A DNA stretch of 64,000 bases from Calothrix sp. NIES-2100 (GTDB taxonomy: Bacteria; Cyanobacteriota; Cyanobacteriia; Cyanobacteriales; Nostocaceae). Positions 1 through 64,000 of the stretch are shown in pieces. How positions within the stretch are numbered: position 1 is the first letter of the stretch; each line of letters begins with the position of its first letter. The notes under the pieces are model-generated. The model was not told where the DNA came from. It searched no databases and worked only from the letters and a program-made list of their open reading frames with translations. The DNA lies in contig AP018178.1 of the NCBI GenBank assembly GCA_002368195.1, positions 5,337,286 through 5,401,285 of the forward strand. The letters run 5' to 3'. The position numbers were made by a program, and so were the translations under genes.

Positions 1-2621
1 AATTCTCCAGGCGGAACAAATCCCCAAATCGGGTGTTGCCAGCGAGCTAGTGCTTCAAACCCAATTAGATGGTTAGTGTTAATATCAAAAATAGGTTGAT
101 AGTAAATGATAAAATCTTTGCGTTCTAGAGCTTTACGGAGTTCATTTTCTAAATTGAGTCTGATCAGTGCTTGAGTGTGCATCTGAGCATCAAATATTTT
201 ATAACAGCTTTTGCCTTGAGCCTTGGCTTGATACATGGCAATATCTGAATCTCGCAGCAAATCGGAGGCTTGATGATAATTTTTTTTGCCTAAAACAATA
301 CCGATGCTTGTGGTAATAAAAACTTCATATCCGTGGAGCATTAATGGGTTTTTAAACTCTGCTAATATCCGCTCAGAAACACCAATTGCTTCTTCAATTC
401 CAGCGATATTTTCCAGCAAAATTACAAATTCATCACCACCTAAGCGAGCCGCTAAATCCATTGCCCGAATTTTAGATTTTAGTTTTTGAGCAATAATATT
501 TAGTAGTTGATCGCCTGCTAAATGTCCTAAGCTGTCATTGATAACTTTGAACCGATCCAGATCGAGAAACAAAACTGCGAAATGATAGTTTTCGATTCGC
601 TTGGCGCGGTTAATGGCTAATTCCAGCCGTTCCATCAGCAGGTTACGGTTAGGTAAGTTAGTCAGAGCATCATGCAGGGCGTTGTAAATTAGCTGTTCTT
701 CTGCATATTTGCGATCGCTGATATCAGTAATTGTGCCAACATAACCTGTAATTTTTTCTGCTAAATCATACTCCGCAACAGCTTGGCCAAATACCCAAGA
801 CACTCTACCATCAAGGTGTTGAAATCGATATTCTAGCTGGAAAGGACGATTTTCTTGAACAGCAGAATACCACTCGGTAGCAACTTTTTCGCGATCATCG
901 TGGTGAAGTCCTTGAACCCATCCTGTGTCAGCGGCTTCTTTGGGAGTTAGTCCGCTAATCTTGCACCAGCGTTCATTGACGTAAAGACAGTTTCCTTGAG
1001 CATCGGTGCGGAAAATCCCGACTGGTGCAGCGGCTGCTAAAGAAATATAGCGTTGTTCGCTTTCCCTTAGATGTGCTTCGGTGCGATGTCGTTCTGCTAA
1101 TTCTATTTGCAGCTGTTGGTAAGCAGTGGCTTGTTGGATAGCGATCGCCAGCTGAGTAGAAAGCTGTTGGATGAGAGCAATTTCTTCCGCTTCCCACTGT
1201 CGAGGAGTTTCGCTTTCCACGACGTTCAGTAGTCCCCATAAATTATTGCCTTCGATAATTGGCATCAAAATTTTTGCCCGAGTTTGCAATGTTTCTAGTA
1301 GCTGGCGATGGCAATCACTCATCGGTGTCGTGTAGATATCACAGACAACTCGCGTCTGTTCTTTGCGATCGCCTGTTGCGCAATCCGGTGCATAGCAAGA
1401 ATCATAAATTCGTTTACCTAAGAAAGAAACATAACCATTTGCTACCGATTCTGCCACTACAACTAGGCTCCAGTCTGGTTGAAACTGCCAGATGGCTGCG
1501 CGATCGCAGTTTAAAAGCGATCGCACTTCACCAACTGTTGTGGCAAGAATATCCTGTAGGTTCAGCGAAGAACGGATTTGACTAGCAATGGTAGCAATTA
1601 ATTGTTCTCGCTCTGCTTTTACCTTGAGTATAGCTGTACGCTCTTGAACTTGCTGTTCTAATTCGGCGTTACGATTTTGCAGCAGTTCTAGTTTCTCCGC
1701 TTCTAACCGAGACACCCGATTTTCTAATACTTCGACTAAGTAACTTAACTCCACAGGGTTGAGTACTTTCAAAATACTAGTCTGAGTCACAATCCCTAAT
1801 AACTCTCCTTGGTTTCCTACTACCACTATCCGTTTAACTAAGTATTGCTGCATTATTTGTTGCACAATCAACAGAGATTCCTGAGGACTGACTGAGAAAA
1901 CTGGGGTACTCATCACGTCTTGCGCTTGCAGAACTTCAAAATCCAGTTCTAATGCGTGAAATTGCACAATATCTCGCTCGGTGACAATGCCAATTGGTAT
2001 TGGTAAAGAGTCTCGCTCTTGGACAAGTACCACCGAACTTACCTGATTTTCTGCCATCAGACGAGTAATAGCTAGCATCGACACATTAGGAGCAGCATAA
2101 ATTACTTGCGAAGACATCACATCTCTAACCAGCCGTAGTTGCAATAAGTCTATGGGACGTGATAATTGTCGCAAGCTTTCATGGGTTAGTAGTCCCACAA
2201 TTTGGTTTTGCTCATTGAGCAGAGGTAAGTGGCGGATGTGATATTGCTGAAGCAGATTAACTGCAAAGAAAAGATTGGTAAATGCAGATTGCTGCAAAGA
2301 AATGACTGCTTGTGTCATCACCTCAGCGATTTTCAGGTTTTCTAGCGATCGCTTCTGACAACTGAGGCGAACCACGTCCCTTTCCGTAAAAATACCTAAT
2401 AATTGATGGTTCTCTACTATCAATACACAGCTTGATCGCGCTTCTAGGTGTAAAGCGGCAATTTCCGTATCTGTATCTCTTGAAGACGAACACATTGCAC
2501 GAATACCACTCATCTGGGCGATCGCTTCGCTCACAGATGTATCTGGCGAAACTATCAGCGGGTTGCGAACAATTGCTGACTCCAGATCAGCTTCTGTCAA
2601 AGCAGAGGAAGATATGAACAT
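1..2621 (-). CDS. Multidomain c-di-GMP signalling protein, 5' start inside window, C-terminal EAL domain truncated by window edge. Domain order: CBS x4, coiled coil, GAF, PAS, GGDEF, EAL.
   Basis: Hand translation of the minus strand from the ATG at 2621 (MFISSSALTEADLESAIVRNPLIVS...) gives one uninterrupted frame to position 1. It contains RLGGDEFVILLE (GGDEF signature, around 440-470 on plus coords) and an EAL-domain start (DFIIYYQPIF...EALARWQHP) at the window edge. The frame is absent from the ORF track because it runs off the edge. The small plus-strand ORFs 286..489, 973..1239, 1259..1585 and 2432..2617 are shadows of it. Confidence 0.85.
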   Translation of the reverse strand, partial: MFISSSALTEADLESAIVRNPLIVSPDTSVSEAIAQMSGIRAMCSSSRDTDTEIAALHLEARSSCVLIVENHQLLGIFTERDVVRLSCQKRSLENLKIAEVMTQAVISLQQSAFTNLFFAVNLLQQYHIRHLPLLNEQNQIVGLLTHESLRQLSRPIDLLQLRLVRDVMSSQVIYAAPNVSMLAITRLMAENQVSSVVLVQERDSLPIPIGIVTERDIVQFHALELDFEVLQAQDVMSTPVFSVSPQESLLIVQQIMQQYLVKRIVVVGNQGELLGIVTQTSILKVLNPVELSYLVEVLENRVSRLEAEKLELLQNRNAELEQQVQERTAILKVKAEREQLIATIASQIRSSLNLQDILATTVGEVRSLLNCDRAAIWQFQPDWSLVVVAESVANGYVSFLGKRIYDSCYAPDCATGDRKEQTRVVCDIYTTPMSDCHRQLLETLQTRAKILMPIIEGNNLWGLLNVVESETPRQWEAEEIALIQQLSTQLAIAIQQATAYQQLQIELAERHRTEAHLRESEQRYISLAAAAPVGIFRTDAQGNCLYVNERWCKISGLTPKEAADTGWVQGLHHDDREKVATEWYSAVQENRPFQLEYRFQHLDGRVSWVFGQAVAEYDLAEKITGYVGTITDISDRKYAEEQLIYNALHDALTNLPNRNLLMERLELAINRAKRIENYHFAVLFLDLDRFKVINDSLGHLAGDQLLNIIAQKLKSKIRAMDLAARLGGDEFVILLENIAGIEEAIGVSERILAEFKNPLMLHGYEVFITTSIGIVLGKKNYHQASDLLRDSDIAMYQAKAQGKSCYKIFDAQMHTQALIRLNLENELRKALERKDFIIYYQPIFDINTNHLIGFEALARWQHPIWGFVPPGE

Positions 2622-2639
2622 TCGTGCAATAGTATTAAT

Positions 2640-3100
2640 TGTTTCTTAAGCTCTCACTTTTATCATGCCCATTGCACCTCATACTTCAAACAGTATATTT
2701 GCATATTTGCCAAATTTTTAATGGTTAATGGCCAATCGACTTTGGACTATTGGCTTTGGATAGTTGACAGTCAGCCGCAGGTGCAATCTCAGAAGCCAAA
2801 ATCAGGGCGCTCTTGCCGTTGACGAAGGCAGCCGCAATGACCATTTTCATGCTTCGGGGTTCATTGAGACTGCCTTGATCGCTCCACCCCTGAGATTAAA
2901 GCAATCACGAGTAAACATATTGAACCTCGCATGACTAGAAGTCACGCGATTCCTGCTTCAATGATCTAAGCCTGAATGACTTCAGGACTTACAAGTTCTC
3001 CACAGGCGTTTAGAGCCTCCGGGATACCCACGGCGGCTACGCAATCGGTGCTTTATTTTGAGGAACCCGTCCACCGCACTGGCTCATTAATCTCAATCCT
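2640..3100 (-). ncRNA. Candidate omega-RNA (reRNA) of TnpB, overlapping the tnpB 3' end and the right end of the element.
   Basis: By analogy with characterised TnpB systems the guide RNA derives from the 3' end of tnpB plus the RE. Structured hairpins are visible at 2927..2949 and 2971..2988. No transcript evidence is available. Confidence 0.3.
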
Positions 3101-4206
3101 TCACCCAATATGTTCAAAGCTGCATTATTGTCTCTCAAATTGTCACTACTACAATTAGGACAAGACCATTCACGCAGCTTTAAATCTTTGAGCAATGGGT
3201 TAATGAAACCACAATGATTACACGTTTGAGATGAGGGATAAAATGTCCCAACTTTCTGCACCATTCTGTCATGCCACAAAGCTTTATATTCCAGCATGGC
3301 AACGAACTTAGACCAACTAGCGTCCGAAATGCTCAAAGCTAGTTTGTGATTTTTAACCATGTTGGCAACTCGCAAATCTTCGATACAGATAATGCTGTTT
3401 TCTTTGATTAAGCGAGTTGAAAGTTTGTGCAGAAAATCGTCTCTGAGATTAGTAATTCTTTCGTAGGTACGAGCCAGCTTGATTTTCGCTTTGACTCGAT
3501 TACTACTACCTTTTACACTACGGGATAGCTTTTTATGTGCTTTACGTAACTTCCTTTTTTGAGTTCTGTAATATTTTGGATTATCTACAACTTCCCCATC
3601 GCTAGTAACGAGATAAGATTTTATGCCTAAGTCTAGCCCAATATTTTGAGTGACCCGGGGGTGTTTCTCTATCTCTGTTTCACATAAAATACTAGCAATA
3701 TATTTACCTGATGTAGTGCGAGTTACAGTAACGTTTATCAGCTTTCCAGTAATTGACTGAGACTTGTAAAACTTCACCCATCCTAGCTTTGGAAGCTTTA
3801 AACGATTCTCTATTACTTGAATGTTGCCGTTAGTAAAATTAGTTTTGTAAGACTGCTTGCACCCATACTTCTTTTTAAATTTAGGAAAACCTACACTCTT
3901 TTTGCCTTCGACTTTTTTTAAGTCAGCGAAAAAGTTTTTGTACGCTGTCTCTAAATTCTTGAGTGAGTTCTGTAGAGCAAACTTATCTACCTCTTTGAGC
4001 CATTCAATCTCTTTTTTAAGTAAAGTTAAGTGCTGACTACAAGCGTTATAGTTTAACGCTTTTTTCTCAGTGCTATATAAATTTTTTCTCAGTGCTAAAA
4101 AGCGGTTGTACACAAACCTTGCACAGCCAATAGTCTTGTTAATTAAGACTTCTTGATTGTGTGTGGGAATTAGTGTAACTTTAAACGCTTTCTGGACGTA
4201 TGACAC
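3037..4206 (-). CDS. tnpB: TnpB (OrfB_IS605) RNA-guided endonuclease-like transposase accessory protein, 389 aa.
   Basis: Full ORF. The C-terminus has the zinc-finger CNHCGF...CPNCSS typical of TnpB/OrfB. The body is a lysine/arginine-rich RuvC-like region ([11 protein letters not shown]..., ...ICIEDL...). Confidence 0.85.
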
Positions 4207-4893
4207 AAATTCTTAAATGTCTGTACTTGCAATACTATCTTAACACAAAAGTATGCTCAATATTGAGATCATAACTCATGACTATAAGTCATGAGTATGC
4301 GGCTTGAAGGCATCAAATCCCCGACTTCCTAAAAGTTGTCGGGGATCTCGTAGCCCATGATAATTAATGCGATCAACTACTAGTCCAAGATATCAAGTTC
4401 AAATAGTTTCGCTGGCAAATGAAATCAATATTGAACAATAATCTTTAACTGTGTCAGCCCAAATACAAAGAACAGCTCTCTTTGGAGTTAATGACAGCGA
4501 ATATTAGGGCTGAGAATTATACCCCAGCTTTTTATGTCTTGGCAATGTCAAACAAATTCCGCCAGATAACACGGCGCTAGTAACACAAGCAATTAGGATA
4601 ACTTGGACAACATCACTCCAATTAGTAAGCATTTTTTCTACCTCATTGTTTGAGAAGGATTTTGAGTTGGCGTTTTCTGTGCGTGTCCATAATTACTCTT
4701 TTTTTTGGAATTGGCAAGTGTTTATATCTGGGTTTTTTGAAAAATATCATTGTGAAAAAAGCACAGTATAAATACCGTATAAATCCGGTTTACAAAAATT
4801 TTTTGCCTTATGTAATACCAATTGTCTAAACGATTCCCAGATGTTAGACAAAAAATTCCTCAATCCAAAATTTAAAATTTGGTTTACCGAATT

Positions 4894-6477
4894 TTAATCT
4901 TCGCTATTTTTCACACACAGAGGAATTGTAATTCCTTCTCGCACTAAAGCATTTGTAAACTTCTTGCGGAGAATCCGCTGTATTTCCAGATGCTTACCTG
5001 GCTTAACTTTCGTCACCGTTCTTAGCAATAAATTAGATTCTCCCAGGCTCTCTACTCCATCCACTTGCGTGGCTTCAAGGACATCAGGATAATTTGCTTT
5101 TAACTGTTCTCCTACCTCCTCAATTACTTGATAAACCTGAACTAAGTTGGAGTCATAAGGAATACTAAGTTCTACAACTGCAAAAATATATTGTTTAGAG
5201 TAGTTTGCAATTGAACCAATATCGCCATTACGAATAATCTGTAATTGACCATTAGGATGTCTAATACGAGTCGTGCGCAGTTCAATAGCTTCTACAACCC
5301 CCTCTACAACTTTCTCTTCCTCTTTCCCAGCTTGGATATAATCACCGACTAGGTAATAGTTTTCAAATAGAATAAAAAAACCGCAGACTATATCATTAAC
5401 TAATGTTTGCGCTCCAAAACCTACAGCTATACCGAGAATTCCTGCACCAGCGAGTATGGGAGTCGGATTGATGTTGAGAGTATAAAGGATTGAGATGACA
5501 GCACCAAAGTAAACTAAATATTGTAAAAAACTCCGAATCAGAGGTACAAGGGTGAGCCGTCTACTTGTCTGAATATCATTTAAATTTCCGTCTTTGAATA
5601 CTATCTCTTCAACCAATAAACAAAACACCTCAAACAAGACACGACTGATGAAAATAATGCCGATTATCTGCACAGTTCGCGGCCCATAAACTGCAATATA
5701 AGCGATGAATTTGACTTGCTGAATCACTAATGTCGCCACGCAGACATAAATAACAAATTCCACACACCGTTTCAAAAAGGGAATAAGATGTCGTAGGCGA
5801 TCGTAAAATCTCAGCAGGTTGTCAGGACTGGAGTATCTTAAACTGAGAGCATCTAAGCTATCAATAATTGCCGTGATAGCTTTAGGTATCAGTAACCCGA
5901 CGGCAACGATCAGATAAATTCGCAGTAGGATGTACAAATACTCAGTTATCACTACTGGAACTTTGAGAAACTTGCTAGACAAAATAATCGCCCATAGCCA
6001 GACTCCACTGGTAATGATGTTATTTAAGTTGACAAAGAACGTATCGATACTTTCATCGTCGGCGGTATTTTGTTCAAAGTTCTTAGCGCGAATATTAGCT
6101 ACATTGAGCCAATAGCGTAAAAATTTAAGAACAATCCCTGCTAAAAATAAAATACCAATGCTTTGCGCAACACCAATTCCTAAAGTTACCCAAAATCCTA
6201 AGGGAATACTCTTAATTAAAGATAGTGTGTATTGTTGAAGGTTTTCACCTCGATAAATTAAATAACCATTAGCGCCGACAATAGCAATGCACAATACCAA
6301 ACAAATAAGTAACAAAATACCTGTAATATTCCGCCGCAGAGTTTTGATAGTTCTGCCTTCATTTTTAAGTACAGAGTTTTTCAAAATCAGCTTAAAGACC
6401 TTGTTATGAATCCAATTTACTAACAAAAAAACGAATATTACAAGCGTGGCTTCAGCAAAGATAATTAATAAATCCAT
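4894..6477 (-). CDS. Mechanosensitive ion channel, MscS family, 527 aa. It has an extended N-terminal TM region plus the MscS core.
   Basis: Multiple TM helices followed by GFGAQTLVNDIVCGFFILFE (pore-helix TM3 signature of MscS) and a C-terminal beta domain. Confidence 0.8.
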   Translation of the reverse strand: MDLLIIFAEATLVIFVFLLVNWIHNKVFKLILKNSVLKNEGRTIKTLRRNITGILLLICLVLCIAIVGANGYLIYRGENLQQYTLSLIKSIPLGFWVTLGIGVAQSIGILFLAGIVLKFLRYWLNVANIRAKNFEQNTADDESIDTFFVNLNNIITSGVWLWAIILSSKFLKVPVVITEYLYILLRIYLIVAVGLLIPKAITAIIDSLDALSLRYSSPDNLLRFYDRLRHLIPFLKRCVEFVIYVCVATLVIQQVKFIAYIAVYGPRTVQIIGIIFISRVLFEVFCLLVEEIVFKDGNLNDIQTSRRLTLVPLIRSFLQYLVYFGAVISILYTLNINPTPILAGAGILGIAVGFGAQTLVNDIVCGFFILFENYYLVGDYIQAGKEEEKVVEGVVEAIELRTTRIRHPNGQLQIIRNGDIGSIANYSKQYIFAVVELSIPYDSNLVQVYQVIEEVGEQLKANYPDVLEATQVDGVESLGESNLLLRTVTKVKPGKHLEIQRILRKKFTNALVREGITIPLCVKNSED

Positions 6478-7841
6478 ATTTTGTATATGAAAATCAATAT
6501 TTTGAATGATAAGATTTTACTAAATTAAATACTTTCTGAGAATTTTCAGGGTTTCGTTAGCTGTTGGCATTGTATTTTTAGAATACTACCCAGACGAAGA
6601 TAGTACAAGGACAGATAAGACAGTTAAGCGAATCATCTAGAAGACGAGTTAAAACAGTTATCGCTATTTTTTACTCTCGAAAAATCACAATACTAACCCT
6701 ACTAACAACCTCAGACAGCATCTGATTTGTGTCATCGCATTCCTGCTTTATCATTTAACATTCTTAATTGCGAAAGTAAGTCGGTAATTGCACCAAACTA
6801 TATTACGCAATGTAAACATGCTTGAAACCCTTACCAAGGATGCCACTTGCTTCAAGCCTCTTAAGCCGTCCAACACAGGGCTGCACCAATGACAAACCTC
6901 TCTTATCAAAGACGCACTCGCGTTCGCGAGCTGTCTTTAATTGCGCCGACCTACTTACAAAAAAATAAGATTTTAAGATAATTCTCTGCCGCTACCAAAA
7001 GTCGGATTATTTTTTATGATAAGAGTTTCTTAGCTATATCAGTAATTTCAATAATCAAATCAAATTGCCATATAGCAATCTTAAATAATTCATGAACAAC
7101 AAGATCCCAGACTTCTTCTAGACAACTTCTGCGGGGCTTACCCTTCGCGCTTAAGCGTTCTGATTCCTCAGGGAGAGGGTGAGCGCTTTCTTTCTTCGGG
7201 TACGATAGAAATCGGGGATCTTAAACCCAATGATTTTTACAAATCAAATAGAATTGCTAGATGTAGATTTCTGAATTCCATACTCAAATTTTTGCATCTA
7301 TCTATAGGCAGATCAGTTAATTTCGATACTTTAATATTATGATACTAGCTTGATTCTAATTTACGCTTAAGAAGCAGCAACTTGCTTTTTGTTACCCTAA
7401 AGCGTATATTATAGTGTAGCTTAAGTTACTATAATCCTTAATAGTTAACAAATTATCTTTGTCAACTATTAAGGGTTTTATGTCAATCTTTGATAGTCAC
7501 TCAAAGCTAACTTAAATCTAAATTAAGCTATTAAAGCAGGGGTTTCATAAAAAATAAATAGTTTCAAATTTGAATGATAGCTGAAGGTTAATATTTTATG
7601 AAATAAAGATAATATCTGGCTCTGAATTTACGCTGTTTAGCTTATTTGGCAACAACACTCATGGATAAATTTAATTTGCTTAAGTCAAGTCAATTTTTAG
7701 CGAATCCTTGTATTGGTTGCTAATTTTTGCTAATGTTAACTTAAAAAACGTTAAATTTATAACGCTTACCGTTAATTGCAATAAATTGTGTTCCTCTAAT
7801 GCTCGAAAAAATTGGAGAATTAATCCTCTAATTAGTAGATT

Positions 7842-9239
7842 TTGTGTCAACAAGAAACTGTTAGTACACAACCTATGGAATTAAAACAAAATAGAACAAA
7901 GAGAAAAAGAGGAGTTATCTTAACTCCTCAAGGACTAAAACAATTACAAGAGGCGATTACATCCTGCGAGATAGCGGAAAATCAAGGTGAGCGCTTAACT
8001 TTAGAGCAACTATCGCACAGGATCAATATTTCGCCTAAAACTCTGAGCCGATTGTGGTCTTTAAGTAAAGGTGTAGATCAAAAAACTCTCAAATTATGTT
8101 TTAATGCCTTTAATTTAGAATTACAAGATGAAGATTATATCTTTTTGCAAGAGGAAAATGAAACAGAAATATTAGACTTTTTTGAGGAGAATTCACCAAT
8201 ATCAAAAAAAATTCCTTTGTCATATCCTAATGGTCCTGTAGCACTGGATTCTCCCTTATATATTGAACGTCCGCCTATCGAAGAACAGGTTTATCAAGAA
8301 GTTACTCAACCTGGTTGTGTAATTCGGATTCGCTCCCCTAGACAGATGGGGAAAACCTCTTTAGTCCTGCGTTTGTTAGCTTTTGCCAAAACACAAGGGT
8401 ATCGTACTCTGAAGATAAAATGCGACCAACTTGATGAAAACTATTTAAGCGACTTAAATAAGTTGTTACGTTGTCTTTGTCGGCAAATAGCTACAGAATT
8501 GGGAACAGATCCCAATATAGATGACAAATGGGATGATGAGATTGGTTGTAAATTGAGTTGTAGCTTATACATCCAAAACTATCTACTAAAGCAGAGTCAC
8601 AGCCCGATAGTTTTAGTGTTGAGTGAAGTTGACCGCTTTTTTGAGTATCCTCACATTGGGCGGGAGTTTTTTGCTTTATTGCGTTCTTGGTGCGATGAAG
8701 CACGGCAAAATCACCATTGGCAAAAATTGAGGTTAGTAGTAGTTTACTCTACAGAACAGTATATTTCTTTAGATATTAATCGTTCGCCATTTAATATTGG
8801 ACTACCTATTCGTCTGAAGGAATTTACCCAGGAACAAGTAGAAGAATTAGCTAGGCGATACGGCCTTTACTGGACTACGAGAAAAGAATCTAGCCAGTTG
8901 ATGTCTCTCGTAGGAGGTCATCCCGCACTGATTCAACTAGCTTTGTTTTATGTTTACTCTCAACCCATGACTTTAAAAGAGTTGATAGCCGAAGCGATCG
9001 CCAACGGTGGCATTTACCGTTATCATTTATGGCTACATTGGGTAAACCTGCAAGCCAATCCTGCTCTGCTCCAGATTTATACTGAGCTAGTAGCAGCAAA
9101 ACAAGGTATAGTTCTTGATCCTGCGGATGCTTACAAACTGGAAAGTTTAGGATTAATTCACTTTGAAGGCGATCGCATCCTACCGCGTTGCGAACTCTAC
9201 CGCACTTATTTTGCCAAGCAACTATCTAAAATGGTTTAA
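7842..9239 (+). CDS. AAA-like domain (PF14516-type) ATPase with N-terminal HTH-like segment, 465 aa. The true start is possibly at 7875 (MELKQN).
   Basis: The sequence YIERPPIEEQVYQEVTQPGCVIRIRSPRQMGKTSLVLRL... parallels the N-terminus of the downstream WD40 protein (YVIRQADAQLY...FCYVFNSRQMGKSSLLHR). The N-terminal 90 aa resemble an XRE-type HTH. Confidence 0.6.
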   Translation: MCQQETVSTQPMELKQNRTKRKRGVILTPQGLKQLQEAITSCEIAENQGERLTLEQLSHRINISPKTLSRLWSLSKGVDQKTLKLCFNAFNLELQDEDYIFLQEENETEILDFFEENSPISKKIPLSYPNGPVALDSPLYIERPPIEEQVYQEVTQPGCVIRIRSPRQMGKTSLVLRLLAFAKTQGYRTLKIKCDQLDENYLSDLNKLLRCLCRQIATELGTDPNIDDKWDDEIGCKLSCSLYIQNYLLKQSHSPIVLVLSEVDRFFEYPHIGREFFALLRSWCDEARQNHHWQKLRLVVVYSTEQYISLDINRSPFNIGLPIRLKEFTQEQVEELARRYGLYWTTRKESSQLMSLVGGHPALIQLALFYVYSQPMTLKELIAEAIANGGIYRYHLWLHWVNLQANPALLQIYTELVAAKQGIVLDPADAYKLESLGLIHFEGDRILPRCELYRTYFAKQLSKMV

Positions 9240-9790
9240 CCAAATCTATCCGCTAGGGTATTTGTCATCCGGAAATTTCTTTGATTGTGAAATCATATTG
9301 GCCTTCGCAGATGTTTAGTCCGGAATTCTCGGAGTAAAAATTTATCTGAGAATAGTCTTACTTAAGTAGGGCGACGCACTAAAACTACGGGCATAAATCG
9401 TTATTTATGATTTCTTACAAAGTCTGATCTAAAGAAGCCCTGGATCAGACTTTGCGCTTTGTTACTTGTCATTTGTCATTTCCCAGAAGGAGCAGATAAC
9501 TCTTAACAGGGAACGGGGGATAATGCGTGAATTTTGAATTGTTTATCCCCCTTGGCTTCCTCTGTCCTAGTTCCCCTTGTCTCACTTGTCTCCCTTATCT
9601 TTATATTCCCAGTCACAACCAAATAAATATCAACTTAAGTTACTATTTAAGTTACCTATAAGTCACAGGCTTTATCTTTGTAAATTGAGAAATTTTTTCA
9701 GAAAAATTGCTGTTTACTCATCTCATTATCATCGGATTTTTTATATTAAAATGCAAGGACAGTTAAGACATTTAAGCTAAAAATCAAATG

Positions 9791-9888
9791 GACATTTAAG
9801 ACATTTAAGACATTTAAGACATTTAAGACATTTAAGACATTTAAGACATTTAAGACATTTAAGATTTAAGACAGTTAAAACACTTAAG
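9791..9888. repeat. Tandem repeat of the 9-bp unit GACATTTAA, about 8 perfect copies plus degenerate copies.
   Basis: Read directly: gacatttaa repeated 9791..9862, decaying into gatttaagacagttaaaacacttaag. Confidence 0.9.
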
Positions 9889-10078
9889 TGAAAAATTATG
9901 TAAATAATATACTAGTTGCTGCAACTGACAATAATTGAACAATATTTAACGATAAGTGAATGTTTGTCTACACATCAAACTTTGCGGGGAAATATATATC
10001 CTAGATTGCATCGCCACAAATTTTGCACAAATTATCTAGTATGAAGTTAATATAAGAATTTGATATCAAATATCTGAT

Positions 10079-13000
10079 ATGAAATACCAAGTTGGTGGTA
10101 GTATACCTAGTGATGATCCGAGCTACGTTATTCGTCAAGCGGACGCACAACTTTATACGAGCTTAAAAGCAGGCGATTTTTGTTACGTCTTTAATTCTCG
10201 CCAAATGGGTAAATCATCGCTGTTGCATCGCACAAAAGAGCGTTTGATGCAAGAAGGTAATAGCTGCATTTATATAGATGTAACACGCTTGGGTAGTGAA
10301 GATACAAAGACCGAACAATGGTATAAAGGAATTATTATCTGTCTTTTTTACGGCTTAAATTTAGCGGAAAAAGTTAATTTTAAAGAGTGGTGGGAGTTGC
10401 AAACAGGACTTTCACCTGTACAGAAGCTAAATCAGTTTGTCGAAGAGGTATTACTTACCTGTGAACAAAGTGAGCGAATCGTTATTTTTATTGATGAAAT
10501 TGATAGTTTATTGAGTTTGAGTTTTTCGGTTAGTGACTTTTTTGCTTGGATTCGTCATTGCTATAACCAACGCGCCCACGACCCAAAATTTCAACGTTTA
10601 GGATTTGCAGTGTTTGGGGTAGCCAGTCCATCTGACTTAATTGCTGATAAACGCCGCACACCTTTCAACATTGGCACAGCAATTGAGTTATACGGGTTTA
10701 AACTAGAGGAAGCTACCCCATTACTCCCAGGTTTAGAATCAGTAGTTAGCCAACCTCAAATAATACTACAGAAGATTATGGACTGGACTGCTGGACAACC
10801 TTTTCTGACGCAAAAAATTTGTCAGTTAGTTGTGCAGACCGCCAGAGAAACACCGCAGAAAAAAATTGATTTACCGCCAGCTACAGAAGGGTATTGGATC
10901 GAGCAACTGGTAAAAAAGCAGATTATTCAACAGTGGAAAGCCAAGGACGATCCAGAACACCTGCGCACAATTCGCGATCGCCTCCTGTACAACGAACAAC
11001 GCGCCGGGAGGTTGTTAGGTATTTATCAGCAGGTGTTACAAGCTGAAGCTGGTAAACCTCTTGTAGCGATCGATGATAGTCGAGAACAAAAAGAACTATT
11101 GTTATCTGGGTTAGTTGAAAAAAACAACGGCTATCTCAAAATTAAAAATCCCATCTATCGCCATGTTTTCAATTCTGAATGGGTGGAAAGACAATTAGAC
11201 AACCTGCGTCCTTACTCGCAAATCTTCAATGGTTGGGTAGCATCAAATTATCAAGATGAGTCACGATTACTGCGGGGAAAGGCTTTAAAAGATGCTCAAA
11301 ATTGGTCGCTGGGTAAAAGTTTAAGTGATTTGGATTATAAATTTTTTGCTGCTAGTCAAGAATACGAAAAGCGCGAAATTCAAACAGCATTAGAAGCAGC
11401 ACGAGCCAAAGAAATAGAAGCACGACTAGCACAAGAGAAAAAAAGTGCTAAAGTGCAAAGATTGTTGCTAATTGGCATGTGTATTAAGTTGTTCATTTCT
11501 ATAGGTTTGGGATGCGGAATTTACATTTTGTATCGCCAATCCCAGAAAAGCGAAACTCAAGCCAAAACTAGCGAAATTCAAGCCTTGGTATCGGCTTCTG
11601 AAGGCATGTTCGCCTCAAATCGTAGATTAGATGCCCTGATACAAGCAATTAAAGCTAAACAGAAACTACAACAACTAGAAAAACCAAACATCAATATTGA
11701 GCGTCAGGTAAACAATGTATTACAACAAGCTGTTTATGGGGCAGATGAATACAATCGATTTTCTGGTCATACAGCAGCTGTGATGTCAGTAGATATTAGT
11801 CCTGATAGTTCTTTAATTGCTTCCGCCAGTATAGATAAAACCATCACGATTTGGCAGCGTGATGGTACAGCCGTAGCAACTCTCAAAGGTCATCAGGGAG
11901 CAATTAGATGTGTTAAATTTAGTCCGGACGGTCAAACACTAGCCTCGGCGAGTGAGGATGGTACTATTAAACTGTGGAAACAAGAAAGTACAGACGGCCA
12001 GTGGCACATTTATAAAACATTCAAAGGTCACACTGCTTCCGTTTGGGGAGTCGCCTTTAGTCCTGATGGTCAATTTTTAGCCTCTACTGGTTGGGATAGA
12101 ACGGTAAGATTTTGGCAGCAAGATGGTAAACTGCTAAAAACATTTGCAGGTTACAAAGGATTTTGGGGAGTAGCTTTTAGTCCCGATGGTCAAACTGTTG
12201 CGGCGGCAAATCTAGATGGGACTGTAAAACTTTGGCAACGAGACAACACAGGCTGGCAAAACCCCAAAATTCTACAAATTCTCCAAGGACATAAAGCTTG
12301 GGTTGAGGGAGTCGCTTTTAGTCCTGACGGTCAAACCATTGCTTCTGCGAGTGAAGATAAAACAGTGAAACTGTGGCGGCGAGACAGTAAATATGGTAGC
12401 TATCGACTGGATAAAACTTTGCAAGGTCATACTGCTGGGATTGCAGGAGTCGCCTTTAGTCCTGATGGTCAGACTATTGTCTCTGCCAGTCTCGACAAAA
12501 CTATGAAACTTTGGAACATTGATGGTACGGAATTGAGAACGCTCAGAGGACATAGTGCTTCTGTTTGGGGAGTAAGTTTCAGTCCTGATGGCAGCTTTAT
12601 TGCTTCGGCGGGTGCAGAAAATCTTGTCAGACTCTGGAAAAGTCAAAATCCATTCCATAACAGTGTAATTGCCCACAATGCGGGGATTTGGTCAATAGCT
12701 ATTACCGCTGACAGTTCCACCATTGGCACAGCCAGTCACGAAAATGTTGCCAAATTGTGGAGTCCTCAAGGTAAATTGCTCAAAACTTTGACTGAAACAA
12801 GTGTCATGTTCGATGTTTCATTCAGTGAAGATGGCAAGTTAGTGGCTCTTGCTGCCTACGATGATACAGTAAAAATCAAGCGGCGAGACGGTACTAATGT
12901 TGCTAGTCGCAAAGATACCCACGGTATCATCACAGGAGCGAAATTGAGTCCCGATGGTCAAGCGATCGCCATTGCTAATGTTGACAAAATGGCTCAATTA

Positions 13001-13636
13001 TGGTCATTAAAAAATCCGGCATTGCAGTTTCTCAAAGGACATCAGGCAGAAGTCTGGCAAGTAGTCTTTAGTCCCGATGGTAAAATGGTGGCGAGCGCCA
13101 GTGCTGATGGTACTGCCAAGGTGTGGACACTAGACGGGAAGTTGCGCTCAACCCTCGTCGGACATGAGGCGGCTGTGTGGATAGTTGGCTTTAGTCCCGA
13201 CAGTAAAATGGTAGCTACTGGCAGCGGTGACAATACCATGAAGTTGTGGACGGTGGATGGTAAGTTATTGCAAACTTTCATTGGTCACACAGGTGCAATT
13301 TGGGGAGTAGGGTTTAGTCCCGATGGCAAAATCATTGCTTCTGGTAGTGTGGATGCTACCATCAAACTTTGGAAGCTGGATGGTACGGAAATAACCACCC
13401 TTAGAGGTCATACTGCGGCTATTCGCAAAATTGCTATCAGCCGCGACGGCACTTTTCTGGCCTCAGGGGGTGATGATAACACACTGATGATCTGGAATTT
13501 ACCGCGTATTCTCAACTTAAATCCACTTCCTGATGCTTGCACTATTGTCCAGGACTATTTGAAAACTAACACCACAGTGGAAAAAGGCGATCACTCTTTA
13601 TGCCAATTCCATAACAAAGCAAAAGCATCGAGTTAG
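10079..13636 (+). CDS. STAND-type signalling protein: AAA-like NTPase domain, coiled-coil/TM linker, then about 14 WD40 repeats, 1185 aa.
   Basis: N-terminal P-loop-like NSRQMGKSSLL. A TM-like segment LLLIGMCIKLFISIGLGCGIYILY. Repeated GH..xVxxVxFSPDGxxxASAS.DxTxKLW units run from about 11760 to 13500. Confidence 0.85.
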   Translation: MKYQVGGSIPSDDPSYVIRQADAQLYTSLKAGDFCYVFNSRQMGKSSLLHRTKERLMQEGNSCIYIDVTRLGSEDTKTEQWYKGIIICLFYGLNLAEKVNFKEWWELQTGLSPVQKLNQFVEEVLLTCEQSERIVIFIDEIDSLLSLSFSVSDFFAWIRHCYNQRAHDPKFQRLGFAVFGVASPSDLIADKRRTPFNIGTAIELYGFKLEEATPLLPGLESVVSQPQIILQKIMDWTAGQPFLTQKICQLVVQTARETPQKKIDLPPATEGYWIEQLVKKQIIQQWKAKDDPEHLRTIRDRLLYNEQRAGRLLGIYQQVLQAEAGKPLVAIDDSREQKELLLSGLVEKNNGYLKIKNPIYRHVFNSEWVERQLDNLRPYSQIFNGWVASNYQDESRLLRGKALKDAQNWSLGKSLSDLDYKFFAASQEYEKREIQTALEAARAKEIEARLAQEKKSAKVQRLLLIGMCIKLFISIGLGCGIYILYRQSQKSETQAKTSEIQALVSASEGMFASNRRLDALIQAIKAKQKLQQLEKPNINIERQVNNVLQQAVYGADEYNRFSGHTAAVMSVDISPDSSLIASASIDKTITIWQRDGTAVATLKGHQGAIRCVKFSPDGQTLASASEDGTIKLWKQESTDGQWHIYKTFKGHTASVWGVAFSPDGQFLASTGWDRTVRFWQQDGKLLKTFAGYKGFWGVAFSPDGQTVAAANLDGTVKLWQRDNTGWQNPKILQILQGHKAWVEGVAFSPDGQTIASASEDKTVKLWRRDSKYGSYRLDKTLQGHTAGIAGVAFSPDGQTIVSASLDKTMKLWNIDGTELRTLRGHSASVWGVSFSPDGSFIASAGAENLVRLWKSQNPFHNSVIAHNAGIWSIAITADSSTIGTASHENVAKLWSPQGKLLKTLTETSVMFDVSFSEDGKLVALAAYDDTVKIKRRDGTNVASRKDTHGIITGAKLSPDGQAIAIANVDKMAQLWSLKNPALQFLKGHQAEVWQVVFSPDGKMVASASADGTAKVWTLDGKLRSTLVGHEAAVWIVGFSPDSKMVATGSGDNTMKLWTVDGKLLQTFIGHTGAIWGVGFSPDGKIIASGSVDATIKLWKLDGTEITTLRGHTAAIRKIAISRDGTFLASGGDDNTLMIWNLPRILNLNPLPDACTIVQDYLKTNTTVEKGDHSLCQFHNKAKASS

Positions 13637-14278
13637 GGACTTCCAACTAAAAAAATATTCCATTACTGTGATACCAGGGGAGCAGGCAGATCTTAGCAGG
13701 CGGGAGGAACAGTCGTGTTGAGTCTAGAAATTGGAATAATTTATTTTTTGGAGTTCCCTTAACTACCTACACTCACCCGTTAGCCCGTTAGAGGAGTGTC
13801 GGCTTCTGATTTCATTGAATGTGGTCGCCATCCCCTTCAGGTTACTTGGTCTTACACCTCCTCCATCAGCAGTGACTGGGTTCCCGCCGCCATTGTTCAA
13901 TATGCGAATGCTCACCTTTAGTCTCAAGTCCAGGTGCATGGTTTCCCAAAAGCCACACAATTGGCGTGGAAACAAACTCCCTGCCTATCAGCCACTCCTT
14001 CACCTATTGCCTTCTTGACAAATGACAAATTACAAAACTCCAATTATGACCTAAAAAACTTTACTAACTCTTCTCAAATGTACTCACTTAAGTATATATA
14101 ATAATTGAGTAGATTTCTTTTTAATAAGAAGTCAAATTATGCGTAATGTTAATTTTTTTATATACAAAACAAGACATAATTAAATGTTTTTAATTACATA
14201 ATATCATCTATCATTTTTTTCACTAAATACAAACAATGTTATATTCACACACTTTTAATTAAAGCACTTGATATTTAT

Positions 14279-16096
14279 ATGGTTCGTATTCTGCTAGTAG
14301 ATGAGCAAAAACGCCTTAGAAAATACTTGCACGCTCTATTAGATCCAGATTGTGATTTAGAGGTAATCGCCACGATTCAAAAAGGTAAGAGTGCGATTGA
14401 GCAAGTAGCTAGTTTACAGCCTGATATAGTCCTAATAGACATAGATACACTTGGCATAGATGGGGTGCAAGCCACCAAGACAATCTGTCAGCGATTTCCG
14501 CAGATCAAAGTTCTCGTGTTGAGCAGTAACGATCGAGATGAATATATCCATCAAGCCTTGGATGCAGGGGCGATAGGCTATCTGATCAAAAATGTATGTG
14601 CTGAGGAATTACGAGAGACAATTCGCTTTTTTTGTCAAGATTCTATTAAGTTGGAACATAAACTTCCACAACAATCTAATCTAAAAATTCCAGTATCAAC
14701 TTCAGTATCTGCAAACTCGGTCTTTAAAGAATCTGGCTTGAAAATTCCTGTAGTAGAGAAAGAACTTAACTTATCTGCTAATTCATCACAGTTCCAGTCA
14801 TTCAGAAAGTTCATACCGCCTCCTAGCAATCAAAAAGAAATGACTAGTCTATCAAATCAACCATCCCCTAAACAAATTAGCTGGTATCAATTACTCACAT
14901 TACTCATGATTGCTGTTGGTTGTACCACTGGTATTTATCTTCTTCGCCAGGCACTGAGGAAGCCGCTGCCATCATTGAACTACATACAACAACAGTCAAC
15001 ACTGATGGGCACAGAATTTAGCGGTAAAGTTAAGCCAGCTAAAATAGTGAAAATAGCTGCATCTATCCCTTCAGTAGTTGAAAAAATTAATGTGCAAATT
15101 GGCGATAAAGTTAATCTGGATCAACCCCTCATAGTTCTCAAAAACCCTGAGAGTGACAGAGAAATTGAACAAATTTTGCAGCAACGCCAAAATCTCCTAC
15201 AACAAGAACAAGCAGTACTTCAACAACAGCAAACTGCTAAACAAAAAGTTTTAATCTGGGAGCAGAAAATTACCGACATTAATCGTCAGGAAACGCCACT
15301 AGCTGCGAAAATAGCTGATGCAGATTTGGAGTTATCTTTAACTCAGAGTGAAGCTGATAAACTACCTTTACCCCAAAGACAGGATTCAGTGGAAAGAACT
15401 AAAGCAATTTACGAAAGAGCTGAATCAAGAGTACGCCGATTTGCACAACTTTATCAACAGGGTGCGATCGCCCAAGATCAATTGGAGCAAGCACAAGCAG
15501 ATCTCAAAGTTGCTAAAGCAGATTATCAAGTAGCTGAAACTGCTGCTGCTACCGCAAACAATCTAGAACTTGCCAAAAAACAAAAGTCTCAGTTACAACG
15601 TCAGGTATCCTTAGAACAACAAAAACTCAAGCGCCAAGAACTAGAGCAACAGTTACAAAATTTGCGCTTAGAGTCTCAACAAGCAACTGAACGATTAAAA
15701 TTAATCCGTGAACAATCAACTCAGCTTTTCCAGCGTCAGATGCCATCGGGAAATACTATAGTGAAGGCGACAAGTGCGGGAGTAGTAGTGCAAGTACCAG
15801 TGAAAATCGGCGATCAAATCTTCACTGGTAACCCCCTGCTAGAATTAGCCCAACTCAAGTCCCTCAACGTTGAAGTATTGGTTAATGCTCGGCTAATTAA
15901 CGCTCTGCGTCAAGGTCAAAAAGCCACCATTAAAGTAGGTATAGGAAAAACTGCTCAGAAGTTTGAGGGAAAAATCGTCACGATTAATCCCATACCCTCT
16001 GAGAACATGAATCACACTGTTGAGATCCAGTTTGAAAATCCTGATGATGCTTTACTAGTGGGGCAAATGGCAGCTATCCAGTTTTTACCAGATTAA
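14279..16096 (+). CDS. Response-regulator receiver (REC) domain fused to an HlyD-family membrane-fusion/periplasmic adaptor protein, 605 aa.
   Basis: N-terminus MVRILLVDEQ...DIVLIDIDTLGIDG...VLVLSSNDRDEYI...GYLIKN matches a CheY-like receiver. This is followed by a TM helix, a biotin-lipoyl-like segment (VEKINVQIGDKVNLDQPLIVL), a long Q-rich coiled coil and a C-terminal beta-barrel (VKIGDQIFTGNPLLEL). Confidence 0.8.
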   Translation: MVRILLVDEQKRLRKYLHALLDPDCDLEVIATIQKGKSAIEQVASLQPDIVLIDIDTLGIDGVQATKTICQRFPQIKVLVLSSNDRDEYIHQALDAGAIGYLIKNVCAEELRETIRFFCQDSIKLEHKLPQQSNLKIPVSTSVSANSVFKESGLKIPVVEKELNLSANSSQFQSFRKFIPPPSNQKEMTSLSNQPSPKQISWYQLLTLLMIAVGCTTGIYLLRQALRKPLPSLNYIQQQSTLMGTEFSGKVKPAKIVKIAASIPSVVEKINVQIGDKVNLDQPLIVLKNPESDREIEQILQQRQNLLQQEQAVLQQQQTAKQKVLIWEQKITDINRQETPLAAKIADADLELSLTQSEADKLPLPQRQDSVERTKAIYERAESRVRRFAQLYQQGAIAQDQLEQAQADLKVAKADYQVAETAAATANNLELAKKQKSQLQRQVSLEQQKLKRQELEQQLQNLRLESQQATERLKLIREQSTQLFQRQMPSGNTIVKATSAGVVVQVPVKIGDQIFTGNPLLELAQLKSLNVEVLVNARLINALRQGQKATIKVGIGKTAQKFEGKIVTINPIPSENMNHTVEIQFENPDDALLVGQMAAIQFLPD

Positions 16097-16102
16097 TTTT
16101 TC

Positions 16103-17623
16103 ATGAAGAGACTATCTGTATTATTGACTACGGAAGGGACTTATCCCTACCATAAGGGCGGTGTAAGTACCTGGTGTGATGTTTTAACCAGCCAACTTCC
16201 AGAGGTAGATTTTCATGTGTTGGCGATCGCGGCTAATCCTTACCTAGAGTTACGCTATAAATTACCCAATAATGTCAAGCAACTGGTGAAAGTGCCCTTG
16301 TGGGGAACAGAAGACCCTGTAGAATACTCTTGGCGCTTCCCCTTTTCTCAGGCATTTAAAAGCAAAATAGAAACCACAAACAGGGTAATTGCAACTCAGT
16401 TTATCCCTTTATTTGAGGGTTTTTTAACAGCCATCCTCTTGCACGAACCAGATATCGAGCAGTTGGCCCACCTCATACTGGCAATTTATAAATATTTTCA
16501 GCGTTATGACTACCACAAGACAATGGAGTCGAAACTGGTATGGTCAACTTTTCAACGTTTAACCGCTACTCATTGGCATCCGTTAGTTAATCCTAATGCC
16601 GTCAAACTCATAGAACAGACGGAAGCCATGCGCTTACTCTATCGGTTTCTCATTCCCATTCATATCCCTGTTCCTAAAACCGATATCACCCATGCCTCAT
16701 CTGCTGGTTTTTGTGGCTTACCCTGTGTTATTGCCAAGTTAGAAAGAGGTACTCCTTATCTGCTCACAGAGCATGGTATCAATATTCGAGAGCAGTATTT
16801 AAATTTAAATCGCAGTATTCCCTCCCTATTTGTGCGTCAATTCTTATATCGATTAATGGGGGCGGTAGTTAAAGTCAACTATCACTACGCCGATCAAATT
16901 TCTCCTGTTTGTGAATACAATGCTCGTTGGGAACGTTGGTGGGGGATACCTGACCATAAAATCAAGGTGATTTACAACGGAGCCGATCCAAATATCTATC
17001 ATCCTACCCCAACCGTCGCTAAAGAACGACCTCAAGTCATGAACATGGGCTTGATTTTTCCTCTCAAAGGACAACTAGATTTGATCGCCGCAGCCGCTAT
17101 TGTCCGAGAGAAAATCCCCAATGTGGAATTTCGCTTTTATGGTCGTCCTTCCGATGAAAAATATTTTGCTCAATGTCAAGAATTAGTTCGCACCCATAAT
17201 TTAGAAGCAAATATCAACTTTGCCGGATTTACTAGCGAGCCTTGGCGAGCTTACAGTGAGGCAGATGTAGTGGCTATGTCGAGTATTTCTGAGGGCTTCC
17301 CTTATGCTCTCATTGAAGCCATGCTTTCCGGGGCTACCATTGTTTCTACGGATGTCGGCGGTGTCAGCGAAGCTTTAGGTGATACCGGATTACTCGTACC
17401 AGCCCATCGTCCTCAAGCCCTAGCTGCGGCGATTTTGCAGCTTCTAGAGTTACCCGAAACTGATAGGCGGAAATTTGGCCAGTTAGCCCATGAACGCGCC
17501 CTCAAGTTATTTACTCAGCAAAAATTCTTAGATGCACACATGGATAGTTATTACAACCTCATGAAACAAGTAAAAACAGACACAACTTCTATGAAAGAGT
17601 TGGCGATCGCATCTTCTAAGTAG
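16103..17623 (+). CDS. GT4-family glycosyltransferase with DUF3492-like N-terminal domain (PelF-like architecture), 506 aa.
   Basis: The C-terminal EGFPYALIEAMLSGATIVSTDVGG is the GT4/Glycos_transf_1 E-x7-E region. About 280 aa of non-GT N-terminal domain precede it, as in PelF-type enzymes. The gene starts 7 bp after the HlyD-fusion stop. Confidence 0.75.
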   Translation: MKRLSVLLTTEGTYPYHKGGVSTWCDVLTSQLPEVDFHVLAIAANPYLELRYKLPNNVKQLVKVPLWGTEDPVEYSWRFPFSQAFKSKIETTNRVIATQFIPLFEGFLTAILLHEPDIEQLAHLILAIYKYFQRYDYHKTMESKLVWSTFQRLTATHWHPLVNPNAVKLIEQTEAMRLLYRFLIPIHIPVPKTDITHASSAGFCGLPCVIAKLERGTPYLLTEHGINIREQYLNLNRSIPSLFVRQFLYRLMGAVVKVNYHYADQISPVCEYNARWERWWGIPDHKIKVIYNGADPNIYHPTPTVAKERPQVMNMGLIFPLKGQLDLIAAAAIVREKIPNVEFRFYGRPSDEKYFAQCQELVRTHNLEANINFAGFTSEPWRAYSEADVVAMSSISEGFPYALIEAMLSGATIVSTDVGGVSEALGDTGLLVPAHRPQALAAAILQLLELPETDRRKFGQLAHERALKLFTQQKFLDAHMDSYYNLMKQVKTDTTSMKELAIASSK

Positions 17624-17640
17624 AGAGGCGCAAAAAATCG

Positions 17641-17800
17641 AAGTTGCTCACTGAGCGTAAAGCCTCCGGCATAGCTTCTCCTGTCGGAGAGGCTGCGCCA
17701 ACGCTTAGCGCGTAGCGTCTCGCAGAGAAGTCGAAGTCAGCCAAGTTGCTCACTGAGCGAAGTCGAAGTGAGCGAAGTCGAAGTCAGCCAAGTCTAAATG
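17641..17800. repeat. Copy of a short dispersed intergenic repeat family (MITE/REP-like) plus GAAGTCGAAGT tandem units.
   Basis: The core ggcatagcttctcctgtcggagaggctgcgcc and flanking cgcttagcgcgtagcg recur at 54340..54480 and 60060..60180 (partly inverted). Confidence 0.7.
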
Positions 17801-17857
17801 TGCCCTCTATCTTGTCTTAATTACAATTTTTAACGGCGACTGAACTTATCTAAATAT

Positions 17858-18706
17858 ATGAATCTTTATTTCAAAACAACACGCAAATTGATTATGAGTG
17901 GTTTATTGACAGCAACACTTGCTTGTAGTAATGGGATTAAGCCAGAAACTGCCACGGCTCAAACTAAAATTCTCATCCCTCTTTATTCCTATCCTACCTG
18001 GTACAATCCCGAAGCTTATACTTGGCCGAAAATAGCTGCGGCTGCAAGTCAAGTCCCGATTACTGCCATTATTAATCCCAATAATGGCCCCAATAATGGC
18101 CCACCAAACAGAGATTATGCCAGAGGTATTCAAGACCTCAAACAAGGGGGTGTAACAATCCTGGGTTATGTGGCTACGAATTACGGCAAACGCGACATCT
18201 CTCAAGTCAAAGCTGATATTGATATCTACGCTAAGCATTTTCATCTTGATGGGATTTTCTTAGATGAAGCCGCCAGTGGGGCAGACAAGCTCAACTACTA
18301 CCAGGAAATTTACAAACACATTAAAACTCAGCCCCAACTGAAAATGGTTGTACTCAACCAAGGTACTCAAACCGATCAAGGATATCTGACTCGACCAGCA
18401 GGGGATAACCTAGTCATTTTTGAAAATTATTCAACTGCTTGGAATCAATACCAGCCTCAGACCTATGTCAAAAATTACGAGTCTGGGCATTTTTCCTGTT
18501 TAATTCACACCGTTCCTGATGTTGCCACAATGAAACAACATATTAATCAGGCTGTGGCACGCAATATCCAATATATCTACATCACAGATGATAGCCCTGA
18601 TAATCCCGACAAAGATCCTTGGAACAGCTTACCCTCTTACTGGCAAGAGGAAGTAAATCATATCCGGTCTTTAAATCAAAAAGTTCAGAGGTCTTCAGGA
18701 AGCTGA
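17858..18706 (+). CDS. Spherulation-specific family 4 (spherulin-4-like, Sph3/GH135-like) protein with signal peptide or lipoprotein signal, 282 aa.
   Basis: ILIPLYSYPTWYNPEAYTWP..., GYVATNYGKRDISQVKADIDIYAKHFHLDGIFLDEAASG and the overall length match the spherulin-4 family pattern as recalled from memory. N-terminus LTATLACSNG. Confidence 0.6.
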   Translation: MNLYFKTTRKLIMSGLLTATLACSNGIKPETATAQTKILIPLYSYPTWYNPEAYTWPKIAAAASQVPITAIINPNNGPNNGPPNRDYARGIQDLKQGGVTILGYVATNYGKRDISQVKADIDIYAKHFHLDGIFLDEAASGADKLNYYQEIYKHIKTQPQLKMVVLNQGTQTDQGYLTRPAGDNLVIFENYSTAWNQYQPQTYVKNYESGHFSCLIHTVPDVATMKQHINQAVARNIQYIYITDDSPDNPDKDPWNSLPSYWQEEVNHIRSLNQKVQRSSGS

Positions 18707-20487
18707 ACTTGATAGATTCTCAAGTCATTATCTTCATAATAGATAGCCACCTCCTGTTCATGGAGGTGACGATAAGTCTCACACATCTGCAATGCTGTAA
18801 ATTGTAAGCTGGCACGACCTGCCGATGAGCGATAGTTACGATAGGTAGGGTCAGATAAAACAGAGTAGGGAAGCATTTGGCTTTCACTCAGTCCTGTAAC
18901 CAAGGGTCGTTTTTCGACAAAGATAAACAGATTTGGTACTGAATAACGGAAGTGAAAATCAGGTTTGCTGACTTTAGATCCATACTTCTCCACAAATAAC
19001 CCCAGATCCTCATACCAGCCAGCACCATAACTTTCTGCTAGTTGTTCAATGGGGGCGACAATCACCCAGCGCTTGATGGGGAATCTAACTCGTAGTTCTA
19101 GGGTTTTACGCGCAGCCATTTCATATTCGAGATAGCTGAGTTTCGGAGAAAGTGGCAACAAAAAGTTAATTGCGATCGCCAACATCAAAATCACGCAGAT
19201 AATCTCAGACCATAAACCTAATATCAGACTCAGCAACCAGCTGCTGGGGATTAACACCAGTCCCCAAAGCCAGCTTAGTCCTACAGGTAGTGTGACTAAA
19301 AAAGTGCTTTCCCATCCCAAGGGATTTTCCGGGAAAGCAAAGCCTAAAGCCAATATTATCCAACTAATAGTAACTACAGTTAGTGCTAATCTCCCTCCAC
19401 CAATGAAGCTGATTCCGCCGATGAATGCCAGAATCAGCAACGTTGGTTTAATAATTGCCACGATCGTTAAGCAGCAAACTGCATCAATCAACGCTTCTCG
19501 ACGATATTTACTTTTAGAAGCTTCCCAACCTCGTCCTAAACCTAAAACCAAAAACATAACTCCAATTTCTAAGTTATCCCCTGCCCATTGGCGGATTAAG
19601 GAGGAATTCAAACTTTGAGTTACTGTTGTTAGCCATTGCTGTAACCAAATCGGAGCAAATTCAGGAATATGTCGATGGGAAGTGAACAGATAAGCCCCTA
19701 AGCTACACATCGCACCAATAGCAGCTGTTTTATGCTGAGAAATCACACCGATACCATAGCCGACACTTAGCACCAATAGACAGCCTAAGAGGGGCCCCAG
19801 GAAGCGGATCACCTGCATGGCATCAATCGCACCCAACAGCGATAAGACGCTAGCTAAAGTAGAGAAGGCGGGAAAAGAGTGAATCTGTCCTGGCCAATCC
19901 CCTGCTATGAGTTGCCTGGTAGCCAGCAGAATACTATAACTATCTGGATTTCCCAAACGCAGTTCCTGCAAAGGATGCTCAAATCGCAGTAATACAGCAA
20001 ACGTCAGGATAACAGTGAGTAGCAGAACCTCCAGTATTGTTTGTGAGAAGGCGATCGCGATTACTTGCTGAGCGATCGCCAGTTGTTTTTTTCCCGCCTG
20101 CCAACTTCTATCAACAACCTGAAGAATTTTTGGTAAAAAGCCTTGATCTAGAGCATCTAACACAGCAAATCCTACCCTGTGGCATATCAGATTCAACTGC
20201 TTTTTAACACGCCAATCATGCTGTTGCAGCCAGGGTAGAAGCAAACAACCGCTATATAAAAGTACTAGAGTAAACCAGCTAAACAAATGCAAGGCACTCA
20301 ACAACCAAACCCCTATGAAAGTGACTAGCAACATTCGCGCCCAGCCACTTACTATTCGACTTGGCCAAGGCATTGTTTTCGGAAAAGTAAAAATTACGCT
20401 GGGCAGCCAGATAAACACAATGACAAGCACTATGGCTACCCATATAGTAGTGAGCAAATCAAAAATAAAGGTTTGCAGAACTAACAC
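18685..20487 (-). CDS. Polytopic membrane protein (at least 12 predicted TM helices) with about 150-aa soluble C-terminal domain, 600 aa. Function unknown.
   Basis: Long hydrophobic segments throughout. The 3' end overlaps the convergent spherulin-like gene by 22 bp. No recognisable catalytic motif. Confidence 0.55.
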   Translation of the reverse strand: MLVLQTFIFDLLTTIWVAIVLVIVFIWLPSVIFTFPKTMPWPSRIVSGWARMLLVTFIGVWLLSALHLFSWFTLVLLYSGCLLLPWLQQHDWRVKKQLNLICHRVGFAVLDALDQGFLPKILQVVDRSWQAGKKQLAIAQQVIAIAFSQTILEVLLLTVILTFAVLLRFEHPLQELRLGNPDSYSILLATRQLIAGDWPGQIHSFPAFSTLASVLSLLGAIDAMQVIRFLGPLLGCLLVLSVGYGIGVISQHKTAAIGAMCSLGAYLFTSHRHIPEFAPIWLQQWLTTVTQSLNSSLIRQWAGDNLEIGVMFLVLGLGRGWEASKSKYRREALIDAVCCLTIVAIIKPTLLILAFIGGISFIGGGRLALTVVTISWIILALGFAFPENPLGWESTFLVTLPVGLSWLWGLVLIPSSWLLSLILGLWSEIICVILMLAIAINFLLPLSPKLSYLEYEMAARKTLELRVRFPIKRWVIVAPIEQLAESYGAGWYEDLGLFVEKYGSKVSKPDFHFRYSVPNLFIFVEKRPLVTGLSESQMLPYSVLSDPTYRNYRSSAGRASLQFTALQMCETYRHLHEQEVAIYYEDNDLRIYQVQLPEDL

Positions 20488-21395
20488 AATAATTTACATT
20501 AATATCTCTTAGTCAATCAAAACTCAGCTAGCAGCAACTGTCAATTCAAGGGTTCTAGATATACACATTAAGGCTACTCTTGCAACCTTGATAATTGTAA
20601 ATTTAGTACACAATAGCGGAAATAAAGCCATCCCTCACAATGGCGCGAACATCTGATATGGTGAGCTTTTTGAATTCCGCACACCAGTACTAGGTTTTAA
20701 CCCCCAAGCTTATTTAAACATGGTAATTACCTATTCAAAGTTATTTTATCATTTTAAAATGAGGAACATATGAAGAAAGTAAAATTAGTGTTTTTACTTG
20801 TTTTAACCGAGACTTTATAGATAGTTTATTGATTCTTTATAGAAAGTGTAATATGTTGAAAACGGTAGTTTTTATTACATAAAATTTAGCTATTTATTGT
20901 AAACAGTCTGAAATAATACCAATAATTAACAAAAGATTTAAAAAAATGCAGTTTTATGTCAAAAAAATAAACTTGCACAATCTGGTTAAAAAACAGATCA
21001 GTAAATTTATCGAGGTGTAGTAACATCATATTTGCATTATGAATAAAACAACGAAAATTTATGTACTGGAAAATTTACCAAGAATTTATTTTTTAATAAG
21101 TATTTACGTAAGACAATATGGTTCAGATGCTCATCAGGTTGATTATGAATAAATAAGTTAGTTAATTTGAAAAGTATCCTAAAAATTCGCCAATACCATC
21201 TCTAAAAATAGATTTTCAATTCTCAAAAAAATCTAACGATTGAAACGTATTGGTTGAACATCTAAAGTTTCAACATCATTTCAGGATAGAGGGTGATTAG
21301 TTTCACTTCTAGCCAACTTTTTGATGTATACATGCTGAAAAATTTATTTTTTGAGGCAGACAAAAAAATTTCATTATCATTTAGGGAGAAAAAGA

Positions 21396-22606
21396 TGGCT
21401 AAAAAAATATTAGTAACCGGAGGAGCAGGTTATATTGGCTCCCATACAATCCGTCAATTAGGAGAAGCTGGCTATGATGTAGTGGTTTATGACAACCTCT
21501 CTACAGGTTCAGCAGCATCAGTAATTTATGGTGAACTAATTATTGGTAGTCTCGACGATAAAAATTTATTATCTCAAACATTTAGTCAACACAAATTTGA
21601 TGCAGTTTTGCATTTTGCAGCTCATCTATCTGTACCAGAGTCAGTAGTAAAACCTCTTGATTACTATACAAATAATACTTGTAATACCCTGAATTTATTG
21701 CATTGTTGTCAATTATTTGATGTAAAAAAAATAATTTTTTCTAGTACAGCTGCGGTTTATGGTCAACCTGAGGAATATCCCGTAACAGAGTTATCACCGA
21801 CCAAACCCATGAATCCCTATGGTCGTTCCAAGCTGATGAGCGAACAAATTATCCAAGACTTTGCGCAAGCATCTGGATTAAAATACGTGATTTTACGTTA
21901 CTTTAATGTCGCTGGAGCAGATACTACAGGAAAGTTAGGTCAGTCTGCCAAGAAAGCAGAACACTTAATTAAAGTGGCTTGTGATGCAGCTTTAGGTCGT
22001 CGTCCCTGTGTGAATATCTTTGGAACAGACTTTCCCACCGCAGATGGAACGGGAATTAGAGATTACATCCATGTGGAAGATTTAGCTACAGCCCATGTTG
22101 ATGCGTTGCAGTATCTCGAAGCAGGAAATGACAGTCAAATATTCAACTGTGGTTATGGTCAAGGCTATAGCGTGCGGGAAGTCTTAAAGATGGTGCAGAA
22201 AATCTCTGGAGTAGACTTTCCTGTAATTGAAAACCAACGACGAGCAGGAGATCCGGCTTGTGTTGTAGCCAGCGCTGATAAAATTCGCACCATATTAGGT
22301 TGGGAACCCAAATACAACAATTTAGAAACCATTGTCTCTACAGCTTTAAACTGGGAGAAAAAATTAATTGCTTTGGCCACATTAGAAAAACAGCTAGCAC
22401 AACAGAATTTCCGGCTAGGTGCTCTATTGCTAGAAAACAAAATTATTTCATCGACCGAATTAGAACGAGCTTTACACGAGCAATTAGTCACTAAGCAGAA
22501 ATTAGGGGAAATATTGGTGCATAAGTCAATTATTTCCACTCAAATGCTGGAAAAATTTTTGTTAGAGCAAACTTGGAGAAAACAAGGCATTTGGTTGCAA
22601 GTGTAA
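21396..22606 (+). CDS. galE: UDP-hexose 4-epimerase (GalE/SDR family) fused to a C-terminal T2SSE_N/MshEN-like domain with two tandem c-di-GMP-binding-type motifs.
   Basis: Start chosen at MAKKILVTGGAGYIGSH (Rossmann GxxGxxG) with GGAGAAAAAG 6 bp upstream. The track ORF begins 103 bp earlier with no RBS. YxxxK epimerase core. The C-terminus has RLGALLLENKIISSTELERALHEQ and KLGEILVHKSIISTQMLEKFLLEQ (22412..22560), which fit the RLGxxLLxxGxIxxxxLxxALxxQ MshEN motif. Confidence 0.8.
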
Positions 22607-22829
22607 ATCACAACAAATACTGAATTTTCTTGAGCTTTCTTGAGAATTTTTTACTAGAGGAATCCGGTTTTTTGAATAATTAACTTAATCCTGAAGTTTA
22701 AGTTTAGGGTTAGCAATGCCTACCCTATCTTGGGTTTGTAACCTATAGCAATACCTAAATTTCAAAAAATAAATGTGAATCCTCTAGTGAATTTTGGTTA
22801 AATATTTACCTTTAAGGGTGTAAAAAATC

Positions 22830-25800
22830 ATGAGTAATGATCTGTTGATAATCGACCTCGAAGAGGTATTAAAAAGAGCAATAAATAACATTAGCGAATT
22901 CTTTACATCTGCTGAGTATGCGCAGAAAATGAATTTAGCATTTGGAGAAAAGTGGGATCAAGAGAAAGCCAAGAAGGTAATTGCGGGAATCATCAACAAT
23001 ACAAACCTCCCAGAAATTCAAGTAGTTGACTCTTTAGAAATAAATGGTGGACAAGGAGCTTTTGGGAGTTTTAACCAGACAATTTATTTATCAAAAGCGC
23101 TTTTAAATGATGCAGTCAAAAGTGTTGATGTCCTGATAGAAGAACTAGGGCATTTTATAGATTCGCAGATAAATATTCAAGATGCACAGGGCGATGAAGG
23201 AGCAATTTTTGCCGCAATCGTCCAAGGTAAAGAGCTAACTCAAACTCAACTCTTAGGGTTGAAAAGTGAGAACGATACAACAAATGTCATCATCAATGGA
23301 GAAGCCAGAACATTAGAGCTAGCAGCTACCTACGGTAATATTAGCCTCGATGGTAACTTAAGTGATTGGACATCAGCAGAGAGATTAGATTTTCTTCCTG
23401 GAACAGGAATACCAGGATACGAAATCTATGGAAAGTATGCAGGAGATGCTTATGTATTCGCCTTGAAATCGGATACCCAAGCGATAGGTGCGGGCACAAC
23501 ATTCTGGCTAAATACAGACAGAAATGCGAGTACAGGTTATCAAATATTTGGTCAGACTGGAGTAGGAGGAGCCGAATATAACGTTGATTTCTTTACAGAT
23601 AATGTACCCTCTTTATACACAGGAGGAGCCGGAGCCAATTTGGTCGGTGGTTCTTTAAACTATGCCTATGGTACTAATAATCAAATAGTTGAATTCGCCG
23701 TTCCAATAGCACTTTTAAATGGAGCGCCACAAGCAATTGATGTTTTGACGGATATTAATAACCAAACATTTTTACCGTCTAATTATTCATCTCAAAAATA
23801 TACGGTTTCTGTTTTACCACCAAGAACAGACTTTAGTAAGAAGGTTGGGATAGTATTTTCGGAAACTACAGCGAAAAATTTCTTTCAAGATAAAGCCTAT
23901 ACCCAACTCTTCCTGTCGATGCAAAGCCAAGCAATGCAGGCGGGTATTCCCTTTGATATTCTCACAGAGAATGACTTAACAGACCTCAGCAAGGTTGTTA
24001 ATTATGATGCGCTGATATTTCCTTCTTTCCGAAATGTACCTCTGGCGAAGCTGGATGCAATTCAAAATACACTCACACAAGCCGTCTACAAATATAATAT
24101 TGGACTGATTACAGCTGGAGACTTTTTAACTAACGATGAAAATAATAATGCTTTAGCCGGAGATTCCTACATCCGGATGAAGCAGTTGTTGAATGTGACT
24201 AGAACTGGTGGCGGTGGGCCAGTCAATGGTGTTCTCAACGCTGAGGATATTGCTCATCCAGTGATGCAAGGTTATTCTACGGACGAGGCGATTCGTAGTT
24301 ATAACGGCATCTTTTTTAATAGCTATGGTGATGCAGATAGTACAGACAATAAAACACCCATAGTTCTCGCAGATTTTTTGGTAAATGGGCAGAAAAATAA
24401 TGCTGTACTAGCAACACAAACCGGTGGTAGAAACGTCCATTTTGCCACTGAAGGGTTCATGGGAGATAACAATTTACTGTGGAAAGCATTGCAATGGGCT
24501 GTTCTTGATAACAAACCCAAAGTAGCGTTAAACATGAGCCGGGATGCAAGTATATTTGTTTCGCGGACTGATATGGATCAGTCTCAGGAAGCTGAGGATG
24601 TGAATCCGGTGGGAACTACTCCAGGGATTTACGATCGCCTGCTGCCGACTCTGACACAATGGAAAAACGACTATAATTTTGTCGGGTCATACTACATCAA
24701 TGTGGGTAACAATCCAGCAAATGGGCAAGTGACTGACTGGACTGTCTCCAAGCCTTACTATAATCAAATCCTGGCTCTACAAAACGAAATTGGTACCCAC
24801 TCTTATACTCACCCCGAAGACACAAATCAGAACACCTATAAAGAAAATAATGCGTCGGCTCCTATAACTCCCACTCTCACTGATGCACAATATGCTACTA
24901 AGTTGGAGTTTGAATTTAACCAATCACAATTAGTCATTGAGCAACAGTTAGGAATTCAAGTTTCAGGCGCAGCGATTCCCGGCGCACCAGAAGGTTTAGG
25001 AGTTTCCCAAGAGCTTCAGAAATACCTATCCTATGTTTCTGGTGGTTATGCAAGTGTAGGTGCAGGTTATCCCAGTGCTTTTGGCTTTATGTTTCCGGGT
25101 AAGGATTATGTCTATTTAGCCCCGAACATGTCCTTTGATTTTTCGCTGGTAGAGTTTCGCAAGTTAACAACACAGCAAGCGGAAGCAGAATGGCTTAAAG
25201 AATATACTGGTTTAACCAATCATGCAGCCCAAGCTATCATTCATTTTCCTTGGCATGATTATGGCCCTACAGCGTGGGATACTAGTCCAGAGGATAATCT
25301 ACCCTCGCCTTACAATCAGGCAATGTTTACTAATTTCCTTGCCAGAGCATACAAGGATAATACAGAGTTTATTACCGCGTTAGATTTAAGCGATCGCATC
25401 AGAACTTTTGAGAAATCACAATTAACTATTGATTATCCCAGTGCAAATACTATTACTGCTACTGTTGCAGGAGTTACTAATGTAGGGACTTTTGGTTTAA
25501 ATATCGATCCAACTCAAACCATTAAAAGTGTGAATGGTTGGTATGCCTACGATAAAGATACGGTATTCTTACCAGCTAATGGCGGTCAATTTACAATCAA
25601 TTTGGGAACTCTTCAAGATGATGTGACCCATATTACTGACCTACCAATGCGTGGCGAATTGAAGTCTGTTATCGGTAATGGCACTGATTTAGAATTTACA
25701 TTCTTTGGTGAGGGTAAAGTTGTCTTAGATTTAAAAAATCCCACTGGATTGAATATTGTCACTCAAGGTGCAAGTAGTACGACTCTCAACGGTGAGATTC

Positions 25801-27092
25801 TCGAGATGAATTTTAGCGGTCTGAGTCTACACACTGGCAAAGTGACATTAGCTCCAGATACTCCCCCAACAGTAGCTAACCCAATTGCCGATGTCAGCGT
25901 ACTTGAGGATGCAGCAGATACTGTAATTAATTTAAGTAATGTCTTCACAGATATTGATAACGCTGTTACTGGCATTACTAAGACAGTTAAAGCTAATAGC
26001 AATAGTGGCTTAGTTAATGCCAGCATTGTTAACAATAATCTGACTCTGGATTATCTACCGAATCAATTTGGGACTGCGACAATTACTATTACTGGTACAT
26101 CTAATGGCAAAACTGTTGATGATACCTTTACAGTCAACGTTGCGCCTGTGGATGATGCGCCGACTGTGGTTACTCCAATTGCTGATGTTATTGTTAATCA
26201 AGGTTCTGCTAACACTAATATTAATTTAGGTAGTGTCTTTACTGATATAGATAACGATGCTGCGGCGATTACTAAGTCAATTGTCACCAATAGCAATAAC
26301 ACCTTGGTGAATGCCTCAATTGTGGGTAATTCTTTAACCTTGCAATATTTACCCAATCAATTTGGTAATGCGCAAGTGACTGTGCGTGGTACATCTGGCG
26401 GTAAAACAGTTGATGATACTTTTAGTGTCACTGTTAACCCTGTGGGCAATATCATTAATGGTACTGCTGCAAACAACTCTCTTTTAGGTACTTCAGGTAG
26501 AGATATCATTAGCGGATTTGGTGGTAATGACACCATAGATCCTAGAGAGGGTAATGATGTTGTTTATGGTGGCGATGGTAACGATTATGTTTTGGGAAGT
26601 TTAGGGGATGATTTAATTTATGGGGACGCTGGTAACGATACGTTATTCGGTGGCTCAAATAACGATACCCTTACTGGTGGTAAAAATAGTGACCGATTAG
26701 TTGGTGACTCAGGAATTGACACTCTGATTGGTGTCAACCCCAATGATACTTTAGCTGGAGCAGGAGAAATTGATACCTTAACTGGTGGTACTCAAGCTGA
26801 TTTATTTGTTCTCGGTGATAGAACTAAGGCTTACTACAATGATGGTAATAATCTTAGCTCTGGCACGGGTGACTATGCTCTAATTACAGACTTCAGTACC
26901 TTTGAGGGAGATAAAATCCAACTTTTTGGTAGCGCCGCCAACTATAGAATCAATAATCTTTCATTTAGTTTATCATTGGGCTTCCATAGCGCGCTTTACT
27001 TAAGAACTGGCGGTCAGGATGAGCTAATAGGAGCGATTCAAGGATTTAATAGCCTGAGTCTTACTAGTAGCAGTTTCAGCTATGTGAGCTAA
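22830..27092 (+). CDS. Giant secreted multidomain protein, paralogue 1 (1420 aa). Conserved N-terminal module, NodB-like metal-dependent deacetylase/esterase motif, Ig/FN-like segment, 2 cadherin-like (DDAP-type) repeats, RTX nonapeptide Ca-binding repeats, conserved C-terminal domain.
   Basis: [12 protein letters not shown] (H-S-x-x-H NodB motif 2). Repeats [18 protein letters not shown]...[13 protein letters not shown]. GGxGNDxLxG-type repeats GFGGNDTIDPREGNDVVYGGDGNDYVLG. No N-terminal signal peptide (T1SS-type substrate expected). Confidence 0.8.
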   Translation: MSNDLLIIDLEEVLKRAINNISEFFTSAEYAQKMNLAFGEKWDQEKAKKVIAGIINNTNLPEIQVVDSLEINGGQGAFGSFNQTIYLSKALLNDAVKSVDVLIEELGHFIDSQINIQDAQGDEGAIFAAIVQGKELTQTQLLGLKSENDTTNVIINGEARTLELAATYGNISLDGNLSDWTSAERLDFLPGTGIPGYEIYGKYAGDAYVFALKSDTQAIGAGTTFWLNTDRNASTGYQIFGQTGVGGAEYNVDFFTDNVPSLYTGGAGANLVGGSLNYAYGTNNQIVEFAVPIALLNGAPQAIDVLTDINNQTFLPSNYSSQKYTVSVLPPRTDFSKKVGIVFSETTAKNFFQDKAYTQLFLSMQSQAMQAGIPFDILTENDLTDLSKVVNYDALIFPSFRNVPLAKLDAIQNTLTQAVYKYNIGLITAGDFLTNDENNNALAGDSYIRMKQLLNVTRTGGGGPVNGVLNAEDIAHPVMQGYSTDEAIRSYNGIFFNSYGDADSTDNKTPIVLADFLVNGQKNNAVLATQTGGRNVHFATEGFMGDNNLLWKALQWAVLDNKPKVALNMSRDASIFVSRTDMDQSQEAEDVNPVGTTPGIYDRLLPTLTQWKNDYNFVGSYYINVGNNPANGQVTDWTVSKPYYNQILALQNEIGTHSYTHPEDTNQNTYKENNASAPITPTLTDAQYATKLEFEFNQSQLVIEQQLGIQVSGAAIPGAPEGLGVSQELQKYLSYVSGGYASVGAGYPSAFGFMFPGKDYVYLAPNMSFDFSLVEFRKLTTQQAEAEWLKEYTGLTNHAAQAIIHFPWHDYGPTAWDTSPEDNLPSPYNQAMFTNFLARAYKDNTEFITALDLSDRIRTFEKSQLTIDYPSANTITATVAGVTNVGTFGLNIDPTQTIKSVNGWYAYDKDTVFLPANGGQFTINLGTLQDDVTHITDLPMRGELKSVIGNGTDLEFTFFGEGKVVLDLKNPTGLNIVTQGASSTTLNGEILEMNFSGLSLHTGKVTLAPDTPPTVANPIADVSVLEDAADTVINLSNVFTDIDNAVTGITKTVKANSNSGLVNASIVNNNLTLDYLPNQFGTATITITGTSNGKTVDDTFTVNVAPVDDAPTVVTPIADVIVNQGSANTNINLGSVFTDIDNDAAAITKSIVTNSNNTLVNASIVGNSLTLQYLPNQFGNAQVTVRGTSGGKTVDDTFSVTVNPVGNIINGTAANNSLLGTSGRDIISGFGGNDTIDPREGNDVVYGGDGNDYVLGSLGDDLIYGDAGNDTLFGGSNNDTLTGGKNSDRLVGDSGIDTLIGVNPNDTLAGAGEIDTLTGGTQADLFVLGDRTKAYYNDGNNLSSGTGDYALITDFSTFEGDKIQLFGSAANYRINNLSFSLSLGFHSALYLRTGGQDELIGAIQGFNSLSLTSSSFSYVS

Positions 27093-27122
27093 ATAATTAC
27101 TAGCCTTTAGTTTGCGTGATTA

Positions 27123-27170
27123 ACTCATACAGAGGAAGACACTTCCATACAAGTGTACCTCTGTTGAGTC
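27123..27170 (+). terminator. Conserved stem-loop downstream of paralogue 1 (stem actcaTAcagagg / cctctgttgagt).
   Basis: Seen directly. Homologous hairpins follow paralogues 2 and 3. Confidence 0.4.
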
Positions 27171-27347
27171 AGCTAAAAAAGAAAGTGCAAGTCACAAAAA
27201 GTAAGTATATAAAATTAATATATTTTTGATTTTATATATACAAAAATCATCTTTTATTTGCCGGAATTAACTACAGATTTTTGTATTATTAATTATTGGA
27301 TATTAGTCAGTTTTGGAAAATTACATATCTTAAAAAAATAAAAACTT

Positions 27348-30300
27348 ATGAATAATAGTCTGTTAATGCCTAATGTTGAAGAATTGCTAAAAAGAGCAAT
27401 AAATAACATCAGTGAATTCTTTACCTCTCCAGATTATGCTGAAAAGATGAATTTAGCATTTGGAGAGAAATGGGATGAAACAAAAGCTAAGAATGTAATT
27501 CAAGGATTAATAACCTATACAAACATCCCCGAAATTAAAATAGTTGAATCCTTAGAAATTAATGGAGGACAAGGTGCTTATGGCAGTGTTAAGCAAACGA
27601 TTTATTTATCGACAGCAATTTTAAATGACCCAGTCAAAAGTGTTGATGTCCTGATAGAAGAACTAGGGCATTTTATAGATTCGCAGATAAATATTCAAGA
27701 TGCTCAGGGCGATGAAGGAGCAATTTTTGCCGCAATAGTCCAAGGTAAAGAGCTAACGCCAACACAACTGGTAGGGTTGAAAAGTGAGAATGATACAACT
27801 AATGTCATCATCAATGGACAAGCCAGAACATTAGAGTTAGCCGCTACATACGGTAATATTACCCTCGATGGCAACTTAAGTGATTGGACATCAGCAGATA
27901 GATTAGATGATCTTCCTGGGACAAGAGTACCAGGATACGAACTCTATGGAAAGTACGCAGGTGATGCTTATGTTTTCGCCTTTAAATCGAATAGCGAACA
28001 GATAGGTGCGGGCGCAACATTATGGCTAAATACAGATAGAAATTCGCTCACAGGCTATCAAATATTTGGTTTAACGGGAATTGGGGGAGCAGAATATAAC
28101 GTCAACTTTTTTAGTGATGATAAACCCTATCTTTATACAGGTGCAGACGGAGAAAATTTTGTCACAGGTCCCTTAGACTATGGCTATGGTACGAATAATC
28201 AAATAGTCGAATTCGCCGTGCCCATATCTCTGCTCAATGGAGCGCCACAAGCAATTGATGTGGTAGTCGATATTAATAATGACACATTTTTACCATCTGA
28301 TTATTCTACGCAAAAATATACGGTTTATGCCACACCACCAGTTTTACCACCAAGGACAGATTTTAGTAAAAAGGTAGGCATAGTATTTTCGGAAACAACA
28401 GCGAAAAACTTCTTTCAAGATAAAGCGTATACCCAACTGTTCATGTCGATGCAAAGCCAAGCGATGCAGGCGGGTATACCCTTTGATATCCTCACGGAAG
28501 ATGACTTAACTGATATCAATAAAGTTGTCAATTATGATGCGCTAATCTTTCCCTACTTCGCAAATGTGCCTCTGGCGAAACTAGATGCTATTGAAAATAC
28601 ACTCACACATGCAGTGTATAACTATAACATCGGGATTATTACCGCCGGAGATTTCTTAACTAACGATGAAAATAATAATGCTTTAGCCGGAGATTCCTAC
28701 ATCCGGATGAAGCAGTTGTTGAATGTGACTAGAATTGGTGGTAGCCCCGAAAATATACTTGTAAATGGCATTCTCAACACTGAAGATATTACTCATCCAG
28801 TGATGAAAGGCTACTCTACTGATGAGGTAATTCGTACTTACAACAATATCACTTTTAATAGTTATGGTGATGCTGACCCTATAGATGATAAAGCACCTAT
28901 AGTTCTTGCAGATTTTGAGGTAAATGGGGAGAAGAACAATGCTGTTTTAGCGACGCAAACCGGAGGCAGAAATGTCCACTTTAGCACTCCGGGATTCATG
29001 GCTGATAACAATTTAGTCTGGCAAGCATTGCAATGGGCTGTTTTAGATAACAAACCCAAAGTGGCTTTAAACATGAGTCGGGATGAGAGTATTTTTATCT
29101 CTCGCAATGACATGGATCAGTCTCAGGAATATGCTGATGTTAATCCTTCAGGAACCACTCCAGGGATTTACGATAAACTGCTTCCCATCCTGACGCAATG
29201 GAAAAATGACTATAATTTTGTCGGCTCATACTATATTAATGTCGGTAACAATCCCGCAAATGAGCAATTTACTGATTGGAATATTTCCAAGCCTTACTAT
29301 GAGCAAATGCTGGCTCTGCAAAATGAAATTGGTACCCATTCTTATACTCACCCAGAATTTACTGATCAATTAACTGCTGCGCAATTGGAGTTTGAATTCA
29401 ACCAATCGAAATTAGTTATTGAGCAACAGTTAGGAATTCAAGTCAAAGGTGCAGCGATTCCCGGAAACCCAGAAGGTTTAGGAGTTTCCCAAGAACTTCA
29501 GAAATATTTATCTTATGTTTCTGGTGGATATGCCAGTGTGGGTGCAGGTTATCCCAATGCTTTTGGGTTTATGTTTCCGGGTAGTGATTATGTCTATTTT
29601 GCCCCGAACATGTCCTTCGACTTTTCCCTGGTGGAATTTCGCAAGTTAACACCACAACTAGCCGAAGCCGAATGGCTTAAAGAGTACACTGGGTTAACCA
29701 ATCATGCATCCCAAGCCATCATCCATTTTCCTTGGCATGATTATGCTCCGACAGTCTGGGATACAGATCCAGAGGATAACATCCCTTCGCCTTACACTCA
29801 GGCAATGTTTACTAATTTTATTGCCAGAGCGTACAACGATAATACGGAGTTTGTCACCGTTGCTGATTTGAGCGATCGCATCAAAACTTTTGAGAAATCA
29901 CAATTAACTCTCGATTATCCTAGTACAAATACTATTACTGCTACTGTTGCAGGAGTTACTGATGTAGGCACTTTTGGTCTGAATATTGATCCGACTCAAA
30001 CAATCCAGAGTGTCAATAACTGGTATGCTTACGATAAAGATACGGTATTTTTACCAGCTAATGGCGGTCAATTTACGATCAATTTGGGAACTCTTCAAGA
30101 TGATGTGACCCATATTATTGACCTACCCATGCGTGGCGAATTGAAGTCTGTTCTTGGGGATGGTACAGATTTAGAATTTACATTTTTTGGTGAGGGTAAA
30201 GTTGTCTTAGATTTAAAAAATCCTACTGGATTGAATATTGCTACTCAAGGTGCAAGTAATACGACTCTCAACGGTGAGATTCTTGAGATGAATTTTAGCG

Positions 30301-32801
30301 GTGTGAGTCTACATACTGGTAAAGTGACATTAGCTCCGGATACTCCCCCTACAGTAGCTAACCCAATTGCCGATGTCAGCGTACTTGAGGATGCCGCAAA
30401 TACTGTTATTAATTTAAGTAATGTCTTCACGGATATTGATAATGATCCTAGTGCAATTATCAAGACGATTCCAGCTAACAGCAACAGTAGTTTGGTTAAT
30501 GCCAGTATTGTTAACAATGAGTTGATTCTGGCTTATTTACCTAATCAATTTGGTACGGCAGAAATTACTATTAGCGGTACATCTCATGGCAAAACTGTTG
30601 ATAATACCTTTACAGTTAACGTTACTGCTGTGGATGATGCACCTATAGTAGCCAACCCTATCACAGATGTGAATAGTAGCGAAGATGCGCCTAACACTAT
30701 TATTGATTTAAGCCAGGTCTTCACTGACATTGATAACGATCCTATTGCAATTATCAAGACGCTTCAGGCTAACAGCAATAGTAGTTTAGTTAATGCGAGT
30801 ATTGATGGTAATAACTTAGTTCTGGCTTATTTACCTAATCAATTTGGTACGGCGGCAATTACCATTAGCGGTACATCTAATGGCAAAACTGTTGATCATA
30901 CCTTTACAGTTAATGTTGCTCCTGTGGATGATGCACCTACAGTAGCCAACCCTATTGTGGATGTGAATAGTAGTGAAGATGCACCTAACACCATTATTGA
31001 TTTAAGCCAGGTCTTCACTGATATTGATAATGATCCTAGTGCAATTATCAAGACGCTTTCAGCTAATAGCAACAGTAGTTTAGTTAATGCCAGCATTGTT
31101 AATAATGCCTTGATTTTTGCTTATCAACCTAACCAATTTGGGACGGCGGCAATTACTATTAATGGCATATCCAACGGCAAAACCGTCGATAATACCTTTA
31201 CAGTTAACGTTGTGCCTGTAGATGATGCGCCGATTGTGGTTACTCCAATTGCCGATATTTTTGTTAATCAAGGTTCTGCTAACACAATTATTAATTTAGG
31301 CAGTGTCTTTACTGATATTGATAATGATCCGACTGCCATCACTAAGGCGGTTGTGACTAATAGCAATAACACCTTGGTTAATGCCAGTATTGTGGGTAAT
31401 TCTTTAACACTGCAATATTTACCCAATCAGTTTGGTACTGCACAAGTTACTGTTCGTGGTAATTCTAACGATTTAACTGTTGATGATACTTTTAGTGTGA
31501 CTGTCAATCCCGTGGGTAATATCATTAACGGTACGGATGCAAACAACATCATTGCAGGTACTTCAGCTAGAGATATCATTAGCGGATTTGGCGGTGACGA
31601 TAGCATTGATGGGAAAGCGGGAAATGATGTGATTTATGCTGGTGATGGCAACGATACTCTGATTGGTGGTACTGGCAATGATAGTCTCTATGGTGGAGTT
31701 GGCAACGATAAGTATACGGTGGATAGTTTAGGAGATGTAATCATTGAAAACATCAATTCAGGCATAGATACCGTTAGTGCCTCAATTAGCTACACTTTGG
31801 CAGATAACGTTGAAAATCTCACCTTAACTGGTACATCAGCTATCAACGGTATCGGTAACAATCTTAATAACATCCTCACTGGGAACGCTGGTAATAACAT
31901 CCTCACTGGAAACGCTGGCAATGATAGCCTCAACGGTGGTGCTGGCGATGATATCCTGAATGGCGATGATGGCGACGATAGTTTGATTGGTGGCACTGGT
32001 AATGATACTCTCTACGGTGGAGTTGGCAACGATAGCTATACAGTGGATAGTATAGGAGATGCGATCGCTGAAAACGTTAATTCAGGCATAGATACCGTTA
32101 GTGCCTCAATTAGCTACACTTTGACAGATAACGTTGAAAATCTCACTTTAACAGGTACATTAGCTACTGAGGGTATAGGTAATAATCTCAACAATAATAT
32201 TACTGGGAACGCTGCTAATAACATCCTCACTGGGAACGCTGGCAATGACATCCTCACTGGGAACGCTGGCGATGATATCCTGAATGGTGGTGATGGCGAT
32301 GATCAACTCAAGGCTGGCGTGGGTAACGATATACTCTATGGTGATATCGGTAACGATCTGCTAGATGGTGGTGACAATAATGATACTTTGTACGCTGGTC
32401 GAGGTAATGATAGTGTCTTGGGTGGTAAGGGTATCGATACTCTCATTGGTGTAAACCCCAACGATATCTTGGCAGGAGCAGGAGAGATTGATACCTTAAC
32501 TGGTGGTACAGAGGCTGATTTATTTATTCTAGGCGATCGCAATCAGGCTTACTACAATGATGGAAATAATGCCAACCTAGGGTTAGGTGATTATGCGCTG
32601 ATTACTGACTTCCGTATTGCTCAAGGAGATAAGATCCAACTCTTTGGCAATTCTAGTAACTATTTCTTAGGTGCTTCCCCAACTGGCTTACCTACAGGTA
32701 GAGCAATTTTCCTGAAAACTTCTAATCAAAATGAATTGATTGCAATTGTTCAAGGAGATACTAGTGTGACTGCTATTACTAGCGGCTTGAGCTTTGTTTA
32801 A
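27348..32801 (+). CDS. Giant secreted multidomain protein, paralogue 2 (1817 aa). Same architecture with 5 cadherin-like repeats and an expanded, internally duplicated RTX region.
   Basis: Near-identical to paralogue 1 over the first ~1000 aa (identical stretches such as gaaaataataatgctttagccggagattcctacatccggatgaagcagttgttgaatgtgactagaa in both). Five ~95-aa DDAP repeats 30340..31500. Duplicated block YTVDS(L/I)GD...[14 protein letters not shown](A/T)[11 protein letters not shown]. Confidence 0.8.
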
Positions 32802-32830
32802 CAACTTATAGCATTGAGATTGGTTGATTA

Positions 32831-32861
32831 ACTCAACAGAGAAACTTTACCTCTGTTGAGT
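32831..32861 (+). terminator. Conserved stem-loop downstream of paralogue 2 (perfect 11-bp stem actcaacagag / ctctgttgagt, 9-nt loop).
   Basis: Seen directly. There is no U-tract, so it may be an RNA stability or processing element rather than an intrinsic terminator. Confidence 0.4.
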
Positions 32862-33053
32862 CCACTAAAACAAAGTTGCACACAAGCTAGCAATTGCACC
32901 GATCGCAGTCAGCAGCGAAAATCAAGATTTTGCAATTGTATACCTACCCAAAAACATTTGGGATTTCTCTGAATCAACCGTAGTTTACTGTGTTATTAAA
33001 TATTGCACAGTAGTTATTTTTTTTACTTTATATGTTTTAAAAGTGAAATTATT

Positions 33054-36000
33054 ATGAGTAATGAACTGCTGAAGAACAACCTGGAAGAGATTTTAAAAAG
33101 AGCAATAAATAATATTAGTGAATTCTTCAGATCTGCTGATTATACGTCCAAAATGAACCTAGCATTTGGGGAGAAGTGGAATAAAGAGAAAGCCAAGAAT
33201 GTCATTACTGGAATCATCAACTATACAAACTTACCAGAAGTAAAAATAGTTGAGCCTGTAGAAATAAATGGAGGAAAAGGAGCATTTGGTAGTTTTAACA
33301 ACACAATTTATTTATCCTCAGCAATTTTAAATGATGCAGGTAAAAGTGTTGGTGTTCTCATAGAAGAATTAGGACATTATATAGATTCGCAGATAAATAG
33401 AGAAGATGCACAGGGCGATGAAGGAGCAATTTTTACAGCAATAGTCCAAGGTAAAGAGCTAACTCCAACTCAACTCTTAGGCTTGAAAAGTGAGAATGAT
33501 ACAACTAATGTCATCATCAATGGACAAGCCAGAACATTAGAGTTAGCCGCTACATACGGTAATATTAGCCTGGATGGCAACTTAAGTGATTGGACATCAG
33601 CAGATAGATTAGATGATCTTCCTGGGACAAGAGTACCAGGATACGAACTCTATGGAAAGTATGCAGGTGATGCTTATGTTTTCGCCTTTAAATCGAGTAA
33701 TGAACAGATAGGTGCGGGCACAACCTTATGGCTGAATACAGATAGAAATTCGCTCACAGGCTATCAAATATTTGGCTTAACGGGAATTGGGGGAGCAGAA
33801 TATAACGTCAACTTCTTTAGTAATGATAAACCCTATCTTTATACAGGTGCAGACGGAGAAAATTTTGTCAAAGGTCCATTAAACTATGCCTATGGTACTA
33901 ATAATCAAATCGTCGAATTCGCAGTCCCAATATCCCTCCTGAATGGAGCGCCACAGGCAATTGATGTGGTGGTCGATATTAATAACAAAACATTTTTACC
34001 CTCTGATTATTCTACGCAAAAATATACGGTTTATGCGACACCATCAGTTTTACCAGCAAGAACAGATTTTAGTAAAAAGGTAGGCATAGTATTTTCCGAA
34101 ACAACAGCGAAAAACTTCTTTCAAGACAAAGCGTATACCCAACTGTTCCTGTCGATGCAAAGCCAAGCGATGCAGGCGGGTATACCCTTTGATATTCTCA
34201 CCGAAAATGACTTGACAGACCTGAGTAAGGTTGTTAATTATGATGCGCTGATATTTCCTTCTTTCCGAAATGTGCCTCTGGCAAAGCTGGATGCAATTCA
34301 AAATACACTCACACAAGCAGTCTACAAATATAATATTGGACTGATTACTGCTGGAGATTTCTTAACTAACGATGAAAATAATAAGGCTTTAGCCGGAGAT
34401 TCATACATCCGGATGAAGCAGTTGTTGAATGTGACTAGAACTGGTGGCGGTGGGCCTGTTAATGGGATTCTCAACGCTGAGGATATTGCTCATCCAGTGA
34501 TGCAAGGTTACTCTACGGACGAGGCGATTCGTAGTTATAACGGCATTTTTTTTAATAGCTATGGTGATGCAGATACTACAGACAATAAAACACCCACAGT
34601 CCTCGCAGATTTTTTGGTAAATGGGGTAAAGAACAATGCTGTACTAGCGACGCAAACCGGTGGTAGAAACGTGCATTTTGCCACTGAAGGATTCATGGGT
34701 GATAACAATTTAGTCTGGCAAGCATTGCAATGGGCTGTGTTAGATAATAAACCCAAAGTGGCTTTAAACATGAGTCGGGATGCGAGTATTTTTATCTCTC
34801 GCAATGACATGGATCAGTCTCAGGAATCTTTAGATGTCAATCCTGAAGGTAATACTCCAGGGATTTACGATCGCCTGCTGCCGATTCTGAGCCAATGGAA
34901 AAACGACTATAATTTTGTCGGCTCATACTACATTAATGTCGGTAACAATCGCGCGGATGAGCAATTTACCGATTGGACTGTCTCCAAGCCTTACTATAAC
35001 CAAATCCTAGCACTCCAAAATGAAATTGGTACCCATTCCTATACGCACCCAGAATTCACCGATCAATTAACTCCCGCACAATTGGAGTTTGAATTTAATC
35101 AATCAAAATCAATCATCTCCCAAAGGTTAAGAGTTCCAGTCGTAGGTGCAGCAATTCCGGGAAACCCAGAAGGTTTAGGAGTTTCCCAAGAACTTCAGAA
35201 ATACTTATCCTATGTTTCTGGTGGATATGCCAGTGTCGGTGCAGGTTATCCCAATGCTTTTGGCTTCATGTTTCCGGGTAGCGATTATGTCTACTTTGCG
35301 CCAAACATGTCCTTTGACTTTTCCTTGGTGGAGTTTCGTAAGTTAACACCACAACAAGCCTCTGCTGAATGGATTAAAGAATACACTGGCTTAACCAATC
35401 ACGCCGCCCAAGCAATCATCCATTTTCCTTGGCACGATTATGGCCCGACATTGTGGGATACAGATCCAGAGGATAACATCCCCTCGCCTTACACTGAGGC
35501 AATGTTTACGAATTTTATTGCCCAGGCATACAACGATAATACGGAATTTGTTACCGTCGCCGATTTAAGTAACCGCATCAAAACCTTTGAGAAATCACAG
35601 TTATTTATTGATAGTAGTGGCAATACGATTACGGCTAATGTTGTGGCTACTAATGTGGGCACTTTTGGTTTGAATGTCGAGCCTACTCAAACGATTCAAA
35701 GTGTGAATAATTGGTATGCTTACGATAAAGATACGGTATTTTTACCTGCCAATGGCGGTCAATTTACGATTAATTTGGGCACAATTGCAGATGATGTTAC
35801 CCATATTATTGACTTGCCCATGCGTGCCCAACTCACGTCTACTGTTGGTAATGGCACAGATTTAGAATTTTCCTTCTTTGGTGAGGGGAAAGTTGTCTTA
35901 GATTTAAAAAATCCCACGGGATTGAATCTTGTGACTGAAGGTGCAAGCACGACAACTCTCAAGGGTGAGATTCTCGAGATGAATTTCAATGGTCTTACCC

Positions 36001-36794
36001 AACATACTGGTAAGGTGAAATTAACTCCAAATGGTCTGCCGATAGGTGGCAATATCATTAATGGTACGGCTGCAAACGACAACATTCAAGGTACTTCAGG
36101 TAGAGATATCATTAGCGGATTTGGCGGTGACGACACCATCGATGGCAGACAAGGTAATGATGTGATTTATGGTGGTGATGGTAAGGATAATCTTCGGGGA
36201 AACATAGGGGATGATTTGATTTATGGGGACGCTGATAATGACACTATAGATGGTGGAGATAATAACGATACCTTATATGGCGGTGATGGCGACGATCAAC
36301 TCAAGGGTGCTAAGGGTGATGACATACTCTATGGCGATATCGGTAACGATAAACTAGACGGTTTAGACGATAATGATACTTTGTATGGTGGTAAAGGTAA
36401 TGATGATGTCAGGGGTGGTAAAGGTGTAGATACTCTTGTGGGTGTAGATCCCAAGGATATATTGGCAGGAGTAGGGGAGATTGATAAGTTAAGTGGTGGC
36501 GAGGAAGGTGATTTATTTATTCTTGGCGATCGCAATCAGGCTTACTACAATGATGGAAATAATACCAACTTGGGGTTAGGTGACTATGTGCTGATTACTG
36601 ATTTCAATAGCCAAGAGGGAGATAAAATCCAACTCTATGGTAGTGCTGATAACTATTTCTTAGGTGCTTCACCAAAAGGCTTACCTAAAGGTACGGCGAT
36701 TTTCTTGAGAACTTCCAATCAAAATGAATTGATTGCAATTGTTCAAGGAGATACTAATGTCAATAGTATTAGTAGCACCTTCAAATTTATGTAG
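33054..36794 (+). CDS. Giant secreted multidomain protein, paralogue 3 (about 1247 aa from MSNELL). Same N-terminal modules, no cadherin-like repeats, RTX repeats, same C-terminal domain.
   Basis: Start moved to ATG 33054 ([25 protein letters not shown] aligns with [25 protein letters not shown] of paralogue 1). The track start 33003 adds a hydrophobic nonsense leader. Confidence 0.8.
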   Translation: MSNELLKNNLEEILKRAINNISEFFRSADYTSKMNLAFGEKWNKEKAKNVITGIINYTNLPEVKIVEPVEINGGKGAFGSFNNTIYLSSAILNDAGKSVGVLIEELGHYIDSQINREDAQGDEGAIFTAIVQGKELTPTQLLGLKSENDTTNVIINGQARTLELAATYGNISLDGNLSDWTSADRLDDLPGTRVPGYELYGKYAGDAYVFAFKSSNEQIGAGTTLWLNTDRNSLTGYQIFGLTGIGGAEYNVNFFSNDKPYLYTGADGENFVKGPLNYAYGTNNQIVEFAVPISLLNGAPQAIDVVVDINNKTFLPSDYSTQKYTVYATPSVLPARTDFSKKVGIVFSETTAKNFFQDKAYTQLFLSMQSQAMQAGIPFDILTENDLTDLSKVVNYDALIFPSFRNVPLAKLDAIQNTLTQAVYKYNIGLITAGDFLTNDENNKALAGDSYIRMKQLLNVTRTGGGGPVNGILNAEDIAHPVMQGYSTDEAIRSYNGIFFNSYGDADTTDNKTPTVLADFLVNGVKNNAVLATQTGGRNVHFATEGFMGDNNLVWQALQWAVLDNKPKVALNMSRDASIFISRNDMDQSQESLDVNPEGNTPGIYDRLLPILSQWKNDYNFVGSYYINVGNNRADEQFTDWTVSKPYYNQILALQNEIGTHSYTHPEFTDQLTPAQLEFEFNQSKSIISQRLRVPVVGAAIPGNPEGLGVSQELQKYLSYVSGGYASVGAGYPNAFGFMFPGSDYVYFAPNMSFDFSLVEFRKLTPQQASAEWIKEYTGLTNHAAQAIIHFPWHDYGPTLWDTDPEDNIPSPYTEAMFTNFIAQAYNDNTEFVTVADLSNRIKTFEKSQLFIDSSGNTITANVVATNVGTFGLNVEPTQTIQSVNNWYAYDKDTVFLPANGGQFTINLGTIADDVTHIIDLPMRAQLTSTVGNGTDLEFSFFGEGKVVLDLKNPTGLNLVTEGASTTTLKGEILEMNFNGLTQHTGKVKLTPNGLPIGGNIINGTAANDNIQGTSGRDIISGFGGDDTIDGRQGNDVIYGGDGKDNLRGNIGDDLIYGDADNDTIDGGDNNDTLYGGDGDDQLKGAKGDDILYGDIGNDKLDGLDDNDTLYGGKGNDDVRGGKGVDTLVGVDPKDILAGVGEIDKLSGGEEGDLFILGDRNQAYYNDGNNTNLGLGDYVLITDFNSQEGDKIQLYGSADNYFLGASPKGLPKGTAIFLRTSNQNELIAIVQGDTNVNSISSTFKFM

Positions 36795-36847
36795 CGAATA
36801 ATTCATAGCTTTTTAATGTTTTTTCTTAATTTGTGGGATGTTTAATT

Positions 36848-36885
36848 CATACAGAGTGGGCACTTAATTGTAAGTGTTCACTCTG
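36848..36885 (+). terminator. Conserved stem-loop downstream of paralogue 3 (acagagtg ... cactctgt).
   Basis: Seen directly. Same family as 27123..27170 and 32831..32861. Confidence 0.35.
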
Positions 36886-36987
36886 TTGCAGTATTAAAAA
36901 AGCGGCTACCCGCAGGATATATAAACTGTGGGTTGCAAAGAGTAAAAGGCTTTTAAATTTGGCATACACATAAAATTACATAAAATT

Positions 36988-38535
36988 ATGATTTCACAAG
37001 AGCAAAAAATATTAGAGCTAGTTAGCGCTATTGAAGAAATTACTGCGGAACCTGCTGATTTTTGGCAAATAACGGCAATTATAGAATCATTAGGTTATAC
37101 CGATAGATTTATTCGCCAGGAATTTGGGTTTCCAGATGCTTTATCTCTGGCTAAGTATGTTTACGAGCATCACAATTTCTCGCCAGCATCGAAATCAATA
37201 TCACCGCGAAAAAATACTTTGCGGAATATTATTAAGGAGATTCAAATATTCGTTGAGCAATTCTCACAAAGTTTTGTTTTTGCTCTACCGTTGCTGCTGA
37301 TATTGCTGTTAGAGTCTGTCCAGATAGATAATCAATCTCAACTATTACCACCGGAACTTGCATCACTGATCACTTTGGCAACTATGGCAAGTCTCACTAT
37401 TAGTGGGGGATTTGTACAAATGATTAGCCGAAGGGGAGAGTTTTATCTGAAGTTGGGTGAGCCAATGCAAGCTAGAAGAGTTTGTTTCCCAATTATTTAT
37501 TTAGGTGCGGCTACTAGTATTATCTTGGGTTTATTTGGGCTATGGTTTGGTTTTTATCAAGGTCAGTTTGCTGATGAATATTTGATTCTGGCTGCTTTGT
37601 ATTATCTAGTGCTGAGTTTACTCTGGATGCTGTTAGCGGCCGTGGCGATTCAATTACGCTGGTGTACACCAATAATTATGTTGGGTTTAAGCATACTGTT
37701 TGTGTTTTTAAGAGTTTGGGTGAATATAGATGCACTGACAGCCCAAATCATTAGTATGTTTGCCACTTTATTAGTAGTAAGCTGCTTAGTTGGATTTGGA
37801 TTTGGTAAAGATAAGAAAACAGGTCAAAGTAGTGGCGCGAAAGTTCCCTTACCTCGCTTGAGTGCCCTGGTATACTTATTAGCTCCTTATTTCTTTTACG
37901 GCATAGCTTATTTTAGTTTTATTTTTGGCGATCGCATGGTGGCAGGTTGGGCTGTAAATCCTGCTTCTGGGCTAGTTTTTGCGATTAATGCTGATTATCA
38001 ACGGGCGATGGATTTAGCCCTAGTGAATTTTCTGTTGCTGGTGCCACTAGTTGAATATTTAAGTTATCGATTTATTAGTTACTGGTTTGGAAAGTCAAAA
38101 AATCTGAATGGTGAAAACCTGACTAAATTTTATCGAAAATTGTTTTATCGCTACTGGTTAACTGTTGCGTTAACTGTGATATTTTTTGGACTATGTATGG
38201 CTGGCACATTTGGATTTTTAAAACCAGCAAGTTGGAGTACACAGATAAATTTACAGTCTTTGTTTGGCTGCTTAGGTTATTTGTTTTTTGTCATCGGGTT
38301 ATTGAATGCGATATTGTTGTTTAGTTTGAATCAAGCAGCTATGGTAGTTAAAAGTATTATCCCTGCTTTGATACTAAATTTGACTTTGGGTTACATCTTG
38401 GCGCATGTTATTAGTCCAGATTGTGCTGTGATTGGTTTAGTCACTGCTGCTGCTTTGTTTATGTTGCGCTCAACTTATAAAGTTTTGCAAGCGATGAAAC
38501 AACTTGACTATATATATTATGTTGCTGGATATTAA
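36988..38535 (+). CDS. Polytopic membrane protein (about 12 TM, 515 aa) with about 95-aa cytoplasmic N-terminus. Possible polysaccharide exporter/flippase-like (PST/MATE-like, PelG-like size).
   Basis: Hydrophobicity pattern only. No diagnostic motif recognised. Confidence 0.45.
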   Translation: MISQEQKILELVSAIEEITAEPADFWQITAIIESLGYTDRFIRQEFGFPDALSLAKYVYEHHNFSPASKSISPRKNTLRNIIKEIQIFVEQFSQSFVFALPLLLILLLESVQIDNQSQLLPPELASLITLATMASLTISGGFVQMISRRGEFYLKLGEPMQARRVCFPIIYLGAATSIILGLFGLWFGFYQGQFADEYLILAALYYLVLSLLWMLLAAVAIQLRWCTPIIMLGLSILFVFLRVWVNIDALTAQIISMFATLLVVSCLVGFGFGKDKKTGQSSGAKVPLPRLSALVYLLAPYFFYGIAYFSFIFGDRMVAGWAVNPASGLVFAINADYQRAMDLALVNFLLLVPLVEYLSYRFISYWFGKSKNLNGENLTKFYRKLFYRYWLTVALTVIFFGLCMAGTFGFLKPASWSTQINLQSLFGCLGYLFFVIGLLNAILLFSLNQAAMVVKSIIPALILNLTLGYILAHVISPDCAVIGLVTAAALFMLRSTYKVLQAMKQLDYIYYVAGY

Positions 38536-38754
38536 GGAGGGGTTAGGGGGATGAGGGAGATGAGGTAGAAGTGAAAATTATGATTTTTATGTCCTCGTTG
38601 TGTGATTTATCACATTAGTGTCTAGCTTGAAAATAGGGGCGGGATAAATTTTCATGTTTGATTGTGGGATTTTCCCGTGATTAGCTGACTTGCAAAAGCT
38701 AAACTATGTCTATTACATTGTGAATGACCGAACGTTTGGGATATTGATCATCTA

Positions 38755-39405
38755 GTGATAGCTACAACTCCTAAAGATAAACTACCTTCTAGAGGTGATA
38801 GGGACAGTCGAGAGGCGATCCTGAAAGTTGCCCTCCAGCTATTCACCCAAAAAGGTTATGAAGGTACTTCAATCGAGGATATTCGTAAGGCGGCAGGGTT
38901 TAAGTCAAAAGCTAGTCTTTATAACCACTTTAAAAGTAAAGAAGAGGTTGTCAATGCTCTCACAACCAGGATTCTGGCACAGATAGAGAAAATTATCCTC
39001 ACAGCCTACCAATCAGCAACATCTGACCCTCTTGCACAAATTATCGCAGTTCTACAAGCTTTTATTCAGTGGGGACTAACCCATCGCCAGGAATGCGTAT
39101 TCCGTAGCATTCGGGCGCATGAGGAAAGAATGCTCACTGGACAATATGACTATCAAGGTGTAAATCGCTCCGTAATTTATCCTTTGTTACCAAATATTAT
39201 TCAACAACTCCGCGCCACCTATCCTGTACGCCAAATCACGGATTCCGCCTTATATCACATGATTATGGGCGCAATCTATAGAGCCATACTTGACCAAAAT
39301 ACCTTCGGCGAAATCAGTATTTCAGAGCAAACAGAGCAGATATTGCAAGTGTGTTTGGGGATTATATTTAGCAAATCAGTTACAGATTTCAGTAAATTTT
39401 CGTAA
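38755..39405 (+). CDS. TetR/AcrR-family transcriptional regulator, 216 aa.
   Basis: N-terminal HTH REAILKVALQLFTQKGYEGTSIEDIRKAAGFKSKASLYNHF is the canonical TetR_N. Confidence 0.85.
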   Translation: MIATTPKDKLPSRGDRDSREAILKVALQLFTQKGYEGTSIEDIRKAAGFKSKASLYNHFKSKEEVVNALTTRILAQIEKIILTAYQSATSDPLAQIIAVLQAFIQWGLTHRQECVFRSIRAHEERMLTGQYDYQGVNRSVIYPLLPNIIQQLRATYPVRQITDSALYHMIMGAIYRAILDQNTFGEISISEQTEQILQVCLGIIFSKSVTDFSKFS

Positions 39406-39576
39406 AAAAAAGAACGAACGTTTATTCTTAGACTTATAATCTAGAGTAATTACCTTCTTAGGCAACTATTGGGTGATGTAGAGCATTAAATCAGATTTTT
39501 TTCCAAAAGTCGGGATTGAGTGCGATCGCCAAATAAACAGGTATAAGTTTTTATCTGATGGGATTGGAGAAAACCT

Positions 39577-39893
39577 ATGTCTACTCAATTGCCCAGTACC
39601 TCAACTCTCTATGACCAAGATTACTATCTCTGGATAGAAACAACCCTAAATTAATTATCCGTCGGCAAAGTTACTGAGGTGGATCTCAACAATCTCATCG
39701 AAGAATTAAAAGACATGGGTAACACAAGGATGCTTAAAAACTTATTTTACGGAGGTGTTTGATGAGTGTTACGCCGATGCGATCGATTTAGCTGTTGCTG
39801 AAACAGGTTTGCCTCGAACTACGTTCCCTGAAAAATGCCCTTTCGAGCAAACTGATGTTCTCAATCCCGAATTTTTACCTGATTAGTTAAAGA
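39577..39893 (+). pseudogene. DUF29-family gene remnant broken by frameshifts.
   Basis: Three frames give MSTQLPSTSTLYDQDYYLWIETTLN*, ...VDLNNLIEELKDMGNTRMLKNLFYGGV* and ...FDECYADAIDLAVAETGLPRTTFPEKCPFEQTDVLNPEFLPD*. Together these recapitulate a DUF29 protein (cf. typical ...LYEQDFYAW..., ...LENLIEEIESMG...). Confidence 0.6.
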
Positions 39894-39972
39894 TTGATAA
39901 TTTCTACTGCGCCAAAGTCGGACTATCTCTATTAAAGGGGAAATTAACCGAAGTTGTAGCAGACTACACAAG

Positions 39973-41097
39973 ATGCTCTTGATTACCATTTTATGTACGA
40001 ACGTTCATACTAAAAAAAGCAAAACGATGCAACAACCAAATCATCAAATAGCCGAACGTCTTTTGCGCCAACGTGGATATGACAATTCAGCAGAAATGAT
40101 TCGCAGTGTACAGGAATTTATAACTCGATATGGCCAGACACCTTTACAAACTATGGAGAGGCTAGTTCAAGAAAATCAACTGGTTTGTCTGGGTGAATTT
40201 CATAACTATGAAGGTCGATATATGCACTCAGAATTGATTGAAGTTGCAGCAGCACATGGAGCAAAAGTTCTTTTCGTTGAAGTATACGCAGATGAACAGA
40301 GAACAATCGATGATTTTTTGCAAACAGGAGACTTTTCACGAATAGCAGAATTTTCTGAAGCAAAAAACGCTAATCTTGCCTTTCAAAGACCTTATGTAAA
40401 GATGCTCGAAACCGCTCGTGTATCGGGGATGAAAATTGTTGCGGTTGACATTAATAGCGATGGTGCTACTAGAGATAAGCATATGGCAGAAGCGATTCTA
40501 AATCATTTTTCTGATTATCCTAGCGATCGCGGAATTTTTGTAGCGGGACAATTTCATTTAATGCCTCGACCGTTTTTTGTGAGTACCAAATCTGCATCTA
40601 CTTGGCTCAAAGAAACTCTCACAGGAGGTGTTGTGACTATTGGACGGGCATATATCAATATTAACGAGCAATCTGAGGAGCTTCTGAACATCTGGGCATT
40701 GATGGCAAATGCAAGTCAGCCTGTGATAGTGCCAACTCAAAATTCCCCGTTTTTCAAGCTTCCCAGCACCGTAAGAGACAATCCACTAATAGGAAGCGAC
40801 TTCGATTACCTGTTTCTCTATCCTCATCCAATGGGTGAGAAGGTAGAAGCAATAGAACAAAATAAAGTTTCGCAAGAACAACAAAGATTCTTAGCAGTCG
40901 CAACAGGTAGCTTGCAAATCTCACCCTTTGCAGCAACAGAGTTGCTATCTATAAAAAACCTCATGGCTCAAATAGATAAACTCGATCCCCTAGTAAAACA
41001 AGGAGATGAAGCTGCAAGAATAGAGTATGAGCGATTGGCCGCTGAAGTTTTAGAGCATTCCCGACGTTATCAACAAATGACTGGAGGCGAGCGATGA
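39973..41097 (+). CDS. Tiki/TraB/GumN/ChaN-superfamily protein, 374 aa. The start is possibly at 40027.
   Basis: LVCLGEFHNYEGRYMHSEL carries the GExH motif that defines this superfamily. KIVAVDINSD and the HxxE-like downstream residues are consistent. Confidence 0.45.
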   Translation: MLLITILCTNVHTKKSKTMQQPNHQIAERLLRQRGYDNSAEMIRSVQEFITRYGQTPLQTMERLVQENQLVCLGEFHNYEGRYMHSELIEVAAAHGAKVLFVEVYADEQRTIDDFLQTGDFSRIAEFSEAKNANLAFQRPYVKMLETARVSGMKIVAVDINSDGATRDKHMAEAILNHFSDYPSDRGIFVAGQFHLMPRPFFVSTKSASTWLKETLTGGVVTIGRAYININEQSEELLNIWALMANASQPVIVPTQNSPFFKLPSTVRDNPLIGSDFDYLFLYPHPMGEKVEAIEQNKVSQEQQRFLAVATGSLQISPFAATELLSIKNLMAQIDKLDPLVKQGDEAARIEYERLAAEVLEHSRRYQQMTGGER

Positions 41098-41549
41098 AAC
41101 AAGCATCAGATGGGTCTGTGTTTGCGATCGCCTTATTCTTTGGACTAGGTTTCATATATTTATCTTGCGGAGATCGTGCTGTTCTTAGATGCGATCGCGC
41201 TCAAGATAGCTGTCAATTGGTGGAGAAAAATTTTTGGCGATCGGTATCAAAGGATTTTCCGATTAGCGATTTGAAAACAGTCGAAGAGATAATACCCGGT
41301 GGTGACGCATTACCTTATGTCCATCTGTATACATCAAGAGGAGAAATTTATTTAGAGAGTTGGGCAAATTTCAGTATTAATGAAATTAAAACTTTTGCAA
41401 ACAACCCCGCACAAAGATTTTTGAATATTAAAACATATCCTTGGGGAGATTGGTGGACTGGAGGGATTTTAACCGGATTTAGCAGTTTAGTGTTTTTATC
41501 ATTTTTCATTTATGAGGTAAAAAGTCTAATTTATGGTTTAAACAAATAG
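41094..41549 (+). CDS. Hypothetical membrane protein, 151 aa (N- and C-terminal TM).
   Basis: ATGA overlap with the upstream gene suggests translational coupling. Confidence 0.45.
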   Translation: MKQASDGSVFAIALFFGLGFIYLSCGDRAVLRCDRAQDSCQLVEKNFWRSVSKDFPISDLKTVEEIIPGGDALPYVHLYTSRGEIYLESWANFSINEIKTFANNPAQRFLNIKTYPWGDWWTGGILTGFSSLVFLSFFIYEVKSLIYGLNK

Positions 41550-41647
41550 ATGCATGAATATTTTATTTATCTATATCACCCCAATGATTTAAAAAATCAA
41601 GAGAAATAACTAAATCCTGATGTGTAGGTACTTACTAGGGAGTATGT

Positions 41648-42208
41648 ATGCCTAAGACAGATGCTGGTAGTTGCCTTGGTTGTTTAGGAAATTTGGTAAT
41701 TTTGACTTTTTTTGGCTCAATGTTCTTTGGTGGGGGAGTTGTGATGAGAGTTGGTGGTTTAGGTTTTTCTTTGGGTAGAGACCCAATTGATTATCAAAAT
41801 ATTATTAACTACCACTGGGCGGATTTAGAGAATAATAAAAAAGTCACTGAGGAAGCAGTTAAAAAGCTTCATACACAACTAAATCAAGGGCAGTGTCAAG
41901 ATATTTTTGACCAAGCCAGTGAAATACTTAAGAAAAATCAAAGCAAGTCACAAGTAACGAGTTTTTGTCAAAATTTGACTCTAAATCTAGGAACTCAAAA
42001 ATCCTCTCAATTGACCGATTGGTGGGGACAGCCTACTGATAAAGACTCTGAGAAATATATCCTAACTCGTTACATAACAACCTTTTCTAAAGCAAGTGTT
42101 CGAGAGACATTTGTTTGGTTAGTGAAAGATAGTAAGCCAGAACTTGTAAATTATGAAATTTCTCCTATAACTATGCCAGTTCAGCAATTTGTACCAAGTA
42201 AAATATGA
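41648..42208 (+). CDS. Hypothetical protein with N-terminal TM anchor, 186 aa.
   Basis: ORF with G-rich TM start. GGAG-like RBS (actagggagtatgtATG). Confidence 0.4.
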   Translation: MPKTDAGSCLGCLGNLVILTFFGSMFFGGGVVMRVGGLGFSLGRDPIDYQNIINYHWADLENNKKVTEEAVKKLHTQLNQGQCQDIFDQASEILKKNQSKSQVTSFCQNLTLNLGTQKSSQLTDWWGQPTDKDSEKYILTRYITTFSKASVRETFVWLVKDSKPELVNYEISPITMPVQQFVPSKI

Positions 42209-42257
42209 TCCAACAAATCAGTATTAACTCTTCAAGGAATGTGGTTTTATTAAATAT

Positions 42258-42683
42258 ATGAACACTATTTACTTCATCTACTTATATAATGCCTTGCTCG
42301 GCTCGATAAGACCATCTGGTCTAGATCTGGAATTTGTCGCTAATCAACCAAAACCTAAATCACCAAGCGGTGCAGCAGGAGCTACTGCTGTTCCAGAAAT
42401 AGACGAAATTCAGTTAATTCGTCAACTGTTGGAATCATTATCTGAATCATACCGTGATTCCAATATAACTGAGCATGAAAAAAAGATAGCTGTATCTGAC
42501 GTAATTCATATCTTGAGTGAAAGCTTAATCAAAGAAAAAATAAATTTAAAGGCGCGATTGCTGAGATCTGCTTTTGGCTATAATTCCTTTTATCTAAAAA
42601 GATATTTAAGTTTTGAATCTAATCATTTTGTTAATATTACATTAGATGAATTTCGAGAAATGGTTAGTAAATCGACAGATTAA
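42258..42683 (+). CDS. Hypothetical protein, 141 aa.
   Basis: ORF only. AT-rich codon usage similar to its neighbours. Confidence 0.35.
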   Translation: MNTIYFIYLYNALLGSIRPSGLDLEFVANQPKPKSPSGAAGATAVPEIDEIQLIRQLLESLSESYRDSNITEHEKKIAVSDVIHILSESLIKEKINLKARLLRSAFGYNSFYLKRYLSFESNHFVNITLDEFREMVSKSTD

Positions 42684-42749
42684 AGTCTAGTAAATGAAGA
42701 ATATTTAAAAATTTTCCTTTTTTAGTTACAAAAAATAAAATTAAGAGTT

Positions 42750-44819
42750 ATGTCTGACTTTACTGCCCACGGCTATGAAATTATTGAACAGTTGGGACAA
42801 AATATCTATGGTGGCAGAATTACTTACAAAGCTGTTAAGATTAACGATCGCCAACTCGTTGCGATTAAACAATTCCAATTTCTCAAAAATAGCACCTGGG
42901 AAGATTATAAAATAATTCAACAAGAAATTGAGACGCTGCAAAGATTAGAAAACTCTGGAATTCCGCGCTATTTGACTCATTTTGATTCCGAGGATGGAAT
43001 TTGCCTAGTTCAAGAATACAAAGATGCTCAACCTTTATCTTTACAGCGGAGTTTTACCTCAGAGCAAATTAAAGATATCGCTAGAAAAATTTTAGAGATT
43101 TTGGTGTATTTGCAAAATCTCAATCCTCCTGTAATTCACCGCGATATTAAACCTGAAAATATCTTAATTGATGAAAAAAGTAATATTTATTTAGTCGATT
43201 TTGGCTTTTCTAAAATTGGAGAAGGTTCAGTTAATCTTAGTAGTTTTGCAGCTGGAACCTTTGGTTTTATGCCACCGGAACAGTTGCACAACTTACCATT
43301 AACTAAAGCTTCGGATCTCTATGGACTAGGTGCAACGCTAATTTGTTTGATCGTAGGGATAAAATCAATAGAAATCGGCAATTTGATTGACTTAAGCAGT
43401 AATAGCTTCCAGTTTGAGCATCGGATGTCAGAGTTTAGTGTAGAGTTTATTCGCTGGCTCAAACAGATGGTAAAACCCGATCCAAAACAGCGTTTTCCCA
43501 ATGCAGAAGAGGCTTTAAAGGCTCTAGTATCTATTTCTTCTCTAGTGCGATCGCCAGAAGTTAAACTCAGTCAATCTGTACTTGAATTTATAGCAAATAG
43601 ACTTGGAGAAAAACTAACGCAGATAATCACCATCGAAAATTCTATTCCAGAGACTATTTTAGAAGGACATTTACAAGTTGCTCCCCATCATCAAGATCCA
43701 CCCCACACCCCAGATAGTCATGATTGGATTACAATTACTCACCAACACTTCAAAAAAAATCAAGTTCAATGCAAAATTATTGTAAATACAAGTAAATTAA
43801 AAGCAGATAGTCTCTATCAACGCCGACTTCTTTTACAGACTAATGCTAGACAGAAACCTTATCAAATTGATTTAAAAGTATACACTGCTCCAGCACCAAT
43901 AAAGATTAAACCACTTCCTTATGGGACTTTTTTACTAACTCTGATTACTGCCTTTGTAACTCTAGTGGGATTGTGGAAACTTAATGGATCATTTGGCAAT
44001 TTATTGGCAGTGATAATTCCGGCTGTAGCTAAAGATATCTTGGGTCTTTTATTTCTACCTATTTGTGGTATTATAGGTGGATTTTTAATAGGAGGTGGAC
44101 TGGGATGGTTTTTGGGAATTGTTCTTAATTCTTTGCTGGGTGCTAGGCAATTTAAAGAATATTCTGAGATTGGAGGTGGATGGGGAATTTTCATTGGGGC
44201 TTTTCTGGGATTTTTTGCTGGTATATCTTGGGTTGTGTTTTTTAATTCCAGCAATCTTGAATTTTGGACATTATACATAAAATTATTGGTGTTTTCTACA
44301 GTTGTAATCGTTGGCGGTGTAACTACGATTGGGACTGCTATTACAACTGCTGAGAATTGCTGCAGGAATGATGTTACATATAGAGATTCAATTATTTTAT
44401 CGCGCTTAATACCCGCTTTGGGGATTAGTTTAGGCGTAGGTTTAATGCTGGGCTTCTCTAATTTTTGGGTAATATCAGCAATAACTGTTACTGGACTACC
44501 TGTTATTAAAGTAATTGTTCAGCATAGTTTTAAATCTCTCACACAAGGGAAATTGAATACAGCGCAGACTTCATCTGTTATTAATCAGCAAGCTTCACCG
44601 GAGAAAAATTCAAAATCGCAGAGTTCATCTGTGATTAATCAGCAAGCTAACTCTAGGGAATTGGATGCGCACAGAAACGAATTTTTACAACTTCTCTATG
44701 GCGATCGCGACGCTTGCGAACGGCTTATTCAACTTGAGCGTAAGCGAAATCCACATAAATCAGAAATAGAACTGTATCAGAATGCAATTTCTCGCCTGCT
44801 AAAAGATCGTCGATACTAA
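42750..44819 (+). CDS. Ser/Thr protein kinase with C-terminal polytopic membrane domain, 689 aa.
   Basis: Hanks motifs: VAIKQF (subdomain II lysine), HRDIKPENILID (VIb), DFGFS (VII), GTFGFMPPEQ (VIII). The C-terminal half has about 6 TM helices and a duplicated TSSVINQQA(S/N) segment. Confidence 0.85.
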   Translation: MSDFTAHGYEIIEQLGQNIYGGRITYKAVKINDRQLVAIKQFQFLKNSTWEDYKIIQQEIETLQRLENSGIPRYLTHFDSEDGICLVQEYKDAQPLSLQRSFTSEQIKDIARKILEILVYLQNLNPPVIHRDIKPENILIDEKSNIYLVDFGFSKIGEGSVNLSSFAAGTFGFMPPEQLHNLPLTKASDLYGLGATLICLIVGIKSIEIGNLIDLSSNSFQFEHRMSEFSVEFIRWLKQMVKPDPKQRFPNAEEALKALVSISSLVRSPEVKLSQSVLEFIANRLGEKLTQIITIENSIPETILEGHLQVAPHHQDPPHTPDSHDWITITHQHFKKNQVQCKIIVNTSKLKADSLYQRRLLLQTNARQKPYQIDLKVYTAPAPIKIKPLPYGTFLLTLITAFVTLVGLWKLNGSFGNLLAVIIPAVAKDILGLLFLPICGIIGGFLIGGGLGWFLGIVLNSLLGARQFKEYSEIGGGWGIFIGAFLGFFAGISWVVFFNSSNLEFWTLYIKLLVFSTVVIVGGVTTIGTAITTAENCCRNDVTYRDSIILSRLIPALGISLGVGLMLGFSNFWVISAITVTGLPVIKVIVQHSFKSLTQGKLNTAQTSSVINQQASPEKNSKSQSSSVINQQANSRELDAHRNEFLQLLYGDRDACERLIQLERKRNPHKSEIELYQNAISRLLKDRRY

Positions 44820-44982
44820 TCAACTAGAAGCTTGCTGCGTCCCGGATTTTCATAGCTTGGATGTGGGTGCGATCGCCGTTCGCGTAGCAGACGCACCAGA
44901 AGACGTTACCGAAAGCATCGCCCAAGCATGGGTGTTAAGGAAAATACTTGGCTAAACATTTATCAAGTGCTACCGTCTACAG

Positions 44983-47046
44983 GTGATATTGGATTTGAAG
45001 GGATTCTCCAAAATGAAGTGTAGACGAAAAGTAGCTGGTGGACAGAAGTCGCTCATCAGTTTCAGCTTAATATCTGCTTTGCTAGCACCTTATTCTGCTA
45101 TAATAGCCGCACCACCGAGAACCCCAGATCAAACTGTAAGTTGCGAGATTTTAGTGGTGGGTGGTGGACTCTCTGGTGCAGCCACAGCTTATGAAGGCTT
45201 GCTAGCTGGACGAACTGTTTGTTTAACGGAAATTACTGACTGGCTAGGGGGACAAATTTCTGCACAAGGAACCTCTGCGTTAGACGAACGACCTACCCAG
45301 CGGGCGCGTCAATTCTATTCTCGAGGTTATCTGGAATTACGCAACCGCATTGAGCGCAAGTATGGTAAGCTCAACCCTGGCAACTGTTGGGTAAGTGATT
45401 CGTGTTTTCTCCCCCATGATGCTCATAGCATTTTGGCTCAGATGCTCAAAGATGCCGAAAAAAGGGGGAAAGGTAAACTGCAATGGTTCGCCAACACGGT
45501 GATAAAGGATTTAGAAATTAGTGCTGATGGAAAAATAATTAATAGTGCGATCGCTATTCAACATCAACCAGCAAAAGGTGCATTACCTCTTAATACTTAT
45601 CCTTTATCTCAAACCATTGAAGATGCTTATACCTACGGTAACTCATCACGCTTTACCAAAAATATTATCCGTTTTGTACCTAAGCAAAATCCAAAAACCG
45701 CAGCAAATTGGTATGTTGTAGATGCCAGTGAAACTGGGGAAATCATTGCTTTGGCTGATGTTCCCTACCAATTAGGTATTGATGCTCGTTCCTACCTAGA
45801 ACCTTCTGCTTCTAGCCCCCAAAACGACCCCTATTGTCCGCAAGGTTTTACCTACACTTTTGCAATGGAGGCTACCAAAGACGCACAACCCCAGACAATG
45901 CCTCAATATTATCCCCAATACGCCCCATATTTCAGCTATGAATTACAACGGTTGGCAAACTTTGACTTAGTTTTTACCTACCGTCGCATTTGGAGTCCTA
46001 AAAAAGGACAACCCGCAAAATTCGGCGGTGTCAATTTTACTGCTTCTACGCCTGGGGATATCTCCATGCAAAACTGGACTTGGGGTAATGACTACCGTCC
46101 TGGAACTGCTGCGGATAATCTCATTTACACTCGCCAACAGTTGCAAAGTACTGGACAGTTGCAGCCTCATGGCTGGATGGGAGGACTCAGAACAGATACC
46201 CTGCGCAAAGCTGAAGAAAATGCTCTTTCCTATTACTATTGGCTAGTTGCTGGAACTACAGATTCTCAATTAGGGGATGGTGTGAAGCAGCCGCAACCAA
46301 ATCACCGCTTGTTATCAGGGTTAGATTCCCCAATGGGGACTGTGCATGGCTTATCGAAATATCCTTATATGCGGGAAGGACGGCGGATTATTGGTCGCCC
46401 CAGTTGGGGACAATCCTCTGGCTTTGGTATCTGGGAAATAGATATTTCTCGCCGTGACTATAATGATGAATATTACCGCAAAACTCTGCCCGCAGATATG
46501 TATAAGCAGTTAAGAGCAGCACTCGCAGGTTTAGAAGCAACATCGGTAATTACAGGGCAAGTTTCACCAGATAAAGCAATGCGGCGGACTCGCTCAACTA
46601 TCTTCCCTGACTCTGTAGGTATCGGTCACTACGCCATTGACTTCCATCCCTGCATGACACAAAGTCCTCCAGAAACACCTGGTAATACAGAACGTGCTGG
46701 TGAAAGGCGCGGCGCTGGCCAAGCTTATCCCTTCCAAATTGCGCTCAGAGCAATGATTCCCCAAAAAATTGACAATTTAATCGTCGGTGGTAAAAGTATT
46801 GCGACTAGTCATATTGCTGCGGCGGCTTATCGAGTACACTCCTTTGAATGGTCTGCGGGTGCGGCGGCGGGAACTGTTGCAGCTTTTGCATTGAAAAATG
46901 CGATCGCACCCTATCAATTAGTCGATGACTTACCCAAACCAGAACCGCAATTAGAAGCACTCAAACGTCTTTTAAAGGAAAATGGCAATCCTACTGCCTT
47001 TCCAGATACTTCGATTTTTAACCAAAATTGGGAGGATTGGCGCTAG
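44983..47046 (+). CDS. FAD-dependent oxidoreductase (FAD_oxidored-type) with signal peptide, 687 aa.
   Basis: ILVVGGGLSGAATAYEGLLAGRTVCLTE is a GxGxxG dinucleotide-binding fold. The hydrophobic N-terminus is LISALLAPYSAIIAA. Confidence 0.7.
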   Translation: MILDLKGFSKMKCRRKVAGGQKSLISFSLISALLAPYSAIIAAPPRTPDQTVSCEILVVGGGLSGAATAYEGLLAGRTVCLTEITDWLGGQISAQGTSALDERPTQRARQFYSRGYLELRNRIERKYGKLNPGNCWVSDSCFLPHDAHSILAQMLKDAEKRGKGKLQWFANTVIKDLEISADGKIINSAIAIQHQPAKGALPLNTYPLSQTIEDAYTYGNSSRFTKNIIRFVPKQNPKTAANWYVVDASETGEIIALADVPYQLGIDARSYLEPSASSPQNDPYCPQGFTYTFAMEATKDAQPQTMPQYYPQYAPYFSYELQRLANFDLVFTYRRIWSPKKGQPAKFGGVNFTASTPGDISMQNWTWGNDYRPGTAADNLIYTRQQLQSTGQLQPHGWMGGLRTDTLRKAEENALSYYYWLVAGTTDSQLGDGVKQPQPNHRLLSGLDSPMGTVHGLSKYPYMREGRRIIGRPSWGQSSGFGIWEIDISRRDYNDEYYRKTLPADMYKQLRAALAGLEATSVITGQVSPDKAMRRTRSTIFPDSVGIGHYAIDFHPCMTQSPPETPGNTERAGERRGAGQAYPFQIALRAMIPQKIDNLIVGGKSIATSHIAAAAYRVHSFEWSAGAAAGTVAAFALKNAIAPYQLVDDLPKPEPQLEALKRLLKENGNPTAFPDTSIFNQNWEDWR

Positions 47047-47059
47047 CTAATAAAATGAC

Positions 47060-47081
47060 AAAGTCCGCATAGGCGGACTTT
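47060..47081. terminator. Bidirectional hairpin between convergent genes (9-bp stem aaagtccgc / gcggacttt, loop atag).
   Basis: Seen directly, followed by an A-run on plus strand and flanked by T-rich minus-strand sequence. Confidence 0.5.
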
Positions 47082-47144
47082 GAAAAAAGGGAATATTGAA
47101 ATCGATAGAACAAAATTCACATATTAAATAATGTAGATTTATCA

Positions 47145-47414
47145 TTATTTATTTTGGTCATTATGCTGATTTGCTGGGGTGTCTACTTGCAAAGTATCCC
47201 CTTTTTGTTTAACTGAAAAGTCTGGTTCACTTTTGCTACTTTGAGCCAGTCCAGCAGCCCCCGCAATTGCCGTTCCTGCAAGGCCAAGACCAGCAGACCA
47301 TTTGGCATCAGTAATTTTTGGCGAAACTAAAACAGCAACACCAATTATAGCTCCGATACCAGCCATAAATAGGGGGGTTATAGCTCGAATTAATTCTGGG
47401 GTAAGAGATTTCAT
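47145..47414 (-). CDS. Small membrane protein, 89 aa.
   Basis: Two glycine-zipper-like TM segments (GIGAIIGVAVLV, GLGLAGTAIAGAAGLA). Confidence 0.45.
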   Translation of the reverse strand: MKSLTPELIRAITPLFMAGIGAIIGVAVLVSPKITDAKWSAGLGLAGTAIAGAAGLAQSSKSEPDFSVKQKGDTLQVDTPANQHNDQNK

Positions 47415-47658
47415 AGAAGTGCAATTATAGAATTAGCTTTTAACTAAATATATATACGCTCTAGAAGATACACATTCCAGAATGGTTTTACATGTTTAGC
47501 AAATGATAGTCATGGTAATGTAAAAACGAAGTACCCCACCGCACAAAGGGTGGGGTATTAGGTGAAATAGGTTAAAAGCAGATATCAGCAAGACATAGTA
47601 TTTCTGATTGAGAATAGGCAACTGTTCTGTTGCCTATTGCTCGCTTCCCATGTACTTA

Positions 47659-48093
47659 TTAGTTAGTGTATTTACTGATTACTTTTGCTAAATCTGGCAC
47701 AGCTTCCTCCACATGTTGCTTGGCTGAGCCGCGAAATTTTTCGTATGTTCCTTTAACGATTTGGCGCTTGGTGTTTTTGACCCGCTCATCGGTGACGCTC
47801 AGTAGTGCATCAGCAGTGCGATCGCGACTTGTAATCAGGTGTTCTACTGGATCGCCTTTCTCTTTACCTTCATTCCAAATCGGATCGATGGCTGTAAAGC
47901 ACTGGGGTAGAAGCTGCTCGACGACGTAAGGGATGTATCCTGGCTTCACTCCTTTCAATGCAGCGAAGGCTGTTTTCAAGGCTATACCGCTGATTCCTGA
48001 CTTGGATGCAACCTGTGCTTCGAGCATCGTGCAACAGTCATCCACCAACATGTCCTTTTTGTTTGAATTCAATAGTTCGTCGCTCAGTCCCAT
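47659..48093 (-). CDS. Hypothetical protein (about 144 aa from MGLSDELL).
   Basis: Start moved to the internal ATG at 48093. It has a perfect AAGGAGG Shine-Dalgarno 7 nt upstream. Confidence 0.5.
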   Translation of the reverse strand: MGLSDELLNSNKKDMLVDDCCTMLEAQVASKSGISGIALKTAFAALKGVKPGYIPYVVEQLLPQCFTAIDPIWNEGKEKGDPVEHLITSRDRTADALLSVTDERVKNTKRQIVKGTYEKFRGSAKQHVEEAVPDLAKVISKYTN

Positions 48094-48467
48094 TTCAATC
48101 CTCCTTATTGTCAAAGTACTTAATTTCCATTCAACCAATTTTGTCAACGAACAGGAAATTACAAAATAGCGCAGGAAGTCTGAAAGCTTACCAAGCGCAC
48201 CCAGAAATTTTAAACAATTTCTGGGTATGCTGTCGAAAATTCATATATATGAAGTAAATGTAAAGTATTTAATATTACACCTTATCCTTACAAAGGGAAG
48301 CATGAAAAGCAAGAAGGCAAGCGGTAAGTAACCGCACTGCCTTCTCTGGCGTTATTGAGTAAAAATTAACGGCTTGATCAATACTTCGCCAACTTTTGAA
48401 CAGCCCTACTCTTCTAAAGTGAAGGTATTTTGGCTCGCGATCGCAGGGAGTATTATGATTGAGCTAT

Positions 48468-48773
48468 TTACTTTTCAGGTTCTTGGTGATGACCTGTGCC
48501 TGTTTCAGTTTCCAGTAGTCTTGAAATAAATACGTCTGGTTTTCTACTGACCACAGACTTAACTTTATCAATGGCAATTACTTCACTGATTTTGACAATC
48601 ATTTCCCACAGAGTATCCTCCTCTGTCTCTTTGTTGTAAGTTCTGTGCTTAAACCACAACAAATCATCCCAAACTCCGATGACTGTGGCGAAATACCACT
48701 TATCTCTTATTAGTATCCAGATTTCTTGTTCTAGGTAGGTCTGAAGAATAGATTTCACAACGGCTGAGATCAT
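48468..48773 (-). CDS. Hypothetical protein, 101 aa.
   Basis: ORF only. Confidence 0.35.
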   Translation of the reverse strand: MISAVVKSILQTYLEQEIWILIRDKWYFATVIGVWDDLLWFKHRTYNKETEEDTLWEMIVKISEVIAIDKVKSVVSRKPDVFISRLLETETGTGHHQEPEK

Positions 48774-49125
48774 GAAAAGATATGCGCTACAGATTACACG
48801 GATGTTACAGATTATGGCTACAGTGTAATTACGTATTTAATAAGTACAAAATCGCCTATGCCTTTAGACATAAGCCTTGAGAGATATCCATTTAATTCCT
48901 TGCTTGGCAAAGTCTACATCTTTCCAGAATGTCGATTGCTTATACATGTAGTGTGTAGAAGAGAACTTCTAATTTTGAAATTAGGAACTGAGAATTGGAA
49001 AGGGAATGAGGGGGACAAGGGAGTGTGGGGAGTTTTCTTCACCATGCGCACAACCCATTGCCTTTCAAATTGGTATTACTTTAATAACAGAAATAACAGA
49101 TAAACTGACTTAAGGCGAGGTGTTT

Positions 49126-49497
49126 ATGGCAGAAGCGAAAAACGTACTAGGCACAAACCTGGAGATTTGTTGTACTTCTCCGATGACTGGTTATTACCGC
49201 GATGGCACTTGCAATACAGGAGGTCAGGATTTTGGAATGCACGTTGTTTGTGCCCAAGTGACAGCAGAATTTCTGGAATTTACTAAATTGCGAGGAAATG
49301 ACCTCAGCACAGCTGTCCCGGAATATAATTTTCCTGGATTGAAAGCGGGCGATTGCTGGTGTTTATGTGCGGCTCGTTGGCAAGAAGCGCTAGAAGCTGG
49401 TGTTGCTCCCCCAGTCGTCCTGACAGCAACCCATGCTAGAGCTTTGGAAGCCTGTAATTTAGAGGATTTGAAAAAACACGCATTACCGGGAAAATAA
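49126..49497 (+). CDS. DUF2237-family conserved hypothetical protein.
   Basis: MAEAKNVLGTNLEICCTSPMTGYYRDGTCNTG is recognisably DUF2237-like. GAGG lies 5 nt upstream of the second ATG. Confidence 0.6.
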   Translation: MAEAKNVLGTNLEICCTSPMTGYYRDGTCNTGGQDFGMHVVCAQVTAEFLEFTKLRGNDLSTAVPEYNFPGLKAGDCWCLCAARWQEALEAGVAPPVVLTATHARALEACNLEDLKKHALPGK

Positions 49498-49500
49498 GGA

Positions 49501-49600
49501 AGGGAGCAGAGGGGACAAGGGAGACAAGGGAGACAATTAACTGTTGACTGTTGACTGTTGAGTGTTGACTGTTGTCCAATGCCCAATGCCCATTAAATCC
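49501..49600. repeat. STRR-type heptamer arrays (GGGGACAAGGGAGACAA; CTGTTGA x5 = STRR3 CAACAGT family; CAATGCC units).
   Basis: Read directly. Confidence 0.85.
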
Positions 49601-50456
49601 TGTGATAGTTTGTTAATTCAAAACCGTTGTTTGTTAAACTCTGGCGCACCTGCTGACTTAAAAGGGCAGAAAATTCTGCTGCACCTGAGCCTGATGGCCC
49701 GTTCAGTGGTTCGCCTGAGTTAATAACTGCGGGATGAGAATATATTTCTACTAGGTCTGCCTGAATTTGCGGGATCAGTCCTAGTAAGTATTCTTCAGTC
49801 ATATTTCCAGTTTGCAGCAATCCATATACGCGCTCGGCGTATTTTATACCGTGAGCGTTGAGTAAACTTTCACCATAACGGCGCAGTCCGCCAAATACTC
49901 CTGACCAGACTAACTTAGTGAGTAGCTCTCGACGGTCAAGTTTTAGGCTGATTTTCAATTCTTCAGATGGCAGACGGATGACTCGGATTTTAAATTCTTG
50001 AGCTAATTCTCCCAATAACCGTAATATTACGGGATGGGCATGTAAATGTAAATGCCCATCAACATGAGAAAGGGGCAGCCCGGATGCACGGAATTTTTCC
50101 AACTGGGCGCGGATTTCTTGCCGCAATTCCTCACGGGCAGCGGGATGAAATTGATAACGTAAGCCAGCTACCAGAGGACTATCAGAAAAGTTACCGAGTG
50201 AGTCTACCAAATGGGGAATTTGGGAGGGAGGCAAAACAGCCCGACCGCACACCAGTACTAAATGCAGACCAACTGCCAAATTGGGATGAGTACGTGATAA
50301 GGCGATCGCTTCTTCGGCAGCATCTCCAGTTACCATCAAACTGGTACTAGTTAGCACACCCTGTTCATAAGCTTGGATAATTGCTTGATTGACACCAGCA
50401 GAAAAGCCAAAGTCATCACCATTAATAATGGCAAAGCGGGGTTTGTCAATTGTCAT
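49593..50456 (-). CDS. hpnK: YdjC/ChbG-family carbohydrate deacetylase, HpnK-like (hopanoid biosynthesis-associated), 287 aa.
   Basis: The N-terminus FAIINGDDFGFSAGVNQAIIQAYEQGVLTSTSLMV is the YdjC signature. It sits immediately downstream of an HpnJ-like radical SAM gene. Confidence 0.65.
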   Translation of the reverse strand: MTIDKPRFAIINGDDFGFSAGVNQAIIQAYEQGVLTSTSLMVTGDAAEEAIALSRTHPNLAVGLHLVLVCGRAVLPPSQIPHLVDSLGNFSDSPLVAGLRYQFHPAAREELRQEIRAQLEKFRASGLPLSHVDGHLHLHAHPVILRLLGELAQEFKIRVIRLPSEELKISLKLDRRELLTKLVWSGVFGGLRRYGESLLNAHGIKYAERVYGLLQTGNMTEEYLLGLIPQIQADLVEIYSHPAVINSGEPLNGPSGSGAAEFSALLSQQVRQSLTNNGFELTNYHRI

Positions 50457-50653
50457 TTGTCAATTGTCATTTGTCATTGGGCATGGGGCATGGGGCATTG
50501 GGCATGGGGCATTGGGCATTGGAAACAATTTTGGATTTTGGATTTTGGATTTTACATTGGAATCCAAAATCGCAAATCTAAAATCTAAAATTTCTTGTCC
50601 TCCTTGTCCTCCTTGTCTCCCTTGTCCCCTCATCCCCCTCATCCCCCTCTGCC
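50457..50653. repeat. Compound STRR array filling the hpnJ-hpnK spacer. It has TTGTCAA/TTGTCAT units, (GGGCATG/GGGCATT) x7, GGATTTT x3 facing AATCCAAAAT/CTAAAAT, then (CTTGTCCTC, CCTCATCCC) units.
   Basis: Read directly. It contains a long imperfect inverted repeat (ggattttggattttggatttt / aatccaaaatcgcaaatctaaaatctaaaat). Confidence 0.85.
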
Positions 50654-52102
50654 CTAGTTCCCCGCTGCGTGTGCAGCAGTTTGCTGATTGCGGCGTTCTT
50701 TGAGGTAGGAGAAAAACTCCCCGCCTTCTCGCAGGCGGCGTACCATCATCTGTCGGTCTGCGAGCATTTCTTTGACAATGGGGATGATTGCCTTGGGACG
50801 GAAGTAAAATTTCCGGTACATCCGCTCAACTGCATCTTCAATTTCCTCACTGGAAAGGGTGGGATATTGCAGTGTTGAGGTTTGAATACCAGAGTTAGCT
50901 ACTAGAGATTGATTGGTAAACCAGCCGTTTTCCTTAGCTTGTTCGTAAAGTTCTGTACCTGGGTATGGTGCAGCAATGGAAACTTGAATTGTATGGGGAC
51001 TGAGTTCACAGGCAAAGCGAATTGTCTCTTCTACGGTTTCTTGAGTTTCAATTGGTAGACCAATAATGAATGTTCCGTGAACGGTGATGCCGAGTTTATG
51101 GCAGTTTTTCATAAATTCCCGCGCCACTTCTAGCTTGATGCCTTTCTTAATCCGGTTGAGAATGTCTTGGTTACCAGATTCAAAACCAACAAGCAGCAAC
51201 CGCAGGCCGTTGTCGCGCAGGGTTTTGAGGGTGTCGTAGTCTAAATTGGCACGGGCGTTACAACTCCAAGTGAGTTTGAGCCGCTTCATATGTTCGCTAA
51301 TTGCGATCGCGCGATGTTTGTCTATGGTAAAGGTATCGTCATCAAACATATATTCCCGCACTTTGTCGCCGAAAATGGCTTTGGCTTCTTCCATCTCCCG
51401 CCCGACAACTTCTGGGGTTTTATGCCGATATAAGTGACCGCCAATTGTCTGCGGCCAAAGGCAAAAAGTACATTTTGCCGGACAACCGCGCCCAGTGTAA
51501 AAGGAAATGTAGGGATGCAGTAAGTAGCCGATGAAATATTTATTAATATCTAAGTCACGGGCATAGGTAGGGAGGACGCTGGGCATAGCATCCCAATCGT
51601 GAATTAAGGGGCGCTCCTCATTGTGACGCACGTTAGAGAACTGGTCACGATAGCTCAGACCCTGAATATTTTCCCAAGGTATGCCTTGAGCTAGTTCCTT
51701 ACAGGTATAGTCAAATTCGTTACGACAAACAAAGTCGATTACTGGATTACCCCGCAGCGTCTCCTCGGGTAAGACTGCCACATGCGCCCCTACAAAGCCA
51801 ATCTGTACGTCTGGATTTTGCGCTTTAATAGCTTGGGCACACTTCACGTCATTAGCGAGTGAGGGTGTACTGGTGTGCATGATTACCAATTCGTAATCCT
51901 TAGCAATTTTCAGCACATCTTCCACAGTTTGATTATGTGGTGGAGCATCCACCAGCCTGCTACCTGGCACAAGTGCAGCAGGTTGCGCTAGCCATGTGGG
52001 ATACCAAAAGGAAGTAATTTCGCGCTTAGCTTGGTATCTTGAACCAGCACCACCGTCAAAGCCATCAAAGGAAGGAGGACTGAGGAACAAAGTTTTCTTC
52101 AT
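50654..52102 (-). CDS. hpnJ: B12-binding-domain radical SAM protein, HpnJ-like (hopanoid biosynthesis-associated radical SAM), 482 aa.
   Basis: The N-terminus MKKTLFLSPPSFDGFDGGAGSRYQAKREITSFWYPTWLAQ matches HpnJ as recalled from memory. CPAKCTFC is the radical SAM cysteine cluster. Confidence 0.75.
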   Translation of the reverse strand: MKKTLFLSPPSFDGFDGGAGSRYQAKREITSFWYPTWLAQPAALVPGSRLVDAPPHNQTVEDVLKIAKDYELVIMHTSTPSLANDVKCAQAIKAQNPDVQIGFVGAHVAVLPEETLRGNPVIDFVCRNEFDYTCKELAQGIPWENIQGLSYRDQFSNVRHNEERPLIHDWDAMPSVLPTYARDLDINKYFIGYLLHPYISFYTGRGCPAKCTFCLWPQTIGGHLYRHKTPEVVGREMEEAKAIFGDKVREYMFDDDTFTIDKHRAIAISEHMKRLKLTWSCNARANLDYDTLKTLRDNGLRLLLVGFESGNQDILNRIKKGIKLEVAREFMKNCHKLGITVHGTFIIGLPIETQETVEETIRFACELSPHTIQVSIAAPYPGTELYEQAKENGWFTNQSLVANSGIQTSTLQYPTLSSEEIEDAVERMYRKFYFRPKAIIPIVKEMLADRQMMVRRLREGGEFFSYLKERRNQQTAAHAAGN

Positions 52103-52402
52103 TGATATTTCTCCTTAGTCAATAGTCAATTGTCAATTGTCAATGGTTAAGGGTAATTGGGCATGGAGCATGGGGCATCCCTTCGACTTCGCTCAGGGCA
52201 AGTGGGCAAGAGTCAAGAGTCAATGGTCAATGGTCATTAGTTATTCTCACCCATCTTCCTTGTCTCCCTTCCCTTATCTTCCTTCTGCCCGGACACTGAG
52301 TTTCGACTACGCTCAACTACCGCGAAGTCGTACCCTACGGGAAGCAAGCTACGCGGAGCGTCTCCCACAGAAGTGCTGCCTTCTGCCCTCTGCCTTCATA
52401 AA
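52103..52402. repeat. STRR array in the spacer between the squalene-synthase-family gene and hpnJ (GTCAATT/GTCAATG units, GGGCATG units, CAAGAGT units).
   Basis: Read directly. Confidence 0.8.
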
Positions 52403-53233
52403 CTAGCTAGCTTTAATGTTCACATCAATAAACTGCTTGAGGAGTGCCAAAACATCGTTCCGACTGAGTTTTTCTTTGCCATTAGCTAAAGCGTCAAGTG
52501 TTCCATGTGCCAAGGTGAGGGGAATTTGGCAAAAATCTAAAGCTGGCCCCGCAGCAAGGCTTTGAGTGTAAGCATCTGCTAGCTTTAGGTTACGGCGTGC
52601 ATACTCATGCATATTTGCAGCACTCCAGCCTTCGGGATAGAAATCTACCCCCCGTTTTAAATCTTCACTGTGGTTACGCAAGATGTTAACTGCTTGTAAA
52701 CCCCGACCAAACCCAATTGCTTGAGTCCGGTTAGTTTCCGTGCCATCATACCAAGCCCATAAATCAGACAATAACAAGCCCACCGCACCTGCAACCCCAA
52801 ATGTATAACGATCCAAATCAGACTCTGTCTGAATTTTCCAGTTATTTTCTGCCCAGTACGCCATTCTGTCTGCCATTGCGGCGGTGGCATCCCAAATTCG
52901 GGGGGCGATCGCTTCTGGTGCTAATATTGACCATTCTCTAATTCCTAGGGTAACTTCTGGTAAAGTATTCTCATAACCATTAAATCCTAAGGAAAAAGCA
53001 TCAACTGCGAAACCATCAACCCCCGCTTGTAATGTTAAGCTGATTGTTCGTAACAACTGTGCCTTAGTTGGGTTATCCAGTTCTGGATGATCTTCAATTT
53101 CATCAATAGCACGCATACACAAGTATGCTGATGCAACTGCCTCTTGTAACCCTGACGGTAAAAGACTAATTGGAATGTAAAAAGTTCGACTAGTTTCCTT
53201 CAGGATTTGCAGTGCATCTCTACGTAAATCCAT
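52403..53233 (-). CDS. Squalene/phytoene synthase family protein (HpnC/HpnD-like size, about 276 aa from MDLRRDAL).
   Basis: Aspartate-rich YLCMRAIDEIED and later DxxxD-type motifs. Start moved to the ATG at 53233 with a GGAGTG SD. It cannot be assigned to HpnC, HpnD or Sqs from sequence alone. Confidence 0.65.
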   Translation of the reverse strand: MDLRRDALQILKETSRTFYIPISLLPSGLQEAVASAYLCMRAIDEIEDHPELDNPTKAQLLRTISLTLQAGVDGFAVDAFSLGFNGYENTLPEVTLGIREWSILAPEAIAPRIWDATAAMADRMAYWAENNWKIQTESDLDRYTFGVAGAVGLLLSDLWAWYDGTETNRTQAIGFGRGLQAVNILRNHSEDLKRGVDFYPEGWSAANMHEYARRNLKLADAYTQSLAAGPALDFCQIPLTLAHGTLDALANGKEKLSRNDVLALLKQFIDVNIKAS

Positions 53234-54339
53234 GTTTTCACTCCTCTCTTGATTTTCACACCACATGAAGTTTTCGGTTTTTTTTGATGATACTGGATCT
53301 GTTTTTACTAAATCTTAAGAACTTTATTTTCGCTAGTATTTCCTCTAACAATTAATAGTTTACGGTATCACAATTAACAAAAATCTCACATTGCTCAAAG
53401 TTTAGTCTAGTATATAGGGCTTTGGTGACAAAAATGCACGGAGGATAGGATGGGATGGCTCTCATCATCTTTTCGGGCAAATTATCAATATTTATGCTAA
53501 TATTTGTGCAATTATCTGCAAATTTTCCTACTAATGAACAGCTAATTTCCGAGGAGTAAATGCCTTGAAGTCTGGATGAAGCTGAATAGAGTAGCATAGT
53601 TATTGTATCCATAGAGACAAATAATCAAATTACTGTTAATCGGTCATAGTAACTCAAAACGACGATTAATGCCTGTAGTCTAAGCAAGCACAGCTTCTTG
53701 AAGGTAGGGAATAAAGAGAGTAAACAAATACAAATATTACTCCTCGCCCTCATGTAATAATCCAGTGTAGTTTTTGACAAAATTACTGAATCTGGAAGCT
53801 CAAGTTTAGCTCAAGACAATACCCAGCCTAACTTTATTTCAAAAATCCAATATGAATTTTATAGAGGATACTTATTAATTACGATAATAGAGAATAAGTA
53901 GTTCCCGAAAATTTAATCACTTATTGCTTTAATTTTTACCCGCGTTCAGTCCACAGCATAGATAGCAATTGTCAGAATAGCGATGAATTTATGCTGTTTT
54001 ATGCGCTTCATTTGTGGATCTGACATTGTGTAAAGTTGTCAGCAATGGTAATTTTGAGCTTGAGTTTCAACTAATTTATCTAAATTGATCTATAACGTGC
54101 TTCCTGTTTCTCGTGCCGATATATGCATGACAATACCACGCCGAGTTTACGTTATATTTACTTACTCCTCTGTCTAGAAGTTTGTGATGGAACTGATAGC
54201 TGTTCTTTCTCTAGCCTACTTCCTTTGCTCTACCAGTTTTTATCAATATTTAGATGCGATCGCCACATTAAGGCGATTTACAGGAATAAATATACCGCCG
54301 CCGTTGGTTTCGACTTTGCTCAACCAACTCCAGAGTCGA

Positions 54340-54480
54340 GAGTTGAGCGTAAAGCCTTCTCTACGAGAGGCTTCGCCAACGGCATAGCTTCTCCTGTCGG
54401 AGAGGCTGCGCCCTAAGCGAAGCTATGCCGTAGGCTTTACGCTTAGCGCGTAGCGGACGCACCAAAAGTCGAAACTCGCC
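54340..54480. repeat. Second copy of the dispersed intergenic repeat family (see 17641..17800).
   Basis: ggcatagcttctcctgtcggagaggctgcgccctaagcg plus cttagcgcgtagcggacgcacc. The latter is also partly found at 44878..44897. Confidence 0.7.
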
Positions 54481-54993
54481 AACACAGGTATTTTCTTTCT
54501 CGGAAATCACCTAATCTAGAAAATTAAGCTTGAGGATATGATCACAGATGAAAAGAAGCTTAAGTCTGTGAGCAAGGTAAGAGAAAAGCAAAAAGAAAAG
54601 AGTACAAGGAAAAATTTTTAAATTTCTCCTTGACTTCCTCTACCTTCGTATCTTTCCGGCTTGTCCCAGAACCAACTTGAAAAGTTTGTTGGCGGCGCCT
54701 GATTGCTGAAGAATAAACTTTTATTGATATTTGGCGTATCTACACACAGATAGAACTAATAAATCTACTTTTTTGGGGATGCGATCGCTCAAAATATAAT
54801 TATCATAATTAGAAATTTGAAGGATTAAGTGAATTAACTTAAAATAAATTGGCTTGATTCTACATATGTGTGTATATTTATTATTGTTTTGCTCAAAATA
54901 ATTCTCTGATTTAAAAATCTTTCGCTAGAGAGATGTACATAACTATAAAGATAATGCCAAAAATATATTATCTAGACTACGAGGCTTAGAAAA

Positions 54994-55434
54994 ATGCCAA
55001 AAGTAGGTAAATATGCATTACTGAGTAATTATTTATTAATAATAACCTGGTTAACATCGTGTAGCGGTAAATCTACTTCAGAAGATATGACTAAGGAAAT
55101 ACAAAATGTCTCTTCCTGGTCAGCAACAGCCCAGATGGTAGGTGATGCTTGGATACAGGGTGCTGTACCGAAAAAATATGCGCAAACGACTTTAAAGAAA
55201 GCTCAACAAGAAATTCTCAAAGAAAAAGACAATATAGTCAAACTCCAAACATCTCAAAAGGCAGTTGCCCAGCATAAATCTGTACTTTTAACAGAAGTTT
55301 TATTATTAGCTAATAAAACAGAACAAATGTCAAGAGCAATTACCCAAGCAAATCGTCACCAGGTGCAAAAATCTCTGAAAGAATTAGAAGCAGAAACTAG
55401 AGTTCTCCACAGACTCAGAAACATACCCGAATAA
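54994..55434 (+). CDS. Putative lipoprotein, 146 aa, coiled-coil rich.
   Basis: N-terminus LLIITWLTSCSGKS (lipobox-like LTSC). The stop is 4 bp before the next gene. Confidence 0.5.
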   Translation: MPKVGKYALLSNYLLIITWLTSCSGKSTSEDMTKEIQNVSSWSATAQMVGDAWIQGAVPKKYAQTTLKKAQQEILKEKDNIVKLQTSQKAVAQHKSVLLTEVLLLANKTEQMSRAITQANRHQVQKSLKELEAETRVLHRLRNIPE

Positions 55435-55438
55435 AGCC

Positions 55439-56653
55439 ATGAAGAAAATTTGGGAAATTGCACTGGGAATTATTACCAGTATCGGCGGCTTTCTGGATGT
55501 AGGTGCGATCGCTACAGCAGCAGAAGCTGGATCTACCTATGGCTTTCAACTAATTTGGGTAATAATCCTAGGAACAATTTGTGTCATCTCTTTAGTAGAA
55601 ATGTCTGGGCGATTAGCAGCTGTTAGTAAGCATACCTTAGCAGCAGCAGTGCGGGAACGCTTTGGTTTTAACTTTTATGTCATTCCCTTATTTGCAGAAA
55701 TTATTGTTGATTTTCTGGTTTTAGCTGCGGAAATTGGCGGTGTTTGTATAGCCTTACAACTAGTAACAGGTATTAGCTTCCAATGGTTTGCTTTACCTGT
55801 AGCTTTTGCTATTTGGTTATTACTATGGAAAGGCACATTTGGTCTAATTGAAAACGGCATTTCTGCTTTAGGTTTAGTTACTTTAGTATTTGTCTATGCT
55901 ACGTTTAAATTATATCCTTCATTAACAGAAATTGGCAGAGGTTTTTTGCCTACAATCTCAAGGGAAGATACTCCACATTATTTATTTATTGCAGTGAGTA
56001 TTTTAGGTGCATTAATTAGCCCTTACCTATTTTATTTTTACTCATCTGGTGCAGTGGAAGATAAGTGGGATGAAGGAAATATTGGCGTAAATCGTGCTGT
56101 TGCTGGCTTGGGAATGGGCTTTGGTAGTATTGTATCGCTCGGCGTGCTAATTGTAGCAGCACTAACACTCAACCCTAAAGGCATCCAAGTTGATAGCTAT
56201 GAACAAGCAGCGTTGATGCTAACTGAACCTTTAGGCTACTGGGGTTTTATTTTGTTTGCAGCATCGTTGGGAATAGCTTGCTTTGGTGCTGCGCTGGAGG
56301 TGACTCTGGATACAGCCTATATTGTGGCTCAAGCTTTTGGTTGGAATTGGGGCGAAAATCTCAAACCAAAAGATGCAGCGCGGTTTAGTTTGGTTTATAC
56401 CGTGTTTGTATTTTTAGCGTCGTTACTAATGGTATTCGGTATCGATCCATTACAACTGACTTTATTTTCAATGGCGATTACAGCAGTTATTTTACCACCA
56501 GTGATAGTGCCGTTTTTGGTTTTAATGAACGATAAATTATATGTGGGCAAGTATCGTAATGGTTGGATTAGTAATAGCGTGGTGATATTTACAATTGCGC
56601 TGGCATTTGTGATGGCTATTGTGGCAATTCCTTTGGAGTTTATTGGAGGATAA
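55439..56653 (+). CDS. NRAMP-related divalent-metal transporter family protein (divergent), 404 aa.
   Basis: TSIGGFLDVGAIATAAEAGSTYGFQLIWVIILGTI parallels the NRAMP TM1 region (GPGFL..DPGN...GA.YGY.LLWV). About 11 TM helices. The canonical DPGN is replaced by DVGA. Confidence 0.55.
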   Translation: MKKIWEIALGIITSIGGFLDVGAIATAAEAGSTYGFQLIWVIILGTICVISLVEMSGRLAAVSKHTLAAAVRERFGFNFYVIPLFAEIIVDFLVLAAEIGGVCIALQLVTGISFQWFALPVAFAIWLLLWKGTFGLIENGISALGLVTLVFVYATFKLYPSLTEIGRGFLPTISREDTPHYLFIAVSILGALISPYLFYFYSSGAVEDKWDEGNIGVNRAVAGLGMGFGSIVSLGVLIVAALTLNPKGIQVDSYEQAALMLTEPLGYWGFILFAASLGIACFGAALEVTLDTAYIVAQAFGWNWGENLKPKDAARFSLVYTVFVFLASLLMVFGIDPLQLTLFSMAITAVILPPVIVPFLVLMNDKLYVGKYRNGWISNSVVIFTIALAFVMAIVAIPLEFIGG

Positions 56654-56758
56654 AGTATTTAGATGAATCGAGTTGTTGCATAAATATTTTTTTATCACGC
56701 AAAGGCGCAATCGCGCTTCGCGATCCCGCAGGGTAGGCGCAAAGAAGAATGCAAGAAT

Positions 56759-57118
56759 ATGGATATTATTAGGGATGTTTTAGATAATCAATTAGTAGAT
56801 CGCAATCAACGCAAAATGGGTAAGGTTGATGGCGTTGTAATGGAATTGCGAGAAGGAGAACCACCGAGAGTGGCTTATATAGAAGTGGGAGTGACGACGC
56901 TGGCTAATAGGATAAATCCACGTTTAGCACGTTGGGTTGCAGCTATTGCGAGTAAATGGGGTGCGAAGCAAAGTGAACCATTGCGGATTCCTTGGACAAA
57001 GGTGCGGGATGTTGGTATTGATGTGGAAGTCGATGAAGAAGCCGAAGCCACACCCGCTTTAGCCTACGAAAAATGGTTGCGCGATCGCATTATCAAACGT
57101 ATCCCTGGAGATGGATAA
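56759..57118 (+). CDS. PRC-barrel domain protein, 119 aa.
   Basis: VLDNQLVDRNQRKMGKVDGVVMEL is a PRC-barrel-like core. Confidence 0.5.
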   Translation: MDIIRDVLDNQLVDRNQRKMGKVDGVVMELREGEPPRVAYIEVGVTTLANRINPRLARWVAAIASKWGAKQSEPLRIPWTKVRDVGIDVEVDEEAEATPALAYEKWLRDRIIKRIPGDG

Positions 57119-57468
57119 TGACAACTAGAGAAATTCATTTAGAATTATTACTTGGTAAGCAAGTATTAGACTCCAATGGTAACGCGATCGGACGCATTGA
57201 GGAAGTACGCGCCGAAAAGCAAGGTGAAGAATGGTTAGTTCAGGAATATTTAATTGGCTACGCTGCAATTTTAGAAAGATTATCCGCCTGGACAATTGGG
57301 TTAGGAATTTTGCATTTACTGGGTGCGCATAAAATCCACGGTGGTCATACAGTACCTTGGGACAAGCTAGATTTGACTAACCCTGACAAACCGCGTTTGC
57401 TTTGTAGTTTAGAAGAATTAAAGTCATTATCTCCAGAATCGCAAAATGTAGATAAGACATCGAATTGA
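57118..57468 (+). CDS. PRC-barrel domain protein, about 116 aa (start at internal ATG overlapping the upstream stop, taATG).
   Basis: LLGKQVLDSNGNAIGRIEEVRAE. GGAG lies 8 nt upstream of the ATG at 57118. Confidence 0.5.
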   Translation: MTTREIHLELLLGKQVLDSNGNAIGRIEEVRAEKQGEEWLVQEYLIGYAAILERLSAWTIGLGILHLLGAHKIHGGHTVPWDKLDLTNPDKPRLLCSLEELKSLSPESQNVDKTSN

Positions 57469-57470
57469 TT

Positions 57471-57519
57471 AGTCAACAGTCAACAGTCAACCGTCAACCG
57501 TCAACCGTCAACCGTCAGT
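57471..57519. repeat. STRR3-type heptamer array (CAACAGT/CAACCGT x7).
   Basis: agtcaacagtcaacagtcaaccgtcaaccgtcaaccgtcaaccgtcag. Confidence 0.9.
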
Positions 57520-57538
57520 TGTCCCTCTCAGATTAATC

Positions 57539-60016
57539 ATGCCGCAATATTTTGGGAAATTACCAACAACCAACCAACCTTGGAACAATATCGGTGGTGT
57601 ACAAGCTGTAAATTGGAGCGATGCCTACGGTGGTAAACAACGCACTGTTAATTTTGAGTGTGGTAACTCACGGTTACAAATTACCATACTTTCCTCTAAT
57701 TTAGTTCGAGTCAGGTTTGCACCGACTGGGGAATTTACGCCCCGCCGTTCTTGGGCGGTAACAGTGGATGATTCAGAATGGGAAAAAGTACGCTTTGAGG
57801 TGCAAGATACTGAAACGACGGTAGAAATTACAACTGAAAAAATTCGCTTGTGTGTGCAAAAGCAAGATTCTCGCCTAGTTTGCTTTGACAAAGCTAATCG
57901 TCCCTTTGCCGAAGATGTTGATATGGGGATTGGTTGGCGTAGGGGCGCTGTTGCTAGCTGGAAGAAAATTTACGCCGATGAGCATTTTTATGGCTTTGGG
58001 GAACGCACAGGCTTTCTGGATAAACTCAGCCAAGTGAAAACTAACTGGACAGTTGATGCTTTAGATTACGATGCGTTGACTGATGAAATGTACCAAGCCA
58101 TTCCATTTTTTATGGCTTTGCGTCCAGATGTAGGTTATGGCATCTTTTTTAACACGACATTTTGGAGTCAATTTGATATTGGTGCCCAAAAGCCTGGTGT
58201 TTGTCAGATGGAAACTCGCGGCGGAGAGTTAGATTATTACATTATCTATGGACCCGAACCAGCGGATATTTTGCGTACATATACGCAATTAACTGGGAGA
58301 ATGTCGCTACCACCAAAATGGGCGCTAGGTTATCATCAATGTCGCTGGAGTTACGAATCAGAAGATGTGGTGCGGGAACTAGCGCGAGAATTTCGTCAGC
58401 GCCGCATTCCTTGCGATGTCATCCACCTGGATATTGACTATATGCGGGGTTATCGTGTGTTTACCTGGAGTCCGAAACGCTTTCCCGAACCCGCAAAATT
58501 GGTAAGTGATTTGGCTCAAGCTGGTTTTAAGACAGTGACAATTATCGACCCAGGTGTGAAGTATGAGCCAGAAGCCAATTATCACGTTTTCGATCAAGGA
58601 ATAGCCAACGATTATTTTGTGCGTAAAGCCGATGGCGTGTTATTTCACGGCTATGTGTGGCCGGAAAAGGCTGTTTTTCCTGATTTTTTACGTTCTGATG
58701 TGCGTCAATGGTGGGGTGATTTACACAAAAGCCTCACCGATATTGGTGTGGCAGGAATCTGGAATGATATGAATGAACCCGCCATAGATACTCGCCCCTT
58801 TGGGGATGGGGGGGAGAAGATTTGGTTTCCTCTGGATGCGCCGCAGGGGGATGGGGGGGATGAGGGGGACAAACAGACGCGGGGACGCGGGGATGAAACA
58901 GATGGGGGGGATGAGGGGGATGAGGGGGATCAGGCAAAAAGCGAAAATGTCTCCGCGTCCCCGTGTCCTCGCGTCCCCGTGTCCTCTTCCACTCATCTAG
59001 AGGTGCATAATTTGTATGGGTTGATGATGGCTAAAGCTTGTGCTGAAGGGTTGCAGCGCCATCGGCAAAAAGAGCGATCGTTTGTGTTGACACGTTCTGG
59101 TTATGCTGGGGTGCAGCGTTGGTCTTCGGTGTGGATGGGGGATAACCATTCATTGTGGGAGCATTTGGAAATGTCCTTACCCATGCTGTGTAACATGGGG
59201 CTTTCGGGTGTGGCGTTTGTCGGTTGTGATATTGGTGGGTTTGCAGGTAACGCCACTGCGGAGTTATTTGCCCGGTGGATGCAGGTAGGAATGCTTTACC
59301 CACTGATGCGCGGACATTCTGCCATGTCTACGGCGCGTCATGAACCTTGGGTATTTGGCGATCGCACAGAAAATATCTGTCGGGAATATATTAACCTGCG
59401 CTATCAGCTATTACCTTACATCTACAATCTGTTTTGGGAAGCGGCACAAACAGGCGCTCCGATTTTAAGACCACTATTTTACCATTATCCGCGCGATCGC
59501 CAAACCTACACCCTTTACGATCAGGTATTTCTGGGAGCTTCTCTGATGGCTGCACCGATTTACCGTCCTGGCGTTGAGTACCGCGCTGTCTATTTACCCG
59601 CAGGTACTTGGTATGACTGGTGGACTGGAGAAAAATACACAGGCCCTACCCATATTTTGGCCCATGCACCATTAGAAAGAATGCCACTTTATGTCCGTGG
59701 TGGCGCCATCATCCCCATGCAACCTGTGCAGCAATATGTCGATGAACTTCCACAAAACTTACTGCATTTGCGTATTTGGCCTGGTGAGAACCAATACTTA
59801 TTTTTTGAAGATGATGGTATCACCAATAATAGTCATAATCAAAACTACTCTTTACGAGAAATCAGGGTATATACGCAAGAAAATCAAACCGTCGTTGATA
59901 TTGTTAAAAGAGTAGGGGAATGGATACCACCAAAAAGAGAAATAATTGTTGAAGTAGTCGGCATTGGCGAACAACGCTTTACTGATGATGGCGGCGCATA
60001 TATCTTGAGATTTTAA
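57539..60016 (+). CDS. Glycoside hydrolase family 31 alpha-glucosidase, 825 aa, with an in-frame low-complexity insertion.
   Basis: GIWNDMNEP is the GH31 catalytic-nucleophile signature. HLDIDYM and WMGDN are supporting motifs. Confidence 0.85.
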   Translation: MPQYFGKLPTTNQPWNNIGGVQAVNWSDAYGGKQRTVNFECGNSRLQITILSSNLVRVRFAPTGEFTPRRSWAVTVDDSEWEKVRFEVQDTETTVEITTEKIRLCVQKQDSRLVCFDKANRPFAEDVDMGIGWRRGAVASWKKIYADEHFYGFGERTGFLDKLSQVKTNWTVDALDYDALTDEMYQAIPFFMALRPDVGYGIFFNTTFWSQFDIGAQKPGVCQMETRGGELDYYIIYGPEPADILRTYTQLTGRMSLPPKWALGYHQCRWSYESEDVVRELAREFRQRRIPCDVIHLDIDYMRGYRVFTWSPKRFPEPAKLVSDLAQAGFKTVTIIDPGVKYEPEANYHVFDQGIANDYFVRKADGVLFHGYVWPEKAVFPDFLRSDVRQWWGDLHKSLTDIGVAGIWNDMNEPAIDTRPFGDGGEKIWFPLDAPQGDGGDEGDKQTRGRGDETDGGDEGDEGDQAKSENVSASPCPRVPVSSSTHLEVHNLYGLMMAKACAEGLQRHRQKERSFVLTRSGYAGVQRWSSVWMGDNHSLWEHLEMSLPMLCNMGLSGVAFVGCDIGGFAGNATAELFARWMQVGMLYPLMRGHSAMSTARHEPWVFGDRTENICREYINLRYQLLPYIYNLFWEAAQTGAPILRPLFYHYPRDRQTYTLYDQVFLGASLMAAPIYRPGVEYRAVYLPAGTWYDWWTGEKYTGPTHILAHAPLERMPLYVRGGAIIPMQPVQQYVDELPQNLLHLRIWPGENQYLFFEDDGITNNSHNQNYSLREIRVYTQENQTVVDIVKRVGEWIPPKREIIVEVVGIGEQRFTDDGGAYILRF
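58795..58990. repeat. STRR-like GGGGATGA/GGGGACAA heptamer cluster plus inverted repeat (gacgcggggacgcgggg / ccccgtgtcctcgcgtccccgtgtcc) embedded in-frame in the GH31 CDS.
   Basis: Same units as the intergenic array at 50580..50660 (reverse complement). It encodes GDGGDEGDKQTRGRGDETDGGDEGDEGDQ...SASPCPRVPVSSS. Confidence 0.75.
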
Positions 60017-60059
60017 AATCTACACTAGGATATATTTTTGAAAACACCAGAGGGGCGGC

Positions 60060-60210
60060 ACTTCGATTTCTCTGCGAGACGCTACGCGCTAAGCGTAAAG
60101 CCTACGGCATAGCTTCTCCTATCGGAGAGGCTGCGCCCTAAGCGTTGGCGCAGCCTCTCCGCAGGAGAAGCTATGCCCAATGCCCAATGCCCAATGCCCA
60201 ATGCCCAATA
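60060..60210. repeat. Third copy of the dispersed repeat family (inverted orientation, forms a perfect hairpin ggagaggctgcgcc-ctaagcgtt-ggcgcagcctctcc) followed by (CAATGCC) x5 STRR units.
   Basis: Read directly. Confidence 0.75.
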
Positions 60211-60339
60211 AAATATGCATATAGATAGATGAAACTATAAATCAAGTATAAGTATTATAAAATACCAGAATATATCCCTCTAGACTCAAAAAACCTTGAA
60301 ATTTGCTCGGCACGTTTAGATGGGGTTACAAAAACCTGG

Positions 60340-63300
60340 ATGTTAAACAGAAACCGCTGGTATCTGCAAGTTCTCGACCAAGTCCCCAGTAAACCGTTAA
60401 TAGTACAAATCAGTAGTGCGATCGCCATATTCATCGGCGGATTTGTACTTATTGGCTGGGGTTTCGATATTGAATTTCTCAAATGTTTCTGCTCTAGTGG
60501 TTTAGTGACCATGAAGGCAAATACAGCCTTGGGTTTTATACTGTCTGGTGTGTCACTGTGGTTAGTTCAGAATCTCAAGACAGAAAAAGGTACTTCTCTC
60601 CAAAATAACGCCCACCACCTTTGGGTTTCGCGGCTGTGTGCAGTAGCAGTATTGATGCTTGGGTTGTTAACAGTCGTTCAATATATCTTTGGGAAGAATT
60701 TTGGCATTGACGAGTTGTTATTCCCCGATTCGCCAAATGCTATATTCACATCGCGGCCAGGACGAATGGGATTGAACACTGCACTTGACTTTATGCTCGT
60801 CGGTAGATCCCTAGAGCTAGCAGTGCATCAAAAAACCGATCGTAGCTATTGGTATTCCCAAATTCTCGCCCTCATAGCTGCTTTAATTTCCTTGCAGGCG
60901 TTAATTGGCTATACCTATCAAGTACAAAGTTTGTATGGCTTACAACCTTATACAACTTCAATGGCCTTACACACAGCTATAACTTTTATAATGCTGTGTA
61001 TTGGTATTATGTGGACAAATCCAAACCAGGGATTAATGCGAATAATTACAAGCAATACCGACAGCGGTTTGTTGTCCCGCAGATTATTATTTGCGGCGAT
61101 CGCAGTTCCTTTGCTAGTAGGGTGGTTAATTGTTCTTGGTCAAAAAATAGGTCAATATGATACGGCGTTTGCCATATCATTATTTGCCATTATCATCATG
61201 GTGATTTTTGCCATTATCATCTGGCAAAGTGCAGCAGTAGTTGAACGCCTCAGTAAACAACGCGATCGCGTTCAAGATGAACTAAAAGCTTACGAAGAAA
61301 AACTCGGAAGTCTTGTAGATGCTAATTTAATCGGCATTATGTTTGCTGATATATATGGCGGTATCCAGCAAGCAAATAATGAATTTTTATCCCTGATTGG
61401 CTACACGCGGGAAGATTTATTAGCCGGGAGGATCAGCTGGAGCGAGATCACACCCCCAGAATACTTATATTTGGATGAGCAGGGAATCGCCCAAGCCCAA
61501 GCAAATGCGAATGGTGCTTGTACGCCCTATGAAAAAGAATATATCCGCAAAGATGGCAGCCGTATACCGGTGTTAGTTGGTTACGTACTGTTGGGAGAAC
61601 AACGCCAAGATTCAGTAGCATTTATTATCAACTTAAGTGAACGTCAACAGGCAAAACAACAAATAGTCCAGCTCAACAAGGATCTTCAGCGCCGTGTCAC
61701 TGAGTTACAAACTTTGCTTGATGTTATCCCCATTGGCATTGGTATTGCCGAAGATCCTGAATGTGAAAGTATTAGAGTTAATCCCGCTTTTGCCAAACAG
61801 TTAGGGATTTCGCCGGATAACAACGCCTCCTTGACTGCGCCACTTGAGGAGAGACCAAATTTTAAACTCTACCGTGAGGGTAAGGAAATATCAGGACAAG
61901 AACTCCCCATGCAGTATGCTGCTGCTCATGGCGTTGAAGTTGTAGATTTTGAGCTAGAGATATTACAGGAAAATGGTAAATTAGTCAAGTTATTAGAGTA
62001 TGTTGCACCTTTGTTTGACGAAGAAGGTAATACTAGAGGCTGCATCGGTGCATTTTTGGATATTACAGAACGCAAGCAAGCTGAGGAATTGCTACGAAAT
62101 CAGCAAAAATGGCTGGAAGATGTACTCAATCTCATGCCCAGACCACTAATATTTATAGAACCAGGAACAGCACGGGTAACTTTCGCTAATCGCGCCGCCG
62201 ACGAAGTAGCTGGGGGCGAATTTCCCAAAGGGATAGCAGCAGCAGATTACCACAAGTTTTATTATTATACTGATGCTCACGGCGATCGCCTTGCCAACGA
62301 CCAAATGCCAGGAGTGCGGGTTGCTCGTGGAGAACGCCTGGATGGGTTAGAGGTAGACTGGCATACAAATCAAGGTGTGCGTTCTCTATTGATATTTGCT
62401 GATACAATGCCTGCAATGCATGGTTATCCAGCTACCTGTGTATTAGTTTTCCAAGATATTACCAATATCAAGCAAGTAGAAAAAGCCCTTTCTTTAGGCT
62501 ACAAAAGACTTAAACTGCTATTTGATACTGCTAGTGAATTATTATCCAGTCAAAATCCTGTGGCATTAGTTGATAGCTTATTCCGTCAACTTGCCGAGCA
62601 AATTGGGTTAGATATGTATCTAAATTACTTGATAGAAGACAACTCTCAGGTAATGCATCTAGCCTCATCCACGGGTATTTCTGAAGAACTGGCAAAAGAA
62701 ATCGAGTACTTGGCGGTGGGTACAGCAGTATGTGGGACGACAGCCCAAACAAAGTGTCAGGTTACCTTAGATAATGTCCAGCAATCAACTGACCCAAAAA
62801 CAGCATTGATTCGCTCTATCGGCATTACAGCTTACTACAGTTACCCGTTAATTACTCAAGGGCAGCTTTTAGGTACTCTTTCCTTTGGCAGCCGCACTCG
62901 CACTCGCTTCAGTGATAATCAAAAGGGAATGATGCAAGCAGTTTGCGATCAAATAGCGATCGCAATGGAACGGGCGCGGTTAATTACTTCTTTGCAACAA
63001 CAAACTGAGCAGTTGCAAGAAGCAAACCGAATGAAAGATGAATTTTTGGCGATATTGTCCCATGAATTGCGATCGCCCCTCAACGCTATCCTCGGTTGGG
63101 CACAATTGCTACGTTCCCGTAATCTCAACGAAACTCAAGCGAGTAGGGGTTTGGAAACAATCGAACGCAATGCCAGAATCCAAACCCAGCTAATTGAAGA
63201 CTTGCTGGATATTTCGCGGATGATTAGAGGAAAGTTGCGTTTGAATGTGGCGACTTGCAATCTGATTTCCATTATTAACTCAGCCTTAGAGACGGTTCAC

Positions 63301-64000
63301 CTAGCAGCCCAAGTCAAGGAAATCGATGTGCAATTTTCTCTACCGGAGCAGGAATCAGTAGCAAATAATCGCAGTAGTGAATTTTTAGTTTCCGGCGATG
63401 CCGAACGCTTACAGCAGATCATTTGGAATTTATTATCCAACGCCATCAAATTTACTTCTCCAGGTGGTAAAATAGAAATTAGGATGGCAAAACTCGTCGA
63501 AAAATGCAAAGGTAATCTGACTAGCTACGCTCAGATTCAAGTAATTGACACAGGTATTGGTATTAGTTCCGAGTTTCTGCCTTACGTATTTGATAGATTT
63601 CGTCAAGCTGATAGTTCCAGTACCAGAAAACATGGTGGACTAGGATTAGGGTTAGCAATTGTCCGTCATTTAGTAGAACTGCATGGCGGTACAGTGCAAG
63701 TCGATAGTCCAGGTGAGGAGCAAGGCGCGACATTTACAGTCAAGCTACCGCTGTTGTCGCCAACACAAGCAACAATTTCCTCCCTACACAAAGAAGATGA
63801 TTCCGCGTCGGTTTTGTATCCTTCCTTGTTAGGCGTGCGAGTCCTAGTAGTAGACGACGAAGTTGATAGCCGGGAATTTATCACCACCGTACTTCAACAA
63901 TCCCAAGCCGAAGTGCAAGCAGCAGCATCAGTACCAGAAGCATTGCAGATAATTCAAGAGTGGAAACCAGATGTGATTGTCAGTGACATCGGTATGCCGA
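60340..64000 (+). CDS. Hybrid sensor histidine kinase, partial (runs off the right edge). Membrane sensor domain (about 7 TM), PAS x3, GAF, HisKA, HATPase_c, then the start of a receiver domain.
   Basis: Hand translation from ATG 60340. The nearest in-frame upstream stop is at 60238 with no alternative start. H-box EFLAILSHELRSPLNAI. G-boxes IDTGIGIS and GGLGLGLAIV. Receiver start VLVVDDEVDSRE...DIGMP at the edge. Not in the ORF track because it is open-ended. Confidence 0.85.
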   Translation, partial: MLNRNRWYLQVLDQVPSKPLIVQISSAIAIFIGGFVLIGWGFDIEFLKCFCSSGLVTMKANTALGFILSGVSLWLVQNLKTEKGTSLQNNAHHLWVSRLCAVAVLMLGLLTVVQYIFGKNFGIDELLFPDSPNAIFTSRPGRMGLNTALDFMLVGRSLELAVHQKTDRSYWYSQILALIAALISLQALIGYTYQVQSLYGLQPYTTSMALHTAITFIMLCIGIMWTNPNQGLMRIITSNTDSGLLSRRLLFAAIAVPLLVGWLIVLGQKIGQYDTAFAISLFAIIIMVIFAIIIWQSAAVVERLSKQRDRVQDELKAYEEKLGSLVDANLIGIMFADIYGGIQQANNEFLSLIGYTREDLLAGRISWSEITPPEYLYLDEQGIAQAQANANGACTPYEKEYIRKDGSRIPVLVGYVLLGEQRQDSVAFIINLSERQQAKQQIVQLNKDLQRRVTELQTLLDVIPIGIGIAEDPECESIRVNPAFAKQLGISPDNNASLTAPLEERPNFKLYREGKEISGQELPMQYAAAHGVEVVDFELEILQENGKLVKLLEYVAPLFDEEGNTRGCIGAFLDITERKQAEELLRNQQKWLEDVLNLMPRPLIFIEPGTARVTFANRAADEVAGGEFPKGIAAADYHKFYYYTDAHGDRLANDQMPGVRVARGERLDGLEVDWHTNQGVRSLLIFADTMPAMHGYPATCVLVFQDITNIKQVEKALSLGYKRLKLLFDTASELLSSQNPVALVDSLFRQLAEQIGLDMYLNYLIEDNSQVMHLASSTGISEELAKEIEYLAVGTAVCGTTAQTKCQVTLDNVQQSTDPKTALIRSIGITAYYSYPLITQGQLLGTLSFGSRTRTRFSDNQKGMMQAVCDQIAIAMERARLITSLQQQTEQLQEANRMKDEFLAILSHELRSPLNAILGWAQLLRSRNLNETQASRGLETIERNARIQTQLIEDLLDISRMIRGKLRLNVATCNLISIINSALETVHLAAQVKEIDVQFSLPEQESVANNRSSEFLVSGDAERLQQIIWNLLSNAIKFTSPGGKIEIRMAKLVEKCKGNLTSYAQIQVIDTGIGISSEFLPYVFDRFRQADSSSTRKHGGLGLGLAIVRHLVELHGGTVQVDSPGEEQGATFTVKLPLLSPTQATISSLHKEDDSASVLYPSLLGVRVLVVDDEVDSREFITTVLQQSQAEVQAAASVPEALQIIQEWKPDVIVSDIGMP

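Follow-up and report, generated by a model that had tools for sequence, protein, structure and literature searches.

An ISDra2-like, tnpB-only insertion sequence upstream of a GGDEF-EAL gene in Calothrix sp. NIES-2100

The minus-strand segment 2920..4311 of the 64-kb stretch of DNA analysed here (64,000 nucleotides, hereafter called the window) is, with a probability of about 0.9, an insertion sequence from the IS200/IS605 family that carries tnpB only, is non-autonomous and belongs to the sub-type of ISDra2 from Deinococcus. This kind of element is already known, and we are dealing with an ordinary, well-preserved copy of it. The present analysis establishes its boundaries and target motif, the integrity of its protein, the structure and covariation of its RNA and the purifying selection acting on its gene. 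The insertion lies in intergenic DNA, between a 42-codon open reading frame and a gene for a CBS-GAF-PAS-GGDEF-EAL protein. The coordinates of all features are collected in Table 1.

Table 1. Features of the element and its surroundings, in window coordinates; a slash marks a junction.
Feature	Position	Strand	Description
Whole insertion sequence	2920..4311	-	1392 bp; tnpB-only (IS1341-type) organisation, ISDra2-like
TTGAT target pentanucleotide, also predicted TAM	4312..4316	-	Directly 5' of the left end, outside the element
Left end (LE)	4207..4311	-	105 nt, from cleavage site to tnpB start codon; conserved in related loci
LE subterminal hairpin ACTCATGACT-TAT-AGTCATGAGT	4274..4296	-	Presumed TnpA binding site; read from sequence
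tnpB coding sequence	3037..4206	-	389 aa, intact, GTG start; D192, E276, D359, CxxC at 329 and 349, Q79, T125
Omega-RNA (reRNA) scaffold	2920..3039	-	120 nt, conserved; from tnpB stop codon to right end
RE subterminal hairpin	2927..2949	-	TnpA site on DNA and last omega-RNA stem (ISDra2 stem 4)
Predicted guide TATGTTTACTCGTGAT	2904..2919	-	16 nt of flanking chromosomal DNA; by position, after ISDra2
Spacer, right end to GGDEF-EAL start codon	2622..2919	-	298 bp of native flank, outside the element
CBS-GAF-PAS-GGDEF-EAL gene, 5' part	1..2621	-	873 codons, runs off the window; same orientation as tnpB
Expected empty site			...GGGGATTTGATTATGTTTACTCG...
Expected donor joint			GGGGATTTGAT / TATGTTTACTCG (also written GGGGATTTGAT / TATGTTTACTCGTGATTG), i.e. 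TTGAT / TATGTTTACTCGTGAT
Expected RE-LE circle junction			...GAGGTTCAA / GCCTTCAAGCC...

The boundaries were placed by comparison with ~60 related copies from Nostocales genomes. In blastn comparisons with 74 related loci, the similarity of nearly all copies breaks off at window positions 2917-2920 on one side and 4316-4318 on the other, and an alignment with copies from other genomes (57 for the right end, 43 for the left) puts the ends of the element at 2920 and 4311. In these alignments TTGAT directly adjoins the left end (LE), and the right end (RE) reads ...GAGGTTCAA, after which the flank begins; this terminus is found at 2920 and in 55 of the 57 copies, as is the motif GGTTCAA (55/57). 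Since the shared sequence ends at 2920 and 4311 across the related copies, the element measures 1392 bp; the length of related tnpB-only copies ranges from 1342 to 1441 bp. Flanks are unrelated from copy to copy, and because there are ~60 such independent copies, we take the element to be a discrete insertion. Terminal inverted repeats are absent, and both LE and RE carry subterminal imperfect palindromes.

In 39 of 43 related copies the LE follows directly on TTGAT, with unrelated sequence further out; this motif is also the target and TAM of ISDra2 (PMC8612924; PMC2806898). There is no target-site duplication: no direct repeat is common to the flanks on the left (...GGGGATTTGAT) and on the right (TATGTTTAC...). 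The likeness to ISDra2 further includes the RE terminus ...GAGGTTCAA and hairpins at LE and RE that are nearly identical. Aligned with the window copy, the ISDra2 ends as published fall exactly on 4311 and 2920, with identity in 32 of 41 aligned columns for the LE (against the ISDra2 39-mer) and in 33 of 44 for the RE (against the 43-mer). ISDra2 has the same LE hairpin (ACTCGTGACTTCAGTCATGAGT), as do 43 related copies. Two LE substitutions are private to the window copy, C to T at 4297, next to the foot of the hairpin, and G to A at 4292; both positions are conserved in 95-97% of the copies and in ISDra2. The change at 4292 introduces an A-T pair in place of the usual G.T mismatch, a loss that might impair recognition by TnpA; the same A-T variant is present in two other copies (L036 and L050). 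In the RE and omega-RNA together, a single position departs from the consensus. Subterminal hairpins at both ends had also been proposed in an initial annotation of this DNA; they exist, but at 4296..4274 and 2949..2927 and not where they had been placed.

The same annotation had described the element as tnpB-only with an intact TnpB, and in this it was right: the 389-residue reading frame 3037..4206 on the minus strand matches its family profiles above their cut-offs, and no tnpA accompanies it. All three Pfam domains in the protein exceed their gathering scores (HTH_OrfB_IS605, OrfB_IS605 and Cas12f1-like_TNB; PF01385, PF07282, PF12323). Against the NCBIfam profile NF038281, 'IS200/IS605 family element RNA-guided endonuclease TnpB', it scores 508.2 bits (cut-off 425), and against NF040570 it scores 333 (cut-off 100); it falls below the IS607_TnpB cut-off (201.6 vs 350) and above that of IS200_TnpB. 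A phmmer search matched it to the solved structures of ISDra2 TnpB (8bf8 and 8h1j, E ~1e-122), with 57% identity over residues 5-371. In this alignment, the RuvC triad D192/E276/D359 coincides with D191/E278/D361 of ISDra2, the CNHC at 329 and the CPNC at 349 of the zinc-finger TNB domain coincide with CHDC and CPNC, and Q79/T125 with Q80/T123, the residues that contact the TAM in ISDra2 TnpB (PMC11061315). The RuvC catalytic residues, whose absence on alignment had been considered as a possibility, are present as a complete D-E-D triad, together with both CxxC pairs. Catalytic, zinc-binding and TAM-contacting residues are thus the same as in TnpB of Deinococcus radiodurans ISDra2 (PDB 8bf8, 8ex9, 8exa, 8h1j), and the 57% identity spans the structured core. 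In 23 loci of the same sub-family a TTG start occupies the position of the GTG start codon here. Comparisons with ten relatives gave a dN/dS of 0.08-0.12, and within columns of 95% conservation or more, E42N is the only private substitution. By analogy with ISDra2, the encoded RuvC-type nuclease is apparently functional.

Using the TnpA of a relative as query, tblastn detected no tnpA in the element or in the 64-kb window, and the 105 nt between the LE terminus and the tnpB start leave no room for one. Due to this lack of tnpA in the element, the copy is a non-autonomous, IS1341-type form, whereas ISDra2 has an overlapping tnpA. Autonomous relatives with an IS200-type TnpA are found at loci L011, L019, L026, L036, L038, L046 and L049; these TnpA-bearing elements are 1720-1891 bp long and their TnpA matches NF033573 with 127 bits. 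IS891, the classical Anabaena element, belongs to the IS1341-type (tnpB-only) group. The same order of LE, tnpB and RE occurs in IS1341-type copies on plasmid alpha of Nostoc sp. PCC 7120 (NC_003276.1 266191..267414) and in Nostoc sp. ATCC 53789, which have 84-86% DNA identity over 88-97% of the element. RefSeq names the Nostoc copies 'IS200/IS605 family element RNA-guided endonuclease TnpB', the one on plasmid alpha of PCC 7120 being 86% identical. From these annotated copies the present one differs by its insertion site, its guide and its own LE substitutions.

Between the tnpB stop codon and the RE, an alignment of 49 copies (A2) yielded a scaffold structure of five helices with 32 pairs. 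In this alignment 98.8% of the pair cells are paired, as opposed to 30-39% in a control with the partners slid, and nine pairs show compensatory changes; helix 5, which is the RE hairpin, has ten pairs, four of them with compensatory changes. The window copy retains 31 of the 32 pairs, the broken one being C2995/A2962, and its scaffold folds with a z of -2.7. In ISDra2, the reRNA takes its 3'-terminal ~16 nt from the flank (PMC8612924), and the 16 nt in the corresponding position would be the guide here. At this position the 57 copies have 54 distinct 16-mers, with a mean identity of 29%. When the window was searched for TTGAT plus guide with up to three mismatches, the sole match was the element's own site, which carries TTCAA instead of TTGAT. 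The initial annotation had derived a guide RNA from 2640..3036 and expected it to end near 2650. A conserved scaffold does exist (3039..2920), but 2640..2919 would contribute only the 16 nt next to the RE (2919..2904), and the predicted RNA end lies near 2904.

The scaffold has 120 nt, compared to 116 nt in ISDra2 (PMC10097598). We compared it with the ISDra2 omega-RNA over positions -43..-1, which are available through an RE oligonucleotide (PMC2806898), and found its 3' part (GAAG, stem 2 strand, AA, stem 4, GAGGUUCAA) to be collinear with them. The 5' half, in contrast, forms a long covarying hairpin (3038..3014) without a one-to-one map onto stem 1 and the pseudoknot of ISDra2. A further difference is that an insert of ~50 nt (3091..3040) ends the tnpB reading frame where the scaffold begins, whereas the frame continues into the scaffold in ISDra2 and most copies from Nostocales; besides the window copy, only loci L001 and L026 have this C-terminal insert. 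The host, a mesophilic filamentous cyanobacterium, is also unlike that of ISDra2.

If the analogy to ISDra2 holds, the element may be expected to be transcribed, its RNA to be processed, its nuclease to be active and TAM-specific, and homing to take place. Judging from its family, it would have arrived as a single-stranded circle, inserted 3' of TTGAT by a Y1 (HUH) TnpA acting in trans, with no duplication of the target. A transcript would then run through the 3' end of tnpB and over the RE and be processed into an omega-RNA, consisting of the 120-nt scaffold 3039..2920, perhaps extended on the 5' side by dispensable nucleotides, and a guide of ~16 nt, 2919..2904. The complex of TnpB and omega-RNA would, as in ISDra2, recognise TTGAT followed by TATGTTTACTCGTGAT, a combination predicted to be present only at the donor joint after excision of the element. 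Cutting of this joint would lead to recombination with the sister copy and thus restore the element (homing or retention), while the occupied site would be spared because TTCAA, and not TTGAT, precedes the sequence that matches the guide.

On the right, the element is followed by the GGDEF-EAL gene, whose start at 2621 agrees with the initial annotation and whose product has the Pfam domains CBS (three copies), GAF, PAS, GGDEF and the start of EAL; an in-frame stop (2648..2646) precedes its ATG. The distance from the RE to this start codon, formerly given as 30-400 bp, is fixed at 298 bp, with the element upstream. Within the spacer 2622..2919 there is one weak promoter-like match only (2721..2692), and this right flank matched none of the fetched related loci nor the rest of the window. 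Searches via the GGDEF-EAL and MscS-like neighbours and scans of metagenomes did not reveal an orthologous empty site. Exact-protein look-ups had neither the MscS-like neighbour nor TnpB on record, and when homologues were sought with the first 400 aa of the GGDEF-EAL protein, the top match was only 63% identical and offered no route to the empty site. A contig (L075) whose MscS-like protein is 91% identical has the 42-codon reading frame and loses similarity at window position 4455, and a locus of Nostoc minutum (MscS-like protein 83% identical) has a different downstream gene. Metagenomes were scanned once for the empty site as reconstructed (GTCGGGGATTTGATTATGTTTACTCG) and once for a 24-mer from the right flank, with zero matches in both scans.

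Other readings of this region differ over its extent, its mobility and its effect on the neighbouring gene. The initial annotation had assigned 2640..4350 (~1710 bp) to the element, with hairpins near these positions and a right end of ~400 nt. A perfect hairpin, CCCCGAC...GTCGGGG at 4344..4319, and the stretch 2770-2900, which is richer in GC than its surroundings, could be taken to support this; however, the hairpin is flanking DNA absent from every other copy, the ~60 related copies share nothing past 2920 or past the TTGAT at 4316, the related tnpB-only copies have the shorter lengths given above, and the published ISDra2 ends fit 4311 and 2920 exactly. The related-copy alignments and the match to the ISDra2 ends refute the larger element, which we regard as extremely improbable. 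Within the boundaries 2920..4311, a true ISDra2-like insertion sequence could nevertheless have become immobile, so that TnpB and omega-RNA would maybe still be made while excision no longer occurred, leaving a nuclease without a target and a copy subject to drift. We consider this possible, if somewhat doubtful. It would agree with the absence of tnpA from the element and of a TnpA homologue from the window, with the private LE changes at 4297 and 4292, positions otherwise so strongly conserved, and with the identity of only ~86% in DNA to the closest copy found elsewhere, which gives no sign of recent spread. Yet TnpB has a single private change in conserved columns and a dN/dS of ~0.1, the RE and omega-RNA are off consensus at one position only, and the A-T variant of the LE hairpin is shared with L036 and L050; moreover, the search for TnpA covers 64 kb of the genome, and a TnpA source and sister copies may reside elsewhere.

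For the ISDra2-like insertion sequence that we favour, there is also the question of whether it changes the expression of the GGDEF-EAL gene, either by separating it from a promoter (e.g. 4545..4516) or by read-through from tnpB and the omega-RNA. Such a side effect seems unlikely to us. It is true that tnpB, omega-RNA and GGDEF-EAL gene all lie on the minus strand, that the search from 3037 to 2621 detected nothing resembling a terminator, and that a sigma-70-like -35/-10 match (11/12), conserved in contig L075, lies upstream of the element at 4545..4516. But promoter-like matches are no commoner in the region than expected from shuffles (9 vs 7.0 +/- 2.4), the hairpin 4344..4319 between the promoter match and the element could terminate transcription, the 298 bp of native DNA kept between RE and ATG give the gene sufficient room for a promoter and leader of its own, and the searches provided no orthologous empty site for comparison. 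It is very improbable that the element was co-opted as a transcriptional module, in which transcription from the host promoter (4545..4516) or from the LE would pass through tnpB and omega-RNA and enter the leader of the GGDEF-EAL gene, and processing by TnpB at the omega-RNA would set the level of the read-through mRNA. That TnpB was domesticated into a nuclease-independent, TldR-like protein, acting as RNA-guided regulator of the adjoining c-di-GMP gene, is hardly credible: the one point in its favour is the position beside a signalling gene in the same orientation, against which stand the intact D-E-D triad, the intact TTGAT target and transposon ends, a guide that matches only its own flank in the window, with no TTGAT-adjacent match near the GGDEF-EAL promoter, and the presence of the same element beside unrelated genes at ~60 other loci.

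As an ISDra2-like insertion sequence, the element has little import beyond annotation: it adds another copy, with exact boundaries, TAM and guide, to an IS family that is widespread and already annotated in Nostocales. This family is closely related to ISDra2, the TnpB element that has been studied most, and the corrected coordinates (a predicted RNA 3' end near 2904 and the donor joint of TTGAT with TATGTTTACTCGTGAT) open the way to direct testing. The alignment of ~50 natural scaffold variants could inform the engineering of ISDra2-type omega-RNAs. By analogy, the TnpB of this mesophilic ISDra2 relative, with its TTGAT TAM, may be active as a nuclease and could then serve for editing in cyanobacteria. 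Any effect on the adjoining c-di-GMP enzyme is a local, strain-specific question.

Two further candidates were considered within the scaffold. A pseudoknot between GAA 2998..2996 and UUC 2924..2922 would involve two strands that are both invariant, which leaves no covariation to judge it by, and its place is unlike that of the ISDra2 partner (-105..-103). A match to RAGATH-18 (Rfam RF03064) at 2950..3006 reached 24.1 bits (E = 0.2) and thus remained below the gathering score of 44.9, for which reason we reject membership in this family. RAGATH-18 RNA is the reRNA core of IS607 TnpB systems and has been reported only with IS607 TnpBs (PMC11061315). The likeness at 3006..2950 comprises the closing stem and the flanking consensus (CCUGUGGAG ... 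UGAAGCAGGAA), and both RNAs are guide-RNA scaffolds of TnpB.

To delimit the element, we compared the window with related copies from other genomes. Scanning one genome per species yielded 74 loci, nearly all from Nostocales, with TnpB relatives of 73-91% protein identity. In blastn comparisons of window positions 2300..4900 with these loci, homology stops at 2917-2920 and at 4316-4318 in nearly all copies that have the respective end. TTGAT precedes the left boundary in 39 of 43 copies and is followed by a conserved left end (LE) that reads (T/G)(T/C)CTNCAAGCCGCACACTCGTGACTT..AGTCATGAGTTA; the conserved right end (RE) reads ...AGGAATC-hairpin-GAGGTTCAA, with GGTTCAA in 55 of 57 copies. Past the RE, the copies are unrelated (54 distinct 16-mers among 57, mean pairwise identity 0.29). 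These sharp junctions define a discrete ISDra2-type element of 1392 bp, which lies within the size range of other tnpB-only copies (1342-1441 bp). The limits in the initial annotation, 2640 and 4350, were both too far out, as homology among copies stops at 2920 and 4311. The stretch 2622..2919 is without match to any related copy or locus, and the hairpin at 4344..4319 is flanking DNA absent from all other copies. No further copy or fragment of the element was found across the 64-kb window.

Features of the element and its neighbors (window positions, unless given as TnpB residues)
Feature	Position	Strand	Remarks
Element	2920..4311	minus	1392 bp, from junction comparison among copies
TTGAT target	4316..4312	minus	adjoins LE
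tnpB ORF	3037..4206	minus	389 codons, GTG start
HTH_OrfB_IS605	TnpB residues 1-49		Pfam, above gathering score
OrfB_IS605	TnpB residues 173-286		Pfam, above gathering score
Cas12f1-like_TNB	TnpB residues 298-366		Pfam, above gathering score
omega-RNA scaffold	3039..2920	minus	120 nt, tnpB stop codon to RE end
Helix 1	3038..3028 with 3024..3014	minus	covarying pairs
Helix 2	3006..3002 with 2956..2952	minus	covarying pairs
Helix 4	2986..2981 with 2976..2971	minus	covarying pairs
Helix 5	2949..2940 with 2936..2927	minus	covarying pairs; doubles as DNA hairpin recognized by TnpA
Predicted guide	2919..2904	minus	16 nt after RE, TATGTTTACTCGTGAT
GGDEF-EAL neighbor	2621 and down, off window edge	minus	CBS-CBS-GAF-PAS-GGDEF-EAL protein
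Upstream neighbor	4894..6477		MscS-type channel gene

The published ISDra2 substrates, ...TTGAT followed by GCTTGAGGGGCGCACACTCGTGACTTCAGTCATGAGTTA for the LE and CTGCGAAGTGAGAATCACGCGACTTTAGTCGTGTGAGGTTCAA followed by flank for the RE (Pasternak et al. 2010, PMC2806898), end exactly where the window element does, at 4311 and 2920, with identity in 32 of 41 (LE) and 33 of 44 (RE) aligned columns. By these alignments, the element shares with ISDra2 its target pentanucleotide, the two hairpins bound by TnpA and the sequence context of RE cleavage; for ISDra2, transposition by TnpA, 3' of TTGAT and via single-stranded intermediates, has been demonstrated experimentally (PMC2806898; PMC8612924). 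Some Nostoc copies (the related locus L001 among those noted) have exactly the final 30 nt of the ISDra2 RE, and seven Clostridium botulinum/sporogenes plasmids match its terminal 33 nt (AGAATCACGCGACTTTAGTCGTGTGAGGTTCAA) at 100% identity; ISDra2-type ends are thus nearly unchanged across Deinococcota, Firmicutes and Cyanobacteria. The window LE carries two private substitutions at positions that are 95-97% conserved among the copies and also in ISDra2: a C-to-T change at 4297, beside the foot of the hairpin, and a G-to-A change at 4292, by which an A-T pair takes the place of the G.T mismatch usually seen in this hairpin. These may or may not affect recognition by TnpA. As a side observation, four copies from different Nostoc assemblies (L031, L032, L053, L055) have the same right flank, GGTTCAACTTTTATCC, which repeats the last 7 nt of the RE and reflects either one orthologous insertion or a site made by aberrant RE cleavage.

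The window copy lacks tnpA, the LE end and the tnpB start being only 105 nt apart. Among its relatives, copies of 1720-1891 bp (L011, L026, L036, L038, L046, L049, also L019) have an ORF of ~117-132 codons in this place, which matches NF033573 ‘IS200/IS605 family transposase’ with 127 bits (cut-off 55). A tblastn search of the 64-kb window with a relative's TnpA found nothing. The window copy is a non-autonomous IS1341-type form and could only move with a TnpA from elsewhere in the genome, of which 64 kb were seen.

The initial annotation had described an apparently intact TnpB with a zinc finger and a RuvC-like region, and this holds: the ORF has three Pfam domains and both CxxC motifs, and obtains 508 bits with NCBIfam NF038281 ‘IS200/IS605 family element RNA-guided endonuclease TnpB’ (cut-off 425); against the IS607_TnpB profile it reaches 201.6, under the cut-off of 350. 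Its top matches in the Protein Data Bank are structures of ISDra2 TnpB (8h1j, 8bf8/8ex9/8exa; E ~1e-122, residues 5-371), to which 207 of 364 aligned positions are identical (57%). Checked by alignment, the RuvC catalytic residues are all present, D192 (GLD192LG), E276 (CIE276DL) and D359 (LRD359NNA) falling on ISDra2 D191, E278 and D361, and CNHC (329) and CPNC (349) match the zinc-finger cysteines in the alignment to the ISDra2 structures. Further, Q79 and T125 align with Q80 and T123 of ISDra2, which touch the TTGAT target-adjacent motif (PMC11061315). The GTG start falls on the codon at which 23 related copies from the same sub-family start with TTG, and E42N is the sole private change in columns of 95% conservation or more. 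With a dN/dS of 0.08-0.12 in comparisons with ten relatives, tnpB is intact and under purifying selection.

The best conserved non-coding part among related copies is the omega-RNA scaffold. RNAalifold predicts, for 49 distinct copies, five helices with 32 pairs, nine of them with changes on both sides. In an independent count, 98.8% of 1567 pair cells were standard pairs, a value reached in none of 500 shuffles, and standard pairing fell to 30-39% when partners were slid by 1-3 columns; changes on both sides occurred in 121 pair cells, compared to 2-5 in the slid controls. The scaffold is thus structurally conserved and, since helices 1-4 have no known role in DNA, their covariation points to RNA. 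The window copy retains 31 of the 32 pairs (fold z = -2.7 relative to shuffles); the broken pair is C2995/A2962, and 2962 is its sole scaffold difference from the 90% consensus.

In ISDra2, a 116-nt scaffold of four stems and a pseudoknot precedes a 16-nt guide derived from the flank, and neither the 5' portion inside tnpB nor the last 33 residues at the C-terminus are required (PMC10097598; PMC8612924). Our direct comparison, covering ISDra2 positions -43..-1, equates helix 5 with ISDra2 stem 4 and helix 2 with stem 2 (CCUG/CAGG in the window, CUCA/UGAG in ISDra2); the terminal GAGGUUCAA is identical and the candidate strands for an ISDra2-type pseudoknot are invariant among copies. Rfam gives a match to RAGATH-18, the reRNA core of IS607 TnpBs (PMC11061315), at 2950..3006, which at 24.1 bits (threshold 44.9) is a resemblance and not membership. 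The window ORF stops at the scaffold start because of an insert of ~50 nt (3091..3040), common to the window, L001 and L026; in most copies the tnpB ORF continues into the scaffold, and the equivalent C-terminal tail of ISDra2 is dispensable (PMC10097598). A hot spot for variable inserts that set the tnpB stop (columns 134-218 of copy alignment A1) separates the scaffold from the TnpB core (…GEGLR): most copies have none, and eight others have a different one of ~70 nt with a GC-rich hairpin (CTGCTGGGGTCTCCCCAGCAG).

The predicted guide places the expected RNA end near 2904, and not near 2650 as initially annotated. We infer that transcription, processing, cleavage and homing of the window element would proceed as in ISDra2. 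By this analogy (PMC8612924; PMC10690162), the complex of TnpB and omega-RNA would cut TTGAT-TATGTTTACTCGTGAT, a sequence that would arise only at the donor joint, where the element has been excised and the flanks rejoined; repair of the break from a sister copy would then restore the element. Scanning the window for TTGAT plus guide with up to three mismatches returned only the occupied site itself, with TTCAA instead of TTGAT, a difference that would spare it.

The GGDEF-EAL gene is confirmed by domain search as the downstream neighbor, with its start codon at 2621. The initial annotation correctly placed the element upstream of it; the distance from the RE, given there as 30-400 bp, is 298 bp. 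All three genes are co-oriented and, with the element removed, 490 bp would lie between a 42-codon ORF (4632..4504) and the ATG. No terminator-like site was found between the tnpB stop and 2621. Promoter-like matches, overall not more frequent than in shuffles, include a weak one at 2721..2692 and a strong one (11/12) upstream of the element, at 4545..4516. An effect of the insertion on GGDEF-EAL expression, via read-through or separation from an upstream promoter, is possible and finds no support in our analysis.

Several observations concern the flanks. The 42-codon ORF (minus strand, MLTNWSDVVQVILIACVTSAVLSGGICLTLPRHKKLGYNSQP) is hydrophobic and conserved, and it is among the called genes of metagenome contig L075 (4013-4141). 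The strong promoter match, near consensus with TTGCCA-18-TATAAT, falls within the 3' part of this ORF and is directed toward the element and the GGDEF-EAL gene. The hairpin at 4319..4344 (minus strand), a perfect GC-rich 7-bp stem (CCCCGAC-12 nt-GTCGGGG) directly 5' of the TTGAT target, may terminate this ORF or expose the target as single-stranded DNA. Within the 2622..2919 spacer, positions 2724..2849 (minus strand) are GC-rich (~53%, compared to ~35-40% nearby), contain a 41-codon ORF (MKMVIAAAFVNGKSALILASEIAPAADCQLSKANSPKSIGH) and matched none of the fetched loci.

Searches for an empty site gave no record in exact-protein look-ups of the neighbor proteins, GGDEF-EAL homologues no closer than 63% identity in the protein collection, and nothing in two metagenome scans. 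The closest MscS contigs lose homology at window position 4455 or have another neighbor gene; in the closest available relative, L075 (91% MscS identity; 4192-5119), homology ends at 4455, ~140 bp before the element. From about 4455 leftwards, the entire stretch may be specific to this strain.

Descriptions or annotations already exist for the IS family, its mechanism and even close copies, such as one of 86% identity, on plasmid alpha of Nostoc PCC 7120, that carries the annotation TnpB; our result is an ordinary but correct annotation with corrected coordinates.

Elsewhere in the window, a module of 4.5-5.7 kb occurs in three tandem copies at 22800..36600 (74-93% identical), as is usual for a multi-module NRPS/PKS gene. 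Downstream of an ORF at 7842..9239, positions 11750..13390 contain units of 41-74 nt every ~123-141 nt (TTTAGTCC(T/C)GATGGTCAA...), a pattern typical of genes for WD40-repeat proteins. Short tandem repeats, characteristic of intergenic regions in heterocystous cyanobacteria, occur at 9782..9896, 49500-50660, 52100-52190, 57468-57516, 58880-58944 and 60173-60232; they include ~10 units of the 9-nt GACATTTAA and heptamer arrays such as TTGTCAA/TGGGGCA/CCCCTCA. Finally, a palindromic repeat of ~60-100 nt, found three times in both orientations (17640..17737, 54353..54455, 60060..60161; 85-97% complementarity), may be MITE-like or REP-like.

Follow-up and report, generated by a model that had tools for sequence, protein, structure and literature searches.

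A putative Pel- and galactosaminogalactan-like exopolysaccharide gene cluster in Calothrix sp. NIES-2100 and other cyanobacteria

A cluster of nine genes from seven gene families, located at about 14279-38535 of the 64,000-nt stretch of Calothrix sp. NIES-2100 DNA analysed here (the window), probably specifies a machine of the synthase type, whose product would be a GalNAc-rich, partly de-N-acetylated exopolysaccharide (EPS) resembling Pel and galactosaminogalactan. The initial annotation had proposed such a Pel/GAG-like pathway from four domain architectures read by eye. HMM searches recovered all four at the positions assigned to them, including the DUF3492/GT4 and Spherulin4 assignments, and the orthologous genes were found to be syntenic over several cyanobacterial orders rather than scattered, so that the EPS interpretation is supported by both lines of evidence. 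However, the proposed extent of 14279-22606 was too short, as two further conserved members, a minus-strand gene at 18685-20487 and a gene at 36988-38535, had been left out. They encode a GT-C glycosyltransferase and a MOP-fold transporter, respectively, and both alter the mechanism. As the initial annotation supposed, no prior description of this combination as a unit was found in the searchable literature.

Synthase, transporter and adaptor genes

The gene at 16103-17623 (plus strand) encodes a PelF-like GT4 glycosyltransferase in which DUF3492 (E = 1.6e-48) is followed by a GT1 domain (Glycos_transf_1, E = 2e-30). The protein matches the NCBIfam PelF equivalog NF038011 at 149.9 bits (cut-off 100), covering model positions 2-487 of 489, and carries an EX7E motif at E397-E405. 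Its PelF score (150 bits) exceeds the cut-off only modestly, and its identity to plasmid-borne annotated pelF genes is 26-35%. RefSeq already names individual genes of the cluster and labels this product 'GT4 family glycosyltransferase PelF'. We presume that it is the cytoplasmic polymerase. No matches to the PelA, PelB, PelC, PelD, or PelE families were found in the cluster.

The gene at 36988-38535 (plus strand) encodes a 515-aa polytopic protein with the fold of MOP-superfamily (MATE/MurJ/Wzx) transporters and a conserved cytoplasmic N-domain (ESLGYTD), and in most lineages it lies directly 3' of the GT gene. This protein is PelG-like by fold only, as no sequence relationship to PelG was found, and it is a candidate for the function that PelG has.

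Upstream of the GT4 gene, 14279-16096 (plus strand) codes for an MFP (membrane-fusion protein) of the HlyD/RND-adaptor type with an N-terminal receiver (REC) domain, an architecture that the Pfam matches Response_reg (E = 6e-22), HlyD_D23, HlyD_3, and Biotin_lipoyl_2 bear out. The receiver domain spans residues 1-120 and retains D8/E9, D54/D56, S82/S83, and K104. A single transmembrane helix (residues 202-222) follows, and the remainder forms a periplasmic coiled coil and barrel-sandwich. The score against NCBIfam RND_mfp is 86 bits, which is under the cut-off of that model.

Epimerase, GT-C, hydrolase and RTX genes

The 403-aa product of 21395-22606 (plus strand), identical to BAY24530.1, is a UDP-hexose 4-epimerase with a C-terminal extension; the epimerase role suggested earlier stands, but the enzyme is of the GalE type (TIGR01179, 476 bits) and not of the PelX/WbpP type. 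Alignment with E. coli GalE places T118, Y142, and K146 at the expected positions (Y-x3-K), while Val290 replaces the bulky Tyr299 of the E. coli enzyme and is kept in the aligned orthologues. GalE-type enzymes also supply galactose-containing polymers.

The extension carries a tandem 24+5+24-residue MshEN-type c-di-GMP motif at residues 340-392 (22412-22570, plus strand). This part of the initial annotation is supported by NCBIfam NF053729 ('c-di-GMP motif, MshE-related'; 51.5 bits, cut-off 38, model positions 1-53 of 53), but no match of the tail to Pfam MshEN/T2SSE_N was obtained. Both half-motifs keep all contact positions (R/K-L-G, L17, L21, and Q24), and their turn glycines are exchanged for K349 and S378; at the turn-glycine position, motif 1 does not fit the published pattern even in its relaxed form. 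There is also a weak match of the tail to PRK15489, an NCBIfam model of the NfrB type. The tail is kept in orthologues from five lineages and is missing in Pleurocapsa/Waterburya, and the receiver domain of the adaptor is likewise absent in some lineages, which indicates that neither input is essential to the system. We found no report of an MshEN module fused to a nucleotide-sugar epimerase.

Opposite the epimerase gene, 18685-20487 (minus strand) encodes a 600-aa polytopic membrane protein that has the fold of GT-C glycosyltransferases and a soluble domain at its C-terminus. D111, R168, and R177 are invariant and D114 is nearly so (motif DALD). The role of this enzyme is not accounted for by a pure synthase model. 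The AT-rich divergent intergenic region between the two genes (20488-21394) presumably contains the promoters of both. An Rfam search over 13000-40000 returned no match apart from a chance CRISPR-DR hit (E = 0.89).

The product of 17858-18706 (plus strand) belongs to the Spherulin4/GH135-like hydrolases (Pfam Spherulin4, E = 1.7e-54), as had been claimed, and starts with a signal peptide that may include a lipobox (Cys23). It matches the Sph3 structures 5d6t and 5c5g with phmmer (E = 2e-16). Its conserved residues D136, E137, and E189 align with D166, E167, and E222, the putative catalytic residues of Sph3 (PMC10485009).

Three RTX paralogues occupy the region that had been assigned to secreted NodB-motif proteins (22830-36794), all on the plus strand. 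Paralogue 1 (22830-27092, 1420 aa), labelled 'polysaccharide deacetylase' in RefSeq, has no N-terminal signal peptide and consists of an N-terminal module of approximately 1000 aa followed by C-terminal RTX repeats. The order within the module is an optional N-domain, a CBM-like domain, an alpha/beta domain, and a NodB-like domain with the motifs DMD, HSYTHP, and WHDY. Paralogue 2 (27348-32801, 1817 aa) combines the same type of N-module with a longer repeat region. The reading frame of paralogue 3 opens with TTG at 33003, although the likely start is the ATG at 33054 (33054-36794), and its RTX region matches the RTX blocks of CyaA and serralysin. Identity to paralogue 3 is 83% over 1023 residues for paralogue 1 and 85% for paralogue 2. 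The HemolysinCabind matches are confident (E = 4e-41 in paralogue 2), whereas Polysacc_deac_1 stays below its threshold of 23.1 bits in the window copies (22.4 bits in paralogue 2, and 19.1 bits) and is not detected in paralogue 1. Across homologues, however, six of seven aligned N-modules match Polysacc_deac_1 (best E = 7.6e-08), which points to a divergent NodB-type module. No significant match of this module to solved CE4 or Agd3 structures was found, and the suggested parallel with an Agd3-type deacetylase does not hold at the sequence level.

Gene order across cyanobacteria and alternative readings

Synteny of the cluster is kept in Nostocales, Oscillatoriales, Pleurocapsales, Leptolyngbyaceae, and Coleofasciculaceae. 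With the GT-C gene as the anchor, 35 cyanobacterial loci were compared, many of them on short contigs. GalE was present in 25 and the RTX module in 23, while GT4, MFP, and Spherulin4 were each present in 15; six of the genes are held in nine loci and all seven in seven. GT-C and GalE are divergently oriented in 24 of 25 loci, and GalE lies directly 5' of the RTX gene wherever both were found (23/23). Some variants include a precursor gene within the cluster, glmS in Coleofasciculaceae and glmM in Hydrococcus and Planktothrix, which points to a UDP-GlcNAc-derived polymer.

It is conceivable, though we regard it as unlikely, that an EPS cluster of this architecture makes a polymer of sheath or capsule that contains galactose or glucose or is based on GlcNAc. 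In that case GalE would provide UDP-Gal, the linkage cleaved by the Spherulin4 protein would be a different one, and the NodB-like module would either lack catalytic activity or take off some other acyl group. Membership in the GalE equivalog is uninformative on N-acetylated substrates, the NodB module is very divergent, identity to PelF is low, the characterised GH135 enzymes cited are fungal only, and the GT-C enzyme hints at additional sugars. A GalNAc-type product is nevertheless favoured by the glmS and glmM genes of the cluster variants, by the valine at the Tyr299 gatekeeper position of the epimerase, and by the conservation of the Sph3 residues. Relatives in the same GT clade also adjoin genes annotated as endo-alpha-1,4-polygalactosaminidase (GH114): the Sulfitobacter cluster contains galE, one such gene, pelF, and pelG, and the Deinococcus PelF-like cluster contains two, one of which is confirmed as GH114, in addition to an Agd3-like CBM87+CE protein (deacetylase) and a GT neighbour with an N-domain in common with the 515-aa protein.

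Less probable still is a chance neighbourhood of two unrelated modules, in which an EPS synthase (MFP, PelF-like GT, and MOP-fold protein) would lie beside surface-remodelling genes (GT-C, GalE, RTX enzyme, and Spherulin4) whose target would be another glycan, for example sheath, LPS, or a glycoprotein. In Pleurocapsales the GT-C/GalE/RTX trio occurs with no GT4 module inside 10 kb, the GT-C and MOP-fold homologues of Stanieria PCC 7437 have distant locus tags, and in Blastocatellia a GT-C homologue adjoins a weak Spherulin4-like gene in a 21.7-kb locus in which a PelF-like GT was not found. However, nine loci from at least four lineages contain both modules within about 15 kb, and the gene order varies among them, a pattern that argues for selected linkage. 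Spherulin4 joins either side: its neighbour is the GT in Nostocales, and in Stanieria NIES-3757 and Chondrocystis it is, by adjacent locus tags, the MOP-fold gene. In addition, an epimerase naturally supplies what a polymerase uses. We consider it least probable of all that the REC-HlyD protein is the type I secretion adaptor of the RTX proteins instead of a polysaccharide conduit. RTX proteins do require an MFP together with an ABC transporter and TolC, and the adaptor has HlyD-family domains and shares its cluster with RTX genes. Yet the MFP gene lies immediately 5' of the GT4 gene on the same strand in 13 of 13 loci and is strictly coupled to it rather than to the RTX genes, staying with GT4 when the two are apart, as one of the loci shows. 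The best NCBIfam matches of the adaptor are RND, CzcB, DevB, and EmrA-type adaptors and not type I HlyD, no ABC exporter lies beside the MFP gene in the window or the neighbourhoods examined, and there are documented cases of MFPs working for polysaccharide synthases. The sole ABC gene in those neighbourhoods is in Stanieria, near the GT-C gene of a locus without an MFP.

Known systems and proposed pathway

The Pel system of Pseudomonas and other bacteria (pelABCDEFG and pelX) resembles the cluster in having a DUF3492+GT4 synthase (here one that scores above the NCBIfam PelF cut-off), a membrane partner with the MOP fold, an associated UDP-hexose 4-epimerase, and, as predicted here, a hydrolase and a deacetylase acting on the product and a c-di-GMP input. 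In contrast to Pel, the membrane partner is unrelated to PelG in sequence, a GH135-like enzyme stands in place of the PelA hydrolase domain, and the periplasmic PelA deacetylase domain has its counterpart in a separate RTX protein with predicted type I secretion. Similarly, the putative c-di-GMP-binding MshEN tail takes the place of the PelD receptor, the GalE-type enzyme that of the group 3 PelX/WbpP-type epimerase, and the MFP, by prediction, that of the PelBC outer-membrane route, while the GT-C enzyme is additional. 'Pel-like' clusters with only pelFG are reported by epsSMASH. The fungal galactosaminogalactan cluster (uge3, gtb3/GAG synthase, sph3, agd3, and ega3) likewise has separate GalE-type epimerase and synthase genes, a Spherulin4/GH135 hydrolase with identical putative catalytic residues, and a secreted deacetylase (predicted here). 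However, that deacetylase is Agd3/CE18, which the RTX module does not resemble by sequence; GH114 (Ega3) is present in the fungal cluster and lacking here; and one large membrane synthase takes the place of a soluble PelF-type GT and a separate transporter. Its envelope-spanning components (MFP and RTX/type I secretion) are bacterial, as are the predicted inputs from c-di-GMP and a phosphorelay.

MFP-dependent polysaccharide export is documented for XcsB in cyanobacterial cellulose and BgsB/TolC in rhizobial mixed-linkage glucan. In both c-di-GMP-regulated systems (XcsA-XcsB-TolC and BgsA-BgsB-TolC), a HlyD-family MFP gene adjoins the polysaccharide-forming GT and the outer-membrane factor is encoded elsewhere. 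XcsA and BgsA are, however, membrane GT2 synthases that bind c-di-GMP themselves (by way of a PilZ domain or, in BgsA, of the C-terminal domain), whereas the enzyme here is a soluble GT4 and its MFP bears a receiver domain. The E. coli GT2 EPS synthase NfrB is controlled by a C-terminal MshEN domain; it too has such a module fused to an EPS-pathway enzyme, but on the polymerase rather than on a nucleotide-sugar epimerase.

In the pathway that we propose, the epimerase would convert UDP-GlcNAc into UDP-GalNAc, and possibly UDP-Glc into UDP-Gal, with glmS or glmM raising the UDP-GlcNAc supply in some variants. Binding of c-di-GMP to the MshEN-type tail may activate the epimerase or dock it on the synthase, which would place this input at precursor supply rather than at a PelD-type receptor. 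The soluble GT4 would build the chain at the inner membrane and the MOP-fold protein would carry it across, as proposed for PelG. The MFP may then form a periplasmic conduit to a TolC-like outer-membrane factor encoded outside the cluster, gated through phosphorylation of its cytoplasmic receiver domain. Genes for an outer-membrane factor, an ABC transporter, or a polyprenyl-phosphate sugar synthase are absent from the window. The GT-C protein may use a polyprenyl-phosphate-linked donor at the periplasmic face, most likely to decorate or anchor the polymer, and the periplasmic Spherulin4/GH135-family (lipo)protein would trim or free the chain. A type I system whose genes lie elsewhere would secrete the RTX proteins, which would de-N-acetylate the polymer outside the cell and render it cationic and adhesive. 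The cluster most likely combines elements of the Pel system of bacteria and the galactosaminogalactan system of fungi with parts that are unannotated, and its product is most likely a sticky amino-sugar (GalNAc-type) EPS.

Gene content and conserved arrangement

The cluster comprises nine genes (14279-38535) and opens on the forward strand with an adaptor (14279-16096) in which a receiver domain is joined to a membrane-fusion protein of the HlyD/RND type with one transmembrane helix at residues 202-222. It continues on the same strand with a DUF3492+GT4 glycosyltransferase carrying an EX7E motif (16103-17623) and a Spherulin4 protein with a signal peptide (17858-18706; E 1.7e-54). A 600-aa polytopic protein of GT-C fold is encoded on the reverse strand (18685-20487), and the forward strand then carries a GalE epimerase (21395-22606), three tandem RTX paralogues (22830-36794), and a 515-aa polytopic protein of MOP fold (36988-38535). 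The window proteins looked up match BAY24526-BAY24532 and NIES2100_43290 exactly, and in RefSeq individual members already carry the names PelF, spherulation-specific family 4, GalE, polysaccharide deacetylase, and response regulator. Pfam and NCBIfam matches place all four domains called by the initial annotation where it had located them. Its interpretation of the genes as a Pel/GAG-like system is supported as far as computation goes; the polymer chemistry, c-di-GMP binding, export route, and GT-C function are predictions. That picture should be extended by the two conserved membrane proteins and by the evidence from glmS and glmM.

Conservation of the gene neighbourhood had been proposed as a check on this system, and fixed arrangements were found across 35 cyanobacterial or unlabelled loci, out of 41 recovered by a genome scan anchored on the GT-C family. 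Co-occurrence was scored with a tblastn matrix within at most 10 kb, many contigs being short; GalE was present in 25/35 loci, the RTX N-module in 23/35, the MOP-fold gene in 10/35, and GT4, the adaptor, and Spherulin4 in 15/35 each. The adaptor lies immediately 5' of GT4 on the same strand (13/13 loci) and GalE immediately 5' of the RTX gene (23/23), while the GT-C gene is divergent from GalE in 24 of 25 loci and convergent with Spherulin4 in 13 of 14. GT4 and the MOP-fold gene share one strand in 10/10 loci and are directly adjacent outside the Nostocales. Six of the genes occur together in nine loci and all seven in seven loci, these fuller loci belonging to Nostocales, an uncultured cyanobacterium MAG, Leptolyngbyaceae, and Coleofasciculaceae. 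Neighbourhoods labelled with Pfam domains agree for Calothrix PCC 6303, Hydrococcus, Planktothrix, and two MAGs; no standard genetic model is among the carriers seen.

Several other genes surround the cluster. Two AAA_35 NTPase genes lie upstream (7842-9239 and 10079-13636, the second fused to a large WD40 array) and are not conserved beside the cluster in other genomes. A TetR-family regulator (38755-39405) is found directly 3' of the MOP-fold gene. The window also holds an IS605-family OrfB/TnpB transposon gene with a Cas12f-like TNB domain (3037-4206, reverse strand) and a GH31 glycoside hydrolase of full four-domain architecture (57539-60016) with no apparent link to the cluster.

Enzymes of the pathway and the predicted polymer

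The glycosyltransferase matches DUF3492 (E 1.6e-48) followed by the GT4 GT-B domain (Glycos_transf_1, E 2e-30), and it scores 149.9 bits against the PelF equivalog NF038011 (cut-off 100) over model positions 2-487 of 489, with the EX7E motif at residues 397-405. It is accordingly a PelF family member, with an identity of only 26-35% to annotated PelF proteins. The epimerase is GalE-type (TIGR01179, 476 bits) and only weakly TviC-like by NCBIfam, and is therefore not a PelX orthologue. Its Val290 aligns with Tyr299 of Escherichia coli GalE, and the valine is kept in the orthologues aligned. The bulky Tyr299 of GalE limits the use of N-acetylated substrates, and a smaller residue would be compatible with a group 2 epimerase, whereas group 3 is marked by a PelX/WbpP-type sequence.

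The Spherulin4 protein scores 185 bits against PF12138 (cut-off 30.2) and aligns to the Sph3 structures 5d6t and 5c5g (E 2e-16), with D136, E137, and E189 positioned where Sph3 has its putative catalytic D166, E167, and E222. Judged by sequence, the domain, the putative catalytic Asp-Glu pair, and the second Glu place it in the GH135/Spherulin4 family, as a candidate Sph3-type alpha-1,4-N-acetylgalactosaminidase. The hydrolase domain of Sph3 is described as a retaining endo-alpha-1,4-N-acetylgalactosaminidase (review, PMC10485009). The nearest non-cyanobacterial homologue looked at, from Verrucomicrobiae, has no comparable cluster around its gene.

The three RTX paralogues are 83-86% identical over their N-terminal ~1000 residues. 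The NodB motif that had been read in them is sub-threshold in the window copies (Polysacc_deac_1 at 22.4 bits, 19.1 bits, and no match; cut-off 23.1). At the level of the family this putative CE4/NodB deacetylase motif becomes more convincing: Polysacc_deac_1 is matched by 6/7 members (best E 7.6e-08), and DMD, HSYTH, and WHD do not vary in the alignment of the module. The Planktothrix orthologue also has a confident precomputed Polysacc_deac_1 match. The N-module profile gave no significant match to PDB sequences, and the module was not related to a bacterial Agd3-like protein by hhalign or BLASTP at significant levels; Pfam showed no match to PF25116 or PF25115, so the CBM87_Agd3 plus Agd3_CE combination that marks Agd3/CE18 is not found. 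Lacking an N-terminal signal peptide and carrying C-terminal RTX blocks like those of CyaA and serralysins, the RTX proteins are predicted to leave by a type I system whose genes lie elsewhere. Three copies were seen only in Calothrix NIES-2100 among these loci, and related genomes examined have one. In paralogue 2 the repeats extend much further, and this region gives a weak CBM_56 match. The first ~165 aa of each protein (22830-23330, 27348-27850, and 33054-33550) form an optional domain with conserved EELGHxIDSQIN and GDEGAIF motifs, which has no family match and is absent from the Planktothrix and Stanieria orthologues. GenBank labels the RTX proteins 'peptidase-like'.

Four independent lines, namely precursor genes, hydrolase residues, Val290 of the epimerase, and the clusters of GT relatives, point to a hexosamine polymer, specifically of GalNAc type. 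As for precursor genes, glmS (800 bits) lies within the Coleofasciculaceae cluster and glmM (586 and 565 bits) within the Hydrococcus and Planktothrix clusters. The nearest plasmid-borne GT relatives sit in clusters with GalN-specific enzymes. On the Deinococcus sp. QL22 plasmid NZ_CP097154.1 (155244-176671), a PelF-like GT is accompanied by an SDR enzyme, a nucleotidyltransferase, and an Agd3-like CBM87+CE protein. Two further genes carry the annotation endo-alpha-1,4-polygalactosaminidase, and the one scanned matches Pfam GH114. A 516-aa neighbour there has an ESLGYTD N-domain in common with the 515-aa protein of the window (hhalign E 6.8e-05). This locus is a bacterial GAG-like cluster. A Sulfitobacter cluster likewise combines galE, a gene annotated as endo-alpha-1,4-polygalactosaminidase, pelF, and pelG.

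Membrane proteins, export, and regulation

Neither the GT-C-fold nor the MOP-fold protein has a family match in Pfam or NCBIfam scans, and a literature search returned no paper describing either family. The GT-C protein is polytopic and carries a conserved acidic motif in its first extracytoplasmic loop. The fold of the 515-aa protein is that of the MOP superfamily; it has no Pfam match at E up to 10, and its family falls outside the PelG family (PF16933), with an hhalign probability of 0.05% against an annotated PelG that itself matches PF16933 at 172 bits. The deposited GT-C protein is 562 aa, or 94% of the ORF, and its start is probably too far downstream, because homologues of ~600 aa keep the first 38 residues (D10, W16, and P29 are conserved); the GTG at 20487 fits better. 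In a Blastocatellia MAG (locus L045, 8867-11785), a distant GT-C homologue with 31% identity is divergent beside a weak Spherulin4-like gene (E 4.5e-05), which suggests that the GT-C/Spherulin4 pairing is older than cyanobacteria; a Ser/Thr kinase with a weak PilZ match is encoded close to this pair.

The adaptor could in principle serve either the polysaccharide or the RTX proteins. No ABC exporter was found in the window or beside the membrane-fusion protein in the neighbourhoods examined, so the arrangement typical of type I secretion, an HlyD adaptor encoded together with an ABC exporter for an RTX substrate, is absent there. Its best NCBIfam matches are RND-type. The strict coupling of the adaptor to the GT gene, the lack of an ABC exporter beside it, and its RND/DevB/EmrA-like profile argue that it serves the polysaccharide and not the RTX proteins. 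We also considered and rejected glycosylation of the RTX proteins by the GT-C enzyme. Type I secretion substrates bypass the periplasm, where GT-C enzymes act. Export dependent on a membrane-fusion protein has been proposed for cyanobacterial cellulose (XcsB), and a requirement for BgsB and TolC in the export of the rhizobial mixed-linkage glucan is genetically supported.

Two regulatory inputs are predicted. The epimerase tail (residues 340-392) matches the NCBIfam model 'c-di-GMP motif, MshE-related' (NF053729) above its cut-off (51.5 bits versus 38), and its layout is exactly 24+5+24, as in the MshEN c-di-GMP site. The contacts described for Vibrio cholerae MshE, R/K-L-G, Leu17, Leu21, and Gln24, are kept at every position in both halves. 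The conserved turn glycine is replaced by K349 in motif 1 and S378 in motif 2; motif 1 does not fit even the relaxed published pattern and has K, Q, N, or R at the turn position across orthologues, and a Pfam scan of the tail alone gave no MshEN match. With the contact residues kept and the turn glycines replaced, the tail is a plausible but putative c-di-GMP site. Epimerases from Nostocales, Hydrococcus, Planktothrix, Lyngbya, Coleofasciculaceae, and Leptolyngbyaceae conserve the tail, and those of Pleurocapsa/Waterburya lack it. Proteins of many architectures, among them FHA, TPR, and a WecG-type GT, were recovered in an exhaustive search with the tail; as the search used 50%-identity representatives, epimerase fusions cannot be counted from it. 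Cyanobacteria have very few identified c-di-GMP receptors. The documented exopolysaccharide precedent for MshEN is NfrB, a synthase that itself carries the domain, and no report of an MshEN-epimerase fusion was found in a literature search.

The receiver domain of the adaptor would be the second input. Its acidic pocket is present, as are the conserved Ser and Lys and an Asp that could accept the phosphate, and the domain is missing from the adaptor in Planktothrix, Lyngbya, and some MAGs. In a Coleofasciculaceae MAG (locus L049, 15116-19400), two PAS histidine kinases flank the cluster, one of them being a hybrid that includes a REC domain, and the adaptor has no REC domain of its own. An Rfam scan of 13000-40000 revealed no riboswitch or other RNA element.

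Relation to Pel and galactosaminogalactan systems

The cluster has in common with Pel a PelF-type synthase, a MOP-fold partner, an epimerase, predicted hydrolase and deacetylase functions, and a predicted c-di-GMP input, but PelA-E and a sequence-level PelG are missing. More specifically, none of PelA, PelB, PelC, PelD, or PelE was detected by Pfam or NCBIfam among ORFs of at least 100 aa not inside a larger gene across 10079-41097. With fungal GAG it shares a GalE-type epimerase, a GH135 hydrolase, and a separate secreted deacetylase (here predicted), whereas Agd3/CE18 and GH114 are missing. A 'Pel-like' category of clusters, with pelF and pelG as the only pel genes retained, is already recognised, and the present cluster would be a further, more divergent Pel-like variant with its own accessory set. 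Its best classification is as a variant within the Pel/GAG kind of synthase-dependent machinery for amino-sugar exopolysaccharides.

The initial annotation regarded this combination as undescribed, and literature searches combining PelF, Spherulin4, DUF3492, or MshEN with cyanobacteria found no description of it as a unit. We tentatively propose, as a reading that we would not yet favour over its denial, that the cluster, undescribed and widespread among cyanobacteria, links bacterial Pel with fungal GAG in evolution and mechanism and has several unreported features. The epimerase itself would be a c-di-GMP sensor, as the first MshEN-epimerase fusion, and movement of the chain would fall to a new MOP-like family and an MFP/TolC conduit gated by phosphorylation. 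A new GT-C family would modify or anchor the polymer in the periplasm, and type I-secreted RTX enzymes would carry out extracellular de-N-acetylation.

The cluster ties Spherulin4/GH135, for which no characterised member outside fungi was found, to a PelF-type synthase, and so bears on the relationship between Pel and GAG. It also brings to light three conserved protein families, namely an enzyme of GT-C fold, a transporter of MOP fold, and a NodB module linked to RTX, and the epimerase with its MshEN tail is a candidate c-di-GMP effector of new architecture. The GH135-like and RTX-deacetylase candidates suggest enzymes that could serve against Pel/GAG-type biofilms. The genetics behind the exopolysaccharides on which cyanobacterial sheaths, mats, blooms, and biocrusts depend are mostly unknown, and this cluster offers a concrete candidate locus for such a polymer, cationic and adhesive, in filamentous and colonial forms.

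Follow-up and report, generated by a model that had tools for sequence, protein, structure and literature searches.

A receiver domain fused to a HlyD-type periplasmic adaptor beside pelF in Calothrix sp. NIES-2100, a candidate regulated adaptor of Pel-like exopolysaccharide secretion

Introduction

What does a two-component receiver do at the N-terminus of a periplasmic adaptor, and which secretion machine would such an adaptor serve? The question is raised by a gene of Calothrix sp. NIES-2100 (14279..16096, + strand; all positions are those of the window, the whole stretch of 64,000 nucleotides analysed), an open reading frame running from ATG to TAA and encoding a REC-TM-MFP fusion protein of 605 aa. 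In the usual description, synthase-dependent systems for exopolysaccharides are gated by c-di-GMP after translation, as in BcsA-PilZ, Alg44-PilZ, PelD and PgaCD.

The fusion gene

The 605-aa protein is 100% identical to the entry 'response regulator [Calothrix sp. NIES-2100]' retrieved by protein search. From its N-terminus onwards it is built of a canonical receiver, a linker predicted to be disordered, a lone membrane helix and an adaptor of the HlyD/EmrA type, the hairpin of which is long. The fusion of an N-terminal REC domain to a periplasmic adaptor, as proposed in the preliminary description, is confirmed by Pfam matches to Response_reg and to HlyD domains and by the recurrence of the REC-TM-MFP architecture in approximately 75 orthologue protein clusters. 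A frameshift or gene-calling artefact as the source of the fusion is ruled out by this conservation, and over 60 orthologues support the ATG in an alignment of their N-termini. The AF2 model of the whole protein has a mean pLDDT of 74 and a pTM of 0.40, the latter reflecting domains that do not pack against each other. Rfam searches (whole window at the gathering threshold; 640-bp upstream region at E up to 1) and tRNA scans gave no match, and the empty Rfam scans thus indicate that no c-di-GMP riboswitch lies upstream of the fusion gene.

The receiver domain

The receiver (aa 1–120; 14279..14638, + strand) is of the NarL/VraR/DesR type. Response_reg (PF00072) matches aa 4–116 with 78.3 bits (cut-off 30.2) and covers profile positions 1–111 of 111, the closest solved relatives found in a search against structures are VraR, DesR and NarL, and the AF2 model contains the (βα)5 pattern. 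Residues D8/E9, D54, S82, Y101 and K104 correspond to D12/D13/D57/T87/Y106/K109 of CheY, and the acceptor Asp54, encoded by GAC at 14438–14440, aligns with the acceptor region of VraR. The alignment of 63 orthologues bears out that the REC domain is complete, as was previously supposed from its appearance: D54 is conserved in 58 of the 63, D8 and D/E9 in 61 each, and S/T82, Y101 and K104 in all. These phospho-chemistry residues are kept in distant orthologues and paralogues too, and the receiver (majority-residue fraction 0.72) is as conserved as the adaptor domains (0.70–0.78).

No histidine kinase is consistently linked to the adaptor gene among the related loci. Only one of them (L089) has a histidine kinase within 10 kb, a GAF-HisKA kinase 4 kb away, while a hybrid kinase of the window (60241 to the window end) lies 44 kb from the fusion gene. 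The receiver is itself an optional regulatory add-on. Receiver-less orthologues (Planktothrix; L092, L093) retain the triad of adaptor, PelF and MOP-fold protein described below, which implies that the receiver has a modulating role and no part in building the machine. In addition, members of the same adaptor clade carry another N-terminal domain in the receiver position, either EAL (P0234) or AAA (P0248), as expected of a swappable cytoplasmic input module; when metagenomes were scanned for the gene neighbourhood of the EAL-bearing adaptor, distant adaptors alone were retrieved.

The strongest competing explanation is that the receiver is a structural pseudo-receiver, i.e. a constitutive cytoplasmic docking domain, for PelF for example, free of phosphorylation control. 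It agrees with the missing linked kinase, with the receiver-less orthologues, which function with short tails, and with the five orthologues having Asn at position 54, two of which also lack the acidic pair; at the Myxosarcina locus bearing such an Asn variant, PelF still adjoins the adaptor gene. Asn acceptors and receiver-less orthologues together show that the machine cannot depend on phosphorylation to work. However, none of the five phospho-chemistry positions is lost in 58/63 orthologues, and this conservation extends to adaptors of 29–35% identity, which would not be expected if phosphotransfer did not occur. The Myxosarcina locus, moreover, has no MOP or Spherulin4 gene nearby and may be decaying. 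A pseudo-receiver is thus regarded as unlikely, and a phosphorylatable receiver is the preferred reading.

Linker and membrane helix

The putatively cytoplasmic linker (aa 121–200; 14639..14878, + strand) is predicted to be disordered (AF2 pLDDT 23–34), is poorly conserved (majority-residue fraction 0.34) and varies in length from 50 to 130 aa across the orthologues, all of which fits a tethered receiver module. It is followed by a single transmembrane helix (aa 202–226) and a juxtamembrane motif (together 14882..14983, + strand). The helix is predicted by AF2 and includes the sole hydrophobic segment of the fusion (aa 204–223; no other Kyte-Doolittle window exceeds 1.6). The juxtamembrane motif Y220-x2-R223-Q-x-L-R/K-x-P229-L-P is invariant, all 63 orthologues having Y220, R223 and P229, and the receiver-less orthologues retain it as well. 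The helix is flanked by charges of +1 on the N side and +3 on the C side, which alone give no support to an N-in topology.

The periplasmic adaptor

The C-terminal part (aa 245–605; 15011..16093, + strand; AF2, Foldseek) consists of a lipoyl domain, a three-helix hairpin and a β-barrel, and has no membrane-proximal domain in the AF2 model. Pfam recognizes Biotin_lipoyl_2 at aa 257–287 and HlyD_D23/HlyD_3 at aa 408–597, phmmer against PDB retrieves MacA and EmrA at E values of approximately 1e-5, and the NCBIfam model TIGR01730 (RND_mfp) scores 86, under its cut-off of 94.9. Foldseek matches the adaptor to EmrA (4tko, E 1.4e-18), MacA (3fpp), EmrAB-TolC (8zar), AcrA and MexA. It is therefore a genuine periplasmic adaptor fold, as the preliminary description had it, and a non-transport coiled-coil family is ruled out by the fold match. 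The hairpin helices span residues 290–359, 365–393 and 399–485 in the AF2 secondary structure, giving a hairpin of approximately 130 Å as estimated from helix length rather than from coordinates. Its tip (15437..15472, + strand; VRRFAQLYQQGAIAQD) carries the motif R-x3-L-x6-S/A (R387, L391, G395, A398), which resembles the TolC-docking RLS motif of adaptors but has Ala in place of Ser/Thr as its third residue. Among the 63 orthologues, R387 is present in 61 and L391 and G395 in all, while position 398 is Ser in 42, Ala, the residue of the Calothrix sp. NIES-2100 protein, in 13 and Pro in eight.

PelF and the synteny of adaptor loci

The gene directly downstream (16103..17623, + strand) encodes a GT4 glycosyltransferase with DUF3492 and Glycos_transf_1 domains, identified as PelF by the full-length match to the NCBIfam equivalog NF038011 (149.9 bits, cut-off 100); it shares 26–35% identity with the products of annotated pelF genes on plasmids. 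The gap between the two genes, previously given as 7 bp, is actually 6 nt (TTTTTC), and promoter and terminator scans, which sit at background level, revealed no terminator-like site in between. The proposed coupling of the adaptor to a glycosyltransferase stands, with the correction that the enzyme is specifically PelF, which lies directly downstream in 11/11 orthologous loci. PelF follows the adaptor gene at a distance of -1 to 37 nt in the window, L001, L004, L084, L085, L086, L087, L089, L092 and L093, ranging over Nostocales, Pleurocapsales, Chamaesiphon and Planktothrix at adaptor identities down to approximately 29–31%; L089 was found independently, with the MOP protein as the start. 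PelF is thus the tightest and the only universal neighbour of the adaptor gene. A family-alignment scan of genome contigs gave mostly generic response regulators, the useful ones among the matches listed being L004 and the paralogue L007, and no record was found for the loci of P0008 (Pleurocapsa PCC 7327) and P0105 (Planktothricoides).

The MOP-fold protein and the other membrane gene

The 515-aa membrane protein encoded at 36988..38535 (+ strand) is a candidate inner-membrane exporter in the role of PelG, as suggested by its AF2 model (pLDDT 82, pTM 0.79), by Foldseek matches to MATE, WzxE and MurJ (TM 0.5–0.6) and by synteny. Its orthologues with the MOP (MATE/Wzx/MurJ) fold are 513–520 aa long and usually follow PelF, in the place of PelG; they are directly 3' of PelF in L001, L004 (partial, at a contig end), L085, L087, L089, L092 and L093. 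The protein carries a conserved cytoplasmic N-domain (aa 1–65) resembling a Deinococcus protein downstream of pelF. It matches no Pfam or NCBIfam model at E up to 10, PelG included, and hhalign found no similarity to an annotated Sulfitobacter PelG, so that its candidate analogy to PelG is one of predicted fold and gene position only. To our knowledge, no MOP-family transporter uses a HlyD-type adaptor.

The 600-aa polytopic membrane protein at 18685..20487 (- strand) matches no Pfam or NCBIfam model and appears to be accessory and lineage-restricted. A 77% identical orthologue occupies the same place in C. brevissima, the Planktothrix locus has a partial match at its edge, and the protein occurs only in Nostocales and Planktothrix. 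Both membrane proteins had been named as possible partners of the adaptor; the MOP-fold protein, conserved and located directly after PelF elsewhere, remains one, whereas the 600-aa protein does not share this distribution.

Accessory genes of the cluster

A Spherulin4-family protein (17858..18706, + strand; PF12138, E 1.7e-54), a candidate Sph3/GH135-like hydrolase, recurs at the orthologous loci L001, L084 and L085. Spherulin-4 genes are found in bacterial GAG/Pel-like operons, and Sph3 is an α-1,4-N-acetylgalactosaminidase (PMC7229062). A GalE-type UDP-hexose 4-epimerase (21293..22606, + strand; TIGR01179, E 6e-143; NF053729, 51.5 bits against a cut-off of 38) bears a C-terminal tandem MshEN-type c-di-GMP-binding motif, as seen from its motif sequences, and has orthologues in L084 and L092. 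It is followed by three paralogous giant proteins with RTX repeats (HemolysinCabind) and a CE4-like deacetylase region (22830..27092, 27348..32801 and 33003..36794, + strand); Polysacc_deac_1 is weak in these proteins and reaches E 1e-7 in the Planktothrix orthologue. RTX genes are not a conserved companion of the adaptor, occurring in the window, in L084 and in L092 and being absent from L001, L004, L085, L087, L089 and L093. Taken together, PelF, Spherulin4, GalE and the CE4-RTX proteins parallel the Uge3/Gtb3/Sph3/Agd3 set of GAG and also the Pel system (PMC7229062).

Transport partners

The absence of an ABC or RND partner and of a TolC-like gene from the window, which the preliminary description had remarked on, holds: no ABC, RND or outer-membrane-factor gene is present among the window ORFs of at least 110 aa or the two end-cut genes. 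No MFS transporter is encoded with the adaptor in the window either, the conserved neighbours being PelF and the MOP-fold protein. The earlier suggestion that the synthase complex itself is the inner-membrane partner is favoured by the synteny. Two other partners were considered.

The adaptor could belong to a type I secretion system exporting the three RTX proteins, with the receiver gating protein secretion. The RTX genes are on the same strand 6.7–20 kb downstream, the receiver-less adaptor of Planktothrix is likewise accompanied by an RTX-deacetylase, and the adaptor, in its long three-helix hairpin and its lack of a membrane-proximal domain, resembles the HlyD/EmrA/MacA class. The window, however, contains no ABC exporter, nine of 10 related loci have none beside the adaptor, the exception being a divergently transcribed ABC gene in L087, and the loci of Pleurocapsales and Chamaesiphon contain adaptor, PelF and MOP genes with no adjacent RTX gene. 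Type I secretion is therefore improbable, still more so than a pseudo-receiver. Very improbable is an adaptor serving an efflux pump of ABC, MFS or RND type encoded at another locus and adjoining PelF through shared transcription only, as paralogous cyanobacterial receiver-adaptor fusions beside FtsX-type permease and ABC genes (L007) and a receiver-less relative of 37% identity in an unrelated gene context (P0075) might suggest, since adjacency to PelF with near-zero gaps holds in every orthologous locus across orders and identity levels, most of these loci have the MOP gene as third member, and adaptors as a rule share a locus with their transporter.

Comparison with known systems

The preliminary description considered the regulatory design unusual, but precedents make it less so. 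Alg44, a PilZ-TM-adaptor protein, is the alginate co-polymerase of Pseudomonas and Azotobacter, and the synthase-dependent exopolysaccharide machine with which it is encoded cannot do without it (PMC8892547, PMC4436075). Like Alg44, the Calothrix protein combines a putatively cytoplasmic sensor, a single membrane helix and a MexA/HlyD-like adaptor, and is encoded with an exopolysaccharide synthase. Its sensor, by contrast, is a receiver (phosphorylation) and not PilZ (c-di-GMP), a PilZ match being absent by Pfam, and its partner candidate is the GT4 enzyme PelF with a separate MOP-fold protein rather than the GT2 enzyme Alg8. A further difference is the hairpin, which in the Calothrix protein is very long, consists of three helices and carries a tip motif of the TolC type; Alg44 is not known to have such a hairpin and passes the polymer to AlgK/AlgE. 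On the best reading, the Calothrix fusion would thus resemble Alg44 in its working; it does not belong to the Alg44 family, nor are the two proteins orthologues.

Other systems place a HlyD-type adaptor beside a polysaccharide synthase with the outer-membrane channel encoded elsewhere, as in Xcs and Bgs (PMC12430437, PMC13438883). XcsA-XcsB(HlyD-like)-TolC has been proposed for cyanobacterial cellulose, a model not yet validated, and for BgsA-BgsB(HlyD-like)-TolC, producing mixed-linkage glucan in Sinorhizobium, tolC has been shown to be required (PMC8892547, PMC12430437, PMC13438883). In both, however, the c-di-GMP sensor is on the GT2 synthase and the adaptor is sensor-free, whereas the Calothrix sensor is on the adaptor and the synthase consists of a soluble GT4 PelF and a separate MOP protein.

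The locus is similar to the Pel systems (PelABCDEFG of P. aeruginosa and PelDEADAFG of Bacillus cereus) in having a PelF above the NCBIfam equivalog cut-off, a MOP-fold protein of 12 or more helices at the PelG position, and hydrolase, deacetylase and UDP-GalNAc epimerase functions in the cluster. No window ORF matched PelD, PelE, PelB, PelC or PelA in Pfam or NCBIfam. Unlike in Pel, the receiver-adaptor and a presumed TolC-like channel apparently stand in for PelD/PelE in regulation and scaffolding and for PelB/PelC in outer-membrane export; the hydrolase resembles GH135 and not the hydrolase domain of PelA, and the protein at the PelG position cannot be identified as PelG from its sequence. 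With HlyD, EmrA and MacA the fusion shares an N-terminal membrane anchor, a lipoyl domain, a long hairpin, a β-barrel and the lack of a membrane-proximal domain, but it has no ABC or MFS partner gene and bears a putatively cytoplasmic 200-aa extension with the receiver.

Proposed mechanism

The fusion is probably the adaptor (co-polymerase) of a cyanobacterial synthase-dependent system secreting a Pel/galactosaminogalactan-like, GalNAc-rich exopolysaccharide, regulated by its receiver in an Alg44-like manner; it is unlikely to belong to a drug pump or to a system that secretes proteins. The core machine would comprise PelF as cytoplasmic GT4 polymerase, the MOP-fold protein in place of PelG, and the single-pass adaptor, the hairpin of which probably docks with a TolC-like channel of the outer membrane encoded at another locus. 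The receiver would reside in the cytoplasm on its long flexible tether as the regulatory input, and an unlinked histidine kinase may phosphorylate Asp54, turning the machine on or off post-translationally. The likeliest route would be dimerization or oligomerization of the receiver, or recruitment of PelF or of the cytoplasmic N-domain of the MOP protein. The analogy suggests that polysaccharide secretion may be switched by phosphorylation as that of alginate is by c-di-GMP via Alg44. More tentatively, the fusion may represent an undescribed class of response regulators whose output is a trans-envelope adaptor, with phosphorylation of the tethered receiver directly licensing the assembly, as the preliminary description envisaged, or the activity of a PelF-MOP-adaptor-TolC polysaccharide conduit, and with interchangeable sensors (REC, EAL, AAA or none).

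Implications

Literature searches covering fusions of REC to HlyD, PelF/DUF3492 in cyanobacteria and the output domains of response regulators returned no description of this design. The PilZ+HlyD architecture of Alg44 was not found in cyanobacteria by Pereira et al. (PMC4594306), and the adaptor-PelF-MOP module was missed by phylum-wide surveys seeking PilZ+HlyD (PMC4594306). If true, a receiver on a secretion adaptor would provide a second, two-component route to a control point otherwise gated by c-di-GMP, and a non-DNA-binding, membrane-anchored output would join the outputs of response regulators. The sensor-adaptor reading, if correct, would also widen the Alg44 principle to a 'sensor-adaptor' protein family and include the first MOP-family exporter coupled to a HlyD-type adaptor. 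As receiver-bearing and receiver-less orthologues both exist, domain swaps are straightforward. The analysis defines a compact cyanobacterial Pel-like module of adaptor, PelF and MOP protein, with GH135, GalE-MshEN and CE4-RTX proteins as accessories, which offers a genetic handle on GalNAc-type sheath and biofilm polymers in Nostocales and Pleurocapsales.

Domain organisation of the receiver-adaptor

The open reading frame at 14279..16096 (+; 605 codons, ATG to TAA) encodes a full-length receiver domain (Pfam, residues 4–116; 78.3 bits against a cut-off of 30.2), followed by Biotin_lipoyl_2 (257–287) and HlyD_D23/HlyD_3 (408–597) domains. The complete receiver fused to an HlyD-type adaptor, as given in the preliminary description, is thus borne out by Pfam domains and canonical active-site residues in one reading frame. 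The identical database entry, from a genome of 9.9 Mb, is named 'response regulator [Calothrix sp. NIES-2100]'. The next gene (16103..17623, +) is identified as the GT4 glycosyltransferase PelF by an NCBIfam equivalog (149.9 against a cut-off of 100), and its start follows the stop codon after 6 nt (TAA-TTTTTC-ATG), not the 7 bp first counted. In agreement with the same description, neither the window ORFs of at least 110 aa nor the genes truncated at its two ends include one for an ABC, RND or outer-membrane-factor protein. The two truncated genes, neither adjacent to the cluster, encode a large CBS-GAF-PAS-GGDEF-EAL signalling protein (1..2645, −) and a membrane PAS-GAF-HisKA-HATPase-REC hybrid histidine kinase (60241..64000, +). 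Directly upstream of the receiver-adaptor gene is a 640-bp AT-rich intergenic region, and upstream of the cluster are an IS605 OrfB/TnpB-type gene and two AAA_35 NTPase genes (3037..4206, −; 7842..9239, +; 10079..13636, +), one NTPase having a STAND-like arrangement with about 11 WD40 repeats attached.

The nearest solved relatives of the receiver are the NarL-family receivers VraR, DesR and NarL, and its D8/E9, D54, S82, Y101 and K104 correspond to D12/D13/D57/T87/Y106/K109 of CheY. Among 63 orthologues, D8 and the E9 position are kept in 61 each, D54 in 58, and the S82 position, Y101 and K104 in all 63. As these residues are kept, the possibility first raised of a pseudo-receiver lacking the acceptor Asp or Lys fails for this protein, which has D54 and K104, and for most of the family. 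A docking domain that is never phosphorylated is possible for the five orthologues with Asn at the acceptor position, while it is unlikely for the rest. In one of the five, from Myxosarcina sp. GI1 (L086 10001-13251), an acidic-pair position is also Pro; PelF is retained at this locus, but neither a MOP nor a Spherulin4 gene lies within 10 kb, and the copy may be degenerating or rewired. The receiver and the adaptor domains are equally conserved (majority-residue fractions 0.72 and 0.70–0.78), whereas the linker is unconserved (0.34), with lengths of 50–130 aa, which argues for a tethered cytoplasmic module over rigid transmission through the membrane helix.

Predicted structure of the adaptor

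The AlphaFold2 model, built from the alignment of 63 orthologues (mean pLDDT 74; pTM 0.40, low because the domains are not packed against each other), contains a (beta-alpha)5 receiver (residues 1–120), a disordered region (121–200) and a helix (202–226) that is the sole hydrophobic segment. The adaptor part is predicted as a split lipoyl domain, three long helices (290–359, 365–393 and 399–485) and a beta-barrel reaching the C-terminus, without a membrane-proximal domain. Foldseek searches against the PDB returned only adaptors, namely EmrA (4tko, E 1.4e-18), MacA, EmrAB-TolC, ZneB, AcrA and MexA; a non-transport coiled-coil family, the alternative named for the HlyD part in the first reading, is therefore excluded.

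The residue count of the 87-residue third helix implies a modelled hairpin about 130 Å long. Between helices 2 and 3 lies the motif R387-x3-L391-x3-G395-x2-A398, where R is kept in 61 of 63 orthologues and L and G in all 63, the last position being occupied by Ser (42 orthologues), Ala (13) or Pro (8); we take R387/L391/A398 to match the R-L-S/T tip motif by which adaptors dock TolC-type channels. Two further motifs are near-invariant, including in the receiver-less, EAL-fused and AAA-fused relatives: Y-x2-R-Q-x-L-R/K-x-P-L-P (14936..14983, residues 220–235) at the predicted periplasmic end of the membrane helix, and L-P-L-x-Q-R-Q-D-S (15359..15388, residues 361–370) where the ascending helix of the hairpin is interrupted, the latter motif being the most conserved segment of the protein (majority fraction 0.88).

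Family members and related fusions

The full architecture is common to about 75 protein clusters, of which the named ones are all cyanobacterial (Calothrix, Nostoc, Pleurocapsa, Stanieria, Myxosarcina and Waterburya); Chamaesiphon likewise has it. The family is small, as exhaustive phmmer against 1.84 billion representatives gave just 61 proteins at E ≤ 1e-30.

The receiver is optional to the adaptor-PelF-MOP set. Searches with the adaptor part alone, followed by reading of gene contexts, identified receiver-less orthologues with short N-terminal tails in Planktothrix and other lineages, which retain the family motifs and the adaptor-PelF-MOP order. In the exhaustive protein search, two adaptors of the same clade (34–36% identity, family motifs retained) carry other domains at the receiver's position, an EAL domain in P0234 (699 aa) and an AAA_22 ATPase in P0248 (729 aa).

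Distant paralogous receiver-adaptor fusions, all with canonical receivers, are found in a Waterburya MAG (L007 10001-14561), where genes for an FtsX-type permease and an ABC exporter come next, and in L003 (10001-11935), where the fusion stands alone. The former set may constitute a phospho-controlled ABC tripartite pump. Their receivers are about 48% and 40% identical to that of the window, while tblastn matched neither adaptor part at E below 1e-6; this greater likeness of the receivers points to shuffled modules or to a kinase in common.

PelF-associated gene cluster

Comparison of gene content by tblastn placed PelF directly 3' of the adaptor gene in every readable orthologous locus: the window, C. 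brevissima (L084), Stanieria PCC 7437 (L001/L002), a metagenome-assembled genome (L085), Myxosarcina GI1 (L086), a locus at 31% identity (L087), Chamaesiphon (L004; 34% identity, adaptor and PelF genes overlapping), a locus found starting from the MOP protein (L089), Planktothrix (L092) and a metagenome contig (L093).

The third gene in L001, L004 (partial, contig end), L085, L087, L089, L092 and L093 encodes a membrane protein of 513–520 aa, whose Calothrix orthologue lies at 36988..38535 (+), inserted GalE and RTX genes displacing it from third place in Nostocales. This protein has no match in Pfam or NCBIfam; it models confidently as a MOP-superfamily transporter (pLDDT 82, pTM 0.79), matching MATE, WzxE and MurJ at TM-scores of 0.5–0.6. 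PelG is held to be a MOP-superfamily member; sequence homology of the MOP protein to an annotated PelG could not be shown. Its conserved, predicted cytoplasmic N-domain (36988..37180, residues 1–65; four helices with invariant W26, E33, G36, Y37 and D39) is a candidate PelF docking site, and resembles an uncharacterised protein encoded after pelF on a Deinococcus plasmid (L090 10452-12002). The cluster on this plasmid includes alpha-1,4-polygalactosaminidase genes and has no adaptor gene.

The cluster further encodes a Spherulin4 protein, a GalE epimerase and three paralogous giant RTX-repeat proteins (22830..27092, 27348..32801 and 33003..36794, all +) with a weak CE4 polysaccharide-deacetylase signature, and we infer that it makes a polymer. 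PelA, PelB, PelC, PelD and PelE were not detected. The Spherulin4 family includes Sph3, an endo-alpha-1,4-N-acetylgalactosaminidase (PMC7229062). The gene at 18685..20487 (−), convergent with the Spherulin4 gene (22-nt overlap), encodes a polytopic membrane protein of 600 aa that matches no family and whose C-terminal part is soluble; C. brevissima has a counterpart of 77% identity in the corresponding position, and the Planktothrix cluster has a partial match at its edge.

The single Planktothrix RTX orthologue (L092 2353-6282) matches Polysacc_deac_1 at E 1e-7, and the RTX proteins are candidates for secreted deacetylases of the PelA/Agd3 kind, bearing a type-I-secretion-type C-terminus. The receiver-adaptor could be read as their type I secretion adaptor, but this is disfavoured because no ABC exporter gene lies near the three RTX genes and most loci retaining adaptor-PelF-MOP lack RTX genes. 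The universal adjacency to PelF, with a near-zero gap, contradicts the idea that the adaptor serves an unlinked pump.

Proposed mechanism

The adaptor would instead act as periplasmic co-polymerase and conduit of the PelF-MOP synthase complex, and probably extends to a TolC-like channel whose gene lies elsewhere. This layout would be built like BgsAB-TolC for mixed-linkage glucan and XcsAB-TolC, itself proposed, for cyanobacterial cellulose (PMC12430437, PMC13438883). Sensor domains on adaptors and adaptors attached to synthases are already known in principle, Alg44 being a PilZ-TM-adaptor protein (PMC8892547, PMC4436075). A phylum-wide survey reported no Alg44 architecture in cyanobacteria because PilZ was required (PMC4594306). 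Database labels of the present family are only 'response regulator' or 'NarL/FixJ response regulator / AcrA', and no description of a receiver-HlyD fusion or of a cyanobacterial PelF system was found in the searchable literature.

Compared with Alg44, the receiver would take the role of PilZ as a cytoplasmic switch on the adaptor, with phosphorylation instead of c-di-GMP as the signal. NarL-family receivers dimerise on phosphorylation; given this and the flexible tether, the receiver would most likely act by causing the adaptor to oligomerise, or by recruiting PelF or the MOP N-domain.

A second input probably exists in Nostocales and Planktothrix, as the GalE-type UDP-hexose 4-epimerase (21293..22606, +; true start probably the ATG near 21395) contains a C-terminal tandem MshEN-type c-di-GMP motif (RLGALLLENKIISSTELERALHEQ and KLGEILVHKSIISTQMLEKFLLEQ; NF053729, 51.5 bits against a cut-off of 38), in a region conserved in the C. 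brevissima and Planktothrix orthologues. Such a predicted motif on GalE would mean a sugar-nucleotide enzyme that senses a second messenger.

Follow-up and report, generated by a model that had tools for sequence, protein, structure and literature searches.

Can the supply of a nucleotide sugar be placed under the direct control of a second messenger? This question is raised by a gene of the cyanobacterium Calothrix sp. NIES-2100, which an initial annotation had described as a GalE-type epimerase with two MshEN-like motifs for c-di-GMP binding at its C-terminus. Cyanobacteria possess many enzymes that make or break c-di-GMP, whereas the receptors known from them are very few: those named in reviews up to 2025 are limited to the PilZ domain of cellulose synthase, the untested MshEN domains of PilB, and CdgR/ComFB, and c-di-GMP binding by cyanobacterial MshEN domains has been described as untested (PMC12448109). 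We analysed the gene within a stretch of 64,000 nucleotides of contig AP018178.1 (hereafter the window; Table 1). Our reading, to which we assign a probability of about 0.6, is that it encodes a UDP-hexose(NAc) 4-epimerase that is dedicated to its gene cluster and links c-di-GMP to a Pel/galactosaminogalactan (GAG)-like hexosamine polysaccharide.

Table 1. Features of the fusion gene and of its surroundings, numbered from the first nucleotide of the window.
Feature	Position	Strand	Remarks
Whole CDS, GalE-MshEN_N fusion protein	21395..22606	+	403 aa plus stop; ORF and translation
GalE domain, aa 1-325	21395..22369	+	predicted UDP-hexose 4-epimerase, SDR fold; TIGR01179, Pfam, Foldseek, alignment A3
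Linker helix, aa 310-336	22322..22402	+	extends last GalE helix to the tail; AF2 pLDDT 89-95
MshEN motif I, aa 340-363, RLGALLLENKIISSTELERALHEQ	22412..22483	+	aligns to MshE residues 9-32
Spacer LVTKQ, aa 364-368	22484..22498	+	length as in MshE spacer (5); sequence not conserved
MshEN motif II, aa 369-392, KLGEILVHKSIISTQMLEKFLLEQ	22499..22570	+	aligns to MshE residues 38-61
C-terminal cap TWRKQGIWLQV (consensus EQxWRxQGxWL)	22571..22603	+	kept in most fused homologues
Partial CBS-GAF-PAS-GGDEF-EAL protein, c-di-GMP turnover enzyme	1..2621	-	runs off window start; outside conserved cluster
REC-HlyD: response-regulator receiver fused to HlyD-type membrane-fusion protein	14279..16096	+	Pfam Response_reg and HlyD_D23/HlyD_3
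PelF-type GT4 glycosyltransferase (DUF3492 and Glycos_transf_1)	16103..17623	+	NF038011, Pfam
Spherulin-4 family protein	17858..18706	+	PF12138 E 1.7e-54; kept in cluster
600-aa multi-pass membrane protein, no known family	18685..20487	-	divergent; most constant neighbour of the fusion gene
RTX giant 1 of three tandem paralogues	22830..27092	+	HemolysinCabind
RTX giant 2	27348..32801	+	HemolysinCabind E 3.8e-41
RTX giant 3	33003..36794	+	HemolysinCabind; paralogy from common best hits
515-aa multi-pass membrane protein, no known family	36988..38535	+	in other genomes 3' of PelF-type gene

The fused reading frame and its epimerase domain

The open reading frame reported by the initial annotation and both 24-residue segments that it quoted were found letter for letter in the translation. 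Of its coordinates (21396-22606), the end is correct but the start lies one base off: the ATG is at 21395, and the frame read from 21396 contains 38 stops. The 403-aa fusion product is called identically on a public contig. Full-length fused homologues of 397-425 aa form at least 42 clusters at 90% identity; all named ones are cyanobacterial, with the fusion retained in several orders of the phylum. A literature search, which was not exhaustive, found no paper on this GalE-MshEN_N architecture.

Other searches returned few fusions. Our profile search recovered 14,617 MshEN_N proteins, with one GalE fragment among the best 150, and in that search the full-length fusions were probably hidden behind plain GalE cluster representatives. 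A homologue search by the tail alone gave two fragments only, a profile of the C-terminal 123 aa gave short or partial proteins only, and a contig scan with the single sequence gave one fused locus only. Two Clostridium loci (L016, L017) were rejected as fusions, because despite their long apparent coverage they are ordinary galK-galE-galT operons; hence, a fusion outside the cyanobacteria is not supported.

The enzyme part is, as predicted from its sequence, a catalytically intact GalE. Its score of 476 bits against TIGR01179, over aa 4-324, lies well above the equivalog cut-off of 262.3, and the Pfam Epimerase family matches with an E-value of 2.9e-59. The NAD motif GGAGYIGS (aa 9-16) and the catalytic residues T118 and Y142-x3-K146 are kept and are invariant in the family. 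These three residues align to S124, Y149 and K153 of E. coli GalE, a numbering that is self-consistent. The AF2 model of the GalE fold has a pLDDT of 91, and the top Foldseek matches of the fusion protein are GalE structures. Among these, 8wxk, the general Nostoc GalE All4713, is its closest solved relative (rmsd 1.3 A over 325 columns, target-normalised TM 0.95, 50% identity), while 7k3p, the bifunctional UDP-Glc/GlcNAc 4-epimerase of C. jejuni, likewise shares 50% identity with the fusion.

The gatekeeper position is occupied by V290 (alignment A3), which aligns to the bulky Tyr of E. coli GalE (Y299) and to C307 of the human enzyme. The physiological reaction is probably the conversion of UDP-GlcNAc to UDP-GalNAc, and the conversion of UDP-Glc to UDP-Gal is possibly an additional one; the hints at this specificity come from one gatekeeper residue and the neighbouring genes.

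In the full-length AF2 model a single unbroken helix spans the junction between GalE and the tail, and this linker helix carries a conserved WEKKLIxLAxLE motif (alignment A1). The proposed architecture, an SDR epimerase with an MshEN-type tail, is thus supported by sequence analysis in both of its halves.

The tail as a candidate c-di-GMP receptor

The resemblance to the MshEN consensus claimed by the initial annotation proved well founded, apart from two turn glycines that are discussed below. The whole protein matched NCBIfam NF053729 (cyclic di-GMP-binding domain, MshE-related) with 51.7 bits (E 5.6e-14) and the tail alone with 55.9 bits, against a curated cut-off of 38 bits, and all 53 model positions were matched at aa 340-392. 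A phmmer search of the PDB found PilF of T. thermophilus (GSPII-B; E 3.4e-9) and residues 8-61 of V. cholerae MshE (5htl; E 3.7e-5). Published work on MshE identified R9, L10, G11, L25, L29 and Q32 of the first motif and R38, L39, G40, L54, L58 and Q61 of the second as ligand contacts (PMC5013675). In line with the check that had been suggested for the conserved R/L/G/Q positions, these contacts align one by one to R340, L341, G342, L356, L360 and Q363 of motif I and to K369, L370, G371, L385, L389 and Q392 of motif II.

We aligned 31 fused homologues (A1, 35 rows; A2, 27 fusion tails). L341, G342, L356, L360 and Q363 occur in at least 90% of the A1 rows and are invariant in the 27 tails of A2 (motif positions L2, G3, L17, L21 and Q24). 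In motif II of these tails G371, L374, L385, L389 and Q392 are invariant (G3, L6, L17, L21 and Q24) and K369 is nearly so. Hence, 10 of the 12 predicted contacts are invariant or nearly invariant, while R340 (position 1 of motif I) and L370 (position 2 of motif II) vary conservatively. With the exception of L6 of motif II, which is a bundle-core position, mutation of the contacts equivalent to these invariant columns reduces binding more than 10-fold or abolishes it (PMC5013675). A lysine at position 1 of a motif is also wild-type in the c-di-GMP-binding PilF (K167). The 29-residue offset between the motifs is kept in the fusion tails where our pattern scan located both motifs, and likewise in the alignment.

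Two features of the tail depart from MshE. Where MshE has the turn glycines G18 and G47 (motif position 10), the tail has K349 and S378, and in motif I the fused family never has Gly at this position, but K, N, Q, S or H. Because of this, motif I misses even the relaxed published pattern. According to the MshE study the position-10 glycines are highly conserved and required for the helix turns rather than for contact with the ligand. Yet, the predicted fold of the tail is unchanged despite their absence (AF2, Foldseek). The AF2 model (pLDDT 88) has helices at 341-347, 353-366, 370-376 and 382-397, which form a four-helix bundle. All of its 11 best PDB matches are MshE/PilF domains with c-di-GMP bound, with an rmsd of 0.7-2.3 A (0.7-1.4 A for the best seven), led by 5htl (0.7 A, 54 columns) and 8pfa (1.0 A, 53 columns), with a probability of 1.0. 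The Foldseek E-values of only 0.06-0.2 for this 87-aa tail reflect the small size of the domain.

The second departure is the extent of the domain. Alignment to Pfam T2SSE_N (PF05157), another check that had been proposed, was literally negative, with no match of the fusion protein at E <= 10. This result is uninformative, because PF05157 mainly models the MshEN_C subdomain that the tail does not have: the family starts within a single motif and extends into the MshEN_C/T2SSE_N1 subdomain (alignment in the supplement of Wang 2016). The fusion protein, in contrast, terminates 11 residues past motif II. In view of this and of the missing PF05157 match, we file the tail as MshEN_N only, and not as T2SSE_N. 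MshEN_N by itself is sufficient for binding in MshE, where the isolated fragment 1-65 binds c-di-GMP with a Kd of 0.35 uM.

Our results show that the tail has the sequence, spacing, contacts and, in the model, the predicted fold of the 53-residue MshE/PilF site, and in this sense it is a stand-alone MshEN_N candidate c-di-GMP receptor. It shares the two 24-residue motifs, the 5-residue spacer, the contacts and the (here predicted) four-helix bundle with V. cholerae MshE, T. thermophilus PilF and PilB. In these type IV pilus/T2SS ATPases, however, MshEN (GSPII) is N-terminal, is followed by MshEN_C/T2SSE_N1 and regulates a secretion ATPase, whereas the tail is C-terminal, lacks MshEN_C and the turn glycines, and has an additional WRxQGxWL cap. 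MshEN_N without MshEN_C was described earlier from cyanobacteria by Wang et al. 2016, who listed cce_1044 ((MshEN_N)2), an NlpD-type MshEN_N-Peptidase_M23 protein and TrxB-MshEN_N, for which binding was not tested; the GalE fusion is not in that list. The cap also ends MshEN_N modules on WecG-type glycosyltransferases and FHA domains, and the stand-alone MshEN_N pairs that we found share it with the fusion tail. When all six frames of the window were scanned with a profile made from the tail, no other ORF matched.

A conserved putative polysaccharide cluster around the fusion gene

The fused gene lies within a conserved cluster in 7 of 9 genomes, whereas plain GalE genes did so at none of 8 cyanobacterial loci (Fisher p = 0.002), and the cluster-linked fusions come from different cyanobacterial orders. 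Hence, the fusion is genetically tied to genes for a PelF-type glycosyltransferase, a spherulin-4 protein, secreted RTX/deacetylase-like giants, a REC-HlyD protein and two membrane proteins. Two fused genes (L021 and L025) sit outside the cluster. Plain GalE paralogues with 69-75% identity are present in related cyanobacteria, in other contexts.

The PelF-type protein scored 149.9 bits against the PelF equivalog NF038011 (cut-off 100) and shares 67-72% identity with its counterparts in related clusters, where the REC-HlyD gene is conserved next to it. The spherulin-4 family includes the fungal galactosaminogalactan hydrolase Sph3. The first RTX giant has 56-64% identity to the single gene found 3' of the fusion in other genomes. 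A CE4-type deacetylase domain (Polysacc_deac_1) falls just below threshold in the second giant (22.4 bits, cut-off 23.1), and is weak or faint in the RTX-giant homologues of L003, L005 and L022.

Neither membrane protein had a Pfam, NCBIfam or PDB sequence match. Homologues of the 600-aa protein (40-54% identity) lie directly or closely upstream of the fusion in L001-L005 and L022, and L024 has a 604-aa protein without Pfam match in the same position, a similarity by position only. A 647-aa neighbour in L021 was rejected as a homologue by comparison. The 515-aa protein shares 48-89% identity with proteins of L001-L006 and L022, including 48% over 513 aa with the L005 neighbour of the PelF-type gene. 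In some relatives GlmS, GlmM and a YvcK-type UDP-GlcNAc-binding protein are added to the cluster; these are absent from the window's own cluster.

We found no Pfam or NCBIfam match to the membrane partners PelE/PelG, the hydrolase/deacetylase PelA or the export proteins PelB/PelC in the cluster proteins; the positions of PelA-E/G are filled by the two unfamiliar membrane proteins, the spherulin-4 protein and the RTX/deacetylase-like proteins. Since PelF is the only recognisable part of the Pel machinery, we call the cluster Pel/GAG-like and not a pel operon, and the label 'Pel-like' rests on this one protein plus analogy. The analogy with the galactosaminogalactan cluster of Aspergillus (uge3, gtb3, agd3, sph3, ega3) extends to a UDP-Glc/GlcNAc 4-epimerase, a glycosyltransferase, a deacetylase and a spherulin-4 hydrolase, which in Aspergillus yield a GalNAc-rich adhesive polymer (PMC4817252). 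The fungal cluster differs in being eukaryotic, in having no second-messenger receptor and in using another glycosyltransferase family, while RTX repeats, a REC-HlyD protein and two unfamiliar membrane proteins are found in addition in the cyanobacterial cluster. Judged by gene content, the product might be a Pel/galactosaminogalactan-like, GalNAc-rich and partly deacetylated exopolysaccharide. The Pel product itself is a partly deacetylated alpha-1,4-GalNAc polymer (PMC9135694).

A search of the cluster proteins with Pfam and NCBIfam detected no PelD, PilZ, GGDEF or other c-di-GMP receptor domain. Therefore, the tail is the likely post-translational c-di-GMP input of the cluster. No c-di-GMP riboswitch or any other Rfam family was found within the window, and a scan for promoters and terminators between the divergent genes gave nothing above chance. 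The initial annotation had also pointed to a GGDEF-EAL enzyme in the window that could supply or remove the ligand. This enzyme does exist: the minus-strand frame is open, with RLGGDEF and an EAL start GFEALARW, and the plus-strand frame is full of stops. However, it argues little for supply of the ligand, because the gene is cut by the window edge, lies 19 kb away on the minus strand and is outside the conserved cluster.

Proposed coupling of c-di-GMP to sugar supply

Because an epimerase with a predicted sensor tail sits in a conserved polysaccharide cluster, c-di-GMP may control the polysaccharide at its sugar-supply enzyme. Control of precursor supply in this manner is what we infer. The fusion epimerase would supply UDP-GalNAc for the polysaccharide of the cluster, and at high c-di-GMP its tail would bind one c-di-GMP per module. 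The bound tail might activate the epimerase via the rigid linker helix, which would abut the substrate-binding domain. Alternatively, it might dock the epimerase on the membrane synthase, such that the precursor would be made where it is used.

Several other explanations deserve consideration. The tail could be a degenerate MshEN_N-like bundle that does not bind c-di-GMP and serves only for oligomerisation or protein docking. The replacement of G18 and G47 and the failure of motif I to fit the relaxed pattern point in this direction, as does the conserved WRxQGxWL cap, which hints at a surface for interactions other than with the ligand. Furthermore, loss of binding is common among MshEN domains, as in Xanthomonas XpsE, and the MshEN domains of Synechocystis lack the full motif according to a review. 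We nevertheless consider this explanation unlikely. The residues that changed in XpsE (G11, I19, L29, R38, G40, L54, L58, Q61) are all kept in the tail, with R38K as the sole and conservative change, and the columns that never vary in the 27 tails are ligand contacts, with one bundle-core exception, and not general core positions. The tail also passes the curated NCBIfam cut-off, and the bundle is confidently predicted even without the glycines. Still less probable is that the tail senses another nucleotide, such as 3'3'-cGAMP, c-di-AMP or a linear dinucleotide. According to a figure legend, V. cholerae MshEN binds cGAMP weakly, and position 1 of motif I varies across the family (R/K/Q/P/V), but changes of Arg9 shift the affinity less than 5-fold and c-di-AMP binding is not seen for MshEN. 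Moreover, both halves keep the Leu triangles as well as the Gly and the next residue, whose backbone amides read out guanine O6/N7, which makes this reading very improbable.

A different objection accepts c-di-GMP binding but takes the GalE as a housekeeping Leloir/galactolipid epimerase, whose position in the cluster is incidental, so that the signal would tune the general supply of UDP-galactose. In support of this, the protein scores as a GalE equivalog, its nearest solved relative is the general All4713, and in two cases the fused gene is found away from the cluster. The cluster linkage in 7 of 9 genomes, spread over different orders, compared to 0 of 8 for plain GalE, speaks for a dedicated enzyme, as does the occurrence of the plain paralogues of related cyanobacteria in other contexts. 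In addition, neither galK nor galT was found near the fusion gene, in contrast to the Clostridium loci. A housekeeping role therefore seems quite improbable to us. That a frameshift or an overlooked stop in the assembly or annotation made one gene out of two is hardly credible: a Desmonostoc MAG does record the tail as a separate 59-aa protein, but at a contig end, whereas the fusion is a single uninterrupted ORF in the window, recurs in the 42 or more clusters from independent isolates and metagenomes, complete genomes included, and has a continuous AF2 helix over the junction.

Our preferred reading, a cluster-dedicated epimerase with a c-di-GMP-binding tail, has parallels in known systems. 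Like the fusion, NfrB of E. coli has an MshEN-type receptor at the C-terminus of an exopolysaccharide enzyme, and the tail weakly matches the MshEN region of the NfrB model (NF008411, E 4.9e-6). NfrB is a glycosyltransferase activated by c-di-GMP binding to MshEN (PMC8669469). In contrast to our fusion, however, its receptor is a full MshEN (N and C subdomains) on a polymerising GT2 glycosyltransferase, and the precursor epimerase WecB is separate and unregulated. Here, MshEN_N only is placed on the epimerase, and the PelF-type glycosyltransferase, unlike NfrB, has no receptor domain.

Another parallel is PelX (PgnE) of Pseudomonas protegens, a pel-linked UDP-GlcNAc C4-epimerase that supplies UDP-GalNAc. 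Like the fusion, it is an SDR epimerase whose gene accompanies a Pel-type cluster (here PelF-type only), but it carries no receptor domain, and the action of c-di-GMP in Pel systems is mediated by PelD. PelX was absent among the solved-structure matches of the fusion at E <= 1e-40. PelD, the degenerate GGDEF receptor of the Pel synthase, has no sequence or fold relationship with the tail; what the two would have in common is the proposed role of post-translational c-di-GMP input of a PelF-containing system. Hence, the tail might do the job of PelD from the precursor enzyme. This would shift the known control point of c-di-GMP in matrix production from the synthase (BcsA, PelD, NfrB) to a precursor enzyme.

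A more far-reaching version, which we regard as tentative and rather doubtful, has the epimerase as the sole c-di-GMP receptor of a Pel/GAG-like synthase that lacks PelD and occurs in cyanobacteria of filamentous and of colonial growth. The loaded tail would then dock via its WRxQGxWL cap onto the PelF-type glycosyltransferase and the two membrane proteins, and assembly of this precursor-channelling complex would gate polymerisation. If so, capped MshEN_N would be a portable c-di-GMP-dependent docking tag, shared with the WecG-type glycosyltransferases and FHA proteins, and the system would be the first case in which a second messenger controls an exopolysaccharide pathway at the level of its nucleotide sugar.

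The fusion protein offers a concrete and easily purified candidate receptor, with the exopolysaccharide cluster as its obvious output. Our analysis also flags this PelF-containing cluster itself, the remaining parts of which do not resemble any Pel, Pga or GAG system described so far. The cluster is present in bloom-, mat- and crust-forming genera, including Planktothrix, Calothrix/Tolypothrix, Pleurocapsa and Lyngbya.

Fusion of GalE to a C-terminal MshEN_N module

The fusion gene is a single unbroken frame up to 22606, both in the ORF listing and in the raw sequence, and encodes a product of 403 aa. It starts with the ATG at 21395, the first one to have a purine-rich stretch (AGGGAGAAAAAG) before it, and its product begins with MAKKILVTGGAGYIGSH. 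This start site is common to all aligned homologues, and the public assembly calls an identical 403-aa product. The initial annotation had placed the start one base off, at 21396, a frame that contains 38 stops. Yet its observation itself was confirmed: both quoted 24-residue segments occur verbatim at aa 340–363 (motif I) and 369–392 (motif II), with LVTKQ between them, and its interpretation of the protein as an epimerase with an MshEN-like tail is supported by our results.

The GalE half of the fusion is intact. Residues 4–324 match the GalE equivalog TIGR01179 with 476 bits (cut-off 262), and the Pfam Epimerase match has an E-value of 2.9e-59. Across the alignment of the fused family, the NAD motif GGAGYIGS and the residues T118, Y142 and K146 are invariant. 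These three residues align to S124, Y149 and K153 of E. coli GalE, and a Val occupies the position of its gatekeeper Y299, which blocks N-acetylated substrates. The E. coli and human GalE references used here came out right in length and landmark numbering.

The fusion architecture is conserved among cyanobacterial homologues. A database search returned at least 42 clusters (at 90% identity) of fused homologues of 397–425 aa, with a query coverage of 97–100%. All those with named hosts are cyanobacterial (Tolypothrix, Calothrix, Pleurocapsa PCC 7327, Lyngbya PCC 8106, Planktothrix), and in every case the database name is plain GalE. Databases list the tail from a Desmonostoc geniculatum MAG (P0121/P0122) as a 59-aa 'hypothetical protein' of its own, because the contig end cuts the fused gene. 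Hence, draft assemblies can mask the GalE-MshEN_N architecture.

The putative c-di-GMP site of the tail

Residues 340–392 cover 53 of the 53 positions of the NCBIfam model NF053729 ('cyclic di-GMP-binding domain-containing protein, MshE-related'), with 51.7 bits for the whole protein and 55.9 bits for the tail alone (cut-off 38). The models of NfrB and PilB, too, overlap the tail with their MshEN regions. In a PDB sequence search the tail aligned gap-free both to residues 8–61 of V. cholerae MshE (E 3.7e-5) and to GSPII-B of T. thermophilus PilF, a domain that binds c-di-GMP (E 3.4e-9, whole chain). R340, L341, G342, L356, L360 and Q363 of motif I correspond to R9, L10, G11, L25, L29 and Q32 of MshE, and K369, L370, G371, L385, L389 and Q392 of motif II to R38, L39, G40, L54, L58 and Q61. 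In the MshE site, an Arg stacks, Leu residues form two triangles, the backbone amide of Gly reads the guanine, and Gln binds ribose and phosphate (Wang et al., PMC5013675). The mapped R/K, L, G and Q positions correspond to these ligand contacts, in line with the proposed match to the MshE consensus.

The expected alignment to T2SSE_N was not obtained, as the fusion has no match to PF05157. In the supplementary alignment of Wang et al., PF05157 starts within one motif and runs into the MshEN_C/T2SSE_N1 subdomain. The fusion ends only 11 residues past motif II, and therefore its tail is an MshEN_N-only module. Such a module suffices for binding, with a Kd of 0.35 μM for MshE 1–65 (Wang et al., PMC5013675).

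Among 27 aligned tails (mean column identity 46%), invariance is confined to columns L2, G3, L17, L21 and Q24 in motif I plus G3, L6, L17, L21 and Q24 in motif II, where K1 is nearly invariant. These are the published contact residues, except for L6 of motif II, a hydrophobic core position (Wang et al., PMC5013675). In motif I, no aligned family member has the 'turn' glycine at position 10 (here K349), so that this motif does not fit the published pattern even in its relaxed form; motif II has Ser here. At position 1, motif I is variable (R/K/Q/P/V). Changes of Arg9 in MshE reduced affinity less than 5-fold (PMC5013675), and wild-type PilF has Lys at motif position 1.

The AlphaFold model of the whole fusion (35-sequence alignment; mean pLDDT 91, pTM 0.89) predicts a 27-residue helix (310–336) that prolongs the last GalE helix into the tail, followed by four tail helices (341–347, 353–366, 370–376, 382–397). 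The tail modelled alone reached a pLDDT of 88, and its best 11 PDB matches were all c-di-GMP-bound structures of MshE or PilF GSPII-B (for example 0.7 A over 54 columns for 5htl, 1.0 A over 53 columns for 8pfa; both probability 1.0), with E-values of only 0.06–0.2 because the domain is small. The full model matched GalE structures over only ~325 columns, best to Nostoc All4713 GalE and the bifunctional C. jejuni UDP-Glc/GlcNAc 4-epimerase (each 50% identity); none of its PDB matches spanned both GalE and the tail. In sequence and predicted fold, the tail thus bears all hallmarks of an MshEN_N c-di-GMP site apart from the turn glycines, and it is likely to bind c-di-GMP.

A conserved PelF-containing neighbourhood

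Features in the window and at homologous loci (L numbers)
Feature	Location	Strand	Remarks
GGDEF-EAL gene, partial	1..2621	-	
AAA_35 (STAND-like) ATPase	7842..9239	+	upstream of cluster
AAA_35 (STAND-like) ATPase, 1185 aa	10079..13636	+	upstream of cluster; fused to ~14 WD40 repeats
REC-HlyD protein	14279..16096		
DUF3492-GT4 glycosyltransferase, PelF-type	16103..17623		PelF equivalog 149.9 bits, cut-off 100
Spherulin-4 family protein	17858..18706		
600-aa multi-pass membrane protein	18685..20487	-	divergent; no Pfam, NCBIfam or PDB sequence match
GalE-MshEN_N fusion	21395..22606	+	
Three tandem paralogous RTX giants	22830..27092, 27348..32801, 33003..36794	+	C-terminal RTX repeats
515-aa multi-pass membrane protein	36988..38535	+	no Pfam, NCBIfam or PDB sequence match
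FAD-dependent oxidoreductase, 687 aa	44983..47046	+	PF12831; 22 kb downstream of fusion gene
glmM/glmS/YvcK-type genes in relatives	L001 15545..16966; L005 2705..4606, 17640..19028; L022 16071..17483		
Desmonostoc tail	L006 145..516		
FAD oxidoreductase	L021 11299..13332		directly after fused GalE
Most divergent fused member (P0049)	L025 10001..11224		62% identity

Pleurocapsa PCC 7327, Planktothrix and three further genomes, metagenomic or draft, have the same genes around their fused gene, as does, in part and at a contig end, the Desmonostoc MAG. The cluster accompanies 7 of 9 fused genes versus none of 8 plain cyanobacterial GalE loci (69–74% identity; Fisher p = 0.002). Some of the relatives' clusters add GlmM (587 bits vs 448), GlmS (802 vs 418) or a YvcK-type UDP-GlcNAc-binding protein (379 vs 196), whereas the window cluster (14–38.5 kb) has none of the three. 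The fusion is thus linked to a cluster that contains PelF and is enriched in genes for hexosamine precursors, and it probably has a dedicated role there.

In the genomes that share the cluster, the 515-aa protein (48% identity to that of the window) follows the PelF-type gene; it and the 600-aa protein may act with the PelF-type enzyme in polymerisation or export. In one RTX giant, a polysaccharide-deacetylase match narrowly misses the threshold (22.4 bits vs 23.1). All three giants are closest to the single gene that lies 3' of the fusion in other genomes. The spherulin-4 and 600-aa protein genes are convergent and share 22 bp at their 3' ends (18685..18706). This overlap recurs in Planktothrix and at two further loci (L023, L024), but is absent in Pleurocapsa and L022.

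Two fused genes lie outside the cluster. At L021 (6.5-Mb genome), the oxidoreductase is 85% identical to its counterpart in the window, and none of the remaining cluster genes occurs within 10 kb. The L025 member has altered residues near the conserved HFAA and YYxNN stretches, and may be a paralogue diverging in function. Genes for a REC-GGDEF-EAL protein and a hybrid histidine kinase lie nearby.

The GGDEF-EAL gene of the window had been suggested to supply or remove the ligand. It is real, and its partial product combines CBS pair(s), GAF and PAS with an intact GGDEF motif and the beginning of EAL, as for c-di-GMP turnover, but it lies outside the conserved neighbourhood and is cut by the window edge. 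It is encoded on the minus strand, although its coordinates had been given as if for the plus strand. No cluster protein matched PilZ, GGDEF, EAL or PelD; the window held no second MshEN_N-type tail in a tail profile search, and no riboswitch or other Rfam family.

Proposed function and regulation

The Pel polymer consists of alpha-1,4-GalNAc, partly deacetylated (PMC9135694), and its clusters often include the SDR epimerase PelX, which makes UDP-GalNAc (bioRxiv 10.1101/2020.05.26.111013). The fungal cluster for the GalNAc-rich polymer GAG joins an epimerase and a glycosyltransferase with a deacetylase and a spherulin-4 hydrolase (PMC4817252). In view of these precedents and the Val gatekeeper, we read the fusion as an enzyme that would supply UDP-GalNAc, possibly UDP-Gal too, to a Pel/GAG-like polymer, with the supply switched on by c-di-GMP on the tail (probability about 0.6). 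UDP-GlcNAc/GalNAc is favoured as the relevant substrate. The earlier proposal of c-di-GMP-controlled sugar supply is plausible, and made more specific by the conserved neighbourhood. With PelF as its only Pel component, the cluster falls outside the Pel family in its defined sense.

A receptor module (MshEN_N) and an enzyme (GalE) are both known kinds, cluster-linked epimerases have precedents in PelX and Uge3, and NfrB is an MshEN-regulated polysaccharide enzyme (PMC8669469). The MshEN/MshEN_N partners listed by Wang et al. (PMC5013675) include Peptidase_M23, TrxB, CheX, AAA_31, REC, CheA and GT2, but no epimerase. Our full-text literature search found no paper linking an MshE-type domain to a UDP-glucose 4-epimerase, and hence no description of this combination, although automated pipelines could flag the tail, given that NF053729 exists. 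A 2025 paper describes c-di-GMP binding by cyanobacterial MshEN as untested and few cyanobacterial targets as known (PMC12448109). The architecture is notable to specialists, directly testable and relevant to the scarcity of cyanobacterial c-di-GMP receptors; it widens known principles and overturns none.

The switch might be allosteric, acting via the rigid linker helix, or c-di-GMP might recruit the enzyme to a membrane synthase. The fusion tail has a conserved C-terminal cap (EQxWRxQGxWL), for which Wang et al. 2016 give no mention. The same cap (EQ[YHF]WR[RKQ]xG[FLYV]W) closes a subfamily of tandem MshEN_N modules, which occur joined to a WecG/TagA-type glycosyltransferase (database proteins P0147, P0178, P0160, P0249) or an FHA domain (P0205, P0213, P0221, P0228, P0271), or as stand-alone tandems (P0135, P0145, P0163, P0168, P0194). 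A cap common to such different partners points to a shared, partner-independent function, and lends some support to recruitment. Several capped proteins are labelled DUF4388 (PF14332) by Pfam, a model that also weakly matches the fusion tail.
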